From positions 8,956 to 72,955 of the forward strand of contig JAJYPD010000007.1 of assembly GCA_021795715.1 (NCBI GenBank): 64,000 bases of DNA, read 5' to 3'. This document shows positions 1 to 64,000 of this stretch, piece after piece. This stretch comes from Pseudomonadota bacterium (lineage in GTDB: Bacteria; Pseudomonadota; Gammaproteobacteria; Acidiferrobacterales; Acidiferrobacteraceae). The stretch's first letter is position 1; each line of letters begins with the position of its first letter. The translations under genes were made by a program, and so were the position numbers. The notes beneath the pieces are model-generated. The model was not told where the DNA came from, searched no databases, and saw only the letters and a program-made list of their open reading frames with translations.

Positions 1-918
1 CTTGTCGCCATCGCCATGTGGTTTGCGAGCGGTTTTTATGTCGTGCCGGAAGGCAGCCGCGCGGTTTTGCTGACGCTGGGTCGCGAAGTGCGCGAAGTGG
101 GTCCCGGCGGGCACTGGCATTGGCCGCGGCCGCTGGGCAACGCCCGTGTCGTCAGCGTCACGCGCATCCATGTCGTGACCATAGGCTACGGACCCGATCA
201 GAATCTCGTTTCCAGCAATGCCGCCGCGCCCCCCGAAGGAACCGTGCTGACCGCGGATCAGGGGCTCATTCATGTGCAGTTCGCCGTCCAGTACCGCGTG
301 CGCAATGCGGGCGAATATCTTTTTGCCGTCGACCATCCGCGGCAGACGATCGCCGAGGCGGGGATGGCAGCCATGCGCGAAGAGGTGGCGCGATCGGCGC
401 TGAGCGCCGTCGAGACACACGGGCAACGCGCGGTGGCGCGGGCCGCCCAGGACATTCTGCAACAGACCCTGGACCTGTATCACGCCGGCGTCCAGGTGAT
501 CGGAATCCGGATTCAGAAAGTGGTGCCACCGCAGGTGGTGAGATCGGCCTTCGAGCGGGTTCTGAAAGCCCGCCAGGATCGGGACCGCCTGATCAGCGAG
601 GCGCAATCGTATGCCAATGGCATTCTGCCCAAGGCGCAAGGCGAGGCCATCAGCGAGATCGACGAGGCGCAAGGGTACGCAGACAAGGTCATTGCCCGGG
701 CGCGCGGCCGCACGCAACGCTTCACGGCCCTGGCAGACGCCTATGCCAGGGCGCCGCTTATCACACGTCAGCGCCTCTTCATTGACGGCACGGGGCGCGT
801 GCTGCGCCATGCCCGCAAGGTGCTCGTGACGACCAAGGCGCCGGTGGTCGTGCATGTGCGGACCACAGGGCAGAGCACGCCGCCGGCACCCGGCGTTTCT
901 GCAGAGGCCAAACCATGA
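1..918 (+). CDS. hflK: HflK, SPFH/band-7 modulator of FtsH (5' end cut by window edge)
   Basis: Frame 1 is open from base 1 (LVAIA precedes the first Met). TM-proximal segment GFYVVPEGSRAVLLTLG, then SPFH core and HflK-like QSYANGILPKAQGEA. Stop overlaps the hflC start (ATGA at 915-918). Confidence 0.85.
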   Translation, partial: LVAIAMWFASGFYVVPEGSRAVLLTLGREVREVGPGGHWHWPRPLGNARVVSVTRIHVVTIGYGPDQNLVSSNAAAPPEGTVLTADQGLIHVQFAVQYRVRNAGEYLFAVDHPRQTIAEAGMAAMREEVARSALSAVETHGQRAVARAAQDILQQTLDLYHAGVQVIGIRIQKVVPPQVVRSAFERVLKARQDRDRLISEAQSYANGILPKAQGEAISEIDEAQGYADKVIARARGRTQRFTALADAYARAPLITRQRLFIDGTGRVLRHARKVLVTTKAPVVVHVRTTGQSTPPAPGVSAEAKP

Positions 919-1775
919 CCCGGCGCGTGCACCATGCGGTGGTGGCGCTGGCGGCCGTCATCCTCCTCGTTGCCCTGAATGCCACGCTCTACACGGTGCG
1001 GGAGGGCCAGGTGGCCGTGGTGACGCGCTTTGGACGGGTAATCCAAGGTGGCGTCAGCCCGGGCCTGCACGGCAAAATCCCGTTTGCAGACAGTGTCCAT
1101 ATTTTCGATGGGCGGCTGCGGACACTGCTGGTGACGGGCAAGGCGGTGCTGACCCGGGGCAAGCGGCGCGTGAAGGTCGATACTTACGTGAAATGGCGCA
1201 TCGCCGACGCGCGGCGATATCTGGCGGCCGTGGGTGGCGAACGCCGTGTGGCTGAAGAGCGGCTGCAGGAAGTCGTGGCGAGCGCACTGCGCAATGCCTT
1301 CGGCGGCAAAAGCCTGCAGGCGGCTGCGGCGGGCCAGGGCCACCGGCTCGTGGCAACGGTCGACCGGGATGTCGCCGACTACGGCATTCGTGTGGTGGAC
1401 GTGCGGCTGGTGCGTATTGGCCTCAGCGGCGGCATGATCAGCACCCTGGACAAAAAGATGGAAGGGGCACAAATCGCGCAAGCCCAGAAGATCACTGCGC
1501 AGGCGATGGAAGACGCAGAAGCCATACGCGCGCAGGCCGACCAGAAGCGGGCCGCGGTTTTGGCGGATGCTTATGTGAAGGCCGAAAAGATCCGGGGTGC
1601 CGCCGATGCCGAAGCCACCACGCTCTATGCGGCGGCGTACGGACGTCATCCGCACTTCTTCGTGTTCTATCGCAGCCTGCGGGCCTACGAGAAGGGCTTC
1701 GCCAACGCTCATACGGTTCTCATTCTGGGCCCGGACAGCGATCTTCTGCGCTATCTGCCGATCGCCGGACGCTGA
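915..1775 (+). CDS. hflC: HflC, SPFH/band-7 modulator of FtsH
   Basis: N-terminal TM then LYTVREGQVAVVTRFGRV and a band-7 core. Sits directly after hflK, the conserved pairing. Confidence 0.85.
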   Translation: MTRRVHHAVVALAAVILLVALNATLYTVREGQVAVVTRFGRVIQGGVSPGLHGKIPFADSVHIFDGRLRTLLVTGKAVLTRGKRRVKVDTYVKWRIADARRYLAAVGGERRVAEERLQEVVASALRNAFGGKSLQAAAAGQGHRLVATVDRDVADYGIRVVDVRLVRIGLSGGMISTLDKKMEGAQIAQAQKITAQAMEDAEAIRAQADQKRAAVLADAYVKAEKIRGAADAEATTLYAAAYGRHPHFFVFYRSLRAYEKGFANAHTVLILGPDSDLLRYLPIAGR

Positions 1776-1813
1776 CTACCCATGCATGCTGCCCATCGGG
1801 AGGAAAAAAACGC

Positions 1814-4307
<2,494 letters not shown>

Positions 4308-4321
4308 GAGGGAACGTCGGG

Positions 4322-4408
4322 TGGTACCGAGGAGAGGACTTGAACCTCCACGGGGTCACCCCCACTAACACCTGAAGCTAGCGCGTCTACCAATTCCGCC
4401 ACCCCGGC
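4322..4408 (-). tRNA. tRNA-Leu (anticodon CAG)
   Basis: Reverse complement reads GCCGGGGTGGCGGAATTGGTAGACGCGCTAGCTTCAGGTGTTAGTGGGGGTGACCCCGTGGAGGTTCAAGTCCTCTCCTCGGTACCA. It has a D-arm, anticodon stem CTAGC/GTTAG with loop TTCAGGT, a long variable arm, a GGTTCAAGTCC T-loop and an encoded CCA. Confidence 0.9.
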
Positions 4409-4444
4409 CCGGCGTTCCAAGGCCGCGCACTTTACCGAGAATAC

Positions 4445-6682
4445 ATGACGATGTCAACGCACAATGAATCAGGTGAATTTGTCGATCCGATGGCTGCACG
4501 CGAAGCCCAGACCTACGAGTTCCCCGTACCGAGCCGCGAAGCGGTCCTTGCTTATTTGGGTGCACAGGCCGAGCCCGTGCCCCTCCGCCAGCTTCTCGAG
4601 GCATTGCGGGTATCCGGGGAACGGGACATCGAGTCCTTCGGTCGCCGGTTGCGCGCCATGGAGCGGGACGGCCAGATCCTGAAGAACCGTCGCGGACGCT
4701 ATGGTCTCGTGCAGCGCATGGATCTGATTCCCGGCCGCATCATCGGGCATCCGGACGGTTTTGGTTTTTTGTCGCGCGACGAGGAAAACGAGGATCTGTT
4801 CATCCCGCCAAGCGAGATGCGCAAGGTCATGCACGGGGATCGCGTGATGGCACGCATCGCGGAAATCGATGCCCGGGGGCGTGCTGAGTGCGTCATCGTC
4901 GAAGTGCTCGAGCGCGGCCAGCAGTATGTCGTCGGACGCTACAGCGAGGAGCGTGGTCTGCGGTTCATAACGCCCGACGAGCGCCGGATCGCACGGGACA
5001 TCATGGTCGCCGAGGGCCATGAGGGAGGCGCGCGGCCGGGGCAGATCGTGGTCTGCGAGATCCTGGAGCAGCCAACCTTTCGCACGCCGCCGATCGGCCG
5101 CGTCACCGAGGTGCTCGGGGACCGGGCCGCCCCGGGCATGGAGATCGAGATCGCCGTGCGCAAGTTCGGGTTGCCGCATGTGTTTCCGGAGCCTGTGAGT
5201 GCGGAGATCAGCGGCCTGCGGACGAGCGTCATGGCTGAGGACTGGGCCGGCCGCGAAGATTTGCGCGCCGTGAGTCTCGTCACCATCGACGGCGAGGACG
5301 CCCGCGATTTCGATGACGCCGTGTTCTGTGCGTGCGAAGCACGGGGCTGGCGGCTGCTGGTCGCCATTGCGGACGTGGCCCACTACGTGAAGTCCGCCAC
5401 TGCGCTCGACGCGGAAGCGCTCGAACGCGGTAATTCCGTGTATTTTCCGAAATCCGTCATCCCCATGCTGCCCGAAGTGCTGTCGAACGGGTTGTGTTCG
5501 CTGAATCCCGAGGTCGACCGGCTGTGCATGGCCTGCGAAATGCACATCGGGGACGATGGGGAGATCCATGATTACCGCTTCTTCGAAGCCGTCATGCGGT
5601 CCCAGGCCCGGTTGACCTATACGGAAGTCGCGGCGATTCTTGCCGGGGACGAGGCGCTGGCGCGACAGCGTGCCGCCGTGCTGCCGGTGCTCGCCGAACT
5701 TCATGCCCTCTACAAGACGCTCCATGCGACCCGGGTCAGGCGGGGCTCCGTGGACTTCGAATTGCCGGAGACACGCATCGTGTTCGATGCCAATCGCAAG
5801 ATCGAACGCATCGAGCCCGTCATCCGCAATGATGCGCACCGGCTGATCGAAGAATGCATGCTGGCTGCCAACGTCTGCGCGGCCCGGTTCCTGGTGGAGC
5901 AAGGCATGCCCGCGCTGTTTCGTGTCCACGCAGGCCCGACCGCCCAGAAGCTAAACGATTTGCGCACCGTGCTCTTTGAGCTCGGATTGACTTTAGGGGG
6001 CGGAGAAAAACCGACAGCGCGCGACTATGCCCGGCTTCTCGCGGAACTGCCGGAGGGGCCTGAAGGGCGGCTGATCCAGACCATGTTGCTGCGCAGCCTG
6101 AGTCAGGCGGTCTATAGCCACGAGAACATCGGGCATTTTGCGCTCGGCTATGAACATTATGCGCATTTCACATCGCCGATCCGCCGCTATCCCGACCTGA
6201 TCGTGCACCGGGCCCTGAAAGCGCTCCTGCGCGGCAGCCCGAAACCGGATGCGGCCGCCATGCGCGCCTTGGGCGAGCATTGCTCGTTTGCCGAGCGGCG
6301 CGCCGATGAGGCCACGCGCGATGTGGTCCGCTGGCTCAAGGCCGAGTTCATGCAGGAGCGCATCGGTGAGGAGTTCGAAGGTGTCGTGAGCGGTGTCACC
6401 GCTTTTGGCCTGTTCGTCGAGCTCGCCCAGATCTATGTGGACGGCCTTGTGCACATCTCTGTTCTTGGTAACGATTACTTCCATTTCGATCCGAGCCGCC
6501 ACCTGATCGCCGGCGAGCGCACGGGACAGCAGTATCGTCTGGGGGATTGCGTGCGCGTACGCCTGCTGCGCGTCGATCTCGACGAAGTCAAACTCGATTT
6601 CGAGCTTGTCGAGAGCCAGGCGGCACCGCCTGCCACCACCCGGTCCACGCGCAACCGGCGGCGGCGCACCCGCCGTGCCTAA
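4445..6682 (+). CDS. rnr: Ribonuclease R (VacB)
   Basis: 745 aa. Cold-shock-like N-domains, RNB catalytic core (DGEDARDFDDAV, HFALGYEHYAHFTSPIRRYPDL), S1 domain and a basic C-terminal tail. Confidence 0.9.
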   Translation: MTMSTHNESGEFVDPMAAREAQTYEFPVPSREAVLAYLGAQAEPVPLRQLLEALRVSGERDIESFGRRLRAMERDGQILKNRRGRYGLVQRMDLIPGRIIGHPDGFGFLSRDEENEDLFIPPSEMRKVMHGDRVMARIAEIDARGRAECVIVEVLERGQQYVVGRYSEERGLRFITPDERRIARDIMVAEGHEGGARPGQIVVCEILEQPTFRTPPIGRVTEVLGDRAAPGMEIEIAVRKFGLPHVFPEPVSAEISGLRTSVMAEDWAGREDLRAVSLVTIDGEDARDFDDAVFCACEARGWRLLVAIADVAHYVKSATALDAEALERGNSVYFPKSVIPMLPEVLSNGLCSLNPEVDRLCMACEMHIGDDGEIHDYRFFEAVMRSQARLTYTEVAAILAGDEALARQRAAVLPVLAELHALYKTLHATRVRRGSVDFELPETRIVFDANRKIERIEPVIRNDAHRLIEECMLAANVCAARFLVEQGMPALFRVHAGPTAQKLNDLRTVLFELGLTLGGGEKPTARDYARLLAELPEGPEGRLIQTMLLRSLSQAVYSHENIGHFALGYEHYAHFTSPIRRYPDLIVHRALKALLRGSPKPDAAAMRALGEHCSFAERRADEATRDVVRWLKAEFMQERIGEEFEGVVSGVTAFGLFVELAQIYVDGLVHISVLGNDYFHFDPSRHLIAGERTGQQYRLGDCVRVRLLRVDLDEVKLDFELVESQAAPPATTRSTRNRRRRTRRA

Positions 6683-7451
6683 GCAGGATGCCTGCGATCT
6701 CGTAGCCGGTGTGCACGCGGTGCTGGCCGCTTTGCAGGAGGCGCCGGCGACCATCGACGGGGTTTGGATCGATCGCGACCGCCGGGATGACCGGATATCC
6801 GCCATCGTGGGTGCCGCCCGCGCCGGCGCCGTGGCTGTCCACCGGGTGCCCAAGACCGCCCTGGACCGCCTTGCCGCAGGCGTTGTGCACCAGGGCGTGA
6901 TCGCACGCCGCCGGGCACAGGCGCGGCCATCGGAAACGGATTTGCTGGCGCTCGTGGCCGCGGTGCCGCGCCCCCTTTTGCTGATCCTCGATGGTGTGCA
7001 CGACCCCCACAATCTGGGCGCCTGTCTGCGCACGGCGGAGGCCGCTGGCGCCCAGGCGGTGGTGATGCCCCGCCACGCGCGCGCACCCTTGTCGGCGGTG
7101 GCGGCGCGTGCCGCCTGTGGCGCAGCGGAGCGCCTGCCGGTCTTCGAGGTGGCCAACCTCGCGCGCACGCTCGACCTTCTGAAGGAGGCGGGCGTCTGGC
7201 TGATGGGGGCGAGTGCCGATGCCCCGGTGAGCCTCCATGAGGCCGATATCCCGCAGGCGGTCGCATTCGTGCTCGGCGGGGAGGGCGCCGGACTGCGGCG
7301 GCTGACGCGCATCTCCTGCGACTTCTTGGTGCGCATTCCCATGCACGGACAGGCCGAAAGTCTGAACGTGTCGGTGGCAGCCGCCCTGTGCCTGTACGAG
7401 GCGGTCCGCAGCCGCAGTGCCGAAATTGCGTTGGCGGCGCGGAAGCCCTAG
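6675..7451 (+). CDS. rlmB: 23S rRNA (guanosine-2'-O)-methyltransferase RlmB (SpoU/TrmH family)
   Basis: SpoU motifs NLGACLRTAEAAGA, GGEGAGLRRL and ESLNVSVAAALCLYE. The track ORF starts at a TTG at 6606, inside rnr. The in-frame GTG at 6675 gives an N-terminus aligned with the RlmB consensus (GVHAVLAAL); exact start uncertain. Confidence 0.8.
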   Translation: MPKQDACDLVAGVHAVLAALQEAPATIDGVWIDRDRRDDRISAIVGAARAGAVAVHRVPKTALDRLAAGVVHQGVIARRRAQARPSETDLLALVAAVPRPLLLILDGVHDPHNLGACLRTAEAAGAQAVVMPRHARAPLSAVAARAACGAAERLPVFEVANLARTLDLLKEAGVWLMGASADAPVSLHEADIPQAVAFVLGGEGAGLRRLTRISCDFLVRIPMHGQAESLNVSVAAALCLYEAVRSRSAEIALAARKP

Positions 7452-7513
7452 AATAGGCCCGCTTCCTTGCCTTCGGCAGCGGGTCGAAGGCTTTACAGCC
7501 ATAAGGGGCTATG

Positions 7514-7909
7514 ATGCGTCATTACGAGATCGTTTTTTTGGTCCACCCGGACCAGAGTGAACAGGTTCCCGCCATGATCGATCGTTACCGGTCGATCATC
7601 GAGGGCGGCAAGGGCCTCATCCATCGCCTCGAGGACTGGGGCCGCCGGCAGCTCGCCTATCCCATCAACAAGGTTCACAAGGCGCATTACGTGCTGATGA
7701 ACGTCGAGTGCGATCCGGCCGTCTTGCAGGAACTCGAAACCGCCTTCCGCTTCAGCGATGCCGTGATCCGCACGCTGACGCTCGTGCGCAAGGAGGCGGT
7801 GACCGCCCCCTCGCCGTTGGCGAAAGAAAACCAGGACAACGCCAAGGCGCCCCGTCCGCGCGCTGATGAGGAAGGGATCGAGCGGGAAGCCGCCGATGCC
7901 GCACCATAA
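7514..7909 (+). CDS. rpsF: 30S ribosomal protein S6
   Basis: [25 protein letters not shown] is near-identical to the canonical S6 N-terminus; acidic C-terminal tail. Confidence 0.95.
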
Positions 7910-7923
7910 CCATGGGGGACTCC

Positions 7924-8151
7924 ATGTCTCGTTTTTTCCGTCGTAAGAAATTCTGCCGTTTCACCGCCGAAGGCGTTGTCGAGATCGACTATAAGGATCT
8001 TGCCACCTTGAAGGCGTACATCACCGAAACGGGCAAGATCATTCCGAGCCGCAATACCGGGACACATGCCCGTTACCAGCGGCAGCTCGCGCGCGCGGTG
8101 AAGCTTGCCCGCCATCTGGCGCTTCTGCCCTACAGCGACGCTCACGATTAA
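7924..8151 (+). CDS. rpsR: 30S ribosomal protein S18
   Basis: [43 protein letters not shown] matches S18. Start taken at the second Met of the track ORF. Confidence 0.95.
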
Positions 8152-8163
8152 TAAGGCGACGTT

Positions 8164-8613
8164 ATGCAAATCATTCTTCTGGAAAAGGTCCGCAATCTGG
8201 GCGATCTGGGCGACGAGGTGTCGGTGAAGCCCGGCTTCGGGCGCAATTTTCTCATCCCGCGCGGCAAGGCCGTGCGGGCCACGCCGGAAAACAAGGCCAA
8301 GTTCGAGGCGCAACGCGCCGAGCTGGAGCGCCAGCAGCAAGAAGCCCTGAATCAGGCCAGGGCGCGCGCCGAGCAGGTTGCCGGAGCGACCGTGCAGATC
8401 GTGCGCAAGGCCGGTGACGAGGGCAAGCTCTTTGGTTCGGTCGGTACCGCCGATATCGCCAGTGCAGTGGCGGCGGCCGGCTTCCAGGTGGCCAAGTCGG
8501 AAATTCAGCTGCCCAACGGGCCGCTCAAGGAAATTGGGGATCACGAATTGCACGTGAGCCTGCATCCTGAGGTGTCCGTCAACATCATCGTCTCGGTGGT
8601 CGGCGAGAGTTGA
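8164..8613 (+). CDS. rplI: 50S ribosomal protein L9
   Basis: [36 protein letters not shown] is the canonical L9 N-domain. Confidence 0.95.
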
Positions 8614-8635
8614 GGGAGGGGGCCCGCGGGCCTTC

Positions 8636-10027
8636 ATGATGGAAAAAGGCGCAGGCCTGTCAGCGGCACGGGATACGGCGGAGGCGCGGTTGCGGCTTGC
8701 GCCGCAATCGCGTGAGGCCGAGCAGGCCGTGCTGGGGGGGCTGTTGCTCGATGCGCGGGCCTGGGACCGCATCGCAGACCGTCTCACGGTCGAGGATTTT
8801 TACCGCCGCGAGCATCAGCTGCTGTTCCGGGCGGTCGCGCACCTGAATGCCAACGCGCGTCCGGTGGATGTGGTCACGGTGGCCGAGCAGCTCGGTGACG
8901 AGGACCTCGCGTTTATCGGCGGTCTCGACTACCTGGCCGCCCTGGCGGAAAACACGCCCAGTGCGGCCAATATCAGCGCCTACGCCGATATCGTCCGCGA
9001 GCGGGCCTTGATCCGCCGGTTGATCGACACCGTAAACGAAATCGGCGACAAGGCGTATCGGCCCGATGGCCGTTCGGCCGCCGAACTGCTCGATTATGCC
9101 GAACGCGCGGTGTTTGCCATCACCGAGGTGGGCAACCGCAGTGGCGGCTTCCGGCCCCTGAAGTCGCTCCTTACGGCGGCCGTCGATCGCATCGACGCGC
9201 TGTTCCGGTCCAATTCCACGATCACCGGCGTACCCACGGGATTTGACGACCTAGATAGCATGACGTCAGGGCTGCAACCCGGTGATCTCGTGGTGATCGC
9301 CGGGCGGCCCTCCATGGGCAAGACTGCTTTCGCCCTGAATATGGCCGAGCACGCGGCGGTCGGGGCCAAGGCGCCGGTGGCCATTTTCAGTCTCGAAATG
9401 CCGGGCGAGCAGCTCGCCATGCGTCTTATGTCGTCGCTTGGGCGCATCAACGCGCAGCGTCTGCGCACCGGCAAACTGCACGACGAGGACTGGCCGCGCC
9501 TGACATCGGCGGTCGGTATGCTGGCGGAGGCGCCCGTGTTCATTGATGACACGCCGGCGCTGACGCCGCTGGAACTGCGCGCGCGCAGCCGCCGGCTCAT
9601 GCGCGAGCATGGCCTGGGCCTCGTGATCGTCGATTATCTGCAGCTCATGCAATCAAGTGAGAGCACGGAAAACCGCGCCACCGAGATTTCCGCCATCACC
9701 CGCGCCCTGAAAAGCCTGGCAAAGGAGCTGCATGTGCCGGTGATTGCCCTGTCGCAGCTCAATCGCGCCCTCGAGCAGCGGCCCAACAAGCGGCCGGTGA
9801 TGTCGGATCTCCGTGAGTCCGGTGCCATTGAACAGGATGCCGACGTGATCCTGTTCATTTACCGCGATGAAGTCTACAACCCCGAAAGCGAAGACAAGGG
9901 CACGGCGGAAATCATCATCGGCAAGCAGCGTAACGGCCCCATCGGACAGGTGCGGCTCACCTATCTTGGCGAATACACGCGTTTTGAGAATTTCGCCCCC
10001 GCAGCCTATGCGGGACCCTATGCATGA
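8636..10027 (+). CDS. dnaB: Replicative DNA helicase DnaB
   Basis: PQSREAEQAVLGGLLLD N-domain, Walker A GRPSMGKTAFALN, SLEM, and QLSRxxEQR-like ALSQLNRALEQR. Confidence 0.95.
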   Translation: MMEKGAGLSAARDTAEARLRLAPQSREAEQAVLGGLLLDARAWDRIADRLTVEDFYRREHQLLFRAVAHLNANARPVDVVTVAEQLGDEDLAFIGGLDYLAALAENTPSAANISAYADIVRERALIRRLIDTVNEIGDKAYRPDGRSAAELLDYAERAVFAITEVGNRSGGFRPLKSLLTAAVDRIDALFRSNSTITGVPTGFDDLDSMTSGLQPGDLVVIAGRPSMGKTAFALNMAEHAAVGAKAPVAIFSLEMPGEQLAMRLMSSLGRINAQRLRTGKLHDEDWPRLTSAVGMLAEAPVFIDDTPALTPLELRARSRRLMREHGLGLVIVDYLQLMQSSESTENRATEISAITRALKSLAKELHVPVIALSQLNRALEQRPNKRPVMSDLRESGAIEQDADVILFIYRDEVYNPESEDKGTAEIIIGKQRNGPIGQVRLTYLGEYTRFENFAPAAYAGPYA

Positions 10028-11094
10028 GGCCGGCCTGCGCAATTCTCGATGCGGCGGCGTTGCGCGCCAATCTCGCGGTCGTGAAGCGGCGCGCCCCCCA
10101 TGCCCGGGTCATGGCGGTGGCCAAGGCAAATGGCTACGGGCATGGACTCGTCTTTGTCGCCCGGGCGCTCCGGGGCGTTGATGCCTTCGGGGTTGCGAGC
10201 CTTGAAGAGGGGCTGGAACTGCGGGAGGCAGGGATCTGCGAAGGCATCTGCCTGCTCGAAGGGTTTTTTGATCCCGGTGAGATCGGCGCATTGATCCGGT
10301 TTGGTCTTACACCGGTCCTGCATGAGGATTATCAGATCGAGGCGCTGGAAGCCTGCCATCTGGAGGGGCCGCTTGATGTCTGGATCAAGATCGACACCGG
10401 CATGCATCGTCTCGGATTTCCTCCCGGCCGGCTGCCCGAGATCGTGGCCCGCCTTCGTCGCATCCGGCTCATCCGGCAGGCCGGGGTGATGTCCCACCTG
10501 GCGGCTGCCGATGATCAGACTTCACCGGCGACAAAACGACAGATAACCGTCATGACGGACGCGTGCGGCGGGCTTGTCAAGAAAAGTCTGGCCAACTCGG
10601 CGGGCATTTTGTGCTGGCCGGAAAGTCATGGTGACTGGGTACGGCCGGGGTTGATGCTCTATGGGGCGTCCCCGCTGCCCGGCCAGACGGGGAGTGAGCT
10701 CGGGCTTTCCCCGGTGATGACTCTGAAAAGCCGCCTGATCAGCGTGCGGACACGCGATGCGGGAGACACCCTCGGTTATGGCGGAACCTACTGCTGTCCC
10801 GAGGAGATGCCGGTGGGCGTGGCTGCGATCGGTTATGGCGACGGCTACCCTCGGGAACTGGCGCCCGGCACGCCCGTGCGGATCCACGATCGCCTGGCAC
10901 CCATCATCGGCCGGGTGTCGATGGATATGTTGAGCATCGATCTGCGTGGTATCCCGGGGGTGCGGGTTGGGGACGAAGTCGTTTTGTGGGGGAAGGGATT
11001 GCCGGTCGAACGCATCGCCGAAGCGGCCGGCACCATCCCCTACACGCTGCTTTGCGGCTTGACGCAGCGCCTGCCAAGACGCGAGGCGCCGTGA
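10024..11094 (+). CDS. alr: Alanine racemase
   Basis: PLP-lysine motif VAKANGYGHG and C-terminal beta-domain. ATGA overlap with the dnaB stop. Confidence 0.9.
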   Translation: MRPACAILDAAALRANLAVVKRRAPHARVMAVAKANGYGHGLVFVARALRGVDAFGVASLEEGLELREAGICEGICLLEGFFDPGEIGALIRFGLTPVLHEDYQIEALEACHLEGPLDVWIKIDTGMHRLGFPPGRLPEIVARLRRIRLIRQAGVMSHLAAADDQTSPATKRQITVMTDACGGLVKKSLANSAGILCWPESHGDWVRPGLMLYGASPLPGQTGSELGLSPVMTLKSRLISVRTRDAGDTLGYGGTYCCPEEMPVGVAAIGYGDGYPRELAPGTPVRIHDRLAPIIGRVSMDMLSIDLRGIPGVRVGDEVVLWGKGLPVERIAEAAGTIPYTLLCGLTQRLPRREAP

Positions 11095-12437
11095 AAGGGC
11101 CGCGGATCCGCTACGTCTGCCAGGAATGCGGGGCGCAGGCATCCCAGTGGGCGGGACGCTGTGACGCCTGTGGCGCATGGAACACGCTGTCGGAGGTCGC
11201 CGCCGGTGATCACGCGCCGGCGGTCGCGAAACAGGCGATCGCGCTTGCGGATGTCGCGTGTGAGACGCTCGTTCGTTTCGCGACCGGCCTGTCGGAGCTC
11301 GACCGCGTCTTGGGGGGCGGCGTGGTGCCCGGATCGGTAATCCTGATTGGCGGTGATCCCGGTATCGGTAAATCGACCATCCTGATCCAGGCGCTCGCGA
11401 ATATGCATGCGCAGGTGCGTGGCCTCTATGTAACCGGCGAGGAATCCGCCGCGCAGGTTGCGGCGCGGGCGCAGCGGCTGGGGCTCGATGCCCCGCGCCT
11501 CAAACTGCTGGCGGAAACGAATGTGGATGCCATTATCGCCTGCAGCCGTGTGGAGCAGCCCCGTATCCTCGTGATCGACTCCATCCAGACCGTATTCCTG
11601 CCGACGCTGCCGTCGGCGCCAGGCAGCGTCAGTCAGGTGCGCGAATCGGCGGCCCGGCTCGTGCGTTTTGCCAAGGATACCAATACCGCCCTCTTTTTGG
11701 TCGGCCACGTCACCAAGGAAGGGCAGCTTGCCGGACCGCGCGTGCTCGAGCACATGGTTGATGCGGTTTTGTATTTCGAAGGCGATAGCGGCAGTCGATT
11801 CCGTCTGATCCGTGCGATCAAGAATCGCTTTGGTGCGGTCAACGAACTGGGCGTGTTCGTTATGACCGAAAGCGGTCTGCGGGAGGTCGCCAATCCTTCG
11901 GCGCTCTTTTTGCGGTCGGGCGCTGACACCGTGTCTGGCAGCGTGGTACTTGCCACCCAGGAAGGCACACGGCCACTGCTTGTGGAAGTGCAGGCCTTGA
12001 TCGACGAGAGTGTGGGCGCCAATCCGCGCCGCGTCGCTTTGGGACTCGACGGTCAGCGCCTGGGTATGCTGCTTGCCCTGCTGCACCGGCACGGCGGCCA
12101 TGCCACCTATCGGCAGGACGTGTTCGTGAACGTGGCCGGCGGCATTCGTGTCAGCGAAACCGCCGCCGATCTTGCGGTTGTTCTCGCCTGCGCCTCAAGC
12201 CTTCTGGACAAGCCCTTGGGCAAGGATCTGGTGGTGTTTGGCGAAATTGGACTGGCCGGCGAGATGCGGCCGGTCCCGCGCGGCCAGGAGCGGCTGCGCG
12301 AGGCCGCCAAGCTTGGTTTTCAGCGCGCGATCGTGCCCCGCGCCAATCTGCCCAAGCGGGGGACCGACGTGGGTCTGAGCGTCACCGGCATCAACGGCGT
12401 CAGCGAGGCGTTGCGCCTGATTCGCGAAGAACACTGA
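11091..12437 (+). CDS. radA: DNA repair protein RadA/Sms
   Basis: Zn-finger CQECGAQASQWAGRCDACGAWNT, Walker A GGDPGIGKST, KNRFG motif and Lon-like C-domain. Likely GTG start at 11091 overlapping the alr stop (GTGA); the track ORF from 10986 is an upstream extension inside alr. Confidence 0.9.
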   Translation: MKGPRIRYVCQECGAQASQWAGRCDACGAWNTLSEVAAGDHAPAVAKQAIALADVACETLVRFATGLSELDRVLGGGVVPGSVILIGGDPGIGKSTILIQALANMHAQVRGLYVTGEESAAQVAARAQRLGLDAPRLKLLAETNVDAIIACSRVEQPRILVIDSIQTVFLPTLPSAPGSVSQVRESAARLVRFAKDTNTALFLVGHVTKEGQLAGPRVLEHMVDAVLYFEGDSGSRFRLIRAIKNRFGAVNELGVFVMTESGLREVANPSALFLRSGADTVSGSVVLATQEGTRPLLVEVQALIDESVGANPRRVALGLDGQRLGMLLALLHRHGGHATYRQDVFVNVAGGIRVSETAADLAVVLACASSLLDKPLGKDLVVFGEIGLAGEMRPVPRGQERLREAAKLGFQRAIVPRANLPKRGTDVGLSVTGINGVSEALRLIREEH

Positions 12438-12447
12438 CCGGCTGCCT

Positions 12448-13317
12448 TCAGCGGCCGGGCCGGATCGGATGGGTCCGCCGCAACAGCGAGGTCGCGGCCA
12501 CGTTGGTCAACAGCACCAGCAGGATGACCAGAAAGGCCGCGGCGAAGGCGAGTGCATGGGCCGAGCGGTAGGGCTGGTTGATGAAGCTCCAGATGACGTA
12601 GGTCAGGTAGCCGATCGGTTCGTGAATGAGCCGCCCGCTCCAGAGGAAATTCGACCATCCTGCCGTGTAGATGAGGGGTGCGGTCTCACCGAGCGAAATG
12701 GCCATCGCAAGCAGCGCGCCGGTCAGAATGCCCGGAAGGGCAAGCGGCAAGGCGATGCGCGTGATCACGGTGAATTCGCGCAGTCCCAAAGCGTAGCCGG
12801 CTTCGCGCAGATTGTTCGGCACCTGCGAGAAGGCGATCTCTGTAAAGCGCGCGATGTAGGGCACGACCATGATGGCGAGGGTGATCGAGCCTGCCAGCAT
12901 GGAGAACTGCCAGCCCATGCCGATGACCAGCGTGACGTAGCTGAAGTAGCCAAGCACGATGGACGGCACCCCGGTCAGCACGTCATCCAGGAAACGCACC
13001 AGGCGTCCGAAACGGCCACGCCCGAATTCCGACAGATGGATGCCGGCCAGGACACCCACCGGCACCGCGATCAGCAAGGCGCCCGCCACCAGCACGAGTG
13101 TCCCGGTAATGGCGTTTAGCAGGCCCCCCGAGATGCCGTTGGTGACTTCGGTGAACAGCTTGAACGACAACGCGGAAAATCCCTTGGCAAGGACCGTGTA
13201 CAGAATATCGAGCAAAGGCACGGCGACGATGACAAACGCAAAACCCGCCAGAATCCAGTTGATGCCGGACATCACCCGCCGGCGGGTGATGCGGGATGGC
13301 TTAAAGGGACGAGACAT
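12448..13317 (-). CDS. pstA: Phosphate ABC transporter permease PstA
   Basis: 6-TM BPD-transporter permease with EAGYALG-type EAA loop (REAGYALGLREFTVI). Follows pstC. Confidence 0.9.
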   Translation of the reverse strand: MSRPFKPSRITRRRVMSGINWILAGFAFVIVAVPLLDILYTVLAKGFSALSFKLFTEVTNGISGGLLNAITGTLVLVAGALLIAVPVGVLAGIHLSEFGRGRFGRLVRFLDDVLTGVPSIVLGYFSYVTLVIGMGWQFSMLAGSITLAIMVVPYIARFTEIAFSQVPNNLREAGYALGLREFTVITRIALPLALPGILTGALLAMAISLGETAPLIYTAGWSNFLWSGRLIHEPIGYLTYVIWSFINQPYRSAHALAFAAAFLVILLVLLTNVAATSLLRRTHPIRPGR

Positions 13318-14269
13318 GGCGTGATGAACCGGTCAGGAAACGGGCCAGCATGTTGGTGATGACCGCGATGATGAACAGAATCAGGGCGATTTCCGCCAAG
13401 GATCGTACCGCCATTCCGGTGGGATCCTGCAGGGCGCTGTCCAACTGCGAAACGATAAACGAGGCCATCGTCGTGACCGGACTGTAGATATTGTTCGGAA
13501 AGTAGTTGAGGGCGCCACCGCTGACCATCAGCACGGCCATGGTTTCGCCAAGGGCGCGTCCGAGACCGAGGATGCAGGCGCCGATGATATTGCTGCGCAC
13601 CATCGGCAGCATGGCGCGCCTGACCACCTCGAAATGCGTCGCACCGAGCGCATAGGCGGCTTCCTTGGTTTCCGCCGGAACCCGCGCAAGTCCGTCGCGA
13701 ACGGTCGCGGCGATGATCGGCACCACCATCAACGCCAGCACGAGCGAGGCGGCGAGCAGGCCGTAGCCGCTGCCGATTGAACCGCCAAAGAACGGGATGA
13801 TCCGGCCAAGCGAACCACGCAGGGCAGGCCCGATGTCGCGGGCGATGAGCGGGGTGAGCACCGAATAGCCCCACAGTCCGTAGACGACGCTGGGTACGGC
13901 CGCCAGCAATTCCACGATGAACGACAACACGGGGCGCAGGCGCGCATTCAGGCCCTCCGCGAGAAAGATCGCGACGCCGAGGCTGACCGGGATGGCGATC
14001 GCCAGCGCGATCGCGGACGTCGACAGCGTGCCGACTATGAAAACGAGAATGCCGTAGTTGGCGCCGATGGGCACCTGTTGGCCATGACGCTCGACGGGGT
14101 TGGCGTACAGATTACCGAGACTCCAGGTGTGTCCGCCAAGAAAACCGAGGCCGTTGAAACGGATGGCCGGCCACGAGTAGTGGGCCAGAAACACAAAAAT
14201 GGCCACAAGGGCCAGGGGGATGAGGCTCGTTGCCAGCAGGAGCACCATCCGGAATGGTCGTAACGTCAT
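13301..14269 (-). CDS. pstC: Phosphate ABC transporter permease PstC
   Basis: Permease with EAA loop KEAAYALGATHFEVV. Met at 14269 is preceded by GAGGG; the track ORF extends to 14326. Confidence 0.9.
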   Translation of the reverse strand: MTLRPFRMVLLLATSLIPLALVAIFVFLAHYSWPAIRFNGLGFLGGHTWSLGNLYANPVERHGQQVPIGANYGILVFIVGTLSTSAIALAIAIPVSLGVAIFLAEGLNARLRPVLSFIVELLAAVPSVVYGLWGYSVLTPLIARDIGPALRGSLGRIIPFFGGSIGSGYGLLAASLVLALMVVPIIAATVRDGLARVPAETKEAAYALGATHFEVVRRAMLPMVRSNIIGACILGLGRALGETMAVLMVSGGALNYFPNNIYSPVTTMASFIVSQLDSALQDPTGMAVRSLAEIALILFIIAVITNMLARFLTGSSRHVSSL

Positions 14270-14329
14270 GCACCCTCTAAGCCGTAAAGGATGCCAGGCA
14301 CGCTCCCTGTGCCCGGACAATCCCACCCA

Positions 14330-15412
14330 TCAGTGAATCTTTGCGATCTGCTCGCGGCTCAGCGCGGAGATGCGTGGCGGCAAGGCGATGAAGCGGACGC
14401 GCTTTAGGAAGCGCGGCGCATTGCCACCTTCGAGACTGACCGTCCAGTTCAGAAAGTCGCGCAAAGCCGTCGCTGTCGCGCCGTCGGCCTGACGGGCGTT
14501 GACCATCGCGTACTCATAATTGATGATCGGATACGACTGCTTGCCCGGGGCAAACACGAGACTGATACGTTCGTCGCGCGGTGTCTTTGCCACCAGCTGC
14601 TGCGCCGCTGGTTCGACCGTACGCGGCGTCGGCAGCAGGAATTGGCCGGCCCGGTTCTCGATCATTGCCGTACCCAGATGTGCGCGTTCGACCTCGCGGG
14701 TGAAGCTCACGCCGATGTAGGCGATGGAGTAGGGGGTCTGCGACGTGGCCTGTACCATGCCCGGATTGCCGATCGCGCCCAGGCCGCCCTGCACCGCGGG
14801 CCAGCTGATGGTCGTGCCATAGCCTACGCGATCATTCCACGTCGGCGTCGAGAACGACAGGTACTGGCTGAAGATGAACGTATCGCCCGAACCGTCAGTA
14901 CGGTGAATCGGGGTGATGGTGTGCGCAGGCAGACGCACGCCCGGGTTCAACCGCGCGATGGCGGGGTTGTTCCAGTCACGAATCTGGCCGTCGTAGATGC
15001 CGGCGAGCACGGGTCCGTTCAGCTTCAGGTGGATATTGTTCAGGCCGGGGACGTTGTAGTTGATGGTCTGCGCCGAAATCGCCAGCGGGATATTCAGAAT
15101 GTCCGGATTCTGCTTGACCTGCATGTCGCTCATGTAGGCGTCCGAAGCGCCGATCTGTGCCACGCCGGAGATGGCTTCGGCGATGCCCGTGCCGCTGCCC
15201 GTGCCCTGCGTATTGATGCGGACGTTCGACCGGATGTGGTGATAGACCGGTACCCACAGATTAAAGAGCGGATAGAGCAGGGTTGAACCCGTCTCCATGA
15301 TGTTGATGGTCTTTGCAACGGCGACCGACCCGGCCCCGAACGTCCCGGCTGTGGCGATCAGCGCCGCCGCCATGGTGGTCCGGAGTCCTTGTGTCAGACA
15401 GAACTTTTGCAT
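14330..15412 (-). CDS. pstS: Phosphate-binding protein PstS
   Basis: Signal peptide, then ETGSTLLYPL, TQGTGSGTGI and ASDAYM phosphate-binding-fold motifs. Confidence 0.9.
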   Translation of the reverse strand: MQKFCLTQGLRTTMAAALIATAGTFGAGSVAVAKTINIMETGSTLLYPLFNLWVPVYHHIRSNVRINTQGTGSGTGIAEAISGVAQIGASDAYMSDMQVKQNPDILNIPLAISAQTINYNVPGLNNIHLKLNGPVLAGIYDGQIRDWNNPAIARLNPGVRLPAHTITPIHRTDGSGDTFIFSQYLSFSTPTWNDRVGYGTTISWPAVQGGLGAIGNPGMVQATSQTPYSIAYIGVSFTREVERAHLGTAMIENRAGQFLLPTPRTVEPAAQQLVAKTPRDERISLVFAPGKQSYPIINYEYAMVNARQADGATATALRDFLNWTVSLEGGNAPRFLKRVRFIALPPRISALSREQIAKIH

Positions 15413-15458
15413 GTCTACCCTCAGATGTGTTGGCCAGCCCGCAGGCTAAGGCCTCCAT

Positions 15459-15476
15459 ATGTCAGTATCGTGACAG
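15459..15476 (-). promoter_or_regulatory. Pho box (PhoB binding site) upstream of pstS
   Basis: Minus strand reads CTGTCAC-GATA-CTGACAT, i.e. 7-4-7 direct repeats matching the CTGTCAT-N4-CTGTCAY consensus. It lies 47-64 nt upstream of the pstS ATG. Confidence 0.55.
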
Positions 15477-15518
15477 TTCAGCCCGTGACCGCGAGTGTAA
15501 CCCATTCGACCGCCCGCG

Positions 15519-16589
15519 TCAGGTCCGCAGGAGGGGGATCCGCGTCGCCATTGCGCCACGCAATCCGGTCGTCCGCAGTCCCGCCAGGCCCCCCGGCGCC
15601 CGCCGCGCGACCATCGACAGGGCGGCCAGTGCGCCCAAGCCCGCTGCCGCGAGCATCATACTCCGATGTCGTGTCGTCCACACCTGGGGGCTGCGGCTTA
15701 AGGCCTTTTCATCGAAAGGTCCATGGGCGCCGTGATCACCTTTGACCGGTTTCCACAGATTTTCGGGTTGATTGGGGTCAACAAGTTCCCGGGTCTGCTG
15801 GATCCGGTAGCCCTTGCGGGCGAGGTAGCGATCGACGATTGCAGGCAGCAGCTTGTTGGCCAACACCGCAAATACCGTGGTGGCCCCGACTTCGATTTCG
15901 CGGCGGTCGTGACTTGCCGCCCAGACAACCGTTTCGGCAGCCGCCTCCGGCTGGTAGATGGGGGGCACGGGCCGGGCCTTGTGCGACATGCGGTTCCTGG
16001 TCCAGACAAATTGCGGGGTGTTCATCGCCGGCATCTGCACCATCGTGACGCGCACGCGGCTTTTGTCGTGGAGCAGTTCCGTGCGCAGCGATTCCGTGAA
16101 GGCAAGGAGGGCCTGTTTGGCCGCGCAGTAGGCCGCTTGCAGGGGAATACCGCGATAGGCGAGCGCTGAGCCCACCTGGATGATGGTGCCCCGATCGCGC
16201 GGCACCATGCGGCGCAGCGCCGCCATGGTGCCATAGACCGCCCCGAGGTACGTCACGTCGGTGACGCGCTTGATTTCGTCTGGCCGCATGCGCATGACCG
16301 GCGCGAACATCGAGGCCATGGCGTTATTGACCCAGACGGTGATGGGGCCGAATTCGCGTTCGACGGTGTCGGCTGCGGCCTCGAGCTGTTGGGCGTCGGC
16401 GACGTCAACCGGCACGGCGATAGCCCGTCCGCCGAGCGACTCGACCTCGCGTTTGGCCGCCTCGAGGCCCTCGTGCCCCCGCGCCAGCAGGCCGATATCG
16501 GCACCCTGGCGGGCGAAGGCGCGCGCGACGGCGCGGCCATGCCCGGCACTGGCACCGGTGATCACCACAACAGGACGTGAATGGGTCAT
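15519..16589 (-). CDS. Short-chain dehydrogenase/reductase (SDR) with about 100-aa C-terminal extension ending in a hydrophobic segment
   Basis: TGASAGHGRA (TGxxxGxG), NNAM, and catalytic S...YCAAK (YxxxK). Met at 16589 is preceded by AGGAGG; the upstream 42 codons of the track ORF look non-coding. Confidence 0.8.
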   Translation of the reverse strand: MTHSRPVVVITGASAGHGRAVARAFARQGADIGLLARGHEGLEAAKREVESLGGRAIAVPVDVADAQQLEAAADTVEREFGPITVWVNNAMASMFAPVMRMRPDEIKRVTDVTYLGAVYGTMAALRRMVPRDRGTIIQVGSALAYRGIPLQAAYCAAKQALLAFTESLRTELLHDKSRVRVTMVQMPAMNTPQFVWTRNRMSHKARPVPPIYQPEAAAETVVWAASHDRREIEVGATTVFAVLANKLLPAIVDRYLARKGYRIQQTRELVDPNQPENLWKPVKGDHGAHGPFDEKALSRSPQVWTTRHRSMMLAAAGLGALAALSMVARRAPGGLAGLRTTGLRGAMATRIPLLRT

Positions 16590-16942
16590 AACGCCTCCTG
16601 AAAAGCCGTTGGTCTTGCGTGGGGGATAAGGATACGGTGGCAGTCTCCTATGGGCCGGCGGCAGGCAGTCCCCGCACCGGCGGCTTTGCATGACGCCACC
16701 ACCGCAAACGATCACGGCGTGGGCACCCAGGTCATCTGCAACCTGCGATTCCCCGCACAGCGTGCGATCCTAGCCTGATTCGCCCGCGGCATTGATCCGG
16801 CGAAAGCAGCAAGGTGGCGCACGCGACGGCGGACACTGGCGGCACCCCGATGGGGGATGCGGCGGGGCCGATGCCGCTTTGCACGTTGCGCAGGCGCAAG
16901 CGCGCAGTTTAGAGTGCGGCTGTTCGGTGGCCAGGGCGTGGG

Positions 16943-18109
16943 ATGATGGGATCCGGGAGCAGGAAGGCAGGCACAACGCACGGGGACTTCGATCGTCCGC
17001 TGCCAAGAGAAGGGACCGGCAGCGTCAAGTGGGATCGTTATCGCGACACCGGCATCATTCCACTTTGGGTCGCCGATATGGATTTTGCAGCGCCAGAACC
17101 GGTCGTCGCGGCAATCAGGGCGCGGCTTCAGCATCCCGTGTTTGGTTACACCAATGCCCCCGAGGGACTGGTTGAGGCGGTCTGCGCCCATGTCGCGAAA
17201 AGCACAGGTTGGTCGATCCGCCGGGAGTGGATCGTCTGGCTCCCGGGGCTTGTGAGCGGCCTGAACATCGCTGCGCGGGCGACGGGAGAGCCAGGCGACG
17301 CCGTGATCACGGCCACCCCGGTTTATCCCCCATTTTTGAGTGCGCCTGCACTCTCGCAACGGGAGCTCATCACAGTTCCACTCAGCCGCCAGGATGACGG
17401 CCGCTATGAGTGGGACTGGGACCGGCTCAATGCCGCCGTGACCCCGCGCACGCGGCTGCTCTTGCTGTGCAATCCGCACAATCCCGTGGGCCGCGTATGG
17501 ACCGGCGAGGAATTGCGCCATCTGGCGCATTGGAGCGAGCGGTATGGCATTGCCATCTGCAGCGACGAAATCCACGCCGGCCTCGTGCTGGACACCGGCG
17601 TGCGCCATCTCCCGATCGCCATGCAGCACCCCGAACTCGCCGAGCGCAGCATCACGCTGATGGCACCCAGCAAGACTTTCAACATACCCGGTCTTGGTTT
17701 TTCGTTTGCGGTGATTCCGGGTGAATCGCTGCGGCGGCGATTCCGGGAGACGATGAAAGGGATCGTTCCGGACATCAACGTCTTCGGCTACGTGGCGGCA
17801 CTGGCCGCCTACACGCAGGGGGAACCGTGGCGGCAGTCGCTCCTTGACTATCTGCGGGGTAATCGCGCGCGCCTGATGGAGGTTATCGCGCATCATCCGC
17901 TTCTGGCCGGCACACACCCCGAGGCCACCTATCTGGCGTGGGTCGATGCGCGCGCCCTGGGCGAGAATCCGCAGAAGATCTTCGAGAAGGCAGGGCTTGG
18001 CCCGTCGGATGGCCGTGACTTCGGGGCCCCGGGCTTTGTCCGTATCAATTACGGTTGCCGCCGGGCTTTGTTGGAGGAAGTCCTTGAACGGCTTGCGACG
18101 ATCCGCTAG
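16943..18109 (+). CDS. PLP-dependent C-S lyase / aminotransferase class I-II (PatB/MalY type cystathionine beta-lyase)
   Basis: REGTGSVKWDRY, WVADMDFAAPEPV, NPHNPVGRVW, and SKTFNIPGLG (PLP lysine) are characteristic of MalY/PatB. Confidence 0.8.
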   Translation: MMGSGSRKAGTTHGDFDRPLPREGTGSVKWDRYRDTGIIPLWVADMDFAAPEPVVAAIRARLQHPVFGYTNAPEGLVEAVCAHVAKSTGWSIRREWIVWLPGLVSGLNIAARATGEPGDAVITATPVYPPFLSAPALSQRELITVPLSRQDDGRYEWDWDRLNAAVTPRTRLLLLCNPHNPVGRVWTGEELRHLAHWSERYGIAICSDEIHAGLVLDTGVRHLPIAMQHPELAERSITLMAPSKTFNIPGLGFSFAVIPGESLRRRFRETMKGIVPDINVFGYVAALAAYTQGEPWRQSLLDYLRGNRARLMEVIAHHPLLAGTHPEATYLAWVDARALGENPQKIFEKAGLGPSDGRDFGAPGFVRINYGCRRALLEEVLERLATIR

Positions 18110-18151
18110 GCCCGCGCAGGCGCGCCCGCCCAACGCGACTGCGGGGCCGCG

Positions 18152-18802
18152 TCAGGCGCGCGCGGCGTCGAGCCGTGCCAGTAGCGCCTTGGCACGGTCG
18201 CGCCCGACGGCGAAGGCCTCTTCGACCGGTACAATCTCCACACCCGGATGCGTAGCCGCCCAGCTTTCGCCGGCCGCCTGCGAGGCGAAGAAGTGAACGT
18301 GGCAGCAGAAGGCCTGACGGATATCGGATGTTGCCCGGGGAAGGATCAGGGATACGGCCGCTGCAGCCGGTTGGATGTCGCGCACCGTCTCGGGTGTCAC
18401 GGTCAGGGAGACCGGCGCACTGGTCGCCGGGCAACGCGACGCGACTCTTGCGCTCTGGCCGATCAGCGCGGGGAAAAACAGGGTGTCAAAGGCGCACCAG
18501 GTGTAGAGATGCCGCCCGCCGACGGAAAATCCATGCACCGTCTCGCGCTGTGTCAGTCCGTAACCGACGATGTTGCCGTCGCCATCGCGCTCGACAGCCG
18601 CCACATCGGCAAGCAGCTCTGCCACGTGTTCGGCGGTCGATCCGAGCGCCTGCGCAAGGGCGGCCGGCGCGACCGGACGCCCCTGGGCCAGCTGGCGCAG
18701 CAAGACCACAAAAGGTTTGGTGAAGTCTGCGGATCGTTCGGTGGTCGTCAACCGGGAGATGAGTTCATCCGTGCAGCGGATCACGCGGTCTCGCTGGCGC
18801 AT
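18152..18802 (-). CDS. merB: Organomercurial lyase MerB homologue
   Basis: [17 protein letters not shown] (Cys96/Asp99 equivalents), [14 protein letters not shown] (Cys117 equivalent) and [12 protein letters not shown] (Cys159 equivalent) align with remembered plasmid MerB sequence. Confidence 0.85.
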
Positions 18803-18818
18803 CAGCGGTCCGCCTGGG

Positions 18819-19394
18819 TCATACGACCGGCATGCCTTCGTTTTCCAGCATGCGCACGAGACGAATCAACGGCAAACCGATGAGCGTTGTCGGGTCATCG
18901 CCTTCGAAGCGCTCAAGCAGGGCGATACCCAGACCCTCGGATTTGACGCTGCCGGCGCAATCGTAAGGCTGTTCCCGTTCCAGATAGCGCTCGATGCAGG
19001 CCTCGGACAGGGTCCGGAAGGCCACTCCGAATCGTTCGACCGTGGTCTGCAGGCTGCCGGTGCGGGTGTTCAGGACCGCAAGTCCCGTATAGAGCTGCGC
19101 AGTCTTGCCGGAGATCGCCATGAGCTGCCGTTTTGCCTCGGCAAAGTCGCCGGATTTGCCAACGATCTCGCCGTTGTAGTCGGCGACCTGATCCGAACCG
19201 ATCACGAGCGCATCGTCGCAGCCTGCGCCGCCTGCCCGCGCCTTACTGATGGCCAGACGCAAGGCAAGATCGGGCGGCGCCTCGCGCGGCAGGGCGCTTT
19301 CATCGACGTGGGGCGCGCGTACCTCGAAGGGGATGCCGAGCCGCCCCAACAATTCCCGCCGGTACCGCGATCCGGAAGCCAGAATGAGCCGCAT
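18819..19394 (-). CDS. maf: Maf-family nucleoside triphosphate pyrophosphatase (YceF-like)
   Basis: [21 protein letters not shown] and GAYGIQ-like GSVKSEGLG motifs. ATG at 19394 overlaps the pycB stop (TGATG). Confidence 0.85.
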
Positions 19395-21229
19395 CAACCG
19401 ATCTCGACCAAGGCCTCGTCCGGAACGACACTGTCCCCTTTTTTGACGTGGATGGCCTTGACGGTGCCTTTGATGGGGGCGGGTACCTCGTTTTCCATCT
19501 TCATGGCCTCGATGACCAGAACGGCGTCACCGGCATTGACCGTTGCCCCCAGCTGCACGACGACGTCCACGACCGTACCCGGCATGGCGCTCGTCACGTC
19601 GCCGGGTTTGCGGGCCTTGGGCCGTTCGCCGGGCTTGGTCGCCGCCGTCGTGCCCGCCACGGTCTCCGTGCCCACGGTGGGCACGATTCCGATGGTCTCG
19701 ACCATGATTTCCTCGGGCATGCCGTCGACATAGACGTAGAACGGCCGCCGCTCCTCGTTCTTGTGACCGGCGCCCCGGATCTTGATGTTGTAGGTCTCAC
19801 CGTGCATGGTGACATTGAAGTCGGTCGGCGCAAGATAACAGGGCGCAGATTGCGCCTCGGCCGGCGGCAGCAGATCCTCCGGATGCAGGGTACCTGTGCG
19901 CCGCTCATCCAGAAACGTCCGGCCGATTTCCGGAAACATGGCGTATGTCAGCACATCTTCTTCCGATTTCGCCAGATCGCCGATCTCGCGGCGCAAGCGC
20001 GTCATTTCCGGTTTCAGGTCATCCGCCGGCCGGTGGGTGATGACAGATTCGTTGCCGATCGCAAGGCGGCGCAGGCGTTCATCGACCGCGCCCGGCGGCT
20101 TGCCATAACGGCCCTGCAGATAAAGTTTCACCTCGTTGGTGATGTTCTTGTAGCGCTGCCCGGTGAGGACGTTGAAGACCGCCTGGGTGCCGACAATCTG
20201 TGAAGTCGGCGTCACGAGCGGCGGATAGCCGAGGTCGGCGCGCACGCGCGGGATCTCCGCCAGCACTTCATCCATGCGGTTTAGCGCACCCTGTTCCTTC
20301 AGCTGGTTGGCGAGGTTGGAGATCATGCCGCCCGGCACCTGGTTGACGTGGACGCGCGTGTCGACGCCCGTGTGCTCGCTCTCGAACTGGTGGTAACGCT
20401 TTCTGACCTCGCGGAAGTAGCCATTGACCCGTTCGAGGCGGTCGATATCAAGACCCGTGTCGTGCGCCGTTCCGCGCAAGGCCACGACCAGACTTTCGGT
20501 GGGCGGGTGACTGGTGCCGTTGCCAAACGAAGACAGCGCGGTATCGATCATGTAGCAGCCGGCTTCGATTGCCTTCCACTGACACACGGCGGCAAGGCCT
20601 GATGTCGCATGCGAATGCAGGTGCAGTGGAATGTTCACCGCCTTGACCAGCGCCTTGACCAGCGCGCTCGTCCGCGGTGGCGTCAACAGGCCCGCCATGT
20701 CCTTGATCGCGATCGTATGGCAGCCCATGGCCTCCAGTTCGCGCGCCATTTCCACATAGGCCGGAATGCTGTGCACCGGGCTGGTCGTATAGCAGATCGT
20801 GCCTTCGGCATGCTTGCCCGCCGCGATCGTGGCCTCGATAGCAACGCGCAGGTTGCGCATGTCGTTCATGGCGTCGAAGATACGGAACACGTCGACGCCG
20901 TTGGCGGCGGCGCGTTCGACGAAGGCGCGTACCACATCGTCTGAATAGTGCCGGTAGCCGAGCAGGTTCTGGCCGCGCAGCAGCATCTGCAACCGCGTGT
21001 TGGGAAGGGCGGCTTTCAGTGCGCGCAGACGCTCCCATGGGTCTTCTTTCAAAAAACGCAGGCAGGCGTCGAAGGTCGCGCCACCCCAGGCTTCGAGCGA
21101 CCAATACCCGATGGCATCGAGGTCGGGACAGGCAGGCAGCATGTCTTCAGTGCGCATGCGCGTCGCAATCAGTGACTGATGGGCGTCACGCAGGATGACA
21201 TCGGTGATCAAGACGCGATTTTTCGGCAC
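19394..21229 (-). CDS. pycB: Carboxyltransferase plus biotin-carrier subunit (pyruvate carboxylase subunit B / oxaloacetate decarboxylase alpha type)
   Basis: HMGL-like TIM barrel ITDVILRDAHQSL...HLHSHATSG. C-terminal biotinyl domain with the EAMKMENE biotin-lysine motif. GTG start. Confidence 0.8.
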   Translation of the reverse strand: MPKNRVLITDVILRDAHQSLIATRMRTEDMLPACPDLDAIGYWSLEAWGGATFDACLRFLKEDPWERLRALKAALPNTRLQMLLRGQNLLGYRHYSDDVVRAFVERAAANGVDVFRIFDAMNDMRNLRVAIEATIAAGKHAEGTICYTTSPVHSIPAYVEMARELEAMGCHTIAIKDMAGLLTPPRTSALVKALVKAVNIPLHLHSHATSGLAAVCQWKAIEAGCYMIDTALSSFGNGTSHPPTESLVVALRGTAHDTGLDIDRLERVNGYFREVRKRYHQFESEHTGVDTRVHVNQVPGGMISNLANQLKEQGALNRMDEVLAEIPRVRADLGYPPLVTPTSQIVGTQAVFNVLTGQRYKNITNEVKLYLQGRYGKPPGAVDERLRRLAIGNESVITHRPADDLKPEMTRLRREIGDLAKSEEDVLTYAMFPEIGRTFLDERRTGTLHPEDLLPPAEAQSAPCYLAPTDFNVTMHGETYNIKIRGAGHKNEERRPFYVYVDGMPEEIMVETIGIVPTVGTETVAGTTAATKPGERPKARKPGDVTSAMPGTVVDVVVQLGATVNAGDAVLVIEAMKMENEVPAPIKGTVKAIHVKKGDSVVPDEALVEIG

Positions 21230-21319
21230 GGTCTACCTGTTTGTTGTCTGATGCGAAGGCGGAATTATACCCATTCTCCCGGGCGCTGTCGTCAGTGCGG
21301 CCGCGCCCGGGTGCGCCGT

Positions 21320-22750
21320 CTACAAGCCATGATGGGCGGCGATCGCGGCGGCGATCGCGGCAGCCAGGTGCGACGTCGGCCGCCGCGCCGAATAGTTGAT
21401 GAGCTCCGGATGCTGCTCGACGAACCCGGTGTCGAATTGTGCGGCGCGGAACTCCGGCGTCTTCAGGATTTCCAGGTGATAGGGGATGGTCGTCTTGACC
21501 CCCGACACACCCATGTCGAGCAGCGCCCGCCGTCCCCGCGCCAGGGCCTTTTCCCAGCTGAGCGCCCAAATGGTCAGCTTGGCGCACATCGAGTCATAAT
21601 AGGGCGGAAACTCGTAACCGGTGTAGATGGCCGCATCGGTTCGCACCCCCGGTCCGCCCGGCGAGTAGTAGCGGGTGATGCGCCCGAAATTGGGCAGGAA
21701 GTCGTTTTTCGGATCCTCGGCGTTGATGCGGAACTGCACCGCAAAACCGCGCCGCTGAACCTCCTCCTGCGCGAACGACAACGGCTTGCCGCCTGCGATC
21801 AGAATCTGTTCCTGTACGATGTCGATGCCGGTGATCTGTTCGGTCACCGTATGTTCCACCTGAAGTCTGGTGTTCATCTCCATGAAATAAAAGTTATTTT
21901 TCTGGTCAAACAGGAACTCGACCGTGCCGGCGTTTTCATAGCCCACGGTCTTGGCCGCCATGACCGCCAGCTGACAGACCTGTGCGCGCTGTTCTTCCGT
22001 CAGCTGGGGTGACGGCGCGATCTCCAGCAGCTTTTGATGACGCCGCTGGATGGAACAGTCGCGCTCGAACAGGTGGACGATGTTGCCGAACCGGTCGCCG
22101 AGGATCTGGACTTCGATGTGCCGGGGATTGAGTACGCATTTCTCGATGAAGACCTCGGCCGCCCCAAAGGCCTTCGTCGCCTCCGACACGACCCGGTCGT
22201 ATTGGCGTCTCAGATCCTCTTCGGAATCGCATCGACGGATGCCGCGCCCACCTCCACCCGAAGTCGCCTTGAGCATGACCGGATACCCGATGTCACGCGC
22301 GATGCGAACGGCGGTATCAAGTTCATAGACGTTGCCATTACTGCCGGGTACCACGGGAATGCCGGCCGCCATCACGGCCTCGCGGGCCAGGGTTTTGTCG
22401 CCCATGCGGCGGATGACTTCCGGCGAGGGTCCAATGAAGATGAGGCCGCGGCGCGCGCAGATTTCGGCGAGCTCGGGATTTTCCGACAGGAACCCGTACC
22501 CGGGATGGACCGCGTCACAGCCTGCGCTCACGGCGACGCTGGCGATGCGGTGGGCATTCAAATAACCGCCCACGGGGTCCGGGCCGAGATTGTAGGCCTC
22601 GCTCGCTTTCTTGACGTGCAGGGCGTGACGGTCGGCATCGGTATAGACGGCTACCGACTGGATGCCGAGCTCGGCGCATGCGCGCACAATGCGGACCGCG
22701 ATTTCACCGCGGTTTGCTACAAGAATCTTTTTGATCACTCCCGACTCCAC
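21320..22750 (-). CDS. pycA: Biotin carboxylase subunit (pyruvate carboxylase subunit A type)
   Basis: KILVANRGEIAVRI, ATP-grasp GGGGRGIR and MEMNTRLQVEH. GTG start; an alternative GTG lies 12 nt downstream. Confidence 0.8.
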   Translation of the reverse strand: MESGVIKKILVANRGEIAVRIVRACAELGIQSVAVYTDADRHALHVKKASEAYNLGPDPVGGYLNAHRIASVAVSAGCDAVHPGYGFLSENPELAEICARRGLIFIGPSPEVIRRMGDKTLAREAVMAAGIPVVPGSNGNVYELDTAVRIARDIGYPVMLKATSGGGGRGIRRCDSEEDLRRQYDRVVSEATKAFGAAEVFIEKCVLNPRHIEVQILGDRFGNIVHLFERDCSIQRRHQKLLEIAPSPQLTEEQRAQVCQLAVMAAKTVGYENAGTVEFLFDQKNNFYFMEMNTRLQVEHTVTEQITGIDIVQEQILIAGGKPLSFAQEEVQRRGFAVQFRINAEDPKNDFLPNFGRITRYYSPGGPGVRTDAAIYTGYEFPPYYDSMCAKLTIWALSWEKALARGRRALLDMGVSGVKTTIPYHLEILKTPEFRAAQFDTGFVEQHPELINYSARRPTSHLAAAIAAAIAAHHGL

Positions 22751-22815
22751 GGCCTGGTTGATGCGGCGAGGCCATTGTAAGGCTTCCGGCGCCTGTGTTC
22801 ACCCCCGGCGCGCTT

Positions 22816-22844
22816 TTGACAGCCATGAGCGGCGTCTATATCAT
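22816..22844 (+). promoter_or_regulatory. Candidate sigma70 promoter TTGACA-N17-TATCAT immediately upstream of yceD
   Basis: TTGACA at 22816-21 and TATCAT at 22839-44. The yceD ATG (22850) sits 6 nt after the -10. Confidence 0.3.
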
Positions 22845-22849
22845 GGCGC

Positions 22850-23350
22850 ATGCTTTTTGACCCCCTGGCCAAGGCCCTGGATCCTCAGCGCCTGGCGGAG
22901 AGCGAAGCGCGGTTCGAAGGCCGGATCGTGCTGCCGGCAGAGCGCCTGGCCGAGCTGGTGGAGGAAACGCCGGCGGACGTCTGGGTACGTCTCGCGTTCG
23001 ACTGGGGTCCGCAGCACCGTCCGCGGGTGCGCGGCGAGGTCCGGGCGGAAGCGGCCTGTCTGTGCCAGCGCTGCCAGGAGCCGCTGCGTTGCGTGTTGCA
23101 AAGCAGCTGGGAGCTGATATTCGCGGCCTCGGATGAGCAGGCGCGTAGTCTGGGCGAGGAAGGGCTGGACTGTCATCATGAGACGGGGCCCTTGAACCTG
23201 GCGGCGATGATCGAGGACGAACTGATGCTGGCGCTGCCGATGGCGCCGCGTCACGAACCGGCCTGCGCGCCACTGGCGTGCGCGGGCCAGGCGCCGCATC
23301 CGTTTGCGGCACTGAAAGAATTGTTTGCCCGTGACGGGCACAATAAGTAA
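22850..23350 (+). CDS. yceD: YceD/DUF177 (23S rRNA accumulation protein)
   Basis: Aligns with E. coli YceD (LDPQRLAESEARFEG; CxRCxxP...). Conserved position upstream of rpmF-plsX. Confidence 0.8.
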   Translation: MLFDPLAKALDPQRLAESEARFEGRIVLPAERLAELVEETPADVWVRLAFDWGPQHRPRVRGEVRAEAACLCQRCQEPLRCVLQSSWELIFAASDEQARSLGEEGLDCHHETGPLNLAAMIEDELMLALPMAPRHEPACAPLACAGQAPHPFAALKELFARDGHNK

Positions 23351-23368
23351 AAGACTGAGGACCGTGTA

Positions 23369-23548
23369 ATGGCAGTACAAAAGAGCCGAAAGACCCCCTC
23401 CAAGCGTGGCATGCGCCGTTCGCACGATGCCTTGTCGAAACCCACCCTGTCTATCGAACCGACCAGCGGCGAAACACATCGCCGCCATCATATCAGCGCC
23501 GACGGCTATTATCGGGGCCGCAAGGTTCTCGATACCAAGGCGGACTAG
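23369..23548 (+). CDS. rpmF: 50S ribosomal protein L32
   Basis: 59-aa ORF, too short for the track: [22 protein letters not shown]..., the canonical L32 N-terminus. Confidence 0.9.
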
Positions 23549-23566
23549 ACTCAAACCGGAGCGATA

Positions 23567-24586
23567 GTGACTACCACCATCGCCCTCGATGCCATGGGGG
23601 GTGATCATGGGCCGCGCGTGACGGTCCCGGCGGCGCTCGCGTTTCTGCGCGGCAACCAGGATGGGCGGCTCGTGCTCGTCGGGCAGCCGGAACCCCTGGA
23701 AGCGGAATTGCGGCGCCTCGGCGCGCGATGGGATGACCGCCTGCAGCTGCAGGCGGCCACCGAGGTCGTGCGCATGGATGAGCCCCCGGCACAGGCGTTA
23801 CGCTCAAAGCGCGATTCATCGATGCGCGTGGCGGTCACGCTCGTCCGTGACGGCGTCGCCGATGCCTGCGTGAGCGCCGGCAACACCGGCGCGCTCATGG
23901 CCGTCGCCCATTTCGTCCTAAAAACCCTCCCGGGGATCGATCGTCCGGCGATCATGGCGGCGCTGCCGACCATGCGCGACCATGTCCATCTTCTCGACCT
24001 GGGTGCGAACGTCGAATGCACGGCCGAACACCTGCGCCAGTTTGCGGTGATGGGCGCGATCGTCGTGTCGGCGGTGGAGGGGCGTGCGCGGCCCTCCGTC
24101 GGCCTGCTCAACATCGGCAGCGAAGACATCAAGGGCACCGAAGTGATCAAGGCGGCGGCCGCCCTGCTGCAGGAATCGAACCTGAATTACGTGGGTTTCG
24201 TCGAAGGTGACGGCATCTACACCGGCAACACCGACATCATCATCTGTGATGGTTTCGTGGGCAACATCGCCCTGAAAACGAGTGAAGGACTGGCGCAAAT
24301 GATCTCTCACCTGATGCGGCGCGAATTCGAACGCAACGTCGCCACCCGTCTGGCGGGTCTTGTCGCCATGCCCATCCTGAAGGCCTTTCGGCGGCGGGTC
24401 GACCCCCGCCGCTACAACGGGGCAACCCTGGTCGGTCTGAACGGTGTCGTCGTGAAGAGTCACGGGGGTGCCGATGTCCTGGGGCTGCGCAACGCTTTAC
24501 AGGTGGCCCTGTCGGAAGGACGCAAGAAGGTGCCGGCGCTGATCCGGCGGGAACTCGAGCCGGCCCCGGAACGGGGGCTTGCGTGA
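23567..24586 (+). CDS. plsX: Phosphate acyltransferase PlsX
   Basis: [22 protein letters not shown] and [14 protein letters not shown] motifs. Confidence 0.95.
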
Positions 24587-25551
24587 CCTACGCGCGTATT
24601 CTGGGAACCGGCAGTTATCTGCCCGAGAAGGTCGTCACAAACGACGATCTGGCCCAAATCGTCGACACTTCGCATGAGTGGATCTACAGCCGGACAGGCA
24701 TCCGCGAGCGGCGCATCGCCGCCGAGGGACAGACGACATGCGATCTGGCTGAACAGGCGTCACGGGCGGCGCTGGCGGCGGCCGGCTGCGAGGCGGGCGA
24801 CATCGATCTCATCATCGTCGCCACAACCACGCCCGACCGCATTTTTCCGAGCACGGCCTGTCTGCTCCAAGAGCGGCTCGGCAATCGTGGGGCGCCGGCA
24901 TTCGATGTCCAGGCGGTCTGTACGGGCTTCATCTATGCCCTTGCCACCGCCGAAAAATTCCTGCGCAGCGGCAGCGCGCAGCGGGCGCTCGTGGTTGGAG
25001 CCGAAACCATGTCCCGCATTGTCGACTGGAATGACCGCTCGACCTGCGTGCTCTTTGGTGACGGCGCCGGAGCGGTGGTGGTGGGGATGGACGAGGAGTT
25101 CGGCATCATTTCTTCGCATCTGCACGCCGACGGCACCTACAAGGATCTGCTGACGGTCGCAGGCGGCGTGTCAGAGCACCCCGAAATCCTGCGTAACGGG
25201 GGTGCGCACATCCTGATGCGCGGCAACGAGGTGTTCCGCATGGCGGTGACGACGCTGGACAACATCGTCGAGGAAGCCCTCGCAGCGAGCGGCCTGGATC
25301 GCAAAGATGTGCAATGGCTTGTCCCTCACCAGGCGAACACGCGCATCATCGGTGCCACGGCCAAGCGTCTCGGCATGTCCATGGATCAGGTGATCGTAAC
25401 CGTCGATCGTCATGGCAATACGTCGGGCGCATCGATTCCGCTGGCCTTTGATGTCGCCGTCCGCGACGGCCGCATCCGGCGCGGTGACACCGTGCTGATG
25501 GAAGGGTTTGGCGGCGGTTTTACGTGGGGTTCGATTCTTCTTCGGTACTGA
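24583..25551 (+). CDS. fabH: 3-oxoacyl-ACP synthase III
   Basis: [18 protein letters not shown], active-site Cys in [15 protein letters not shown], HQANxRI and GFGGGFTWG. Confidence 0.95.
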
Positions 25552-25573
25552 TGGCGTGAGAGGAGTATAGGGC

Positions 25574-26506
25574 ATGGACAAGGCGGCAACGGCCTTCCTG
25601 TTTCCGGGACAGGGATCACAGGCGGTTGGCATGCTGGGCGCTCTGGCAGAACAGTATGAAAGCGTACGCCAGATCTTCGAGGAGGCCAGCGAAGCGCTCG
25701 GTTACGACCTGTGGAAGGTCAGCCAGGAAGGACCGGAGCAGCGGCTAAACCAGACCGAAATCACGCAGCCGGTGCTGCTCGCGGCTGATGTGGCGTGCTA
25801 CCGGGTCTGGCGGTCAGCCGGGGGTCCTGCGCCCGGATGGATGGCCGGCCACAGTCTCGGCGAATATGCCGCCCTGGTGTGCGCCGGTGCCGTGACCTTG
25901 CGTGACGGCGCAGTCCTCGTCGCGCAGCGCGGCAAGCTCATGCAGGAGGCCGTGCCCGCCGGGCAAGGGGCCATGGCCGCCATTCTCGGCCTTGACGACG
26001 AGGCGGTCGTGCGGCTGTGCACCGAACAGGCCGGCGGCGACGTGCTGGCTGCGGTCAATTACAACGCGCCGGGCCAGGTGGTCATCGCCGGCACGAAAGG
26101 CGCGGTCGATCGCGCCATGGCGGCCGCCCGCGGCGCCGGTGCGAAACGTGCGCTGGCGCTTGCGGTGAGCGCGCCGTCGCACTGCGCCCTGATGAAGGGC
26201 GCCGCCGAGGAGCTGGGCGCTTATCTTGCGCGGATCACCATCCGTACGCCCTCCATTCCGGTCATCCACAACGCAAGCGTGACCGCGGAGACGGATCCGG
26301 ACAAGATTCGGTCCGCCCTCGTAAAACAGTTATACTCTCCCGTGCGCTGGGTCGAAACGGTGCGCTTTCTGGCCGGCCAGGGCGTACAGCAATTTTACGA
26401 GTGCGGGCCGGGAAAAGTGCTGTGCGGATTGAACAAGCGCATCGTCGATTTTCCCTGTACACCGCTTGGCGCACCCGAGGACATGACCCAGGCGCTCGAG
26501 GCATGA
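25574..26506 (+). CDS. fabD: Malonyl CoA-ACP transacylase
   Basis: FLFPGQGSQAVGM and GHSLGEY active site. Confidence 0.95.
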   Translation: MDKAATAFLFPGQGSQAVGMLGALAEQYESVRQIFEEASEALGYDLWKVSQEGPEQRLNQTEITQPVLLAADVACYRVWRSAGGPAPGWMAGHSLGEYAALVCAGAVTLRDGAVLVAQRGKLMQEAVPAGQGAMAAILGLDDEAVVRLCTEQAGGDVLAAVNYNAPGQVVIAGTKGAVDRAMAAARGAGAKRALALAVSAPSHCALMKGAAEELGAYLARITIRTPSIPVIHNASVTAETDPDKIRSALVKQLYSPVRWVETVRFLAGQGVQQFYECGPGKVLCGLNKRIVDFPCTPLGAPEDMTQALEA

Positions 26507-26519
26507 GGACTGAACAGGC

Positions 26520-27266
26520 ATGACGGAACTGGCAAACCAAGTGGCGCTGGTCACCGGCGCTAGCCGCGGCATAGGGGCCGCCTGCGCGATCGCGCTCGCC
26601 CGGGCGGGCGCGCAGGTCATCGGCACGGCCACGTCGGCCGCCGGCGTCACGGCGATCGATTCCCTTTTCGCCGAACACAAGCTCGCCGGGCGGGGGATGG
26701 TTCTTGATCTCGCCAGTGCCGCGTCCATCGACGAATTGCTGGATACGCTGGGGAAAAACGGCCAGTGGCCGACCATTCTCGTCAATAACGCAGGTATCAC
26801 GCGCGACAATCTCGCGCTGCGCATGCGGGACGAGGATTGGGATGCGGTCATCGCCACCAATCTGACCGGTGTATTCCGGTTGACGCGCGGTTGCCTGCGG
26901 GCCATGACCAAGGCGCGCAAAGGCCGCATAATCAACATCAGTTCCGTTGTGGGCGCGATCGGCAATGGCGGGCAGGCCAACTATGCGGCCACCAAGGCCG
27001 GATTGGTCGCCTTCGGCAAATCGCTGGCGCGGGAACTCGGCGGTCGCAACATCACCGTCAACGCGGTCGCACCGGGTTTCATCGACACCGATATGACGCG
27101 CGCCCTGACCGAACAGCAGCGCAACGGGCTTCTCGGGCAGATCCCGCTTGAGCGTTTCGGTACGCCGGCCGACATCGCCCACGCCGTGACCTTTCTTGCA
27201 TCGCCGGCCGCAGACTACATTACCGGCGCGACTTTGCATGTAAATGGCGGTATGTTTATGAACTGA
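26520..27266 (+). CDS. fabG: 3-oxoacyl-ACP reductase
   Basis: TGASRGIG, NNAGITRD, S...YAATKAG, and HVNGGMFM C-terminus. Confidence 0.95.
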   Translation: MTELANQVALVTGASRGIGAACAIALARAGAQVIGTATSAAGVTAIDSLFAEHKLAGRGMVLDLASAASIDELLDTLGKNGQWPTILVNNAGITRDNLALRMRDEDWDAVIATNLTGVFRLTRGCLRAMTKARKGRIINISSVVGAIGNGGQANYAATKAGLVAFGKSLARELGGRNITVNAVAPGFIDTDMTRALTEQQRNGLLGQIPLERFGTPADIAHAVTFLASPAADYITGATLHVNGGMFMN

Positions 27267-27390
27267 GGATCGCCCGTAGACCGCGGCTTCCCGCAAGATC
27301 AAAGAAAAGGAAAGTAGACTTTCCGGGCCGGTGTATGGTAACTATGCGCCGCCCGAAAAAGGCACACAACGACTGTCTGGAGGATTGAAC

Positions 27391-27630
27391 ATGAGCAGTA
27401 TCGAAGAGCGCGTCAAAAAGATCGTCATCGAGCAGCTGGGTGTCAGTGAGAACGAAGTCACCAACGACGCCTCGTTTGTCGATGATCTTGGCGCCGATTC
27501 GCTCGACACCGTCGAACTGGTAATGGCCCTCGAAGAGGAGTTCGATTGCGAAATCTCGGACGATGAGGCTGAGAAGATCACGACGGTGAAGCAGGCCGTC
27601 GATTACATCAGCTCCCACGCCGCCAACTAG
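27391..27630 (+). CDS. acpP: Acyl carrier protein
   Basis: [18 protein letters not shown]...[20 protein letters not shown] (phosphopantetheine Ser). The track ORF has a 20-codon spurious extension. Confidence 0.95.
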
Positions 27631-27677
27631 ACAATCCAGGGCATGCGCACGGGATGGAGCCGGAGAAGGGGGTTGGT

Positions 27678-28919
27678 GTGAGTGACAGGAGAGTGGTCGT
27701 TACGGGACTTGGTGCCATCACGCCCCTTGGCCTTTCCGTCACCGAAAACTGGCAGGGCATCATGGCCGGCAAGAGCGGCATCGGTCCTGTCACGCAGTTC
27801 GACGCAACCGGATTTCCATCAACCATCGCGGGGGAGGTGCGGGGGTTCGATCCCAGCCTCTACGTCTCGGAAAAAGAGGCCCGGAAGATGGACCGCTTCA
27901 TCCAGCTCGGGCTTGCCGCGGGTGTCGAGGCGATCAAGGATGCCGGATTCGAGGTGACTGAGAAAAACGCGGATCGCATCGGTGTCGTCATAGGCTCCGG
28001 CATCGGCGGAGTGCGCACGATCGAGGAGACGGCGCGGCAGTACTTCGAAAAAGGCCAGCGCCGGATCTCCCCTTTCTATATCCCGATGAGCATCATCAAC
28101 ATGATATCCGGGAACCTGTCCATCCTGTATGGACTGAAGGGTCCCAATCTGTCGATGGTGACGGCCTGTGCAACATCCACCCACGCCATCGGCGAGGCAG
28201 GCCGCATCATCGAGTATGGGGATGCCGACATCATGGTCGCAGGGGGTGCCGAAGCGGCGGTGACCCCGACGTCGATGGCCGGTTTCGGGAACGCGAAGGC
28301 CCTGAGCGGACGCAACAACGAACCCGAGAAGGCGAGCCGTCCGTGGGACAAGGATCGCGATGGTTTCGTGTTGAGCGAAGGCGGCGCGGTGGTGGTGTTG
28401 GAGGAGCTCAATCACGCCAAGGCCCGCGGCGCGCGCATTTACGCCGAACTGGTCGGTTTTGGCATGAGCGGCGACGCCTACCACATGACCAGTCCGCCGG
28501 AAGACGGCGAGGGGGCCGCGCGCTGCATGGAGCGAGCCCTGCACAATGCGCGCGCCAATGCCGAGGAGATCGCCTACATCAACGCGCATGGCACGTCCAC
28601 GCCGCTTGGGGACAAGGCGGAGACGCGCGCCATCAAGCGGGTCTTCGGGGACACGGCAAGCCGCATCGCCGTCAGTTCGACGAAATCCATGACCGGCCAT
28701 CTGCTGGGGGCGGCGGGCGCCATCGAGGCGATCTACACCACCTTGGCCATCTATCACCAGGTCGCACCACCCACCATCAATCTCGATACGCCGGATGAGG
28801 ATTGCGATCTGGACTACGTGCCGCACACGGCACGGCCCATGGAGATCCCGCTGGCGCTGTCGAATTCGTTTGGTTTCGGTGGCACCAACGGAACGATCGT
28901 GCTGCGCCGGTTTCGATGA
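27678..28919 (+). CDS. fabF: 3-oxoacyl-ACP synthase II
   Basis: RRVVVTGLG, active-site ACATSTHAIG, HGTSTPLGD and NSFGFGGTN. GTG at 27678 fits the FabF N-terminus; the track starts at 27654. Confidence 0.9.
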   Translation: MSDRRVVVTGLGAITPLGLSVTENWQGIMAGKSGIGPVTQFDATGFPSTIAGEVRGFDPSLYVSEKEARKMDRFIQLGLAAGVEAIKDAGFEVTEKNADRIGVVIGSGIGGVRTIEETARQYFEKGQRRISPFYIPMSIINMISGNLSILYGLKGPNLSMVTACATSTHAIGEAGRIIEYGDADIMVAGGAEAAVTPTSMAGFGNAKALSGRNNEPEKASRPWDKDRDGFVLSEGGAVVVLEELNHAKARGARIYAELVGFGMSGDAYHMTSPPEDGEGAARCMERALHNARANAEEIAYINAHGTSTPLGDKAETRAIKRVFGDTASRIAVSSTKSMTGHLLGAAGAIEAIYTTLAIYHQVAPPTINLDTPDEDCDLDYVPHTARPMEIPLALSNSFGFGGTNGTIVLRRFR

Positions 28920-28925
28920 ACGGGC

Positions 28926-30236
28926 ATGGCCGGTGGCACCGTAGTCCGGCCGTGCCGAGCGGGTGCTAGGCAGCTTCTTGCGCTCCATGCGGCGGATCCG
29001 TCACAGTTTCCCCATCTTCTCGTAAGCGGTGGAAGCGGGGGACGTTTCGATGTCCTCTTTGCGTCCCCCGATCCGCCGCGCCTGTTGCCGCCGGACGCCT
29101 CACCCGCGCAGACGGCGGCATTCTTTGCCGACATCGAACGGCGCATCGGGGAGCCCGAGCCGTCAGTGGATGCGCTGCCTTTCACGCGGGGAGATTTTGT
29201 CTATTTCGGGTATGAGCTTGCCGGGCGGTTCGAGCCACGGCTCGATTTGCCCGCCCCGTCGTTGCCGCTTGCCTTCGCGCAATATTGCCACGCCGCCATC
29301 GTCCATGATCGCGCGCGTCAAAAGACGGTTGTCTGTGCGCAGAGTGAGGGTCTTGCGCGCACGCTTGCTGCGCGGGTGGAAGGGGCGGGCGGGCTGGCGC
29401 CTGCCGCTTTCACCTTGCGCGGCATCGAGGAAGAGGATCCGGCGCGCTATGTGAGCGGTATCGCGCGCATCCAGGATTACATCCGGGCCGGCGATGTCTT
29501 CCAGGTGAATCTCTCGCGCGGCTATGCGGCCGAAGTCCCGGAAGGCCTGACTCCGGCCCAAATCATGGCGGCGCTCACGACCGCCAATCCGGCGCCCTTT
29601 GCGGCGCTTGCAACGCTTGGCGAGGCGGCCATCATCAGTGCGTCGCCTGAGCGTCTCGTCGAAGTGCGAGGACGGACGATCCGCACCTGTCCCATCGCCG
29701 GTACGGCGCCACGCCTGGCAGGCGAAGATGACGCAGCGGTCTGCAGGGAACTGCGCAGCCACCCCAAAGAACGGGCCGAACATATCATGCTGGTGGACCT
29801 CGAGCGCAATGACATCGGCCGCATCTGCATGCCCGGGACCGTACGGGTACCGTCGTTGATGCGGGTCGAATCCTACGCGACGGTTCATCATCTGGTTTCG
29901 ACCGTCGAAGGAACGCTGCGCACGGACGCGTCCCTTTACGGGATTTTGCGCAGCCTGTTTCCGGGTGGCAGTATCACCGGCTGCCCGAAAGTGCGCTGCA
30001 TGGAGATTCTTGCGCAACTCGAGGGCAGACCCAGAGAGGCCTATACGGGCAGTCTCGGGTACATCAATCAGCAGGGTGACATGGAACTCAATATCCTGAT
30101 CCGAACGGCGGTACTTCACGCCGGTAATCTGGTCTGGCGTGTCGGCGGCGGCATCGTGGCGGACTCCGATCCGGGGCGCGAACTGGCGGAAACGCGCGCC
30201 AAGGCCGCGGGCCTTCTGCAAGCATTTGGCGCATGA
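28926..30236 (+). CDS. pabB: Aminodeoxychorismate synthase component I (chorismate-binding enzyme)
   Basis: Chorismate-binding core: FQVNLSR, SPERLV, LFPGGSITGCPKVRCMEI and GGGIVADSDP. Adjacent to pabC. Confidence 0.8.
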   Translation: MAGGTVVRPCRAGARQLLALHAADPSQFPHLLVSGGSGGRFDVLFASPDPPRLLPPDASPAQTAAFFADIERRIGEPEPSVDALPFTRGDFVYFGYELAGRFEPRLDLPAPSLPLAFAQYCHAAIVHDRARQKTVVCAQSEGLARTLAARVEGAGGLAPAAFTLRGIEEEDPARYVSGIARIQDYIRAGDVFQVNLSRGYAAEVPEGLTPAQIMAALTTANPAPFAALATLGEAAIISASPERLVEVRGRTIRTCPIAGTAPRLAGEDDAAVCRELRSHPKERAEHIMLVDLERNDIGRICMPGTVRVPSLMRVESYATVHHLVSTVEGTLRTDASLYGILRSLFPGGSITGCPKVRCMEILAQLEGRPREAYTGSLGYINQQGDMELNILIRTAVLHAGNLVWRVGGGIVADSDPGRELAETRAKAAGLLQAFGA

Positions 30237-31063
30237 AAAGCGAAGGCGAGAGCATCGTCAACGGATATCCCGCAGACGCCCTTGCCATCGGCAATCGCGG
30301 TCTGCACTATGGTGATGGCCTGTTCGAAACTCTGGCCGCCGTAGAGGGGAGACCGCTGCTTTGGGACCGGCACTGGCAGCGGTTGGCGGAAGGGTGTGAG
30401 CAGCTCGGTCTGGCCGCGCCTCCCGCCGATGCGGTCCGTGCGGCGATCGCGCAGCTTTCCGGCAAGGAACGCTTTTGCGCGGTCAAGATCATGGTGACGC
30501 GCGCGGCGCACGGCCGGGGATATCGCCCGTCTGGCCGCGCAATCGACTGGATTGTCAGTGCCTATCCATGGGAACCGCCGGCGGAAGAACGGCGCACAGG
30601 CGTGCTGGCGGTCTGGTGCCGGCTGCGCCTGGCGGCTCCGAACGCCTGTGCGGGCATGAAGACACTCAATCGCCTGGAGCAGGTGCTCGCCCAACGGGAA
30701 TGGGATCCGCCCGTTCGCGAGGGGCTCATGCAAGATCCGCAGGGCTTTGTGATCGAGGGAACGATGAGCAATATCTTTGTCACCGAAACCGGCCGCCTGG
30801 CGACGCCGCCGCTTACCGACTGCGGAATCGCCGGTGTCATGCGGGCCGCCGTCATCGACGCCGCCTTGGAACACGCGATTCCCGTCTGCATCGAGCCGCT
30901 TACGCGCGCGCGCATCGAGCAGGCAGACGAGCTGTTTCTGACCAATTCGCTGATCGGTATCTGGCCGGTACGCAATCTCGCGGGCCATGCCTTTGCGGTG
31001 GGACCGTTAAGCCGGAGACTTCTGGCCATTTTGCGGGAACGAGGCGATGCGGCGTTTTCTTAG
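30233..31063 (+). CDS. pabC: Aminodeoxychorismate lyase (class IV aminotransferase fold)
   Basis: RGLHYGDGLFETL, MKTLNRLEQV (PLP Lys) and FLTNSLIGIWPV. Overlaps pabB (ATGA) and precedes mltG as in E. coli. Confidence 0.75.
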   Translation: MKSEGESIVNGYPADALAIGNRGLHYGDGLFETLAAVEGRPLLWDRHWQRLAEGCEQLGLAAPPADAVRAAIAQLSGKERFCAVKIMVTRAAHGRGYRPSGRAIDWIVSAYPWEPPAEERRTGVLAVWCRLRLAAPNACAGMKTLNRLEQVLAQREWDPPVREGLMQDPQGFVIEGTMSNIFVTETGRLATPPLTDCGIAGVMRAAVIDAALEHAIPVCIEPLTRARIEQADELFLTNSLIGIWPVRNLAGHAFAVGPLSRRLLAILRERGDAAFS

Positions 31064-32027
31064 TGGTGTGATCGCCGCGGTGATGCTCGCGGCAGCGGCC
31101 ATCTTCGCCTACGCGCAGTGGCCCCTTCATCCCGGGCCGCATACGTACCATCTGCGGCCCGGAACGACGATGCGCGCCTTCGCAGACGATCTGCGGCGCC
31201 AGCACGTCATCGACGCGGTGGACCCCTTTCTGCTCCTGGCCCACCTGGCTGGCGAAAGCAACGCCCTGCAGGCCGGCAGCTACCGTCTCGACAACCCGAC
31301 CAGTGTGTGGGCCATCCTGCAACAAGTGGTCGATGGCCGGGTGGTGCAATATCCGGTTACGCTCGTGCCCGGCTGGACCTTTCAGCAAGTCCGGCAGGCG
31401 CTACACTGTCCCCACCTGAGGGACAATATCGCCGGTCTGCCGGATCACGCGGTCATGGCAAAGCTCGGGCATCCCCGCGCAAGCGCGCAGGGTGCCTTCT
31501 TCCCTGACACCTACTTTTATACAAGCTCCGCCACGGCCACATCGATTCTGCGGCGCGCGTATCGGCGCATGCACGCGCTGCTCGTCGCGGACTGGCGGGG
31601 GAGGGCGGCCGGCTTGCCGATCGCCAATCCGAAGCAGGCCCTCATCCTGGCGTCCCTGGTCGAGCGCGAAACCGCCAAGGATGGAGAGCGGCGCAAGATC
31701 GCCGGGGTCTTTGTCAACCGCCTGCGCCTGCACATGCCGCTGCAGACCGATCCGACGGTGATTTTTGGGTTGGGACCCCGTTATCACGGCGTGCTGACCG
31801 CAGGTGATTTGGCGTTCAAAAGCCCGTACAATACGTACCTTCATGTCGGCTTGCCACCGACACCGATCGCGCTTCCAAGCGCACGCGCGCTCTATGCGGC
31901 CATGCACCCCCTGAAGACCCGCGCGCTATACTTTGTGGCAACGGGTCTTGGCGGGCACGTGTTTTCCGCGACCCTGCAGCAGCAGGATCAGGAAATCATC
32001 AAATACGAGCTACACGGTCACCCATAA
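31047..32027 (+). CDS. mltG: Endolytic murein transglycosylase MltG (YceG)
   Basis: N-terminal TM and YceG motifs ILASLVERET, LQTDPTVIFG and SPYNTYLHVGLPPTPI. Confidence 0.85.
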   Translation: MRRFLSGVIAAVMLAAAAIFAYAQWPLHPGPHTYHLRPGTTMRAFADDLRRQHVIDAVDPFLLLAHLAGESNALQAGSYRLDNPTSVWAILQQVVDGRVVQYPVTLVPGWTFQQVRQALHCPHLRDNIAGLPDHAVMAKLGHPRASAQGAFFPDTYFYTSSATATSILRRAYRRMHALLVADWRGRAAGLPIANPKQALILASLVERETAKDGERRKIAGVFVNRLRLHMPLQTDPTVIFGLGPRYHGVLTAGDLAFKSPYNTYLHVGLPPTPIALPSARALYAAMHPLKTRALYFVATGLGGHVFSATLQQQDQEIIKYELHGHP

Positions 32028-32030
32028 TCC

Positions 32031-32627
32031 ATGTTCATAACGCTCGAAGGCATAGACGGAAGCGGCAAAACAACGCAGATCGCGACACTCGCCAAGCGAT
32101 TGAGGGCGCAGGGACACGATGTCGTTTTGACGCGCGAGCCGGGCGGCACGGCGGTCGGCGAGAGACTGCGCACGGTGCTTTTGGAAAGTGCCGATATGCA
32201 GCCTCGCACCGAGCTGCTGCTGATGTTTGCGGCGCGGCTCGAAAATCTGGCACAGATCGTCCTGCCGGCCCTTGCACTCGGCAGGATTGTCTTGTGTGAC
32301 CGCTATCTGGACGCGACCTACGCCTATCAGGGGTATGGGCGCCGCCTGCCGTTGCCTCTCATCGACGAGCTGGTCCGGTCGCTCGCGGTGCCGCAACCGG
32401 ATCTGACGCTGCTGCTGGATCTGCCGCCGGAAACGGCGCTGGCGCGGCGTTGCGATCGCCGCATCGATCGCATCGAGGCGGCCGATCCTGCATTCTTCAA
32501 GCGTGTCCGTCAGGGCTATCTGGCGCGCGCGGAGGCGGCGCCTGAGCGCATCGTGGTGGTCGATGGGGCGCGCGCCTTCCATTATGTCGAAGAGGCGCTC
32601 ATCCATGCCGTCCTCGCCCGCCTGTGA
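32031..32627 (+). CDS. tmk: Thymidylate kinase
   Basis: P-loop FITLEGIDGSGKTTQ, TREPGGT and DRYxxAT. Confidence 0.9.
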   Translation: MFITLEGIDGSGKTTQIATLAKRLRAQGHDVVLTREPGGTAVGERLRTVLLESADMQPRTELLLMFAARLENLAQIVLPALALGRIVLCDRYLDATYAYQGYGRRLPLPLIDELVRSLAVPQPDLTLLLDLPPETALARRCDRRIDRIEAADPAFFKRVRQGYLARAEAAPERIVVVDGARAFHYVEEALIHAVLARL

Positions 32628-33576
32628 GATCTTGCCCTGGCATCAGGACCTGTGGGGTGTCCTCGCGGCAAGCCCGCGCCTAGGCCACGCCTTGCTGCTG
32701 GCGGGCCCGGCGGGCGTGGGAAAAACACGTTTCGCCGACGCGCTCGGCCGCCATCTGTTGTGTGCAACGGGGTCCGCCTGCGGTCAATGCCGCTCGTGCC
32801 ACCTCCTCACCGTCGCCAATCATCCGGATCTGGTCCGCTGTGCCCCGGCACCCGGGAAGACGGAAATCCCGATCGATGACGTGCGCGAACTGACGGCGTT
32901 CCTGACGCTGACATCCCACCTCGGGCGCGGCCGGGTGGCCATCATTGAAGAGGCTGAACGGTTGAGCCGCGCGGCCGCCAATGCGCTTCTGAAGAGCCTC
33001 GAGGAGCCCCCCCTGGGTGCCCACCTGCTGCTCATCAGCCATGCGCCCGAGCGGTTGCTGCCGACGGTGCGGTCTCGTTGTCAGCGCGTGAATTTTCCAG
33101 TGCCTGCCTGGGAGGAGGGTCTTACCTACCTGCAGTCGGTCGGCTGTCCGCAGCCTGTGGCCGCGCTGACCTTGGCCGGCGGCGCGCCGCTGCGTGCCGC
33201 GGCCCTCACGGCGGCCGATCTGCAAATGGGGGAAGATCTCCTGAAGGCGCTGGAAGATGTCCGTTCTGGCCGGCTCGATGCGCTGGCGGCGGCGGAGGTG
33301 TGGCACAAGATCGACGGCCACAAGGCCTTTGCGGTCCTGACAGCGCTTTTGGCGCGCGCCATACAACGTACGGTCCCAGTTCCTTCCGGGGATCGGCCGG
33401 ATCCGCTGGCAGACAGGTTGCAGACGCTCGTGGTTGGTCTAGACTTGAGGCAGATCTTCGGCTTGTGGGATAAAATTCTTGACCATCGTGGACTGCTGGA
33501 TGCCCCGCTCGACCGTCGCCTCGTTTGGGACGAAGTGTTTCTGGTGTGGCAACACATGAGCCACCAAACGGCATGA
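32605..33576 (+). CDS. holB: DNA polymerase III delta-prime subunit
   Basis: PWHQDLW, AAA-like GPAGVGKT, and Zn module CGQCRSCHL. Start taken at the Met giving a normal HolB N-terminus; the track starts at 32503 inside tmk. Confidence 0.8.
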   Translation: MPSSPACEILPWHQDLWGVLAASPRLGHALLLAGPAGVGKTRFADALGRHLLCATGSACGQCRSCHLLTVANHPDLVRCAPAPGKTEIPIDDVRELTAFLTLTSHLGRGRVAIIEEAERLSRAAANALLKSLEEPPLGAHLLLISHAPERLLPTVRSRCQRVNFPVPAWEEGLTYLQSVGCPQPVAALTLAGGAPLRAAALTAADLQMGEDLLKALEDVRSGRLDALAAAEVWHKIDGHKAFAVLTALLARAIQRTVPVPSGDRPDPLADRLQTLVVGLDLRQIFGLWDKILDHRGLLDAPLDRRLVWDEVFLVWQHMSHQTA

Positions 33577-33941
33577 GCGAGAACCAATCCGCCCCCAAGG
33601 GAGTGGCGCGCCCGGGCGTCCTGTCTTTGGTGATCAAGGACCGCAATGCCCTGTACGCAGCCTATATGCCGTTCCTGAAGGGTGGCGGCCTGTTCATTCC
33701 GAGCAATAAACCCTACCGGCTCGGCGATGAGGTTTTCATGCTGCTTACCCTCATGGACAGCAAGGAAAAGATCCCCGTCGCCGGTCATGTCGTCTGGGTC
33801 ACGCCCCTGGATGCACCGCGTGGCCGGGCGCCGGGTATCGGCATCCAGTTCAGCGCGAAAGATTCCGGAGTCGCGCGGGCCCGGATCGAGAATCTGCTCA
33901 TCGGTCAATTGCAATCGGATCGGCCTACCCATACGATGTAG
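33573..33941 (+). CDS. pilZ: PilZ-domain protein (type IV pilus assembly PilZ type)
   Basis: GVLSLVIKDRNALYAAYMPFLKGGGLFIP...VVWVTP matches the holB-linked PilZ of pseudomonads and xanthomonads. ATGA overlap with the holB stop. Confidence 0.75.
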   Translation: MSENQSAPKGVARPGVLSLVIKDRNALYAAYMPFLKGGGLFIPSNKPYRLGDEVFMLLTLMDSKEKIPVAGHVVWVTPLDAPRGRAPGIGIQFSAKDSGVARARIENLLIGQLQSDRPTHTM

Positions 33942-33944
33942 GGC

Positions 33945-34724
33945 ATGCCGTTTGTTGATTCGCATTGCCATATCCATCTTCCCCCCCTCGTTGCCGATAC
34001 GGCCCGCCTGATCCAGCGCGCACGCGAGCAGGATGTGCAGCATATGCTCTGCGTCAGCGTGAGCTTGCGGGATACACCGGCGATCGATGCCATAGTCGCC
34101 GCGCATGACAACGTATTTGCCTCGGTCGGCGTCCACCCGGATGAGCCGGCACCCGATGCGCTCTACGATGAGGTCGTGCAGCTTGGGCGCCGTGAACGGA
34201 TCGTCGCGGTAGGGGAGACCGGGCTCGACTACTACAGGCTCACCGGTCCTGCAAGCGCGCAGCAGGAGGCGTTCCGCCAGCAGATCGCCGCCGCCCGGGC
34301 CTTGTCAAAGCCGCTTATCATCCACACACGGGAGGCGGCGGAAGACACACTGCGTATCCTTAAGGAAGAGAAGGCTTCGGAGGTGGGCGGGGTGATGCAT
34401 TGCTTCACCGAGACCGAGGCCGTCGCCCGTGCCGCTTTGGAGCTCAATTTCCTGATTTCGTTTTCCGGCATCGTGACTTTCAAGAATGCGCAGGCGCTGC
34501 GCGACGTGGCCGCGATCGTGCCGCCAGACCGGCTCCTGATCGAAACGGACGCCCCTTATCTGGCGCCCGTCCCCCACCGGGGACAGCCCAATGAGCCGGC
34601 CTATGTGCCCTTGGTGGCGCAATGTCTGGCCGATATCCACCACATATCACCCGCCCGCATCGGCGAACAGACGACCGCCAATTTCTTTGCGCTTTTTCGC
34701 GCCGCCCGCCCGACTGCGGCCTAG
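33945..34724 (+). CDS. TatD-family metal-dependent hydrolase (YcfH)
   Basis: DSHCHI metal site, GETGLDY, IIHTR, ETDAPYL. Confidence 0.85.
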   Translation: MPFVDSHCHIHLPPLVADTARLIQRAREQDVQHMLCVSVSLRDTPAIDAIVAAHDNVFASVGVHPDEPAPDALYDEVVQLGRRERIVAVGETGLDYYRLTGPASAQQEAFRQQIAAARALSKPLIIHTREAAEDTLRILKEEKASEVGGVMHCFTETEAVARAALELNFLISFSGIVTFKNAQALRDVAAIVPPDRLLIETDAPYLAPVPHRGQPNEPAYVPLVAQCLADIHHISPARIGEQTTANFFALFRAARPTAA

Positions 34725-34751
34725 CGCCGCCTTCTCCAACTGACTGATTAC

Positions 34752-34828
34752 ATGGATACTTCATATATCCCTTATATCCCCTAATGGATAGTTGTGCGAC
34801 CGGAACCCTATCCCCTCAGGGGCATAGG
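34752..34828 (+). promoter_or_regulatory. Heptamer array (TATCCCY / TATCCAT) and imperfect palindrome in the dsrA upstream region; candidate operator cluster
   Basis: ATGGATA 34752-58, TATCCCT 34766-72, TATCCCC 34775-81 and ATGGATA 34784-90, the last two forming a 7-2-7 inverted repeat. Palindrome CCTATCCCC-TCA-GGGGCATAGG at 34807-28. Local GC drop. Confidence 0.45.
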
Positions 34829-34889
34829 CGTTTGCCGGGCACTTCCTTACTCTCGTCCCCATGCCCTAGGCCTTGCATAAGGAGTGGCG

Positions 34890-36158
34890 ATGAAAGAAGT
34901 GAAGAAGATGCCAGCAACGCCCATGCTCGATAAACTCGAGAGTGGCCCCTGGCCGAGTTTCGTATCAGGACTGAAGCGGCTCGCAAAGGATAACGACAAG
35001 TCCTACGCGCCGATGATGAAAGATTTGCTGGGCCAGTTGGAGTATTCCTACGAAACCCGCAAAGGCTACTGGAAAGGCGGCACCGTCGGCGTGCTCGGTT
35101 ACGGCGGCGGCATCATCCCGCGGTTTTCCGAAGTGGCAGACCAGTTCCCCGAATCGGCGGAATTTCACACACTCCGCATCATGCCTGCACCGGGCATGCA
35201 TTACACCACCGAAGTCCTGCGCAAATTCTGTGACATCTGGGAGGAATTCGGTTCCGGCCTGGTCGCCCTGCATGGACAAAGCGGCGACATTATGTTTCAG
35301 GGTTGCACGACCAAGAATGTCCAGCCCGCCTTCGACGCATTCAATGAAATGGGATTTGACCTGGGCGGCGCGGGTCCGGCCCTGCGCACTTCCATGTCGT
35401 GCGTCGGACATGCCCGCTGCGAGCATTCGTGCTATGACGAACAGCGCGCCCATCGGGTGATCATCAACGAGTTCCTCGATGAACTGCACCGTCCGGCCAT
35501 GCCGTACAAGTTCAAGTTCAAGTTTTCCGGCTGCCCCAACGATTGCACGAGTTCGATCCAGCGTTCCGATTTCGCGATCATCGGCACGTGGCGCGACAAC
35601 ATGAAGGTTGATCAGGCGGAAGTGAAGGCGTTCGTCGCCAAGAAAGGGCGCGCCTATGTCATCGACAACGTCATCACGCGCTGCCCGACACACAGCCTGC
35701 GCCTGAAGGATGACGACACGCTCGATGTCGACAACCGCAACTGCGTGCGCTGCATGCACTGCATCAACGTCATGACCAAGGCGTTGTCGCCTGGTGATGA
35801 CCGCGGCGCCACCATTCTCCTGGGCGGCAAGCGCACCCTGAAGGTGGGTGATCTCATGGGCACCGTGATGATGCCGTTTCTGCCGCTGAACACAGACGAG
35901 GACTTCGAAAACCTCGTTGATATCGCGCGGCGGACCATGGAGTTTTTCATGGATAACGCGCTTGAGCATGAACGGACCGGTGAAATGATCGAGCGTATCG
36001 GTTTGACGACCGTGCTCGAGGGCATCGGTCTGCCGCTTGACCCCAACATGATTGCGCATCCGCGCACCAATCCCTACGTCCGCATGGACGAATGGGACGA
36101 CGAGGTGGCCAAGCAGAAAGCCAGCAAGGCGGAACATAAGAACGGGGGGCAGTCATGA
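34890..36158 (+). CDS. dsrA: Reverse-type dissimilatory sulfite reductase alpha subunit
   Basis: ATPMLDKLESGPWPSFVSG N-terminus as in Allochromatium DsrA. Siroheme/FeS Cys cluster SCVGHARCEHSC and ferredoxin insert CVRCMHCINV. AAGGAG lies 5 nt before the ATG at 34890. Confidence 0.95.
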   Translation: MKEVKKMPATPMLDKLESGPWPSFVSGLKRLAKDNDKSYAPMMKDLLGQLEYSYETRKGYWKGGTVGVLGYGGGIIPRFSEVADQFPESAEFHTLRIMPAPGMHYTTEVLRKFCDIWEEFGSGLVALHGQSGDIMFQGCTTKNVQPAFDAFNEMGFDLGGAGPALRTSMSCVGHARCEHSCYDEQRAHRVIINEFLDELHRPAMPYKFKFKFSGCPNDCTSSIQRSDFAIIGTWRDNMKVDQAEVKAFVAKKGRAYVIDNVITRCPTHSLRLKDDDTLDVDNRNCVRCMHCINVMTKALSPGDDRGATILLGGKRTLKVGDLMGTVMMPFLPLNTDEDFENLVDIARRTMEFFMDNALEHERTGEMIERIGLTTVLEGIGLPLDPNMIAHPRTNPYVRMDEWDDEVAKQKASKAEHKNGGQS

Positions 36159-37222
36159 GCGTACGCAAACCGGTGGAATGCGGGGTTCCCGAAGCGGGCC
36201 CCTACATGCACCCAGTCATGAAGAAGAACTACGGGGCATGGAAGTGGCATGAGCGTCCGCGTCCCGGTGTTTTGCACCATGTTGCCAAGGGCGGTGACGA
36301 GCTCTGGACGGTGCGCGCCGGTACGCAGCGCCAGATGGACGTCGGCACGATCCGCACACTGTGCGACATCGCCGATCGTTATGCCGACGGGTATGTGCGC
36401 TTCACGACGCGCAACAACATCGAATTCATGGTGGCCAAGGAGTCGCAGGTGGCTCCGCTGATCAAGGCCCTGCAGGCGGCTGGGTTCCCTGTGGGCGGCA
36501 CCGGCAACTCGATTTCCATGATCTCGCATACGCAAGGCTGGCTGCATTGCGACATACCGGGCACTGACGCCTCTGGCGTGGTCAAGGCATTGATGGATGA
36601 GCTGCATGAGGAGTTCATCAACGAGCGCCTGCCCAACCGGTTGCGCATCTCCACCTCCTGTTGCGAAATCAACTGCGGTGGTCAGGCGGACATCGCCATC
36701 AACATCCAGCATACAAAGCCCCCGCGCATCAATCACGATCAGGTCGCAAACGTCTGCGAGCGCCCAAGCGTCATTGCCCGTTGCCCGGTTGCGGCCATCC
36801 GCCCGGCGATGGTGAACGGCAAGCCGTCTCTGGAAGTCGACGAACGCAAGTGTGTCTGCTGCGGCGCGTGCTTCCCGCCATGCCCGCCGATGATGATCAA
36901 CGATCCGGAACACTCCAAACTGGCGATCTGGGTGGGCGGCAAGCACTCCAACGCGCGCAGCAAGCCTTCGTTTCACAAGCTCGTCGTCGCCAATCTGCCG
37001 AACAACCCGCCGCGCTGGCCCGAGGTGGCGGCCGTCGTCAAGCGCATCATCCATGCGTACAAGGATGGTGCCCATGACTGGGAGCGTATGGGCGAATGGA
37101 TTGAGCGGATTGGTTGGCCGCGGTTCTTTGAACTCGTGGATCTGCCGTTTACCAAGTTCCATGTCGACAACTGGCGTGGCGGGCGGTTGAGCCTGAACGC
37201 GTCGACCTACGTTCGCTTCTAG
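36155..37222 (+). CDS. dsrB: Reverse-type dissimilatory sulfite reductase beta subunit
   Basis: Sulfite reductase fold, Cys clusters STSCCEINCGG and CVCCGACFPPCP. ATGA overlap with dsrA. Confidence 0.95.
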   Translation: MSVRKPVECGVPEAGPYMHPVMKKNYGAWKWHERPRPGVLHHVAKGGDELWTVRAGTQRQMDVGTIRTLCDIADRYADGYVRFTTRNNIEFMVAKESQVAPLIKALQAAGFPVGGTGNSISMISHTQGWLHCDIPGTDASGVVKALMDELHEEFINERLPNRLRISTSCCEINCGGQADIAINIQHTKPPRINHDQVANVCERPSVIARCPVAAIRPAMVNGKPSLEVDERKCVCCGACFPPCPPMMINDPEHSKLAIWVGGKHSNARSKPSFHKLVVANLPNNPPRWPEVAAVVKRIIHAYKDGAHDWERMGEWIERIGWPRFFELVDLPFTKFHVDNWRGGRLSLNASTYVRF

Positions 37223-37236
37223 TCTAGGAACAGGCC

Positions 37237-37596
37237 ATGAAAATCGGCATCTTGGTCAATGAAGGCCCTTACCAGCATCAGGCGGCAGACAGCGCGTACC
37301 AGTTCGCCGTCGCCGCCCTGAAGGCGGGCCATCAAGTGCAAAGGATCTTCTTCTATCACGATGGCGTGCACAATGCGTCGTCCCTGACCGAGCCGCCGCG
37401 GGATGACCGCCAGATCGTGCAACGCTGGTCGCAGCTTGCCGAGGAGCACAAGGTGGACCTGGTCGTGTGCATCGCCGCGGCGCTGCGCCGGGGTATCCGC
37501 GAGCAGAATCTCGCGCCGGGTTTTCGCATATCCGGCCTCGGACAGCTGGTCGAGTCGGGTATCCAGGCGGACCGCCTGGTGGTATTTGGCGATTAG
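37237..37596 (+). CDS. dsrE: Sulfurtransferase DsrE
   Basis: NEGPYQHQAADSAYQFA...FRISGLGQLVESGIQADRLVVFGD is near-colinear with A. vinosum DsrE. Confidence 0.9.
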   Translation: MKIGILVNEGPYQHQAADSAYQFAVAALKAGHQVQRIFFYHDGVHNASSLTEPPRDDRQIVQRWSQLAEEHKVDLVVCIAAALRRGIREQNLAPGFRISGLGQLVESGIQADRLVVFGD

Positions 37597-37605
37597 GGGG
37601 CCGCG

Positions 37606-37995
37606 ATGAGCATGGAAGAAGGAGAAACAACCGGGGTCGTCAAGCGGTTTCTGTTCGTCAACCGCAAGGCGCCCTACGGAACGATTTACGCACTGGAGGC
37701 GCTCGAGGTGGTTCTGATCACCGCGGCTTTCGATCAGGACGTAAGCCTCGCGTTCCTTGATGATGGCGTCTACCAGCTCCTGAAGACGGCGGATCCGACC
37801 GGCATCGGCATGAAAAATTTCGCGCCGACCTACCGGGCCCTCGACGATTACGACATCACGAAGCTGTTCGTGGAACGGGAATCTCTCGAGGAGCGCGGAT
37901 TACCAGAGGACAACTTCGTCGTACCGGTGACGGTCATCAGTCGGGCGGAAATGGCCGACATGATGGCGGCCCAGGACGTCGTACTGTCATTTTAA
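37606..37995 (+). CDS. dsrF: Sulfurtransferase DsrF
   Basis: DsrE/F/H fold (FLFVNRKAPYGTIYALEALEV), second gene of the EFH triplet. Confidence 0.9.
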   Translation: MSMEEGETTGVVKRFLFVNRKAPYGTIYALEALEVVLITAAFDQDVSLAFLDDGVYQLLKTADPTGIGMKNFAPTYRALDDYDITKLFVERESLEERGLPEDNFVVPVTVISRAEMADMMAAQDVVLSF

Positions 37996-38006
37996 AAGGG
38001 GACGAC

Positions 38007-38309
38007 ATGCTGCATACCGTCAACAAATCACCGCTACAAAGCCGGACGCTCGAGCAATGTCTTGCCCATGTCCGGCCGGGCGGGGCCGTATTACTGATTG
38101 AAGACGCCGTTTACGCGGCGACGGCACGCACGGCGGCCGGAGCGCAAATCGAGAAGAGCGTCGCGCAGTTTCCCGTGTACGTACTGGAACCCGACCTGAA
38201 GGCGCGCGGTATAGCCAGCAAGGACGTGGTCAAGGGCGTGACGGCAGTCGATTACGCCGGTTTCGTGAAGCTCGTGACAGAGCACGACGCCGTGCAAGCG
38301 TGGCTCTAG
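38007..38309 (+). CDS. dsrH: Sulfurtransferase DsrH
   Basis: MLHTVNKSP... 100 aa, the TusB/DsrH family position. Confidence 0.9.
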   Translation: MLHTVNKSPLQSRTLEQCLAHVRPGGAVLLIEDAVYAATARTAAGAQIEKSVAQFPVYVLEPDLKARGIASKDVVKGVTAVDYAGFVKLVTEHDAVQAWL

Positions 38310-38343
38310 GGTCGCAGACATTCAGGGTGAACAGGAGAGTACC

Positions 38344-38676
38344 ATGGCATACGAAGTGAACGGACAGAGCGTGACGGCAGACGAAGAGGGTTACATTGTC
38401 AATTTGGCCGAATGGAGCGAGCCGCTTGCCAACGTCATCGCGCAAAGTGAAGGCCTTGAGCTGACGTCCAACCACTGGGAAGTGATCAACTTCCTGCGTG
38501 AATACTACGGTGAATTCCAGATCGCGCCCGCGATCCGGGTGCTGACCAAGGCCATTGGCAAGAAGCTTGGTCCGGACAAGGGCAACAACAAGTATCTCTA
38601 CGACCTGTTCCCCTACGGTCCGGCCAAGCAGGCCTGCAAAATCGCCGGGCTGCCCAAGCCCACGGGGTGTATCTAA
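38344..38676 (+). CDS. dsrC: DsrC sulfur-carrier protein
   Basis: TusE/DsrC fold. C-terminal arm ...KQACKIAGLPKPTGCI has both conserved cysteines (penultimate Cys, and Cys 11 residues upstream). Confidence 0.95.
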   Translation: MAYEVNGQSVTADEEGYIVNLAEWSEPLANVIAQSEGLELTSNHWEVINFLREYYGEFQIAPAIRVLTKAIGKKLGPDKGNNKYLYDLFPYGPAKQACKIAGLPKPTGCI

Positions 38677-38705
38677 CAGCGGATCCCGGAGGCGGAGGCG
38701 GAATC

Positions 38706-39473
38706 ATGGCGACATGGACCATAGCGTATGCAGTGTTGTTGTACCTCGCGGCGATCGTTCTGGTCGGAGGGCTTTGCTACCGCATAGCACTCTACGCCAT
38801 GACAAAGGCCCCGCTCCGGATTCCCACCATGCCTGCGCCCCGGACACGTTCCGGCGTCGCCGTGCGCATGGCGGGCGAAGTGGGGCTCTTTACCAGCCTC
38901 TTTCGCGGCGACAAATGGGCTTGGATCTGGAGCTATCTCTTTCACGTCAGCCTTCTCCTCGTGCTGCTTCAGCACCTGCGCTATGTGTTCGTGAGCGTCC
39001 CCACGTGGGTGGTGTGGGAGTCGCCGTTTGGCAGTTACGCGGGGGCGGTGCTCGTCGTCTCCCTCATCGGACTGTTTGGGCGGCGGCTGATTAATGCGCG
39101 CGTGCGGTTCCTGTCTGGACCGTCGGACTATCTGATGCTGGTCTTGCTGTTTGCCATCGGTGTGACGGGCGCGATGATGCGCTTTGTCAGCCGCGTGAAC
39201 ATCGTCGGCTTCAAGGCGTTCATTCTTGGTCTCATGTACATGCATCTCCATCCGCTTCCGGATGACACGCTCATTCTGGTGCATGTCGGTCTCGTGGCCC
39301 TGCTCATGCTGGTGCTGCCCTTTAGCAAACTGCTGCATGCGCCAGGCGTCCTTTTCAGTCCGACCCGTAATCAGGTGGACAATGCGCGCCACGAGGCGCA
39401 GACACCGCGTGATCAGACCGCGCGCGGTGCCCGCGTTGGAGCAGAGCCCGTCGGTCAGGATGGTGCCCTATGA
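38706..39473 (+). CDS. dsrM: DsrM, NarI-like dihaem b membrane subunit
   Basis: 5 predicted TM helices with conserved His. Start at MATWTIAY; the track ORF begins 13 codons earlier, inside dsrC. Confidence 0.9.
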   Translation: MATWTIAYAVLLYLAAIVLVGGLCYRIALYAMTKAPLRIPTMPAPRTRSGVAVRMAGEVGLFTSLFRGDKWAWIWSYLFHVSLLLVLLQHLRYVFVSVPTWVVWESPFGSYAGAVLVVSLIGLFGRRLINARVRFLSGPSDYLMLVLLFAIGVTGAMMRFVSRVNIVGFKAFILGLMYMHLHPLPDDTLILVHVGLVALLMLVLPFSKLLHAPGVLFSPTRNQVDNARHEAQTPRDQTARGARVGAEPVGQDGAL

Positions 39474-40960
39474 GCGATATCACCGTACCAGCGCTTGGCG
39501 AATATGTGGAGACCCCCGAGCCGCGCGCCGGAGTGACAAAAGACATCCATACCTTCAAGGCAGGTCCCGAGCACCAGCGCGCGCTGGGATTCCCGGAAAG
39601 CCTGGTGGATGGCTGGCAGGAGAAGGCCATCCGCCGCCTGGGTGAACTGCTCGATACGCAGCGTGGACTGCGTGTCTACATGGATTCGTGCGTCAAGTGC
39701 GGCGCGTGCACGGACAAGTGCCATTATTTTCTGGGTACGGGCGAGGCCAACAATATGCCGGCGGCGCGCGCGGATCTGCTGCGCAAAGTGTACCGGCGGT
39801 ACTTCACGTGGCCCGGAAAATGGTTTCCCAAGCTTGTGGGTGCCACCGATCTGACGCCGGAAGTCCTCGATTCCTGGTACACGTACTTCCATCAATGCTC
39901 GCAGTGCCGGCGCTGCTCGGTGTTTTGTCCCTACGGGATTGACACCGCCGAGGTGTCCATGGCGGCGCGCGAGATCATGGACAGCATTGGCGTAGGCACA
40001 AAGTACACCAACGAGATTCTCGGCAAGGTTCACAAGGTCGGCAACAATCTCGGTCTTCCGGAGCCGGCACTGCGCAATACCCTCGAAGGTCTGGAGGAGG
40101 ACGTCAAGGACAGCACGGGCGTTGACGTGCGCTTCCCGGTGGACGTCGAGGGCGCCGAGGTGCTTCTCATCACGCCATCGGCCGACTTTTTTGCCGAACC
40201 GCACATCGACGGATTGATCGGTTATGCCAAGGTGTTCCACCAGGCGGGCATCAGCTGGACACTCAGCACGCACGCCTCGGAGGCGGCCAACTTCGCGATG
40301 TTCATCGGCAGCCATGAACAGATGCGCAAGGTGGCGATACGTATACGCGAAGCGGCGATTGCGCTCAAGGTCAAGCGGATTGTCGTGGGGGAATGCGGTC
40401 ACGCGTGGCGGGTCGCCTATTCCTTCTGGAACACCCTCATTGGGCCTTTTGACTTTCTGGATCCGCGCTACCCGCAGCCGCAGCATATCTGCGAGGTGAC
40501 GGAGGATCTCATCGGCCGGGGCGCCCTGAAGCTCGATCCGAGCGCGAACGACGAACGCGTCGTCACCTTCCACGATTCGTGCAACGTGGCACGCGCCACG
40601 CGCATGGGCGGCCGTCCGGGCGGCCAGTTCGAGGTTCCACGTTCCGTCATCCGGTCTGTCTGCAAGAATTTCGTGGAGATGAGCCCTGAGACAACGGGAG
40701 ACAGGACGTTTTGTTGCGGAGGCGGCGGCGGACTTTTGACCGACGACCTTCTGGAACTGCGCGTCAAAGGCGCGCTGCCGCGGATGCAGGCGCTGGATGC
40801 GGTCGTGAAGGAAAAGAAGGTCACGCATATGGCCGCGATCTGTGCCATATGCAAGAGCCAGTTTACGAAGGTACTGCCTTATTACGGCTTGGACCGCGAG
40901 ATGATCATCAGTGTGCATCAACTTGTGGGTGACGCCATCGTATTGGGCGCAAAAGAATAG
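39470..40960 (+). CDS. dsrK: DsrK, HdrD-like FeS catalytic subunit
   Basis: CVKCGACTDKC and CSQCRRCSVFCP ferredoxin motifs. CCG domain FCCGGGGG. Confidence 0.95.
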   Translation: MSDITVPALGEYVETPEPRAGVTKDIHTFKAGPEHQRALGFPESLVDGWQEKAIRRLGELLDTQRGLRVYMDSCVKCGACTDKCHYFLGTGEANNMPAARADLLRKVYRRYFTWPGKWFPKLVGATDLTPEVLDSWYTYFHQCSQCRRCSVFCPYGIDTAEVSMAAREIMDSIGVGTKYTNEILGKVHKVGNNLGLPEPALRNTLEGLEEDVKDSTGVDVRFPVDVEGAEVLLITPSADFFAEPHIDGLIGYAKVFHQAGISWTLSTHASEAANFAMFIGSHEQMRKVAIRIREAAIALKVKRIVVGECGHAWRVAYSFWNTLIGPFDFLDPRYPQPQHICEVTEDLIGRGALKLDPSANDERVVTFHDSCNVARATRMGGRPGGQFEVPRSVIRSVCKNFVEMSPETTGDRTFCCGGGGGLLTDDLLELRVKGALPRMQALDAVVKEKKVTHMAAICAICKSQFTKVLPYYGLDREMIISVHQLVGDAIVLGAKE

Positions 40961-40981
40961 CGGGCACAGAAGGGGATCAGA

Positions 40982-42892
40982 ATGACAGTAGGAAAACAGC
41001 AAGGGGAGACGACGGGTCGCACGTTCCGGCGGTACCAGGACGGCGAGGCGGAATTCGATTCGTTCCAGGAGCAGATCTTCAAGGCTGGCTGGTCGCACAA
41101 GTGCCCGGTGTACGTACAGCGCACGCCGGCCTGCCAGGGTCAGTGTCCGGCTGGCGAGGACATCCGGGGATGGCTTGACGTGGTACGCGGTCTCGACAAG
41201 CCGCCGACAGGCGTCACATGGCAGGAACATGCCTTCCGGCGTCTGACGCGCGCCAATCCGTTCCCGGGCGTCATGGGCTACGTGTGCCCGGCGCCATGCG
41301 AAGAAGGCTGCAATCGCCGCGCCGTGGAGGACTTCGTCGGCATCAATGCGGTCGAGCAGTTCGTGGGCGAAGCGGCCATCAAGGGTCAATACGGTTTCAA
41401 GAAACCCGAGAAGGAAACCGGCAAGCGGGTCGCGATCATCGGCGGGGGTGTGGCGGGGCTTGCGGCGGCCTACCAGTTGCGGTTGCGCGGCCACGGCTGC
41501 ACGATTTTCGAGTCGCGCGCAGAGCTGGGCGGCATGTTGCGCTACGGACTGCCCAATTACCGGACGCCGCCTGCGGTCGTCCAGGGGGAAATCCAGCGCA
41601 TTCTCGATATGGGTGTTGAAGTGCACACCAATACCCGGATCGGTGTGGATATCAAGATCGATGATCTGGACCGCGATTTCGATGCGGTCTTCTGGGCCAT
41701 CGGCACCCAAAACGGGCGCATACCGAATATTCCCGGCGCCAATGCGCCCAACTGTGTGGGCGGTATCGAATTTTTGCGCCAGTTCAACGACGGCAAGCTG
41801 CCTTCGGTTCCGGGGCGCATCGTGGTCATCGGCGGCGGCGACACCTCCATCGACGTGACGACGGTGGCGCGCAAGCTGGGCGGCTTTAGCGGCATCGATG
41901 GGGAAGGAAAGCCGTTGACCTACACGGCGGACATGGTCACATCGGCGGCGGCGCACAGCGGTCAGAAGGTCACTCTGACCTCGACGCTGCCGCTCGACCG
42001 GATGCGTGCATCGGCGCGTGAAGTGGCGGATGCGCGGTCGCTCGAAGTCGAGATCCTGGGCGGCCTCATGCCGCTGTCTGTGACCTGCAACGCAAAAGGG
42101 GTTGCGGTGGGCGTGCGTTTCGCGCCGTGCCATCACGGCGCCGACGGCCACCGTGTGCGCATCGAAGGTGACGAGATCGAGATTCCGGCGGACCTGGTCG
42201 TGTTCGCGATCGGCCAGTACGCCGATATGACGGGCCTTGAGAGTCTGGATAACGGACGCCAGGCGATCTCGGCGGGTCCGGCCTTGGAGGTTATCGGCCG
42301 TCCGCGCCATTTTGTCGGCGGGGACGTCATTGCCCCCCATCTTCTGGCGACGGCGATCGGTCATGCCGCGGCGGCGGCCGAGAGTATCGACGCGCTGCTG
42401 CGCGGCGAAACCCCCGCACGGCGGCCGCGGATCGACAAGCGCCATTACGACATCCGTGAAGGGCTGGTCGAGAATGCCAAACCCGTCAATGGCGTCGTGA
42501 CGAGCCGGACTTTTGTGCACAACTTTGAAAACCGCTCGACGCAGGAGGTCATCAAGGCGGACAGTCTGTTCCTGGGCCACTTCGAAACGACTCCACGGAT
42601 CCATCGGGAGGAGAGACGGCTGGCCGATCTGTTTGCCCGCGGCGGGGAACGCATCATGCCGCTGACCGAGGAACAGGCGGTCAAAGAGGCCAAGCGCTGC
42701 ATGAGCTGCGGTCTCTGTCTGGAGTGCGACAATTGCATGGTGTTTTGCCCGCAGGCGGCCGTCAGTAAGGTCCCGCGCGACCAGCATGCAATTGGCTACT
42801 ACGTGACGACCGACTATAAGCGCTGCATCGGATGCCACATCTGCCAGGACGTCTGTCCTGCGGGGTACATCCAGATGGGCTTGGGCGAATGA
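40982..42892 (+). CDS. dsrL: DsrL, NAD(P)H:acceptor oxidoreductase (GltD-like flavoprotein with C-terminal ferredoxin domain)
   Basis: N-terminal FeS Cys motifs, dinucleotide folds IIGGGVAGLAAAY and VVIGGGDTSIDV. C-terminal CMSCGLCLECDNC and CIGCHICQDVCP. Confidence 0.9.
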   Translation: MTVGKQQGETTGRTFRRYQDGEAEFDSFQEQIFKAGWSHKCPVYVQRTPACQGQCPAGEDIRGWLDVVRGLDKPPTGVTWQEHAFRRLTRANPFPGVMGYVCPAPCEEGCNRRAVEDFVGINAVEQFVGEAAIKGQYGFKKPEKETGKRVAIIGGGVAGLAAAYQLRLRGHGCTIFESRAELGGMLRYGLPNYRTPPAVVQGEIQRILDMGVEVHTNTRIGVDIKIDDLDRDFDAVFWAIGTQNGRIPNIPGANAPNCVGGIEFLRQFNDGKLPSVPGRIVVIGGGDTSIDVTTVARKLGGFSGIDGEGKPLTYTADMVTSAAAHSGQKVTLTSTLPLDRMRASAREVADARSLEVEILGGLMPLSVTCNAKGVAVGVRFAPCHHGADGHRVRIEGDEIEIPADLVVFAIGQYADMTGLESLDNGRQAISAGPALEVIGRPRHFVGGDVIAPHLLATAIGHAAAAAESIDALLRGETPARRPRIDKRHYDIREGLVENAKPVNGVVTSRTFVHNFENRSTQEVIKADSLFLGHFETTPRIHREERRLADLFARGGERIMPLTEEQAVKEAKRCMSCGLCLECDNCMVFCPQAAVSKVPRDQHAIGYYVTTDYKRCIGCHICQDVCPAGYIQMGLGE

Positions 42893-42893
42893 G

Positions 42894-43373
42894 ATGAAGA
42901 CCCGGGCGCTCGTCATCGCGGGATTGTCGGTTCTGATCTTCTTTGGTGCGATCTGGGCGGACCATCGCGGCACCGTACCGGTGCCGCTCGTTCCGACCGC
43001 ACAGGGTCACTGTGTCCTGCCGACGGCGCTCATGCGCCGCGAGCACATGATGCTGCTGCGCCAGGTGCGCGAGCAGATTGTGCGGGACGACAAGAATGAT
43101 CGCACCGACCGTCTGACCAACTGCATTGCCTGCCATGTGCAGACCAATAGCGCGGGGGCACCGATCCCAATCAATCAGCGCGGACAGTTTTGTGCCGCCT
43201 GCCACACGTATGTCGGGGTGCATCTCGACTGCTTCGCCTGCCACGCGACAGTGCCGCAAAAGGCGGTTTCGATCGCAAATCTCATGGGCACCAAGGGAGA
43301 ACAGGCGGCGTATTCGATTCCGCGGGTGATCCTTCAGAATGCGCCCGCATCGCTTTCAAGGGGGCATTCATGA
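42894..43373 (+). CDS. dsrJ: DsrJ, periplasmic trihaem cytochrome c
   Basis: Signal anchor plus three CxxCH sites (CIACH, CAACH, CFACH). Confidence 0.9.
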   Translation: MKTRALVIAGLSVLIFFGAIWADHRGTVPVPLVPTAQGHCVLPTALMRREHMMLLRQVREQIVRDDKNDRTDRLTNCIACHVQTNSAGAPIPINQRGQFCAACHTYVGVHLDCFACHATVPQKAVSIANLMGTKGEQAAYSIPRVILQNAPASLSRGHS

Positions 43374-44134
43374 CCGGTGATCGGACAGATCTCGTGAGTG
43401 ACGCCGCGCCCGAAGAGGGACACGACCCCTCACGGCGCCGGCTGTTTGCGCTGGCAGGTGGCGCGGTCGCGGCGGTGCTGACGCCGGGTGTGACGCTGTT
43501 TGCGCGCACGCTGACGGTCGGATCGGGCAAAACGCCGGTGCGCTACGGTCTGCTTATCGACAGCACCCGGTGCACGCAGGGCTGTGATGCCTGCGTCACG
43601 GCCTGCCAGGATTACAACGGTCTGTCAAAGAAGATCACGCCCGATACGGCGCAGTGGATCCGCAAGGTAACGGTCACGGATCCGCAGACGGGCCTGACCC
43701 GCAGCTTTCCTGTCATGTGCCAGCATTGTGCGCAGGCGACGTGCGTAGATGTGTGCCCAACCGGCGCATCGTATCGACGGCCGGATGGGATCGTGCTTGT
43801 CGACAAGCACCGCTGTATCGGCTGCCGTTACTGTCTCATGGCCTGCCCGTACAAGGCGCGTTCGTTCGTCGGACGGGTGGTGAAAGATCAAAAGCCATGG
43901 GCGCCACGCGGAAAAGGCACTGCAGAAGCATGTACGATGTGCGTCGAACGGGTCATGGACGGAAAGGCGCCGGCCTGCGTGACCGCCTGCGCCGAGAGGG
44001 GCAAGAAGGCGATGGTGTTTGGCAATCTGCATGATCCGAAAAGCGAGATTGCGCAAAAACTTGCGCAGTTTCCGACAACCACCATACGCGCCGATCTGGG
44101 CCTTGAGCCCGGCGTGCATTACCGCGGCATTTAG
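43370..44134 (+). CDS. dsrO: DsrO, periplasmic FeS ferredoxin-like subunit
   Basis: Tat motif SRRRLFALAGG. Cys clusters CTQGCDACVTAC, CQHCAQATCVDVCP, CIGCRYCLMACP and CTMCVERV. ATGA overlap with dsrJ; the track ORF from 43190 is an upstream extension. Confidence 0.9.
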   Translation: MTGDRTDLVSDAAPEEGHDPSRRRLFALAGGAVAAVLTPGVTLFARTLTVGSGKTPVRYGLLIDSTRCTQGCDACVTACQDYNGLSKKITPDTAQWIRKVTVTDPQTGLTRSFPVMCQHCAQATCVDVCPTGASYRRPDGIVLVDKHRCIGCRYCLMACPYKARSFVGRVVKDQKPWAPRGKGTAEACTMCVERVMDGKAPACVTACAERGKKAMVFGNLHDPKSEIAQKLAQFPTTTIRADLGLEPGVHYRGI

Positions 44135-44154
44135 ACGTCTTTCTGGGAGACCCT

Positions 44155-45396
44155 ATGGCAACCATGCACTACAGAGAGATCCCGGGCCGAAGCTTCCTCT
44201 ACTGGGCGGGACTGGCGGTGTGCGCCCTGCTGACCGTGGCCGGCGTGGGGGCCGGGCTTTATATGCGGGCCGAGGGGCACCATGTCACCGGGATGAATCA
44301 GCAGATCGTGTGGGGCATCGAGCATGTGTTCGCTGTCTTCCTGATCGTCGCGGCCTCGGGGGCCCTGAATGTGGCCTCCATCGCCTCGGTTTTCGGACGC
44401 ACGATCTACAAACCCCTGTCGCGGCTGTCGGGATTGCTGGCCATCGCGCTGCTAATCGGCGGCCTGTGGGATCTGGTCTTGGATCTTGGGCGTCCAGGAC
44501 ATGTGCTGGACGCCATCATCTACGGCAACTTCCGGTCGATCTTTGCATGGAACATGTACCTGTACGCCGGCTTTTTGCTGATTACGGGTTTTTACCTTTG
44601 GTTCATGATGGAGCGGCGCCTCAACCGATACAGCCACGCGATGGGCGTCACTGCATTTCTGTGGCGGTTGACGCTGACCACCGGCACGGGTTCGATCTTT
44701 GGTTTCCTGGTGTCGCGCAGCGCCTACGATACGGCGCTTCTGGCACCGATGTTCATCATCATGTCGTTTGCCTACGGGCTGGCGACGTTCCTGCTTATCC
44801 TGATCGGCGGTTTTCGCGCCCTGGCCCGGCCGGTCGGGGAGCGCATTCGGGGCCGCCTGAAGATTCTGTTGACCGTGTTCGTGGCAGCGGTGCTGTATTT
44901 TGCGGTTGTCTATAACCTGACCAATCTCTACATGCCCGGCCAGCGCGCGTTCGAGGGATTCGTGCTGCTTCATGGTGGTGTTTACACGATGCTTTTCTGG
45001 GTCGGGCAGATCCTGATCGGCGGCGTGTTCCCGCTCGTATTGCTGCTTGGCAAGAAAGGGGCGAGCGCCAGAACTTTGGTCATGGCAAGCGTGGCCGTGC
45101 TGATTGGCGGTCTCGCACAAGTCTACATCATCATCGTAGGGGCTCAGGCCTATCCGCAGCAGCTGTTTCCGGGAATGATCGTGCACAGTTCCTTCTACGA
45201 CGGGGTTGTCAACCCGTACATCCCGGGATGGCCCGAGACGACGCTCGCTGTGAGCGGTGTGGGATTAGTCGGGCTGATCGTCTTGCTGGCGGTGCGGGTG
45301 CTGCCCTTCCTGCCGCTCAGTCTCGCCGATGAGGTCACGGACGTGCACGGACATGATCAGACGGTGACCGCTGCCGGTGCTGCCGCAACGCCATGA
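44155..45396 (+). CDS. dsrP: DsrP, NrfD/PsrC-like integral membrane subunit
   Basis: About 10 TM helices, polysulfide-reductase NrfD-like. Position after dsrO. Confidence 0.9.
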   Translation: MATMHYREIPGRSFLYWAGLAVCALLTVAGVGAGLYMRAEGHHVTGMNQQIVWGIEHVFAVFLIVAASGALNVASIASVFGRTIYKPLSRLSGLLAIALLIGGLWDLVLDLGRPGHVLDAIIYGNFRSIFAWNMYLYAGFLLITGFYLWFMMERRLNRYSHAMGVTAFLWRLTLTTGTGSIFGFLVSRSAYDTALLAPMFIIMSFAYGLATFLLILIGGFRALARPVGERIRGRLKILLTVFVAAVLYFAVVYNLTNLYMPGQRAFEGFVLLHGGVYTMLFWVGQILIGGVFPLVLLLGKKGASARTLVMASVAVLIGGLAQVYIIIVGAQAYPQQLFPGMIVHSSFYDGVVNPYIPGWPETTLAVSGVGLVGLIVLLAVRVLPFLPLSLADEVTDVHGHDQTVTAAGAAATP

Positions 45397-46844
45397 TGCG
45401 CCGCGTCTACATATCGGCCGCTCATAAGTCGTCTGGAAAGACGACTGTCTCGATCGGTCTGTGTGCGGCGCTAAAGGAGCGCGGCCTGCGGGTGCAGCCC
45501 TTCAAGAAGGGGCCCGACTTCATCGATCCGCTCTGGCTTACCCAGGCGGCCGGGCGTGCCTGTCACAATCTCGACTTCCACACCATGAGCATCGCCGAGA
45601 TCCGCGATTGCTTCGCCATGGCCTCGCAGGATGCTGATATCGCCGTCATCGAAGGCAACAAGGGGCTGTTCGACGGCGTGGCACTCGACGGCAGCAACAG
45701 CAACGCCGCGCTTGCGCGGCATTTAGCGGCCCCGGTGGTGCTCGTCATCAACGCCCAGGGCATCAATCGGGGTATCGCGCCGCTTGTCATCGGCTATCGG
45801 CATTTCGATCCGGATCTGCCCGTGGCCGGTATCATCTTGAACCGTGTCGGAGGCGCGCGCCACGAGGCCAAACTGCGGGCCGTCCTGAAGGCTTTTACCG
45901 ATGTGCCGGTTCTCGGCGCCCTCTGGGATTCGGCGTCCGTGTCGATTACGGAACGTCATCTGGGCTTGATTCCAAGCGGCGAGCACGACGAAGCGGCATC
46001 TGCGGTGGAACGACTTTCGCGGGTCATCCAGGATCATGTCGATGTGGATGCCATTGCCCACATCGAGCCCGGTGAACGGCCTGTTTCGGTGACAGCGCGC
46101 CCGCGCAGGCGCGCGGTGGACTTGCGGATCGGTGTCCCGCGCGACGCCGCATTCAGCTTCTATTATCCGGGTGACCTGGAGGCGCTGGCGGCAGGCGGCG
46201 CCGAACTCGTATTTTTCGATACACTAAAGGACAAGCGCCTGCCCGAGGTCGACGGCCTCTTCATCGGTGGCGGCTTTCCTGAGACACAGGCGGGGGCGCT
46301 TGCCGCAAACAGCGGCATGCGCCGCGCCATCCGCGCGGCTATAGAGGAGGGTCTGCCCGTCTACGCCGAGTGCGGCGGCCTCATGTATCTCTGCCGGACT
46401 CTTTCGTGGCGCGGGGCGACCTACCCGATGGTCGGCGCGCTGGCTGCGGATGCGCAGATGGAAGAAAAGCCCATCGGTCATGGCTATGTGAATTTGCAGC
46501 CAACCGCCGCGCATCCGTGGTGGCCGGGGGGACCGGTGACGGGACGTGCGGTCGTGCCGGCCCATGAATTTCACTATTCGCATCTTGTCGATGTGGCTGC
46601 GGACACGGTGTACGCCTACAAGGTCACACGGGGGCACGGGATAGACGGCCAGAACGATGGCATCGTCTACAAGAACGTCCTGGCCGGCTATGCCCATCTG
46701 CGCGATGTACAGGCGTCGCCTTGGACGGGCCGTTTTCTGGATTTCGTGCGCAACCGCCGTCCAGCGGCAGGGATCTTGGCGGACGCATCCTGTTGTTGCT
46801 GCGCGCCCTCGATGGCCGGAGCGCCTTGTGACGCGCGCTCATGA
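45393..46844 (+). CDS. dsrN: DsrN, CobB/CbiA-like amidotransferase (siroheme amidase)
   Basis: P-loop AAHKSSGKTTVSIGL and GATase-like YAECGGLMYL with active Cys. ATGA overlap with dsrP. Unusual C-terminal tail containing CCCC. Confidence 0.85.
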   Translation: MMRRVYISAAHKSSGKTTVSIGLCAALKERGLRVQPFKKGPDFIDPLWLTQAAGRACHNLDFHTMSIAEIRDCFAMASQDADIAVIEGNKGLFDGVALDGSNSNAALARHLAAPVVLVINAQGINRGIAPLVIGYRHFDPDLPVAGIILNRVGGARHEAKLRAVLKAFTDVPVLGALWDSASVSITERHLGLIPSGEHDEAASAVERLSRVIQDHVDVDAIAHIEPGERPVSVTARPRRRAVDLRIGVPRDAAFSFYYPGDLEALAAGGAELVFFDTLKDKRLPEVDGLFIGGGFPETQAGALAANSGMRRAIRAAIEEGLPVYAECGGLMYLCRTLSWRGATYPMVGALAADAQMEEKPIGHGYVNLQPTAAHPWWPGGPVTGRAVVPAHEFHYSHLVDVAADTVYAYKVTRGHGIDGQNDGIVYKNVLAGYAHLRDVQASPWTGRFLDFVRNRRPAAGILADASCCCCAPSMAGAPCDARS

Positions 46845-48258
46845 CGTCGCGGTCATTGGTTGCGGGGCCGGCGGATACAAGGCGGCGATAACCGCCGCAC
46901 AGCATGGCGCCCGTGTGGTGGTCATCGAGCGCGAGCAGGTCGGCGGTGCCTGCCTGAACCGGGCGTGTGTGCCAAAGAAGGCGCTTGCGCACATCGCCAG
47001 TCTGATTCTCCAAACCCAAACGCTTACCGGTCACGGCCTGACAGGCCGGGTGAGCGGCGATCTGGCTGCCGCCATCGCCTTCAAAAATCAGGTTGTCGAC
47101 GAATTGCGGCGCGGGCTGCCTCTGCGATTGAAGCCGCTGGCCGTGGAGACCATCATCGGCGAAGCGCGCATGGCCGGTCCCAATCACATCCTCGTCGAAA
47201 CGGCGGAGGGGAAGCGGCGCATCGAGGCGCGATCCATCATCATCGCGACCGGCGCCGCGCCACGCGCGCTCGCCGGTTGCGCCGTGGATCACGACCGCAT
47301 CGTCAACGCCGACAGCTTCATTCCGACCCTGGCCGCACCGCTTGGTGACGTTCTGTGTGTTGGCGGGGGCGCGCTGGGTGTCGAGGCGGCCTTCTTCCTG
47401 CATCAGTTCGGAGGCCGTGTCACGATCGTTGAGGAAAAGGGGCGCCTTCTTGACCTGCCGGCGATTCCCGAGCGGGCTTCGAATCTGCTTGAACGCAGCC
47501 TGACAAGCCTTGGCGTCACCGTCTGCACGCAACAGACGGTTCGTTCGGCCCGGGCCACACATGAGGGCGTTTGTGTCGAATTCGCCGATGGGCGTGTGTC
47601 CAGCTTTGCGCGCGTTCTGGTCGCGGTAGGGCGCCAACCGCGTCCCGATGATCTGGGGCTCGATGATCTTGGCATTGAACGGGATGCCAACGGATTCATC
47701 GTCACGAACGAGTTCCTGCAAACGAATATTCCGGGTCTTTTCGCCGTAGGTGACGTCAAGGGCGGACCCATGACCGCGGCGGCGGCTCTTCACGATGGCC
47801 GCGTGGCCGGAGAAAATGCCACACAGGGTGCCGTGCGCCAGAGAAATTATCATCAGGTGCCGCTTGTCGTGGATTCCGTTCTGCCCATCGCCGCCATGGG
47901 CCTGTCGGAGGAACTGGCGGAATCCGCTGGATTCACTCCAGACACGGTCTACATCCCTTTGCGCGCATCAGTCAAGGCGCGCGCCTACAATGACGCCACC
48001 GGGTTCATCGAGATCGTCCATGACCAGGAAACTGGCCAGATGCTGGGTGGCTGTATTGTGGGTGCAGGCGCCGATGAATTGATCCACATCATCGCGCTGG
48101 CCTGCCGCTCGAAACGAGGCCTTTGGTCCCTCACGGATCTTGATTATGGCCACCCGTCATGGAGCGAGGATGTCGGGACCGCGCTGGAACCCTATATCCG
48201 GACGTTGACACAGACGGCCGACACCGTGTTTAGGCCCGGCATTTATGCGGCAGATTAA
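46828..48258 (+). CDS. Class-I pyridine nucleotide-disulfide oxidoreductase (dihydrolipoamide dehydrogenase-like)
   Basis: VAVIGCGAGGYKAA FAD fold, redox disulfide GGACLNRACVPKK (CxxxxC), second Rossmann VGGGALGVEAAFFLHQFGGRVTIVEE (acidic end, NADH-like), and C-terminal His-Glu dyad YGHPSWSE. GTG at 46828 is preceded by GGAG and overlaps dsrN by 17 nt. Confidence 0.8.
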   Translation: MTRAHDVAVIGCGAGGYKAAITAAQHGARVVVIEREQVGGACLNRACVPKKALAHIASLILQTQTLTGHGLTGRVSGDLAAAIAFKNQVVDELRRGLPLRLKPLAVETIIGEARMAGPNHILVETAEGKRRIEARSIIIATGAAPRALAGCAVDHDRIVNADSFIPTLAAPLGDVLCVGGGALGVEAAFFLHQFGGRVTIVEEKGRLLDLPAIPERASNLLERSLTSLGVTVCTQQTVRSARATHEGVCVEFADGRVSSFARVLVAVGRQPRPDDLGLDDLGIERDANGFIVTNEFLQTNIPGLFAVGDVKGGPMTAAAALHDGRVAGENATQGAVRQRNYHQVPLVVDSVLPIAAMGLSEELAESAGFTPDTVYIPLRASVKARAYNDATGFIEIVHDQETGQMLGGCIVGAGADELIHIIALACRSKRGLWSLTDLDYGHPSWSEDVGTALEPYIRTLTQTADTVFRPGIYAAD

Positions 48259-48291
48259 AGGGCAGGAGAGGGCGCTCATCCCGCAGGCGAT

Positions 48292-48311
48292 GTTCGTATA
48301 TAGTATCGAAC
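48292..48311 (+). promoter_or_regulatory. AT-cored palindrome GTTCG-TATATAGTAT-CGAAC between the disulfide reductase and sensor kinase genes
   Basis: 5-bp arms flank a -10-like TATATAGTAT core in an otherwise GC-rich 88-nt gap. Confidence 0.3.
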
Positions 48312-48346
48312 AGAGTGTTTCTGCGGCCAGCCGGCCCGAGGCCCCT

Positions 48347-49975
48347 ATGGAAAGACAGTACGTTGGGAAAACGCCGTTGTGGCAGCAATGGTGGAATGAC
48401 TGGCGGTCCCGGCCGGCGGATGGCTGGCGGCGCAAATATCGCCCGTGGCTGGTGGGGGCGGCACCGGTCGGTCTCATGGTGCTTCTCCTCGCGGCCGTCA
48501 TCGCCGAAGGGGCCGACGATGGGCACGGACCCCATGCGATGCTGTTTCATGGGCTGGCGCTGGCCGTCTTGCTGCTGGCCCTGATCGGTACCGCCGGCAT
48601 CTGGGTCGTTACATTCCGTTCATTGCTGACGCCGCTTTATCACCTGCGCACATGGGCGGCGCGGGTACGCGCGGGCAATTTGTCCGTGCGCATCCCGGCC
48701 TCCGTCGCCGATGGGGAATTCGCCAAGCTCGCCGCCGACGTAAACAGTGTAAGCGAGATTTTGAGCAACCTGTCCGCCGAGCGCTCCTCGCTGCCCTACC
48801 GGCCAATGACCGCGCGCTGGCTCGAGATCCTAAATGACATCACCGCGGGCATTGCCAGTTCCCAGGATCTGGATGAACTGCTCCCGCGCTTTCTGTATAC
48901 GCTCTGGAACGCCAACGAAATCCGGGCCGGCATGGTGCGCCTGGCAACCGATGACGGCCACCTCCGTCTCATGGCCAGCATCGGTCTGCCCGACGAGATT
49001 GTCGCAAAAGAACGGCGTATTCCGCTTGATTGCTGCCTGTGCGGGCACGCGGTCGGTCAGACGGCGCTGAGCATCGGATCCGATATTCATACCTGTTGCG
49101 AATCCTGGGGCCAATCGCCTTTTTCGGGCGAGGATCTGGTGCTGCTCGCCGTGCCTCTGCGCTGCGAGGGCCGGACGGTCGGTATCTACAATCTGTTCAT
49201 GCCCCGGACCCGCATCGTCGGCCACAATGATGTCTCGGATCTGCTCCTTGGCCTTGGCCGCCATCTGGGCGCAGCCATCGAAAAGATGCGCCTGCAGGAT
49301 GAACGGCGTCAGCTGTCTTTGCTGCAGGAACGCATGACCATCGCGCACGAGCTGCACGACTCGCTCGCGCAGACGCTCGCTGGGCTGCGCATCCAGGCGC
49401 AGGTTCTCCGCGAGACCCTGGCCCAGGATGAGCATCCGGGCGTACGCAGTGAATTTGACCGGCTGAGCGCGGGTCTCGAAGTGGCCCACAGGGAAGTGCG
49501 CGACCTGATCCGCAACTGGCGGGCCGTGGGGGCCGAAGGCGGTTTGATGCCGGCGCTCGATGCCACGATCACCCGTTTTCAGGCGGAAACCGGGATTCCG
49601 GTGTTCGTGCAGAAGGATTGGCACGGCGTTTTGCCGGCCAGTTACCAGACACACGTGTTACGCGTGATCCAGGAGGCTCTAAGCAATGTGCGCAAGCATG
49701 CCCATGCACAGACGGTGCGGGTTTTGCTGGCGAGCGAAGCGGACGGTTTGTATCGGGTTCTGATAGAGGATGATGGGGAGGGCGCCGTGCCAGGCGAGGA
49801 AAGGGACGACCAGGAAGAACACTTTGGACAGGCCATCATGCGCGAACGCGCGCGCGCCATGGGCGGCGAATTGCGCGTTGAACGGGAAATAGGCGAAGGG
49901 ACGCAAGTCCTTCTCACCTTCCGGAACCCGGCGGTTTCGCTGTCCCGGGCGAATTATCCGGTGGCGGCTTCATGA
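48347..49975 (+). CDS. NarX/NarQ-type sensor histidine kinase (2 TM - HAMP - GAF - HisKA_3 - HATPase_c)
   Basis: Two TM helices with about a 13-aa outer loop, HAMP (LRTWAARVRAGNLSVRIP), GAF region with CCLCGH...HTCCESW, H-box IAHELHDSLAQTL, and HATPase IQEALSNVRKHA...DDGEG. Start at 48347 (GAGG upstream); 48290 is an alternative. Confidence 0.8.
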   Translation: MERQYVGKTPLWQQWWNDWRSRPADGWRRKYRPWLVGAAPVGLMVLLLAAVIAEGADDGHGPHAMLFHGLALAVLLLALIGTAGIWVVTFRSLLTPLYHLRTWAARVRAGNLSVRIPASVADGEFAKLAADVNSVSEILSNLSAERSSLPYRPMTARWLEILNDITAGIASSQDLDELLPRFLYTLWNANEIRAGMVRLATDDGHLRLMASIGLPDEIVAKERRIPLDCCLCGHAVGQTALSIGSDIHTCCESWGQSPFSGEDLVLLAVPLRCEGRTVGIYNLFMPRTRIVGHNDVSDLLLGLGRHLGAAIEKMRLQDERRQLSLLQERMTIAHELHDSLAQTLAGLRIQAQVLRETLAQDEHPGVRSEFDRLSAGLEVAHREVRDLIRNWRAVGAEGGLMPALDATITRFQAETGIPVFVQKDWHGVLPASYQTHVLRVIQEALSNVRKHAHAQTVRVLLASEADGLYRVLIEDDGEGAVPGEERDDQEEHFGQAIMRERARAMGGELRVEREIGEGTQVLLTFRNPAVSLSRANYPVAAS

Positions 49976-50616
49976 GGGTCATGCTGATCGATGATCACGC
50001 GCTTTTTCGCAGTGGACTTGAGCATTTGCTTGTCCGGCGCGGGATCGATGTGGTGGCTACGACCAGCGACGGGGAGCAGGCGCTGGCCCTGATCCAGGAG
50101 ACGCGCCCCCATGTGGTGCTCCTGGATATCCGCATGCCGAAACTCGGCGGCATCGAGACCTTGCGGCGACTGCGTGCCGGAGGCGTCACCGTGCCGATCG
50201 TGATGTTGACAACGAGCAGCGACGAGGCCGATCTCGTGTCTTCCCTCCATCATGGCGCACAAGGCTATCTGCTAAAGGACATGGAGCCAGACGGCCTGGT
50301 CGCCGCGCTGGCGCAGATCGAGACCGGGGAGATGATCGTTGCCCCGGAATTTGCGCCCGTACTGGCCCGCTTCATCCAGAGCGGGCCGGAGGCCATGAAA
50401 GCTTCCCACGCCTTTAGCGATCTCACACCGCGGGAGCTGGAGATCCTCGGGCATCTGGGGGACGGGCAGAGCAACAAGGTCATCGCCCGTTCGCTTGGCA
50501 TCTCCGAGGGAACGGTCAAGCTCCACGTCAAGGCCATTCTGCGCAAACTCAAGCTGAGCTCGCGCGTACAGGCCGCGGTGCGTTCGGTCGAGGAAGGATT
50601 TGGCCGGAAGAACTGA
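49972..50616 (+). CDS. NarL/FixJ-family response regulator (REC + LuxR-type HTH)
   Basis: MLIDDH...VVLLDIRMP receiver. LTPRELEILGHLGDGQSNKVIARSLGISEGTVKLHVKAILRKL HTH. ATGA overlap with the kinase gene. Confidence 0.9.
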   Translation: MRVMLIDDHALFRSGLEHLLVRRGIDVVATTSDGEQALALIQETRPHVVLLDIRMPKLGGIETLRRLRAGGVTVPIVMLTTSSDEADLVSSLHHGAQGYLLKDMEPDGLVAALAQIETGEMIVAPEFAPVLARFIQSGPEAMKASHAFSDLTPRELEILGHLGDGQSNKVIARSLGISEGTVKLHVKAILRKLKLSSRVQAAVRSVEEGFGRKN

Positions 50617-50649
50617 CAGCCCGTCCGCCCAAGGGGCGGATGGGCTGTC
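50615..50649. terminator. GC-rich hairpin between convergent response-regulator and cysG genes
   Basis: GACAGCCC-G-TCCGCCC-AAGG-GGCGGA-T-GGGCTGTC fills almost the whole 36-nt convergent gap. There is no U-tract, so it is a non-canonical terminator or RNA-stability element. Confidence 0.45.
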
Positions 50650-50652
50650 ACC

Positions 50653-52065
50653 TTAGCCGGCGGCCCGTAATGCCGAGGCGGAAGCGTGCGTCCGGCCGGC
50701 CCAGCGGTCATGCAGCCGCACGACTTCGCCGATAATGACGAGGGTGGGCGGCGTAATGGATTGGCGGCTCACGACGTCGGGCAAGTCGCTCAACGTGCTC
50801 GTCAGCACCCGCTGCTGCGGGGTCGTACCGCGTTCGACCAATGCGGCGGGGGTTGTGGGCGGCAGGCCATGCCGGATGAGTTCGCGGCTGATCGTTGCAA
50901 CCGCCGCCACGCCCATGTAGAACACCAGCGTTTGATGGGGTTGCGCCAGGGCGGCCCAGTTCACGGACGATCCGTCGTTCTGGCAGTGGCCGGCGACGAA
51001 TACGCAGGACTGCGCATACTCCCGGTGGGTCAATGGCAGGTCACCGTACGCGGCGCAGCCCAGTGCGGCTGTGATGCCAGGGACAACCTGGAACGGAATG
51101 CCGGCTTCCACCAGGGTGTCGATTTCCTCGCCCCCCCGACCGAAAACAAAGGGATCGCCACCCTTGAGGCGTACGACCCGCTTGCCGGCGGCCGCCAGGT
51201 CGACCAGCAACTGGTTGATGTTTTCCTGCGGAACCGCATGACGGCCAGCGCTCTTGCCTACGTCGATGCGCTCTGCGTCCTTGCGGCACAGTGCGAGGAT
51301 CGGGGGGGCGACCAGGCGGTCATAAACGATCACATCGGCTTCCTGCATGAGGCGCAAGGCGCGCAGCGTCAGAAGATCGGGATCACCGGGCCCGGCGCCG
51401 ACAAGCGACACGAGTCCCAAGGTATCGTCGGCGCGCGGAGAGGCGAGCTCCTGGGCGAAAAGGCCCTCGGCCTCCTCGGTACGGCCGCCGAGCAGAAGTT
51501 CGGCAACGGGGCCCTGCAGGATGCGCTCCCAGAACCGCCGCCGCGCATCGGGTCGGGGAATATGCTGGCGCACCTGGGTCCGCCGCCGTGCCATGAAATG
51601 GGCCAGCTGCCCGTAGGCCGAGCCGATCATCGTTTCGAGGCGCACCCGCAGAAGGCGCGCCAAAACAGGCGAGGCGCCGCCGCTCGAAACGGCGACAAGC
51701 ACCGGGGAGCGGTCGATGATCGACGGCATGATGAAAGTGCACAGCGCAGGGTGGTCCACCACGTTGACCGGAATGTGGGCCGCGGTCGCGGCCTCCGAGA
51801 CGTGCTTGTTGACCCGGCCATTGCTCGTCGCCGCGATCACGATCCGCGCGCCTGCCACATCCAGGGGATCGAATGATCGTGCCACATGCGCGATTCCGCC
51901 CGCTTCCTTCAGTGCAGAAAGCCCCGCGCATAGCTCAGGCGCGATGACCGTCACCTGCGCGCCCGCTTCTCTCAGAATGCGGATCTTGCGCAAGGCCACT
52001 TCACCGCCCCCAACGACCACGGCGTGGGCCCCATGCATGTTGAGAAAGATGGGTAAATGGTTCAT
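50653..52065 (-). CDS. cysG: Siroheme synthase CysG (precorrin-2 dehydrogenase/ferrochelatase + SUMT)
   Basis: N-terminal NAD fold VVVGGGEVALRK. C-terminal methyltransferase LVGAGPGDPDLLTLRAL, RLKGGDPFVFGRGGEE. Confidence 0.9.
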   Translation of the reverse strand: MNHLPIFLNMHGAHAVVVGGGEVALRKIRILREAGAQVTVIAPELCAGLSALKEAGGIAHVARSFDPLDVAGARIVIAATSNGRVNKHVSEAATAAHIPVNVVDHPALCTFIMPSIIDRSPVLVAVSSGGASPVLARLLRVRLETMIGSAYGQLAHFMARRRTQVRQHIPRPDARRRFWERILQGPVAELLLGGRTEEAEGLFAQELASPRADDTLGLVSLVGAGPGDPDLLTLRALRLMQEADVIVYDRLVAPPILALCRKDAERIDVGKSAGRHAVPQENINQLLVDLAAAGKRVVRLKGGDPFVFGRGGEEIDTLVEAGIPFQVVPGITAALGCAAYGDLPLTHREYAQSCVFVAGHCQNDGSSVNWAALAQPHQTLVFYMGVAAVATISRELIRHGLPPTTPAALVERGTTPQQRVLTSTLSDLPDVVSRQSITPPTLVIIGEVVRLHDRWAGRTHASASALRAAG

Positions 52066-52121
52066 AGGCGCCCCACTTCAGAATGAGTTCATACTGAACA
52101 CCCAACGGCACAACGAAAACA

Positions 52122-52137
52122 TATCCCTGTGGGGATA
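52122..52137 (-). promoter_or_regulatory. 7-2-7 inverted heptamer pair TATCCCT-GT-GGGGATA upstream of cysG
   Basis: 57-72 nt upstream of the cysG ATG. Same heptamer family as the dsrA upstream array. Confidence 0.45.
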
Positions 52138-52176
52138 GGGGGCGCACGCAGTCCATGCAATGCCGCGCGCAGACGG

Positions 52177-52214
52177 CACCGGACACCCGTTTCACCGGCG
52201 CCGGGTGTCCGGTG
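52177..52214 (-). terminator. Perfect 13-bp-stem hairpin downstream of the EamA transporter gene
   Basis: CACCGGACACCCG-N12-CGGGTGTCCGGTG starts 39 nt after the EamA stop. No U-tract. Confidence 0.4.
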
Positions 52215-52252
52215 CGGGGGCAAAGTCCCGGATCGCGCAGGGGAATCGGCGG

Positions 52253-53305
52253 TCAGTGATCGTGATCATGGTGGGCGTCAGGGAAATGCGGGTGGGAGTG
52301 GGACAGGGGTTCGTGGACATGCCAATGGGTGTGCCGCATACCAGGCACAACAGGAAGGGCGTGCGTGTGCTGATGGTGGATGTCATGGGTGTGCTCGTGC
52401 TCATGGGCAAGCGCTGTGTGTGTATGGACATGTTCGTGGTGCTCAGACAACTGCAACCAGACACCAAAACCCATGAGTGCGGCGGCAAACAGCAAGACCG
52501 GCGTGACCGGTTCCCCCAGGATCACCGCCGCGACGGCACCAAGAAAAGGCGCCGTCGCGAAGTAGCCGCCTGCCCGTGCTGCACCCAGGTGCCGCAAGCC
52601 CAAAACGAAGAAGACGAGGCTCACCCCATAGGCGAAGAAACCGAGCAGCAACGCGGCGCCCACATCGCGCCAGGCCGGCAGGACGGCGCCGGCGGCCAGC
52701 GCCAAGAGGAGATTTATGGATCCGGCCGCGAGCCCCTTTACGGACGCAAGCCAGGCGGCGTCGAGCAAAGACACCTTGCGCGTGAAGTTGTTGTCGAGCG
52801 CCCACGCCAGACACGCGCCCAGGACTGCCATGGCCGGCCAGGATGTAACGGCCTGTACCCCGTGCAGGCGCCCTCCCAGCAGGATGGCCCCCGCCACGAT
52901 CGCAGACAGGCCGGCGACAATGCGCCGATCGACGTGTTCGCCGAATACCGCCCACGCCAGCGCCGCCGTCATCGGGGTTTCCGTGTTCAATAGCAGGGAG
53001 GCATTGGCGGCCGGCAGATGGGCCAAACCCACCATCAACAGCAGCGGTCCGATCACGCCGCCTGTCGTGATCGCTGCCAGCAGCCAGGGCCAGTCGCGCC
53101 TGGGCACATGTACCGCTCCTGCGCGGACTATCCGGCGGTAGACAATAAGACCCGTGCCGGAACCGAGATAAAGCAGGCCGGCGACGACACCTGCGTCCGC
53201 GTGGTGCAGCAGGATCTTCGCAAGCGGCATGCTTACGCCAAAGAGCAGTGCACTGGCAAGAACCGCGCCGGCACCGCGCCGGCGCAATCCATCCCATCCT
53301 CTCAT
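52253..53305 (-). CDS. DMT/EamA-family transporter with histidine-rich C-terminal tail
   Basis: 10-TM, two-EamA-repeat hydrophobic profile. The last 65 aa contain 24 His (HHEHVHTHTALAHEHEHTHDIHHQHTH...HSHPHFPDAHHDHDH). Confidence 0.8.
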   Translation of the reverse strand: MRGWDGLRRRGAGAVLASALLFGVSMPLAKILLHHADAGVVAGLLYLGSGTGLIVYRRIVRAGAVHVPRRDWPWLLAAITTGGVIGPLLLMVGLAHLPAANASLLLNTETPMTAALAWAVFGEHVDRRIVAGLSAIVAGAILLGGRLHGVQAVTSWPAMAVLGACLAWALDNNFTRKVSLLDAAWLASVKGLAAGSINLLLALAAGAVLPAWRDVGAALLLGFFAYGVSLVFFVLGLRHLGAARAGGYFATAPFLGAVAAVILGEPVTPVLLFAAALMGFGVWLQLSEHHEHVHTHTALAHEHEHTHDIHHQHTHALPVVPGMRHTHWHVHEPLSHSHPHFPDAHHDHDH

Positions 53306-53510
53306 CGTGTCGTCTCCTCTTCAGGGGAGGCCGTAGGGGAGGCCGTTTGTAAAGACGCTATCCCGGATGCGCCCCCCGGGCATTCTGGTGGCACCGCAAT
53401 CCGGGGTGTGCCGGCAGGTTCCCTGGGGGAGGGCGGCCTAAACGCCCTGGTTGTCCCTGACGCGGCCTTTGGAAATCCCTGAGAATTGCTTACGCCCGGC
53501 CGCCTTTGCG

Positions 53511-54695
53511 TCACCTGTCGTACGCCGCCACCACCGTCACCGAGAGTCCGGCGCCCGCGATCCCGGCACCCGCGAGGAAGGCCGCCGATGGACCGATCGT
53601 CTGCCACAGATAGCCTGCCCCCACGCTAGCCGCGAGCATGGTAAGACCGCTCACAAAACTGAAGACGCCAAATGCGGTGCCGCGAAGCGTATCGGAGGTG
53701 CTGTCCGCGATCAGCGCGGCCAGCAAGCCCTGCGTCAAGCCCATGTGCAAACCCCAAAGTGCCACCCCAGCCATAATGGCCCCAATGTGGTCTCCGAAGG
53801 CAAGGATCAGATCGGCCGCAATCAGGGCGCCAAAACCTGCACGCAACATAATGCGCCGGTCTATGCGGTCGGCAAGCACACCGGCGAGATAAGCCGAAGC
53901 CGAATACACGATGTTCATGACGATCAGGACGGCCGGCATGAGCGCCGTTGCAAGGCCTACATTGTGCGCCCGCAGCACCAGAAAAGCCTCGCTGAAGCGG
54001 GCGAGCATCAGGATGCCTCCCACGCCCGCCACCGACCAGAAGCGGCTTCCCAGACTACCGGCGACCGACCATCGGATGGGGGTGCGCCGATCCCTTGCCG
54101 CCGCGTGTTTCGCGGGTTCCTTGACGAACAGGGCGAGGGTGGTGACGCAGGCGAGGGCGGGCAGTGCGGCCACCCAGAATACGAGCCGGAAATTGTCGTG
54201 GAAGCGTTCCATCAGCACGAGCGCTATGATCGGTCCGGCAAAGGCACCGACGGAATCCAGGGATTGCCGCAGACCGTAGGCGGTACCCCGTTGCGCCTCC
54301 GGAGTCAGATCGGCAACGAGCGCATCGCGCGGCGCGCCACGGATGCCCTTGGCGAGCCGGTCGGAGACCCGTGCGGCAAAGACCCAGCCCGGATTGGGCG
54401 CAATGGCAAATAGCGGCTTGGAGAAAAGCGCAAGACCATAACCGAAGAGCGCAAACGGTTTGCGCCGCCCCAATCGGTCGCTCGCCCATCCCGAGAACAG
54501 CTTGGAGACGGGTGTGACCGCATCACCCAGCCCCTCGATCAGGCCGACCAGCGTGGGGCTGGCACCCAGGACCCCGACCAGGAATACCGGCAACAGGCTA
54601 TGGATCATCTCCGAGGACATGTCCATGAAGAGACTGACGAAACCAAGCGCCCATACGCCGCGCGGCAGGGCGGACCCCCGCTTAGACGGGGGCAT
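53511..54695 (-). CDS. MFS transporter
   Basis: 12-TM profile and MFS loop motif GWASDRLGRRKP. Confidence 0.8.
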   Translation of the reverse strand: MPPSKRGSALPRGVWALGFVSLFMDMSSEMIHSLLPVFLVGVLGASPTLVGLIEGLGDAVTPVSKLFSGWASDRLGRRKPFALFGYGLALFSKPLFAIAPNPGWVFAARVSDRLAKGIRGAPRDALVADLTPEAQRGTAYGLRQSLDSVGAFAGPIIALVLMERFHDNFRLVFWVAALPALACVTTLALFVKEPAKHAAARDRRTPIRWSVAGSLGSRFWSVAGVGGILMLARFSEAFLVLRAHNVGLATALMPAVLIVMNIVYSASAYLAGVLADRIDRRIMLRAGFGALIAADLILAFGDHIGAIMAGVALWGLHMGLTQGLLAALIADSTSDTLRGTAFGVFSFVSGLTMLAASVGAGYLWQTIGPSAAFLAGAGIAGAGLSVTVVAAYDR

Positions 54696-54773
54696 CGGGT
54701 GTGAGCCCTGCGGCAGCCATCATCCATCGTCCTGGTGGGGGTGGGGGAGTCATTGGCAGAGTTCGCCGCCGGT

Positions 54774-55721
54774 TCACGCGGCCCGTAGCCTGTGGCGGCG
54801 GTAAATGAGGAAAATCACGGTCAGCAGCGCACCCCCGACCCCCACTGCGACCGGATAGCCGTATCCCGGTTTGTGCATGAGGATGGCAAGCAGGCCTATG
54901 GCGATGGCCGGTGGAACATGGAGCCTTGCCGTCTTGAGGATGGCAATGCTTCCGATCATGATGCCGATCGCGGCCAGCGGGCCGGTTCCAAGCCAGAGCC
55001 GGAAAAACAATCCACATGCAGCGGTCAGGATACATATCGACAGCAAAAGCCCCGGTCTTTCTGTCCACGGACAGATATCGGCATGCGCGAACATCTCAAA
55101 GCCCGTCACCACAAGGGGCGGTACGAGGATGGCGCGCCACCCCGTGACCTGCGCCAACAGTGCACAGGCAACCACAAACCCGAAAAAAAAGGGCACCCAG
55201 CCATAGCCTGACGGTGCGCGCTCGATGATATCCGAGATCCTGTCCGCCGCGGTGGGCGCCGGCAGCCCCCCGTGCACCCTGAACCAGCGGCGGTACGCAA
55301 AAGCCGCCAGTGCAAGCGTCGCGGTACCCGCCCAAATCGATGGTGGATACCACCATGACCGGATGTCGAATACGACCGGCAACAGCCCGGCGGAGATGGC
55401 GGGCGCAATGGGTGACCTCAGGGCGGCCACGACGCCGATACCGATTGCCGTCCCCAAACTTACCGAAAGCACACCATAGTGCATGTGCTGCGCGATCCAG
55501 ACACCCGGAACCGCCGTTGCCAGCGGCGTGAAAACCAGCAGAACCGGCGCGCTCGCCCAGCGCCCGGCTGGGTGCTCGAAGATGTCGTGAGCAAGCGCCC
55601 CGAGCTCTGGAAACAGAATGTAGGCAAGGCCTGTCGACAAAGCGGCCTGGGCAATGGCCGCAATGTAGCCTGCGGCCACGAGGCCGCTCAACGATGAGCG
55701 GAGGTATGCCGTGTTTTTCAT
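54774..55721 (-). CDS. Polytopic membrane protein, internally duplicated, HPP-family-like
   Basis: About 8 TM. The two halves share ILFPELGAL / ILVPPLVV and SPIAPAISAGLL / HVPPAIAIGLL segments, the latter resembling the HPP motif. Family assignment is tentative. Confidence 0.55.
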   Translation of the reverse strand: MKNTAYLRSSLSGLVAAGYIAAIAQAALSTGLAYILFPELGALAHDIFEHPAGRWASAPVLLVFTPLATAVPGVWIAQHMHYGVLSVSLGTAIGIGVVAALRSPIAPAISAGLLPVVFDIRSWWYPPSIWAGTATLALAAFAYRRWFRVHGGLPAPTAADRISDIIERAPSGYGWVPFFFGFVVACALLAQVTGWRAILVPPLVVTGFEMFAHADICPWTERPGLLLSICILTAACGLFFRLWLGTGPLAAIGIMIGSIAILKTARLHVPPAIAIGLLAILMHKPGYGYPVAVGVGGALLTVIFLIYRRHRLRAA

Positions 55722-55768
55722 GCTGGCCGCCGGTTGATGAAGGGCCAGATTACCATCAGGGGGGCCTT

Positions 55769-55797
55769 TTGTGCGCCCGCATCATAGATCGTATAAT
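55769..55797 (+). promoter_or_regulatory. Candidate promoter: TTGTGC-N17-TATAAT in AT-rich island
   Basis: Consensus -10 TATAAT at 55792-97 with a weak -35 TTGTGC at 55769-74. Confidence 0.35.
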
Positions 55798-55804
55798 GTA
55801 TATT

Positions 55805-55930
55805 ATGTTAAATCATGACTGTATGCAGGCGCTGATTCCCGGTGAGATGATTTGTCCAAATCCCTCCATGAATCCAGGGGTTGGCATACCTTGTTATTGG
55901 TGTTTCTGTAAAGTTGGCACCTGCGGGTGA
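55805..55930 (+). CDS. Hypothetical 41-aa cysteine-rich peptide (speculative)
   Basis: MLNHDCMQALIPGEMICPNPSMNPGVGIPCYWCFCKVGTCG, 6 Cys. The ATG lies 7 nt after the TATAAT (possible leaderless mRNA). No SD, and TGT-biased Cys codons atypical of this genome. In frame with the track ORF 55694-55930. Confidence 0.25.
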   Translation: MLNHDCMQALIPGEMICPNPSMNPGVGIPCYWCFCKVGTCG

Positions 55931-56017
55931 GGAGTTGTGTTTGTGCCCAAATCCGGCGAGGTGCACGAGCCGCCCTGCCCACTCTTGAGCTGTGTACGGC
56001 AATGGCTTACCGTGAGT

Positions 56018-56031
56018 CACGCACGTGCGTG
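56018..56031. promoter_or_regulatory. Perfect 14-bp palindrome CACGCACGTGCGTG upstream of the DUF2892 gene
   Basis: Self-complementary 14-mer 42-55 nt upstream of the ATG at 56073. Confidence 0.3.
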
Positions 56032-56072
56032 CGCGTGCCTAAAACCTAAAAAACGAAAAGGAGAACCTGGAG

Positions 56073-56276
56073 ATGACGGTCAATGAGGGAGTACTGGATC
56101 GCGGCATTCGTGTCGTAGTCGGGGTCGTTCTGATCGCTTTGGCGGTGACGCACCGCTGGGCGCCGTGGGGCTGGATCGGCGTATTGCCCCTGATCTCGGG
56201 GCTGACAGGGTTTTGCGGGCTGTACCAGGTTTTTGGCATAAAGACCTGTCCGATGCGCCAGAATAAGAGCAGCTAG
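56073..56276 (+). CDS. DUF2892 (YgaP-like) small membrane protein
   Basis: DRGIRVVVGVVLIALAV...GWIGVLPLISGLTGFCGLYQVFGI is the typical two-helix DUF2892 pattern. GGAG lies 8 nt upstream. Confidence 0.75.
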   Translation: MTVNEGVLDRGIRVVVGVVLIALAVTHRWAPWGWIGVLPLISGLTGFCGLYQVFGIKTCPMRQNKSS

Positions 56277-56352
56277 GCAGTTCGCCTGGGGTCGGGAAGC
56301 CGGGCCTGGGCGTGAGGGAATTGGGGGGCGGGAAAGGCCGACACCGGCGGGA

Positions 56353-56387
56353 AAGTGGCGCTGAGGCCGTCGCCCCCCACTTTTTTT
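56353..56387 (+). terminator. Rho-independent terminator candidate after the DUF2892 gene
   Basis: AAGTGGCG...CGCCCCCCACTT stem followed by TTTTTTT (56381-87). Confidence 0.55.
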
Positions 56388-56716
56388 GCAGGCGGTGTGC
56401 GAAGCTTGGAGTCGGTAGGGGCAACGGGCGGACGGGAAGCGGCGTGCCGGGCATTCGCCAAGTGGTGCATGGCCACGGACACGCACGGGGTTTGTGCGGC
56501 GTTTGAACCTGAAGAAAGTATGCGAAGGCATTGAAAAGACGGATGTAAAGAAGAGCGCAACCTTCAAGTGAGACTTTACGTGAAGACGGCCGGCCGCGCC
56601 TGCCTCGGGACTTGCATTGCCAGATCAGCCGTTGTGCATTTAGGCTACGGAAATTCCCCGCTTCAGGAGCGCAGGCAGTGACACAGTCTTCGGCATCCAC
56701 GCGTAGTGATTTTCAG

Positions 56717-57127
56717 ATGCGGCTACACGGCCGCTTTAGCAACGTCCTCACCTGGGATCAGTTGGCGGCTCTCTGGAGCGTGGTGCGCAGCCGCGCCGAG
56801 GGGTGGTACATCTACGCCATTGGCGAGGCGCCGCCCAACGAGCCGGCAACCCCGGCTGTGCTCGACCGGTTCGTGCTGGAGATGGATGTTTTGCTGCGAC
56901 GCGAACATCGGGAGGATTATTGTGGCATCGTCTATGCCGATGACCGCAGCGAGCCCACTTTTATCAAGATTTTTGATCCCCATAATCTCGGTAGTTCCTG
57001 TGGATCCTCTGGGGCGATCACCCTGCCTGGGTGGTTGTTGACGCGCATGCCGCCCGAGCCGTTGCAGGACACGCGGTTGCTTCCGGAAAGCCGCAAGCGC
57101 TGGTGGCGTTCTCTCATCGGGCGCTGA
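56717..57127 (+). CDS. Hypothetical protein (136 aa), first gene of the copper operon
   Basis: No family recognised. Stops 25 nt before copA. Start chosen at MRLHGRF; the track ORF begins at 56612. Confidence 0.55.
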   Translation: MRLHGRFSNVLTWDQLAALWSVVRSRAEGWYIYAIGEAPPNEPATPAVLDRFVLEMDVLLRREHREDYCGIVYADDRSEPTFIKIFDPHNLGSSCGSSGAITLPGWLLTRMPPEPLQDTRLLPESRKRWWRSLIGR

Positions 57128-57152
57128 AAATCACCCGACAGTTCGGGGGTAG

Positions 57153-59627
57153 GTGGTGGCGAGTATTGAAATTGGCATTGAGGGTATGACCTGCGCCAGT
57201 TGCACGGCGCGGGTCGAGCGCGGCCTGAAGCGGGTTGCCGGCGTCAGCAGCGCCACTGTGAATCTGGCGACCGAACGCGCCCATGTCGAGTTCGCCTCCC
57301 CCGCCACCGTCAAGGATCTGCTCGAATCCGTGAGACAAAGCGGTTATGTCCCGATCACCGAGACCGTGGTTCTGGCGGTCGAGGGTATGACCTGCGCAAG
57401 CTGTGTTGCGCGTATCGAGCGGGCGCTACGCGCCCTTCCGGGCGTGACCGATGTCTACATCAATCTGGCAACCGAAGAGGCGCGCGTGAGCTACCTGCCG
57501 CCCCTGGTGGACGTGCCGGATTTCGTCCGGGCCATTACAGCGGCCGGCTATGCCGCGAGCCCCCTTCCCTCCGCCGCCGAAAAGGATCGCCAGCGTGACA
57601 GCGCGCGCAGGCGGCTTGGTGTCGATGTATGGATCGCGGTGGGGCTTACCATTCCCGTGTTCGTGATCGCCATGGGCGGCGCGTTCGTGCCGGCTTTTTC
57701 CGCGGCCCTCAAGAGTGTGGCGCCCTGGCAAGGATTCTGGGACATGTGTCAGTGGCTGCTGGCGTCAGTGGTCTTGTTCGTACCGGGTCGGCGTTTCTTC
57801 CGGCCGGGCTTCATCGCCTATCGGCACGGCAGTCCGGACATGAACAGTCTGGTCATGACGGGCACGGGTGCGGCTTATCTTTACAGCACGGTCGTCACCT
57901 TTTTGCCGTTTTGGGTGCCGGCGGTCGATCGGCACACCTATTTCGATTCGGCGGCGGTCGTGATCACCGTCATCCTGATAGGCAAATATCTCGAGGAGCG
58001 CGCCAAAGGGCGGGCCGGTGAGGCGATGCGCCACCTGCTCAAGCTGCAGGCGCCGGATGCGCACCGAGTGGGGGCAAACGGAGAAGAGACGGTCGCGATC
58101 GGGACAGTGTCTGTCAACGATCGTCTGGCCATCTATCCCGGAGAACGCATTCCGGCTGATGGCGTCGTGGAAGAGGGTGCGAGCGAGGTCGACGAATCCA
58201 TGCTCACGGGCGAACCGCTTCCGGTGGCAAAGCATGTTGGTGATGATGTGGTCGGCGGCACCATCAATCATCATGGCCGTCTGATCGTGCGCGTCAAGCA
58301 TGCGGGCCGCGATAGCGTGCTTGCGCGTATCGTCCAGCTGGTGGAATCGGCGCAAGGCAGCAAGCTGCCCATCCAGGGCCTTGCGGATCGCGTGGTGCGT
58401 ATTTTCACGCCGGTGGTTCTGGCCATCGCGATCATCACGTTTACCCTGTGGTGGCTTCTGGGCGCCCCCCCTGCCCTCACGACTGCGCTCGTCAGCGCCG
58501 TAGCCGTGCTTGTGGTGGCCTGTCCTTGCGCCATGGGCCTGGCAACGCCGGCCGCGATCATGGTCGGCAGCGGCCGCGCCGCGGAACTTGGTGTGCTCTT
58601 CCGGGAGGGCGTATCACTGGAAACCTTGAGTCATGTCGACACTGTTGCGTTCGACAAGACCGGGACATTGACGATCGGTCGACCGCAGGTGGTTGCGACC
58701 GAACCGTCGGCTGAGGCGAACACGATCCTCATGTGGGCCGCAGCTGTCGAGCAGGCCAGCGAACACCCCCTGGGTCAGGCGATCGTGGCCCATGCCCGCG
58801 GTATCGGGCTTGCGATCCCGCCGGTGCACGATGCGGCGGCACAACCCGGAGCGGGCATGACCGGACGTGTCGACCACGTGCCGGTGGTGGCCGGGACGGC
58901 CGAATTGCTGGAGGGGCACGGATTTGGCGTGGCACCATGGCGGGCGCAAGCGCGCGCTCTCGAGCACGCCGGGCATACCGTGATCTATGTCGGTCGGGGT
59001 GATACCGTCTTGGGTCTCGTCGCGTTGGCTGATGTGGTGCGGCCGGAGGCCCGGCAAACCGTCGAATCCCTGCAGCACCTGGGTCTGCGGGTCGGCATGA
59101 TCACGGGGGATAACCGGAATACGGCCGAGGCGGTCGGTAAAAGTCTCGGTGTCGATTGGATCGAGGCCCAAGTGAAGCCGGATGGCAAAGCGGCGCTGAT
59201 TGCCGCAATGCAGAAACAAGGTCGACGCGTGGCGTTTGTTGGCGATGGCATCAATGATGCCCCGGCGCTCGCGCAGTCGGATGTGGGGCTTGCCATCGGC
59301 TCAGGCACGGACATTGCCATGGAGGCTGCGGCTGTGGTCCTAAACCGCCGTCATCTGAGCGCGGTCGTCGACGCGGTGCGTCTGTCACGGCGCACGATGC
59401 GCGTGATTCGCGGCAACCTGTTCTGGGCGTTTTTTTACAATATCACACTGATTCCGCTGGCAGCCGGAGTATTCTACGCGGATTTCGGGTTGCGCCTGAA
59501 TCCCATGCTGGCGGGTGCCGCGATGGGATTGTCGAGCGTGTTCGTGGTCGGCAACAGTCTGCGTTTGCGGCGGCTGATGCCAAGCGTTCAGGACCGGGTG
59601 GGCGCCCACGCGCATCCCGCGTCGTGA
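57153..59627 (+). CDS. copA: Copper-translocating P1B-type ATPase
   Basis: Two N-terminal HMA domains (GMTCASC twice), TGEP, CPC in [20 protein letters not shown], and [10 protein letters not shown]. Confidence 0.95.
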
Positions 59628-59665
59628 CAGGATTTGTCGCAGACACTCAGATGGAGAGTAGCAGC

Positions 59666-59872
59666 ATGGCCAATACAGTGACATTGTCGGTGACCGGGAT
59701 GACATGCAACCACTGCGTGGCGGCGGTGACACGCGCCCTGAAGGCGGTTCCCGGGGTGACCGCAGCGGATGTGAGTCTCGAGAAGAAACAGGCGGTAATC
59801 CAGGGCCAGGCCGATGTCGGCGTACTGATTGCGGCCGTGAAGGAAGAAGGTTACGAAGCCAAAAGGATGTGA
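59666..59872 (+). CDS. copZ: CopZ-like heavy-metal-associated copper chaperone
   Basis: VTLSVTGMTCNHCVAAVTRAL HMA fold. GGAGAG lies 7 nt upstream of the ATG at 59666. Confidence 0.85.
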   Translation: MANTVTLSVTGMTCNHCVAAVTRALKAVPGVTAADVSLEKKQAVIQGQADVGVLIAAVKEEGYEAKRM

Positions 59873-60114
59873 AGCGCCTTCAGTTGTATGTGAGCCCCGG
59901 GTGCCCGGATTGCGCGGCACTCAAATCCTGGCTGACTGCCCGTGCGATTCTCTGGGAAGAGCATGATCTCAGCCAGCCTGGGGTTGCGGACGACGCGAAG
60001 CGGCGGTTGGGCGTACGAGTGGCCCCGATTACCGTCATCGGCGAACATGTCCTGTACGGAACCTTTGCCGAGCAGTTGCCCCGCCTCAAGGCCCTGCTGA
60101 CGACGAAAGATTGA
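59869..60114 (+). CDS. Glutaredoxin/NrdH-like thioredoxin-fold protein (CPDC active site)
   Basis: VKRLQLYVSPGCPDCAALKSWL...VAPITVIGEHVLYG matches the Grx fold, with the cis-Pro region VAPIT. GTG start overlaps the copZ stop (ATGTGA). The upstream part of track ORF 59704-60114 is the copZ alternate frame. Confidence 0.7.
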   Translation: MKRLQLYVSPGCPDCAALKSWLTARAILWEEHDLSQPGVADDAKRRLGVRVAPITVIGEHVLYGTFAEQLPRLKALLTTKD

Positions 60115-60125
60115 GGTTGCAGTAG

Positions 60126-61385
60126 GTGTTCGGAGGTACGGTGCTGCGTCCGCGTCGTCTGTTGTTCAGGTCGCCTGTGCTTTCCCGGCGCGAGGCGCGT
60201 TATCTTGTCATGATCCGCGGCGCGCGCAGCATCGGTCAGGGCGCACTCGCGGTGGATTTTGCCCTCTATCTGCATGCGCTCCATTGGACGGCGCCGCAGA
60301 TTGGCGCGCTTTTTATGGTCGCCCTGCTCGTTTCGGCCCTTGGCGCCCTGATCATTGGTCCTTTGTCCGACAACCGCGGACGCAAGCGTTTCCTGATCGG
60401 TTACGAAATCGTCCAGGTGGCGGCGAGTCTCCTTGCGCTCGCCAGCAGTTCACCGCTGGCGTTGATCGTGGCGGCCATCGCCGGCGGCTTCGGGCATGGC
60501 TTGAATGGCGGTGCCGGGCCGTTTGCCCCGGTCGAACTCGCGTGGTTGTCGACCACTGCCGAAGCCAAGGATCGGGCGGCCTTGTACAGTATTAATACGG
60601 CGGCGGGTTTTTCCGGCATGGCACTTGGTTCCGTGCTCGCGAGTCTTCCTCATTTCTTTGCGATGATCCTTAGTGGGGCAACGAGTTACAGGCCTCTTTT
60701 CGTGTTGGTTCTTATAAGTGCGCTGGTCGGACTGATCCTGCTTGCGCGCCTTCCCGAGCCGACGCGGGAGACAGAGAGCGATACAGATCAGGGTGAGAGT
60801 CACAGCGTGACCCGTACCGAGAACCGGAAGCTGCTTCAGCTTTTGGGGGTCAATGCCTTGAATGGACTTGGTATCGGACTTCTTGGGCCGATGATGGCCT
60901 ATTGGTTTGCGATCCGGTTCCATCACGGGCCTCTTAGCATCGGTCCGGTGATGGGTCTTGCCCTCGTGGTGACGGCTGCCACCTCGCTCATGGTGGGCCG
61001 CCTCACCCATCGGTTCGGTGTCATGCGCTCCATTCTGACCATGCGCTATCTGGGCCTGGTGGTACTGGTGCTGTTGCCGCTCATGCCGACATTCGGGATG
61101 GCAGCCTGTCTCTACATTCTGCGCTCAGCCTTGAATCGAGGCACGGTGGGGGCGCGGCAGGCGCTCAACATCGGTATTGTGCGGGCTCATCGTCGGGGGC
61201 TGGCCGCGAGCCTCAGCAATGCGTCCACACAAGTGCCGCGCGCGCTCGGGCCGGTGGTTGCGGGACTGCTCTATCATGCCGGTTTCCTGACCCTCCCTTT
61301 CTTTATCGCCGGCGGTTTTCAGGCGGCCTATCTGGTCGCCTATGGCCGCCTGTTTGCCGATCATCCCGCAGCACCCGCGTCCTGA
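60126..61385 (+). CDS. MFS transporter
   Basis: 12-TM profile and GPLSDNRGRKRF MFS loop motif. GTG start 11 nt after the Grx-like stop. Confidence 0.75.
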   Translation: MFGGTVLRPRRLLFRSPVLSRREARYLVMIRGARSIGQGALAVDFALYLHALHWTAPQIGALFMVALLVSALGALIIGPLSDNRGRKRFLIGYEIVQVAASLLALASSSPLALIVAAIAGGFGHGLNGGAGPFAPVELAWLSTTAEAKDRAALYSINTAAGFSGMALGSVLASLPHFFAMILSGATSYRPLFVLVLISALVGLILLARLPEPTRETESDTDQGESHSVTRTENRKLLQLLGVNALNGLGIGLLGPMMAYWFAIRFHHGPLSIGPVMGLALVVTAATSLMVGRLTHRFGVMRSILTMRYLGLVVLVLLPLMPTFGMAACLYILRSALNRGTVGARQALNIGIVRAHRRGLAASLSNASTQVPRALGPVVAGLLYHAGFLTLPFFIAGGFQAAYLVAYGRLFADHPAAPAS

Positions 61386-61518
61386 GGAGGCGGCATGTGC
61401 CTTGGCGGCTCCGGGCGGGCTGAACGGAAAATCCTGGGCCGGGATGGCGGGAAACGCCTCGCGAGGGCCGAGGCGGACATCGGGGACGGGGATCTTCGCA
61501 AAATAGAAGGAGGGGCAT

Positions 61519-62907
61519 ATGGAAATGCGGTTTTTCGGCGCCGCCGGCGGGGTCACGGGATCTTGTCACTTTCTGGCTGCTGCGGGCAAAAAAATCCTGG
61601 TGGATTGCGGGATGTTTCAAGGGGAACACAACCTCGACGAGGAAAACCGGGCCGAATTCGGTTTTGACCCGGGCAGCATCGATGTGCTGCTGTTGACTCA
61701 TGCGCACCTTGATCACTGTGGGCGCATCCCCCTTCTGGTCAAGCGGGGTTTCCGGGGGGAAATCATCACCACGGCCGCCACCCGGGAGCTTGCGCGGCTC
61801 GTGCTGCTCGACGCCGCAGGCCTGGCGATGGAAGAAGCACGGCGGGCCGCCCGCTATCGGCAGCGCCGTGGCGCCGAACCGGAGGAGCCTCTTTATGAAA
61901 TTACCGACGTTCTCGACAGCATGGACCGCTTCGGGCGGGTGGCGCGCTATGGAGAACCTCTTGCGGTCGCGCCAGGCATTGCGGCGACTTTCGGTGACGC
62001 AGGGCATATTCTCGGGTCTGCTTGGATCCTGATCGAGGCGCGCGAGAACGACCATGCGCGGCGCATCCTCTATTCCGGTGATCTCGGCAACCGCGGCAAG
62101 CCCATCATCAACCCCCCTACTCCCGCTCCGCAGGCCGATGTCGTGGTCATGGAAACCACGTATGGAGACCGGCTGCACAAGGCTCCGGGTCCGTCCGTGC
62201 AGGAACTTGCCGAAGCGATCACCGCCACGCTAGACCGCAATGGCAATGCCATCATCCCTACCTTCGCACTGGAACGTGCACAGGATCTTCTCTACTACCT
62301 GAGGGAGTTGACGGAAAAGCATGCGCTGCCCGTCAACCTGCCTGTTTTTCTTGATTCGCCCATGGCGATCTCGGCGACGAAGATTTTTCGCCGCCATCCG
62401 GAGTGTTTCAACAACGAGACCCGTCACGACTTTTCCAACGGCCGGGATCCTTTCGCGCTGCGTAATCTGCATTTCACACGCGAGTCGAGTGAATCCATGG
62501 CACTAAACCAGATCAAAAGTGGTGCCGTGATCATGGCCGGTTCCGGCATGGCGACCGGAGGACGCGTCACGCACCACCTGAGACACAATCTCTGGCGGAC
62601 CGATAGCAGCATCATTTTCGTGGGCTACGCAGCCCAAGGGACCCTTGCGCGGCGCATTATTGACGGAGCCACGAAAGTGCGGCTTTTTGGTGAGGACGTG
62701 AGCGTCAAGGCGCACATCCATACCATCGGTGGTTTTTCGGCGCACGCCGATCATGATGAACTGCTGGCGTGGTACGGCACGCACAGACCCGAACATACCT
62801 TTCTGGTCCACGGCGAGGAGAGCGGCCGCCGGGGAGTTGGCAAGATCCTGGAGGGTCGCGGATTGAAGGTGCACATACCGTTCATCGGCGACCGCTTTCC
62901 GCTCTGA
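61519..62907 (+). CDS. MBL-fold beta-CASP family hydrolase (RNA-metabolising metallo-beta-lactamase)
   Basis: GSCHFL..., HxHxDH as THAHLDHCG, ETTYGDR, and C-terminal beta-CASP/RMMBL region GGFSAHADHDEL. Confidence 0.85.
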   Translation: MEMRFFGAAGGVTGSCHFLAAAGKKILVDCGMFQGEHNLDEENRAEFGFDPGSIDVLLLTHAHLDHCGRIPLLVKRGFRGEIITTAATRELARLVLLDAAGLAMEEARRAARYRQRRGAEPEEPLYEITDVLDSMDRFGRVARYGEPLAVAPGIAATFGDAGHILGSAWILIEARENDHARRILYSGDLGNRGKPIINPPTPAPQADVVVMETTYGDRLHKAPGPSVQELAEAITATLDRNGNAIIPTFALERAQDLLYYLRELTEKHALPVNLPVFLDSPMAISATKIFRRHPECFNNETRHDFSNGRDPFALRNLHFTRESSESMALNQIKSGAVIMAGSGMATGGRVTHHLRHNLWRTDSSIIFVGYAAQGTLARRIIDGATKVRLFGEDVSVKAHIHTIGGFSAHADHDELLAWYGTHRPEHTFLVHGEESGRRGVGKILEGRGLKVHIPFIGDRFPL

Positions 62908-63154
62908 AGGCACGAGGAAGTCCGGAGTGGATCCTGAAGTCTTTGCGCCGTGGAGCTTGGCCGTCGTATACAATTCAATACAGTTGCGTACTCGGCGTAC
63001 GACACCCGGACATGCGATATTCGGCATGGGCAGACCGCATCCCTGTCTCGGGGGTGCCCGGCCGTGATGGGGGGGTTTGTTGACACCGGCCCGGGGTGGA
63101 GAAATGATTGAGGCCGGCAAGAGGTATAAACAGGACAGGTAGGGAGATCTTCAC

Positions 63155-63916
63155 ATGAGTCGGCGTATTGTCGCTGTTGTGGCCATGATTTGCGCGCTGT
63201 GGGGTCTTTCGTGGCGTCCGGCGCAGGCATATGTCGGGATATCGATCAGAATGGGCGCGCCGGGATTTCTGTTGTCGTTCGGCCAGAACCTGAATGCTTT
63301 CTATGCGCCGCGGTACAGTACCTATGTGTACATCGACAACGGCCTGTACTACCGCTGGGTGGACGATGGATGGGTTTACTCGCGGATGGTGGAAGGTCCC
63401 TGGTGGCCGTTGGCGCCTGCGGTGTATCTGCCGCCCCTGCTCGCCTATGGGCCGCCGCCCCCGATCGTGGTGTATCGCCCCTACTTTGCGTGGTGGCGGG
63501 CGCGCGTGGCACCATGGTATGCACAGATGCACCCTATCTGGTGGATGCGGCACCGCGGGTTTGTGGCGCATTATGGACTGTGGCGAACACGCATCATTCC
63601 TTTCTACCAAGACCATCCTGGCATTCTCTGGCGCAGGCCCGTGGGCCGCGTGATTTTTACGCGCCCCTTCGTGCAGCGCCAAATGTGGTGGTATACGCTC
63701 CATCATCCGGAGTTTGCAGAACACCACCAGCTCCTGCGCCAGCGCGCGATGCGTTATGCCCGCTTTCATCCCGGTTTTGTCCGGCGCGGGCCATTCATGC
63801 CCGCACGACGCGACCAGCGCTTCAGAGCCGACGAGCCGCGTTTCCGCGGGCGTCCCGATGGAGCGCATGAAGGGTTCCGTGATCGGCGGGATTGGCGCGG
63901 GCGCGGCCGGCACTAG
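63155..63916 (+). CDS. Secreted hypothetical protein, Trp/Arg/Pro-rich, strongly basic
   Basis: Signal peptide MSRRIVAVVAMICALWGLSWRPAQA|YV, then W/Y/R-rich sequence with an Arg-rich tail. No family recognised. Confidence 0.55.
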   Translation: MSRRIVAVVAMICALWGLSWRPAQAYVGISIRMGAPGFLLSFGQNLNAFYAPRYSTYVYIDNGLYYRWVDDGWVYSRMVEGPWWPLAPAVYLPPLLAYGPPPPIVVYRPYFAWWRARVAPWYAQMHPIWWMRHRGFVAHYGLWRTRIIPFYQDHPGILWRRPVGRVIFTRPFVQRQMWWYTLHHPEFAEHHQLLRQRAMRYARFHPGFVRRGPFMPARRDQRFRADEPRFRGRPDGAHEGFRDRRDWRGRGRH

Positions 63917-64000
63917 GCGCGGCCGACGCCGTCACGGGATCTGTGCAGTGCGGGGAGGATTTTGGATCATTTAGGGCCGCACCATGCGCGGGGGGCGGAT

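What the first reader, a model, noticed from the sequence alone, without database searches (positions are those of the whole stretch)
52122..52137. The same heptamer in exact 7-2-7 geometry upstream of siroheme synthase cysG
TATCCCT-GT-GGGGATA (revcomp of the second half is TATCCCC) lies 57-72 nt upstream of the cysG ATG, just upstream of where a -35 would be, a typical activator position. The half-sites are identical to the two central heptamers of the dsrA array. DsrAB needs sirohaem, which DsrN amidates to siroamide. A shared operator would couple cofactor synthesis to dsr expression as a small dsr/sirohaem regulon. The match is seen directly in the sequence; the regulon idea is inference.
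Basis: partly seen in the sequence, partly recalled or inferred. Interest (0 to 1): 0.6.

Follow-up and report, generated by a model that had tools for sequence, protein, structure and literature searches.

The report
Conserved regulator site before cysG
The 16-base palindrome in front of the sirohaem-synthase gene cysG is a real, conserved NarL-type docking site shared with the dsrA promoter. It most likely lets the response regulator encoded at the end of the dsr operon switch on cofactor synthesis together with the sulfur-oxidising enzyme that needs it.

Summary
TATCCCTGTGGGGATA (52122-52137) lies 57-72 nt upstream of the minus-strand cysG ATG. It is the only exact match in the 2.1-Mb genome.

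It is not chance. All 16 genomes of the two closest genera (Acidiferrobacteraceae) with a readable cysG 5' end carry a TAYCCC-N4-GGGRTA site 71-75 nt before the ATG. Flanking DNA and neighbouring genes differ.

A matrix built only from the other genus's cysG sites ranks the cysG site first in this genome. The two dsrA-upstream sites rank second and fifth.

The motif is the NarL 7-2-7 operator. A NarL-family response regulator and its kinase sit between dsrN and cysG here, across the order and in distant Gammaproteobacteria. Its DNA-reading helix is invariant. The same box precedes dsrA class-wide.

The kinase has no periplasmic nitrate sensor. It has a CxC-x17-C cysteine motif in its GAF domain. 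This genome has no narG, and DsrAB are its only sirohaem proteins.

The dsr/sirohaem regulon idea is supported by comparative evidence only. Binding, the signal, the transcription start and the direction of control are inferred. It is a new member of a known operator type, in an undescribed regulon.

The parts
52122..52137 (.). 7-2-7 operator TATCCCT-GT-GGGGATA (read towards cysG: TATCCCC-AC-AGGGATA). Its centre is 64.5 nt upstream of the cysG ATG.
   Evidence: unique in the window, 0/100 shuffles. (unique in the genome). (conserved at -71 to -75 in 16/16 g1+g2 genomes).
52122..52128 (+). Half-site TATCCCT, identical to the dsrA-array heptamer at 34766.
52131..52137 (-). Half-site TATCCCC, identical to the dsrA-array heptamers at 34775 and 34809.
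52093..52101 (-). Second invariant block GTGTnnAnT (here GTGTTCAGT), starting exactly 20 nt downstream of the operator. It is a candidate -10 region of the cysG promoter.
   Evidence: Alignment A1 of 11 genomes: invariant G105 T106 G107 T108 A111 T113, with no gaps between the two blocks. Its role as a -10 element is inference.
50653..52065 (-). cysG, trifunctional sirohaem synthase (470 aa). It is the gene served by the operator and the only cysG/cobA homologue in the genome.
49972..50616 (+). NarL-family response regulator, the proposed binder. It is the last gene of the dsr operon and its start overlaps the kinase stop.
   Evidence: E. coli NarL 1A04, E = 3.7e-47; K174, R178, K188 and K192 kept; V189 is L. 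(helix GTVKLHVK invariant in 47 orthologues). Synteny.
48245..49975 (+). Sensor histidine kinase: two TM helices joined by about 10 residues, then HAMP, GAF with C264-x-C266-x17-C284, HisKA_3 and HATPase. The true start may be M35 at 48347.
34775..34790 (.). dsrA distal 7-2-7 site, TATCCCC-TA-ATGGATA.
   Evidence: Rank 2 genome-wide with the cysG-trained matrix.
34809..34824 (.). dsrA proximal site TATCCCC-TC-AGGGGCA, conserved in relatives as TATCCCCTCWGGGGCATAGG.
   Evidence: Rank 5 genome-wide.
34890..46844 (+). dsrABEFHCMKLJOPN, the operon co-regulated under this model. It continues into the lpd-like gene, the kinase and the regulator.

Best explanation
The 16-mer is the operator of the cysG promoter. 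It is a NarL-type 7-2-7 inverted repeat, with family consensus TAYCCC-N4-GGGRTA.

The proposed binder is a dimer of the phosphorylated NarL-family response regulator encoded at 49972-50616. That gene is the last gene of the dsr operon (dsrAB...N, lpd-like, kinase, regulator).

The same regulator is proposed to bind the heptamer array upstream of dsrA. One signal would then drive the DsrAB enzyme system, its own regulator (a positive loop) and the only sirohaem synthase of the cell.

The partner kinase is not a nitrate sensor. It has no periplasmic domain and carries a conserved CxC-x17-C cysteine motif in a cytoplasmic GAF domain. This is probably an Fe-S or thiol-based sensor of redox state or of sulfide/sulfane sulfur.

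The most likely action at cysG is activation from a site abutting the -35 region, as NarL does at yeaR, napF and ogt.

Shown here: the site, its uniqueness, its conservation, its sharing with dsrA, the gene neighbourhood, and conservation of the DNA-reading residues.

Inferred: who binds, the signal, the transcription start, and activation rather than repression.
For: 1. Uniqueness. There is one exact match in the window (0/100 shuffles) and one in the genome.

2. Footprint. Alignment A1 of 11 cysG upstream regions has only two conserved blocks in otherwise unalignable DNA: the 16-mer, and GTGTnnAnT 20 nt downstream. All 16 g1+g2 genomes have a site starting 71-75 nt before the ATG. The exact pattern TAYCCCYNNRGGGRTA occurs once per genome in 7 of 19 family genomes, always 57 nt before cysG; the reversed-pattern control gave 0.

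3. Link to dsrA. A matrix built from the 9 distinct cysG sites of genus g2 only ranks this genome's cysG site 1st (22.0), the dsrA distal site 2nd (17.2) and the dsrA proximal site 5th (15.0). Shuffled genomes give about 6.5 hits at or above 15 anywhere in 2.1 Mb. Three of the five real hits therefore fall in about 350 nt of two functionally linked promoters.

4. Regulator. The arrangement dsrN-(lpd)-HK-RR with cysG convergent after it is kept in the family, in the 9 families sampled from the order and in distant Gammaproteobacteria. The regulator aligns with E. coli NarL over its full length. It keeps the base-contacting K188 and K192 and the alpha-CTD-contacting K174 and R178; the roles of these residues are from PMC10853779. 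The helix GTVKLHVK is invariant in 47 orthologues, down to 50% overall identity.

5. Same box, same regulator, class-wide. A TAYCCC-N4-GGGRTA-type site lies 175-263 nt upstream of dsrA in 7 of 7 distant genomes. The exact pattern, which occurs only 1-3 times per complete genome, lies upstream of dsrA in 8 of 10.

6. Motif identity. NarL binds inverted heptamers 2 bp apart. The engineered high-affinity site is TACCCCTAAAGGGGTA (PMC4549865).

7. Logic. DsrA and DsrB are the only NIR_SIR proteins in this genome.

8. Not nitrate. The kinase has no periplasmic domain and no hit to NarX/NarQ sensor structures. This genome has no narG. The 4 of 19 family genomes with narG each have a separate NarL paralogue; in the three where both genes were located on the same contig, it lies 2-3 kb from narG.
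Against: The consensus promoter scan found no sigma-70 promoter in the region, so the position relative to +1 is a guess of about -45 to -49.

The total number of genome-wide matrix hits at or above 15 is no higher than in shuffles. Only their location is significant.

Outside the family the cysG upstream regions carry only loosely similar heptamers, at other distances. cysG membership of the regulon is therefore firmly supported only for Acidiferrobacteraceae genera g1 and g2.

G009 and G014 have the site, but no regulator orthologue was found in their incomplete assemblies.

Larger relatives also have CysI/NirB-like sirohaem enzymes and still keep the site, so 'DsrAB is the only client' is not general.

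Two other LuxR-type regulators exist in the genome at 27-28% identity.
Confidence: 0.72

Rival explanations
1. The site is a real operator, but for a different transcription factor (another LuxR/FixJ-type or unrelated dimeric regulator). The dsr-linked regulator does not bind it.
For: Binding was not tested. Two other full-length LuxR-type regulators are present in the genome at 27-28% identity. G009 and G014 have the site although no regulator orthologue was detected in them.
Against: The motif matches the NarL heptamer and 7-2-7 geometry. The dsr-linked regulator is the only close NarL homologue in the genome. It is the only regulator gene whose position next to both dsr and cysG is conserved from family to class. 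An invariant recognition helix goes with an invariant box. G009 and G014 are incomplete assemblies, and G009's cysG lies 218 nt from a contig end.
Confidence: 0.13
2. It is a classical nitrate/nitrite NarX-NarL site that couples cysG to nitrite reduction, as in the E. coli nirBDC-cysG operon.
For: The regulator's best NCBIfam hit is NarL (217 bits, cut-off 250), and the kinase's transmitter half resembles NarQ/NarX. From my own knowledge, not checked in the papers read here, E. coli cysG is transcribed from a NarL/NarP-activated promoter.
Against: The kinase has about 10 residues between its two TM helices, no P-box domain and no match to NarX/NarQ sensor structures. This genome has no narG and no NirB/NirA-type protein. 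The relatives that do have narG carry a separate NarL paralogue of 42-44% identity, seen 2-3 kb from narG in three of them. The system is always embedded after dsrN.
Confidence: 0.04
3. It is an RNA element: a weak intrinsic terminator of the upstream EamA gene, or a 5' hairpin.
For: The terminator scan flags it on the minus strand as a 6-bp stem followed by TGTTTTCGTT.
Against: The hairpin is only -7.1 kcal/mol with z = -0.8 against shuffles. The T-run is absent in most relatives. The gene upstream of cysG differs between genomes and is divergently oriented in G003, G005, G011 and G006, yet the site stays at the same distance from the cysG ATG. The arms are conserved in sequence, not merely in pairing. 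The same heptamers occur as direct repeats at dsrA. A much stronger hairpin (52176-52215, -31.5 kcal/mol) already follows the EamA gene.
Confidence: 0.03
4. It is a chance palindrome with no function.
For: Short palindromes occur by chance. The total number of matrix hits in the genome is not above the shuffled expectation.
Against: My composition-based estimate is about 0.02 exact matches expected per genome, and 0/100 window shuffles matched. The site is conserved at a fixed position in 16/16 genomes, inside unalignable DNA.
Confidence: 0.01

Closest known systems
E. coli NarL/NarP 7-2-7 operators (heptamer TACYYMT; yeaR -43.5, ogt -44.5 and -77.5, napF, frdA; engineered site TACCCCTAAAGGGGTA)
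   Same: Two inverted heptamers separated by 2 bp. There is near-identity to the high-affinity NarL site: relatives carry TACCCCT and TACCCCC half-sites. The cognate candidate regulator keeps K188, K192, K174 and R178. The site probably lies just upstream of the -35 region (PMC4549865, PMC10853779).
   Different: Position 3 is mostly T rather than C, and residue 189 is Leu rather than Val. The partner kinase has no nitrate-sensing periplasmic domain. The regulon is dsr plus cysG, not nitrate respiration. Binding has not been tested.
E. coli nirBDC-cysG operon
   Same: Sirohaem synthase is expressed together with the sirohaem enzyme that consumes its product, under a NarL-family regulator acting at a 7-2-7 site. 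This is my own knowledge and was not checked in the papers read.
   Different: In E. coli the coupling comes from co-transcription in one operon and responds to nitrate/nitrite plus FNR. Here cysG is a separate, convergent transcription unit with its own copy of the operator, and the client enzyme is DsrAB.
Bacillus licheniformis NreBC and Staphylococcus aureus AirSR (HisKA_3 kinases with Cys-ligated [2Fe-2S] clusters and NarL-type regulators)
   Same: The kinase and regulator classes are the same. The AirS cluster motif is Cys-X7-Cys-X-Cys-X17-Cys (PMC4601167), and the kinase here has C264-X-C266-X17-C284. B. licheniformis NreB uses three cysteines and a labile sulfur ligand to sense sulfide, and through NreC activates sulfur-oxidation genes sqr-pdo (PMC13478379).
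   Different: NreB carries its cluster in a PAS domain with CX2CX11C. Here the cysteines lie in a GAF domain behind two TM helices and a HAMP domain. No cofactor has been shown. The targets are dsr and cysG. No sequence-level homology of the sensor domains was tested.

Membership tests
NarL/NarP-type 7-2-7 operator | Two heptamers in inverted orientation separated by exactly 2 bp | tested here: met
   TATCCCT-GT-GGGGATA. The same geometry is found in 16/16 relatives.
NarL/NarP-type 7-2-7 operator | Heptamers fit TACYYMT | tested here: inconclusive
   The family heptamer is T-A-(T 11 / C 7)-C-(C 16 / T 2)-C-N. That is 6 of 7 positions here (T at position 3) and 7 of 7 in some relatives (TACCCCT in G016). 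The TACYYMT consensus itself is quoted from my own knowledge.
NarL/NarP-type 7-2-7 operator | A NarL-family regulator with the base-contacting residues of helix alpha-9 is present | tested here: met
   The regulator aligns with NarL 1A04 at E = 3.7e-47. K188 and K192 are kept and V189 is L. The roles of these residues are from PMC10853779.
NarL/NarP-type 7-2-7 operator | The regulator binds the site in a phosphorylation-dependent manner | not testable with these tools
   This needs EMSA or footprinting.
NarX/NarQ-NarL nitrate/nitrite two-component system | Periplasmic four-helix nitrate-binding (P-box) sensor domain | tested here: not met
   About 10 residues separate TM1 and TM2. There is no Pfam domain before HAMP, even at E = 10. 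There is no hit to the NarX or NarQ sensor structures.
NarX/NarQ-NarL nitrate/nitrite two-component system | Association with nitrate/nitrite respiration genes | tested here: not met
   This genome has no narG. narG is in 4/19 family genomes, each with its own NarL paralogue. This system is always placed after dsrN.
NarX/NarQ-NarL nitrate/nitrite two-component system | NCBIfam equivalog score for NarL or NarX | tested here: not met
   NarL 217 bits against a cut-off of 250. NarQ 165 against 553. NarX 140 against 578.
Rho-independent terminator | Stable GC-rich stem followed by a U-tract, conserved downstream of a co-directional gene | tested here: not met
   -7.1 kcal/mol, z = -0.8. The T-run is not conserved. 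The upstream neighbours differ or are divergent.
AirS/NreB-like Fe-S sensor kinases | Conserved cysteine cluster in the cytoplasmic sensor domain of a HisKA_3 kinase | tested here: met
   C264, C266 and C284 are conserved in 21 of 22 orthologues across the order. The spacing C-X-C-X17-C equals the last three cysteines of the AirS motif (PMC4601167).
AirS/NreB-like Fe-S sensor kinases | The protein binds an Fe-S cluster | not testable with these tools
   This needs anaerobic purification with UV-vis and EPR spectroscopy.

The most novel reading that the evidence does not exclude
The kinase and regulator that follow dsrN may be the long-sought master switch of the oxidative Dsr pathway in a large share of sulfur-oxidising Gammaproteobacteria. 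Under this reading, a cytoplasmic CxC-x17-C GAF sensor, possibly an Fe-S cluster reading sulfide/sulfane sulfur or redox state, phosphorylates a NarL-type regulator with the invariant helix GTVKLHVK. The regulator then binds a class-wide 'dsr box', TAYCCC-N4-GGGRTA. Lineages would have added further genes to this regulon: cysG in Acidiferrobacteraceae, and a DsrC-like gene and the aprB/soeA-like region elsewhere.
Probability: 0.4. Interest if true: 0.75.

Novelty: new member of a known kind. Interest (0 to 1): 0.58.

Why it matters
As far as I know, and as far as my literature searches showed, little is established about how sulfur oxidisers switch on the dsr genes.

This site gives a concrete, testable circuit: a defined 16-bp operator, a named candidate regulator and sensor, and a small regulon of the dsr operon plus cysG.

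The circuit explains how a cell whose only sirohaem enzyme is DsrAB matches cofactor supply to enzyme synthesis.

A cultured relative, Acidiferrobacter thiooxydans, carries the same arrangement, and the box is found upstream of dsrA in distant Gammaproteobacteria. The hypothesis can therefore be tested directly, and the motif can be used to annotate dsr regulons in metagenomes.

The searchable literature returned no description of a dsr-linked NarL-type two-component system.

Tried and rejected

2. The sigma-70 consensus scan found no promoter in 51950-52350. I could not fix a -10 element. The candidates TATGAA, CAGTAT and the invariant block GTGTnnAnT put the operator centre between about -45 and -49.

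3. A third strong matrix hit in this genome lies at C4:6158 (TACCCCCTTTGAGGTA), between an unknown 388-aa gene and mscL. It is not conserved in 13 relatives and is rejected as chance.

4. aprB and soeA carry an exact box in one distant genome, but they have no site in this genome.

5. In other families of the order, the cysG upstream regions show only loosely similar heptamers at other distances, so I make no claim there. Examples are TATCACCGAAGAAATA at -60 in G022/G033 and GGGGTA repeats in G024/G027.

6. Literature searches for a described dsr-linked two-component system found nothing relevant. One search was swamped by 'dsRNA' matches to 'dsrN'.

7. I did not run structure prediction of the GAF domain or protein database searches. 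They would not have changed the verdict on the cysG site.

Full report
OBSERVATION. The window reads 52122 TATCCCT-GT-GGGGATA 52137. This is a perfect 6-4-6 palindrome, or a 7-2-7 with one asymmetric position. cysG is the minus-strand ORF 50653-52065. It has all four CysG Pfam domains and scores 632 bits on the NCBIfam CysG equivalog against a cut-off of 400. Its half-sites TATCCCT and TATCCCC are the same words as at 34766 and 34775 upstream of dsrA. The pattern TATCCCYNNRGGGATA occurs once in the window, and no match arose in 100 shuffles. It occurs once in the 2.1-Mb, 64% G+C genome. From base composition I estimate about 0.02 exact matches by chance. Genome-wide, the only 1-mismatch match (34775) and one of the seven 2-mismatch matches (34809) are both upstream of dsrA.

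CONTEXT. On the plus strand the window carries dsrABEFHCMKLJOPN (34890-46844). These are followed without real gaps by a lipoamide-dehydrogenase-like flavoprotein, a histidine kinase (48245-49975) and a response regulator (49972-50616, overlapping the kinase stop). cysG converges on this operon. Upstream of cysG on the minus strand is an EamA transporter gene that ends at 52253. It is followed by a very stable hairpin at 52176-52215 (-31.5 kcal/mol, z = -4). Record titles place the relatives in Acidiferrobacteraceae.

CONSERVATION OF THE cysG SITE. Regulator orthologues of 76-96% identity occur in 15 genomes of the same family, always as dsrN-lpd-HK-RR. I aligned 143 nt upstream of cysG from 11 genomes (A1). 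Only two blocks are conserved: the 16-mer, with T, A, CCC ... G, G, TA(T) invariant, and GTGTnnAnT exactly 20 nt downstream. Everything further upstream is unalignable.

With all cysG loci of the family, 16 of 16 genomes of genera g1 and g2 have a site starting 71-75 nt before the ATG. The variants are TATCCCCACAGGGATA, TATCCCAACGGGGATA, TATCCCTCCCGGGATA, TATCCCTACGGGGGTA, TATCCCTCCTGGGGTA, TATCCCCACTGGGGTA, TATCTCTCCTGGGGTA, TATCCCCACCGGGATA, TACCCCTCACGGGATA and TACCCCCACCGAGGTA.

The exact degenerate pattern TAYCCCYNNRGGGRTA occurs once per genome in 7 of 19 family genomes. Each time it lies 57 nt before cysG, including genomes where cysG is 11 kb from the regulator or on another contig. 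The reversed control pattern gave zero matches.

The one exception is G004, a third genus. It has only a degenerate CATGCTCCGGGCGATA at the same place. Its kinase is also the only one lacking the cysteine motif.

NOT A TERMINATOR. The consensus scan flags the site as terminator-like on the cysG strand. However, the RNA hairpin is weak (-7.1 kcal/mol, z = -0.8) and the T-run is absent from most relatives. The gene upstream of cysG differs between genomes and is divergently oriented in G003, G005, G011 and G006. The element belongs to cysG, not to the gene before it.

LINK TO dsrA. I built a half-site matrix from the nine distinct cysG sites of the other genus only, using no sequence from this genome or its genus, and scanned the whole genome as 7-2-7. 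The cysG site ranks 1st (22.0), the dsrA distal site at 34775 ranks 2nd (17.2) and the dsrA proximal site at 34809 ranks 5th (15.0). Shuffled genomes give about 6.5 hits at or above 15 per 2.1 Mb. The number of hits is therefore unremarkable, but three of the five fall in about 350 nt of two promoters that are functionally linked. Relatives keep the proximal dsrA site as TATCCCCTCWGGGGCATAGG, and the distal sites vary.

WHO BINDS. The motif is the NarL operator. NarL prefers inverted heptamers 2 bp apart, and its engineered high-affinity site is TACCCCTAAAGGGGTA (PMC4549865). The regulator encoded beside cysG aligns with E. coli NarL over its whole length (1A04, E = 3.7e-47). It keeps K188 and K192 of the recognition helix and K174 and R178, the residues reported to contact DNA bases and the RNA polymerase alpha-CTD (PMC10853779). 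V189 is replaced by Leu. It is the only close NarL homologue in this genome.

The neighbourhood dsr...PN-(lpd)-HK-RR with cysG convergent after it holds in the 9 families sampled from the order. In a 301-genome sample of Gammaproteobacteria, 90 genomes have a kinase homologue. Of the 18 best-scoring loci outside the family, 14 show dsrN or the lpd-like gene beside the kinase within the 1.5-kb flanks. Among 12 regions fetched at 20 kb, 10 carry the dsr genes and 6 have cysG downstream.

The helix (D/E)GTVKLHVK(A/S/G)(I/V)LRKL is invariant in its core, GTVKLHVK, in all 47 orthologues, down to 50% overall identity. Matching this, a high-scoring TAYCCC-N4-GGGRTA-type site lies 175-263 nt upstream of dsrA in 7 of 7 distant genomes whose upstream region I could read. 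The exact pattern occurs only 1-3 times per complete genome, against 0-1 for the reversed control. One of those matches is upstream of dsrA in 8 of 10 distant genomes. An invariant reading head paired with an invariant box next to the same operon is the strongest available argument that this regulator reads this box.

NOT A NITRATE SYSTEM. The kinase has two TM helices joined by about 10 residues, then HAMP, GAF, HisKA_3 and HATPase. No Pfam domain precedes HAMP, and there is no match to the NarX or NarQ sensor structures. All NCBIfam NarL, NarX and NarQ scores are below their cut-offs. This genome lacks narG. The 4 of 19 family genomes with narG each have a second NarL paralogue of 42-44% identity; it lies 2-3 kb from narG in the three genomes where the two could be placed on one contig.

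Three cysteines, C264-x-C266-x17-C284, are conserved in 21 of 22 kinase orthologues across the order. A fourth varies in position. The spacing equals the last three cysteines of the AirS [2Fe-2S] motif, Cys-X7-Cys-X-Cys-X17-Cys (PMC4601167). A three-cysteine [2Fe-2S] cluster in B. licheniformis NreB senses sulfide and, through a NarL-type regulator, activates sulfur-oxidation genes (PMC13478379). These are analogies that suggest a redox or sulfide signal. Nothing here shows a cofactor.

WHY cysG. DsrA and DsrB are the only NIR_SIR-family proteins in this 95%-complete genome. The same holds for the other g1 genome that has dsrAB and for four g2 genomes. Larger relatives add CysI/NirB-like enzymes yet keep the site. 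There is one cysG/cobA homologue. In this organism, sirohaem synthesis therefore serves DsrAB.

MECHANISM (INFERRED). The kinase and regulator are the last genes of the dsr operon. Activation at the dsrA promoter would therefore be self-reinforcing, and a copy of the operator at cysG would bring cofactor synthesis into the same response.

At dsrA, a TACTCT hexamer (34848-34853; TAGTCT in relatives) would put the proximal site near -43.5. At cysG, the candidate -10 hexamers in or next to the invariant block put the operator centre at about -45 to -49. No -35-like hexamer lies between. This resembles yeaR (-43.5) and ogt (-44.5), where NarL activates (PMC10853779). These positions are guesses until a start site is mapped, and repression cannot be excluded.

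REGULON SIZE. In this genome the regulon looks small: the dsr operon and cysG. A third matrix hit on contig C4 is not conserved. A weaker site (TATCCGTCAAGGGATG) lies about 145 nt upstream of a DsrC-like paralogue on contig C17. Five relatives have 7-2-7-like sequences at the same distance: G014, G011 and G015 score 14-16, while G002 and G018 are weak. In distant genomes, exact boxes also sit before a DsrC-like gene (G028), between aprB and a soeA-like gene (G084) and before ccoN (G227). In this genome, aprB and soeA have none.

VERDICT. The interpretation, a shared operator coupling sirohaem synthesis to dsr expression, is supported by comparative evidence and sharpened by a candidate regulator and sensor. 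The element is an ordinary kind of thing, a NarL-type 7-2-7 operator, in a regulon that I could not find described. An earlier agent of this scan reached the same reading from the dsrA side; I reached mine independently and do not count that note as evidence.

Noticed in passing
window 52176-52215 (minus strand): A very stable 14-bp hairpin (-31.5 kcal/mol, z = -4) lies directly after the EamA gene and before the cysG operator, with no U-tract. It may end or insulate EamA transcription so that cysG depends on its own promoter. It is not present in relatives with other neighbouring genes.
   Followed up: partly
own genome contig C17:8486-8501 (locus L124), about 145 nt upstream of a DsrC-like gene at C17:8004-8342 (minus): A DsrC-family paralogue without the C-terminal cysteines has a 7-2-7-like site, TATCCGTCAAGGGATG. 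G014, G011 and G015 have sites scoring 14-16 at the same distance (-157 to -160), and G002 and G018 have weak ones. In G028 an exact TATCCCGTTCGGGATA sits just before another DsrC-like gene (L167). This is a possible third regulon member.
   Followed up: partly
loci L155-L166 (distant Gammaproteobacteria): dsrAB...N-(lpd)-kinase-regulator, often with convergent cysG, is conserved far outside the order. A TAYCCC-N4-GGGRTA box lies 175-263 nt upstream of dsrA and is followed about 70 nt later by a conserved TAGACT. The long distance to the ATG suggests a long dsrA leader in those lineages.
   Followed up: partly
L172 (G084:C1:101744), L177 (G227:C12:192510): Exact boxes also lie in the divergent region between aprB and a soeA-like molybdoenzyme gene, and 167 nt upstream of ccoN (cbb3 oxidase). 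This hints that the regulon reaches sulfite oxidation and the terminal oxidase in some lineages.
   Followed up: no
own genome contig C4:4807-5970 (locus L109): A 388-aa protein with no Pfam match is 87-96% identical across the family. That is more conserved than CysG or the regulator. Its function is unknown.
   Followed up: no
L071 / L107 (G004, third genus of the family): G004's kinase is the only one that lacks the CxC...C motif, because of a deletion in the GAF domain. Its cysG upstream region has only a degenerate remnant of the operator at the same position.
   Followed up: no
G003:C50, G015:C105, G018:C169, G013:C78 (not fetched): True narG occurs in only 4 of 19 family genomes. In G003, G015 and G018 a separate NarL paralogue of 42-44% identity lies 2-3 kb from narG on the same contig. 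No such paralogue was listed for G013. The family therefore holds two distinct NarL-type systems.
   Followed up: partly
window 52253-52450 (minus): The EamA transporter upstream of cysG ends in a long histidine-rich tail (...HWHVHEPLSHSHPHFPDAHHDHDH). The tail is also present in the same-genus relative G001.
   Followed up: no
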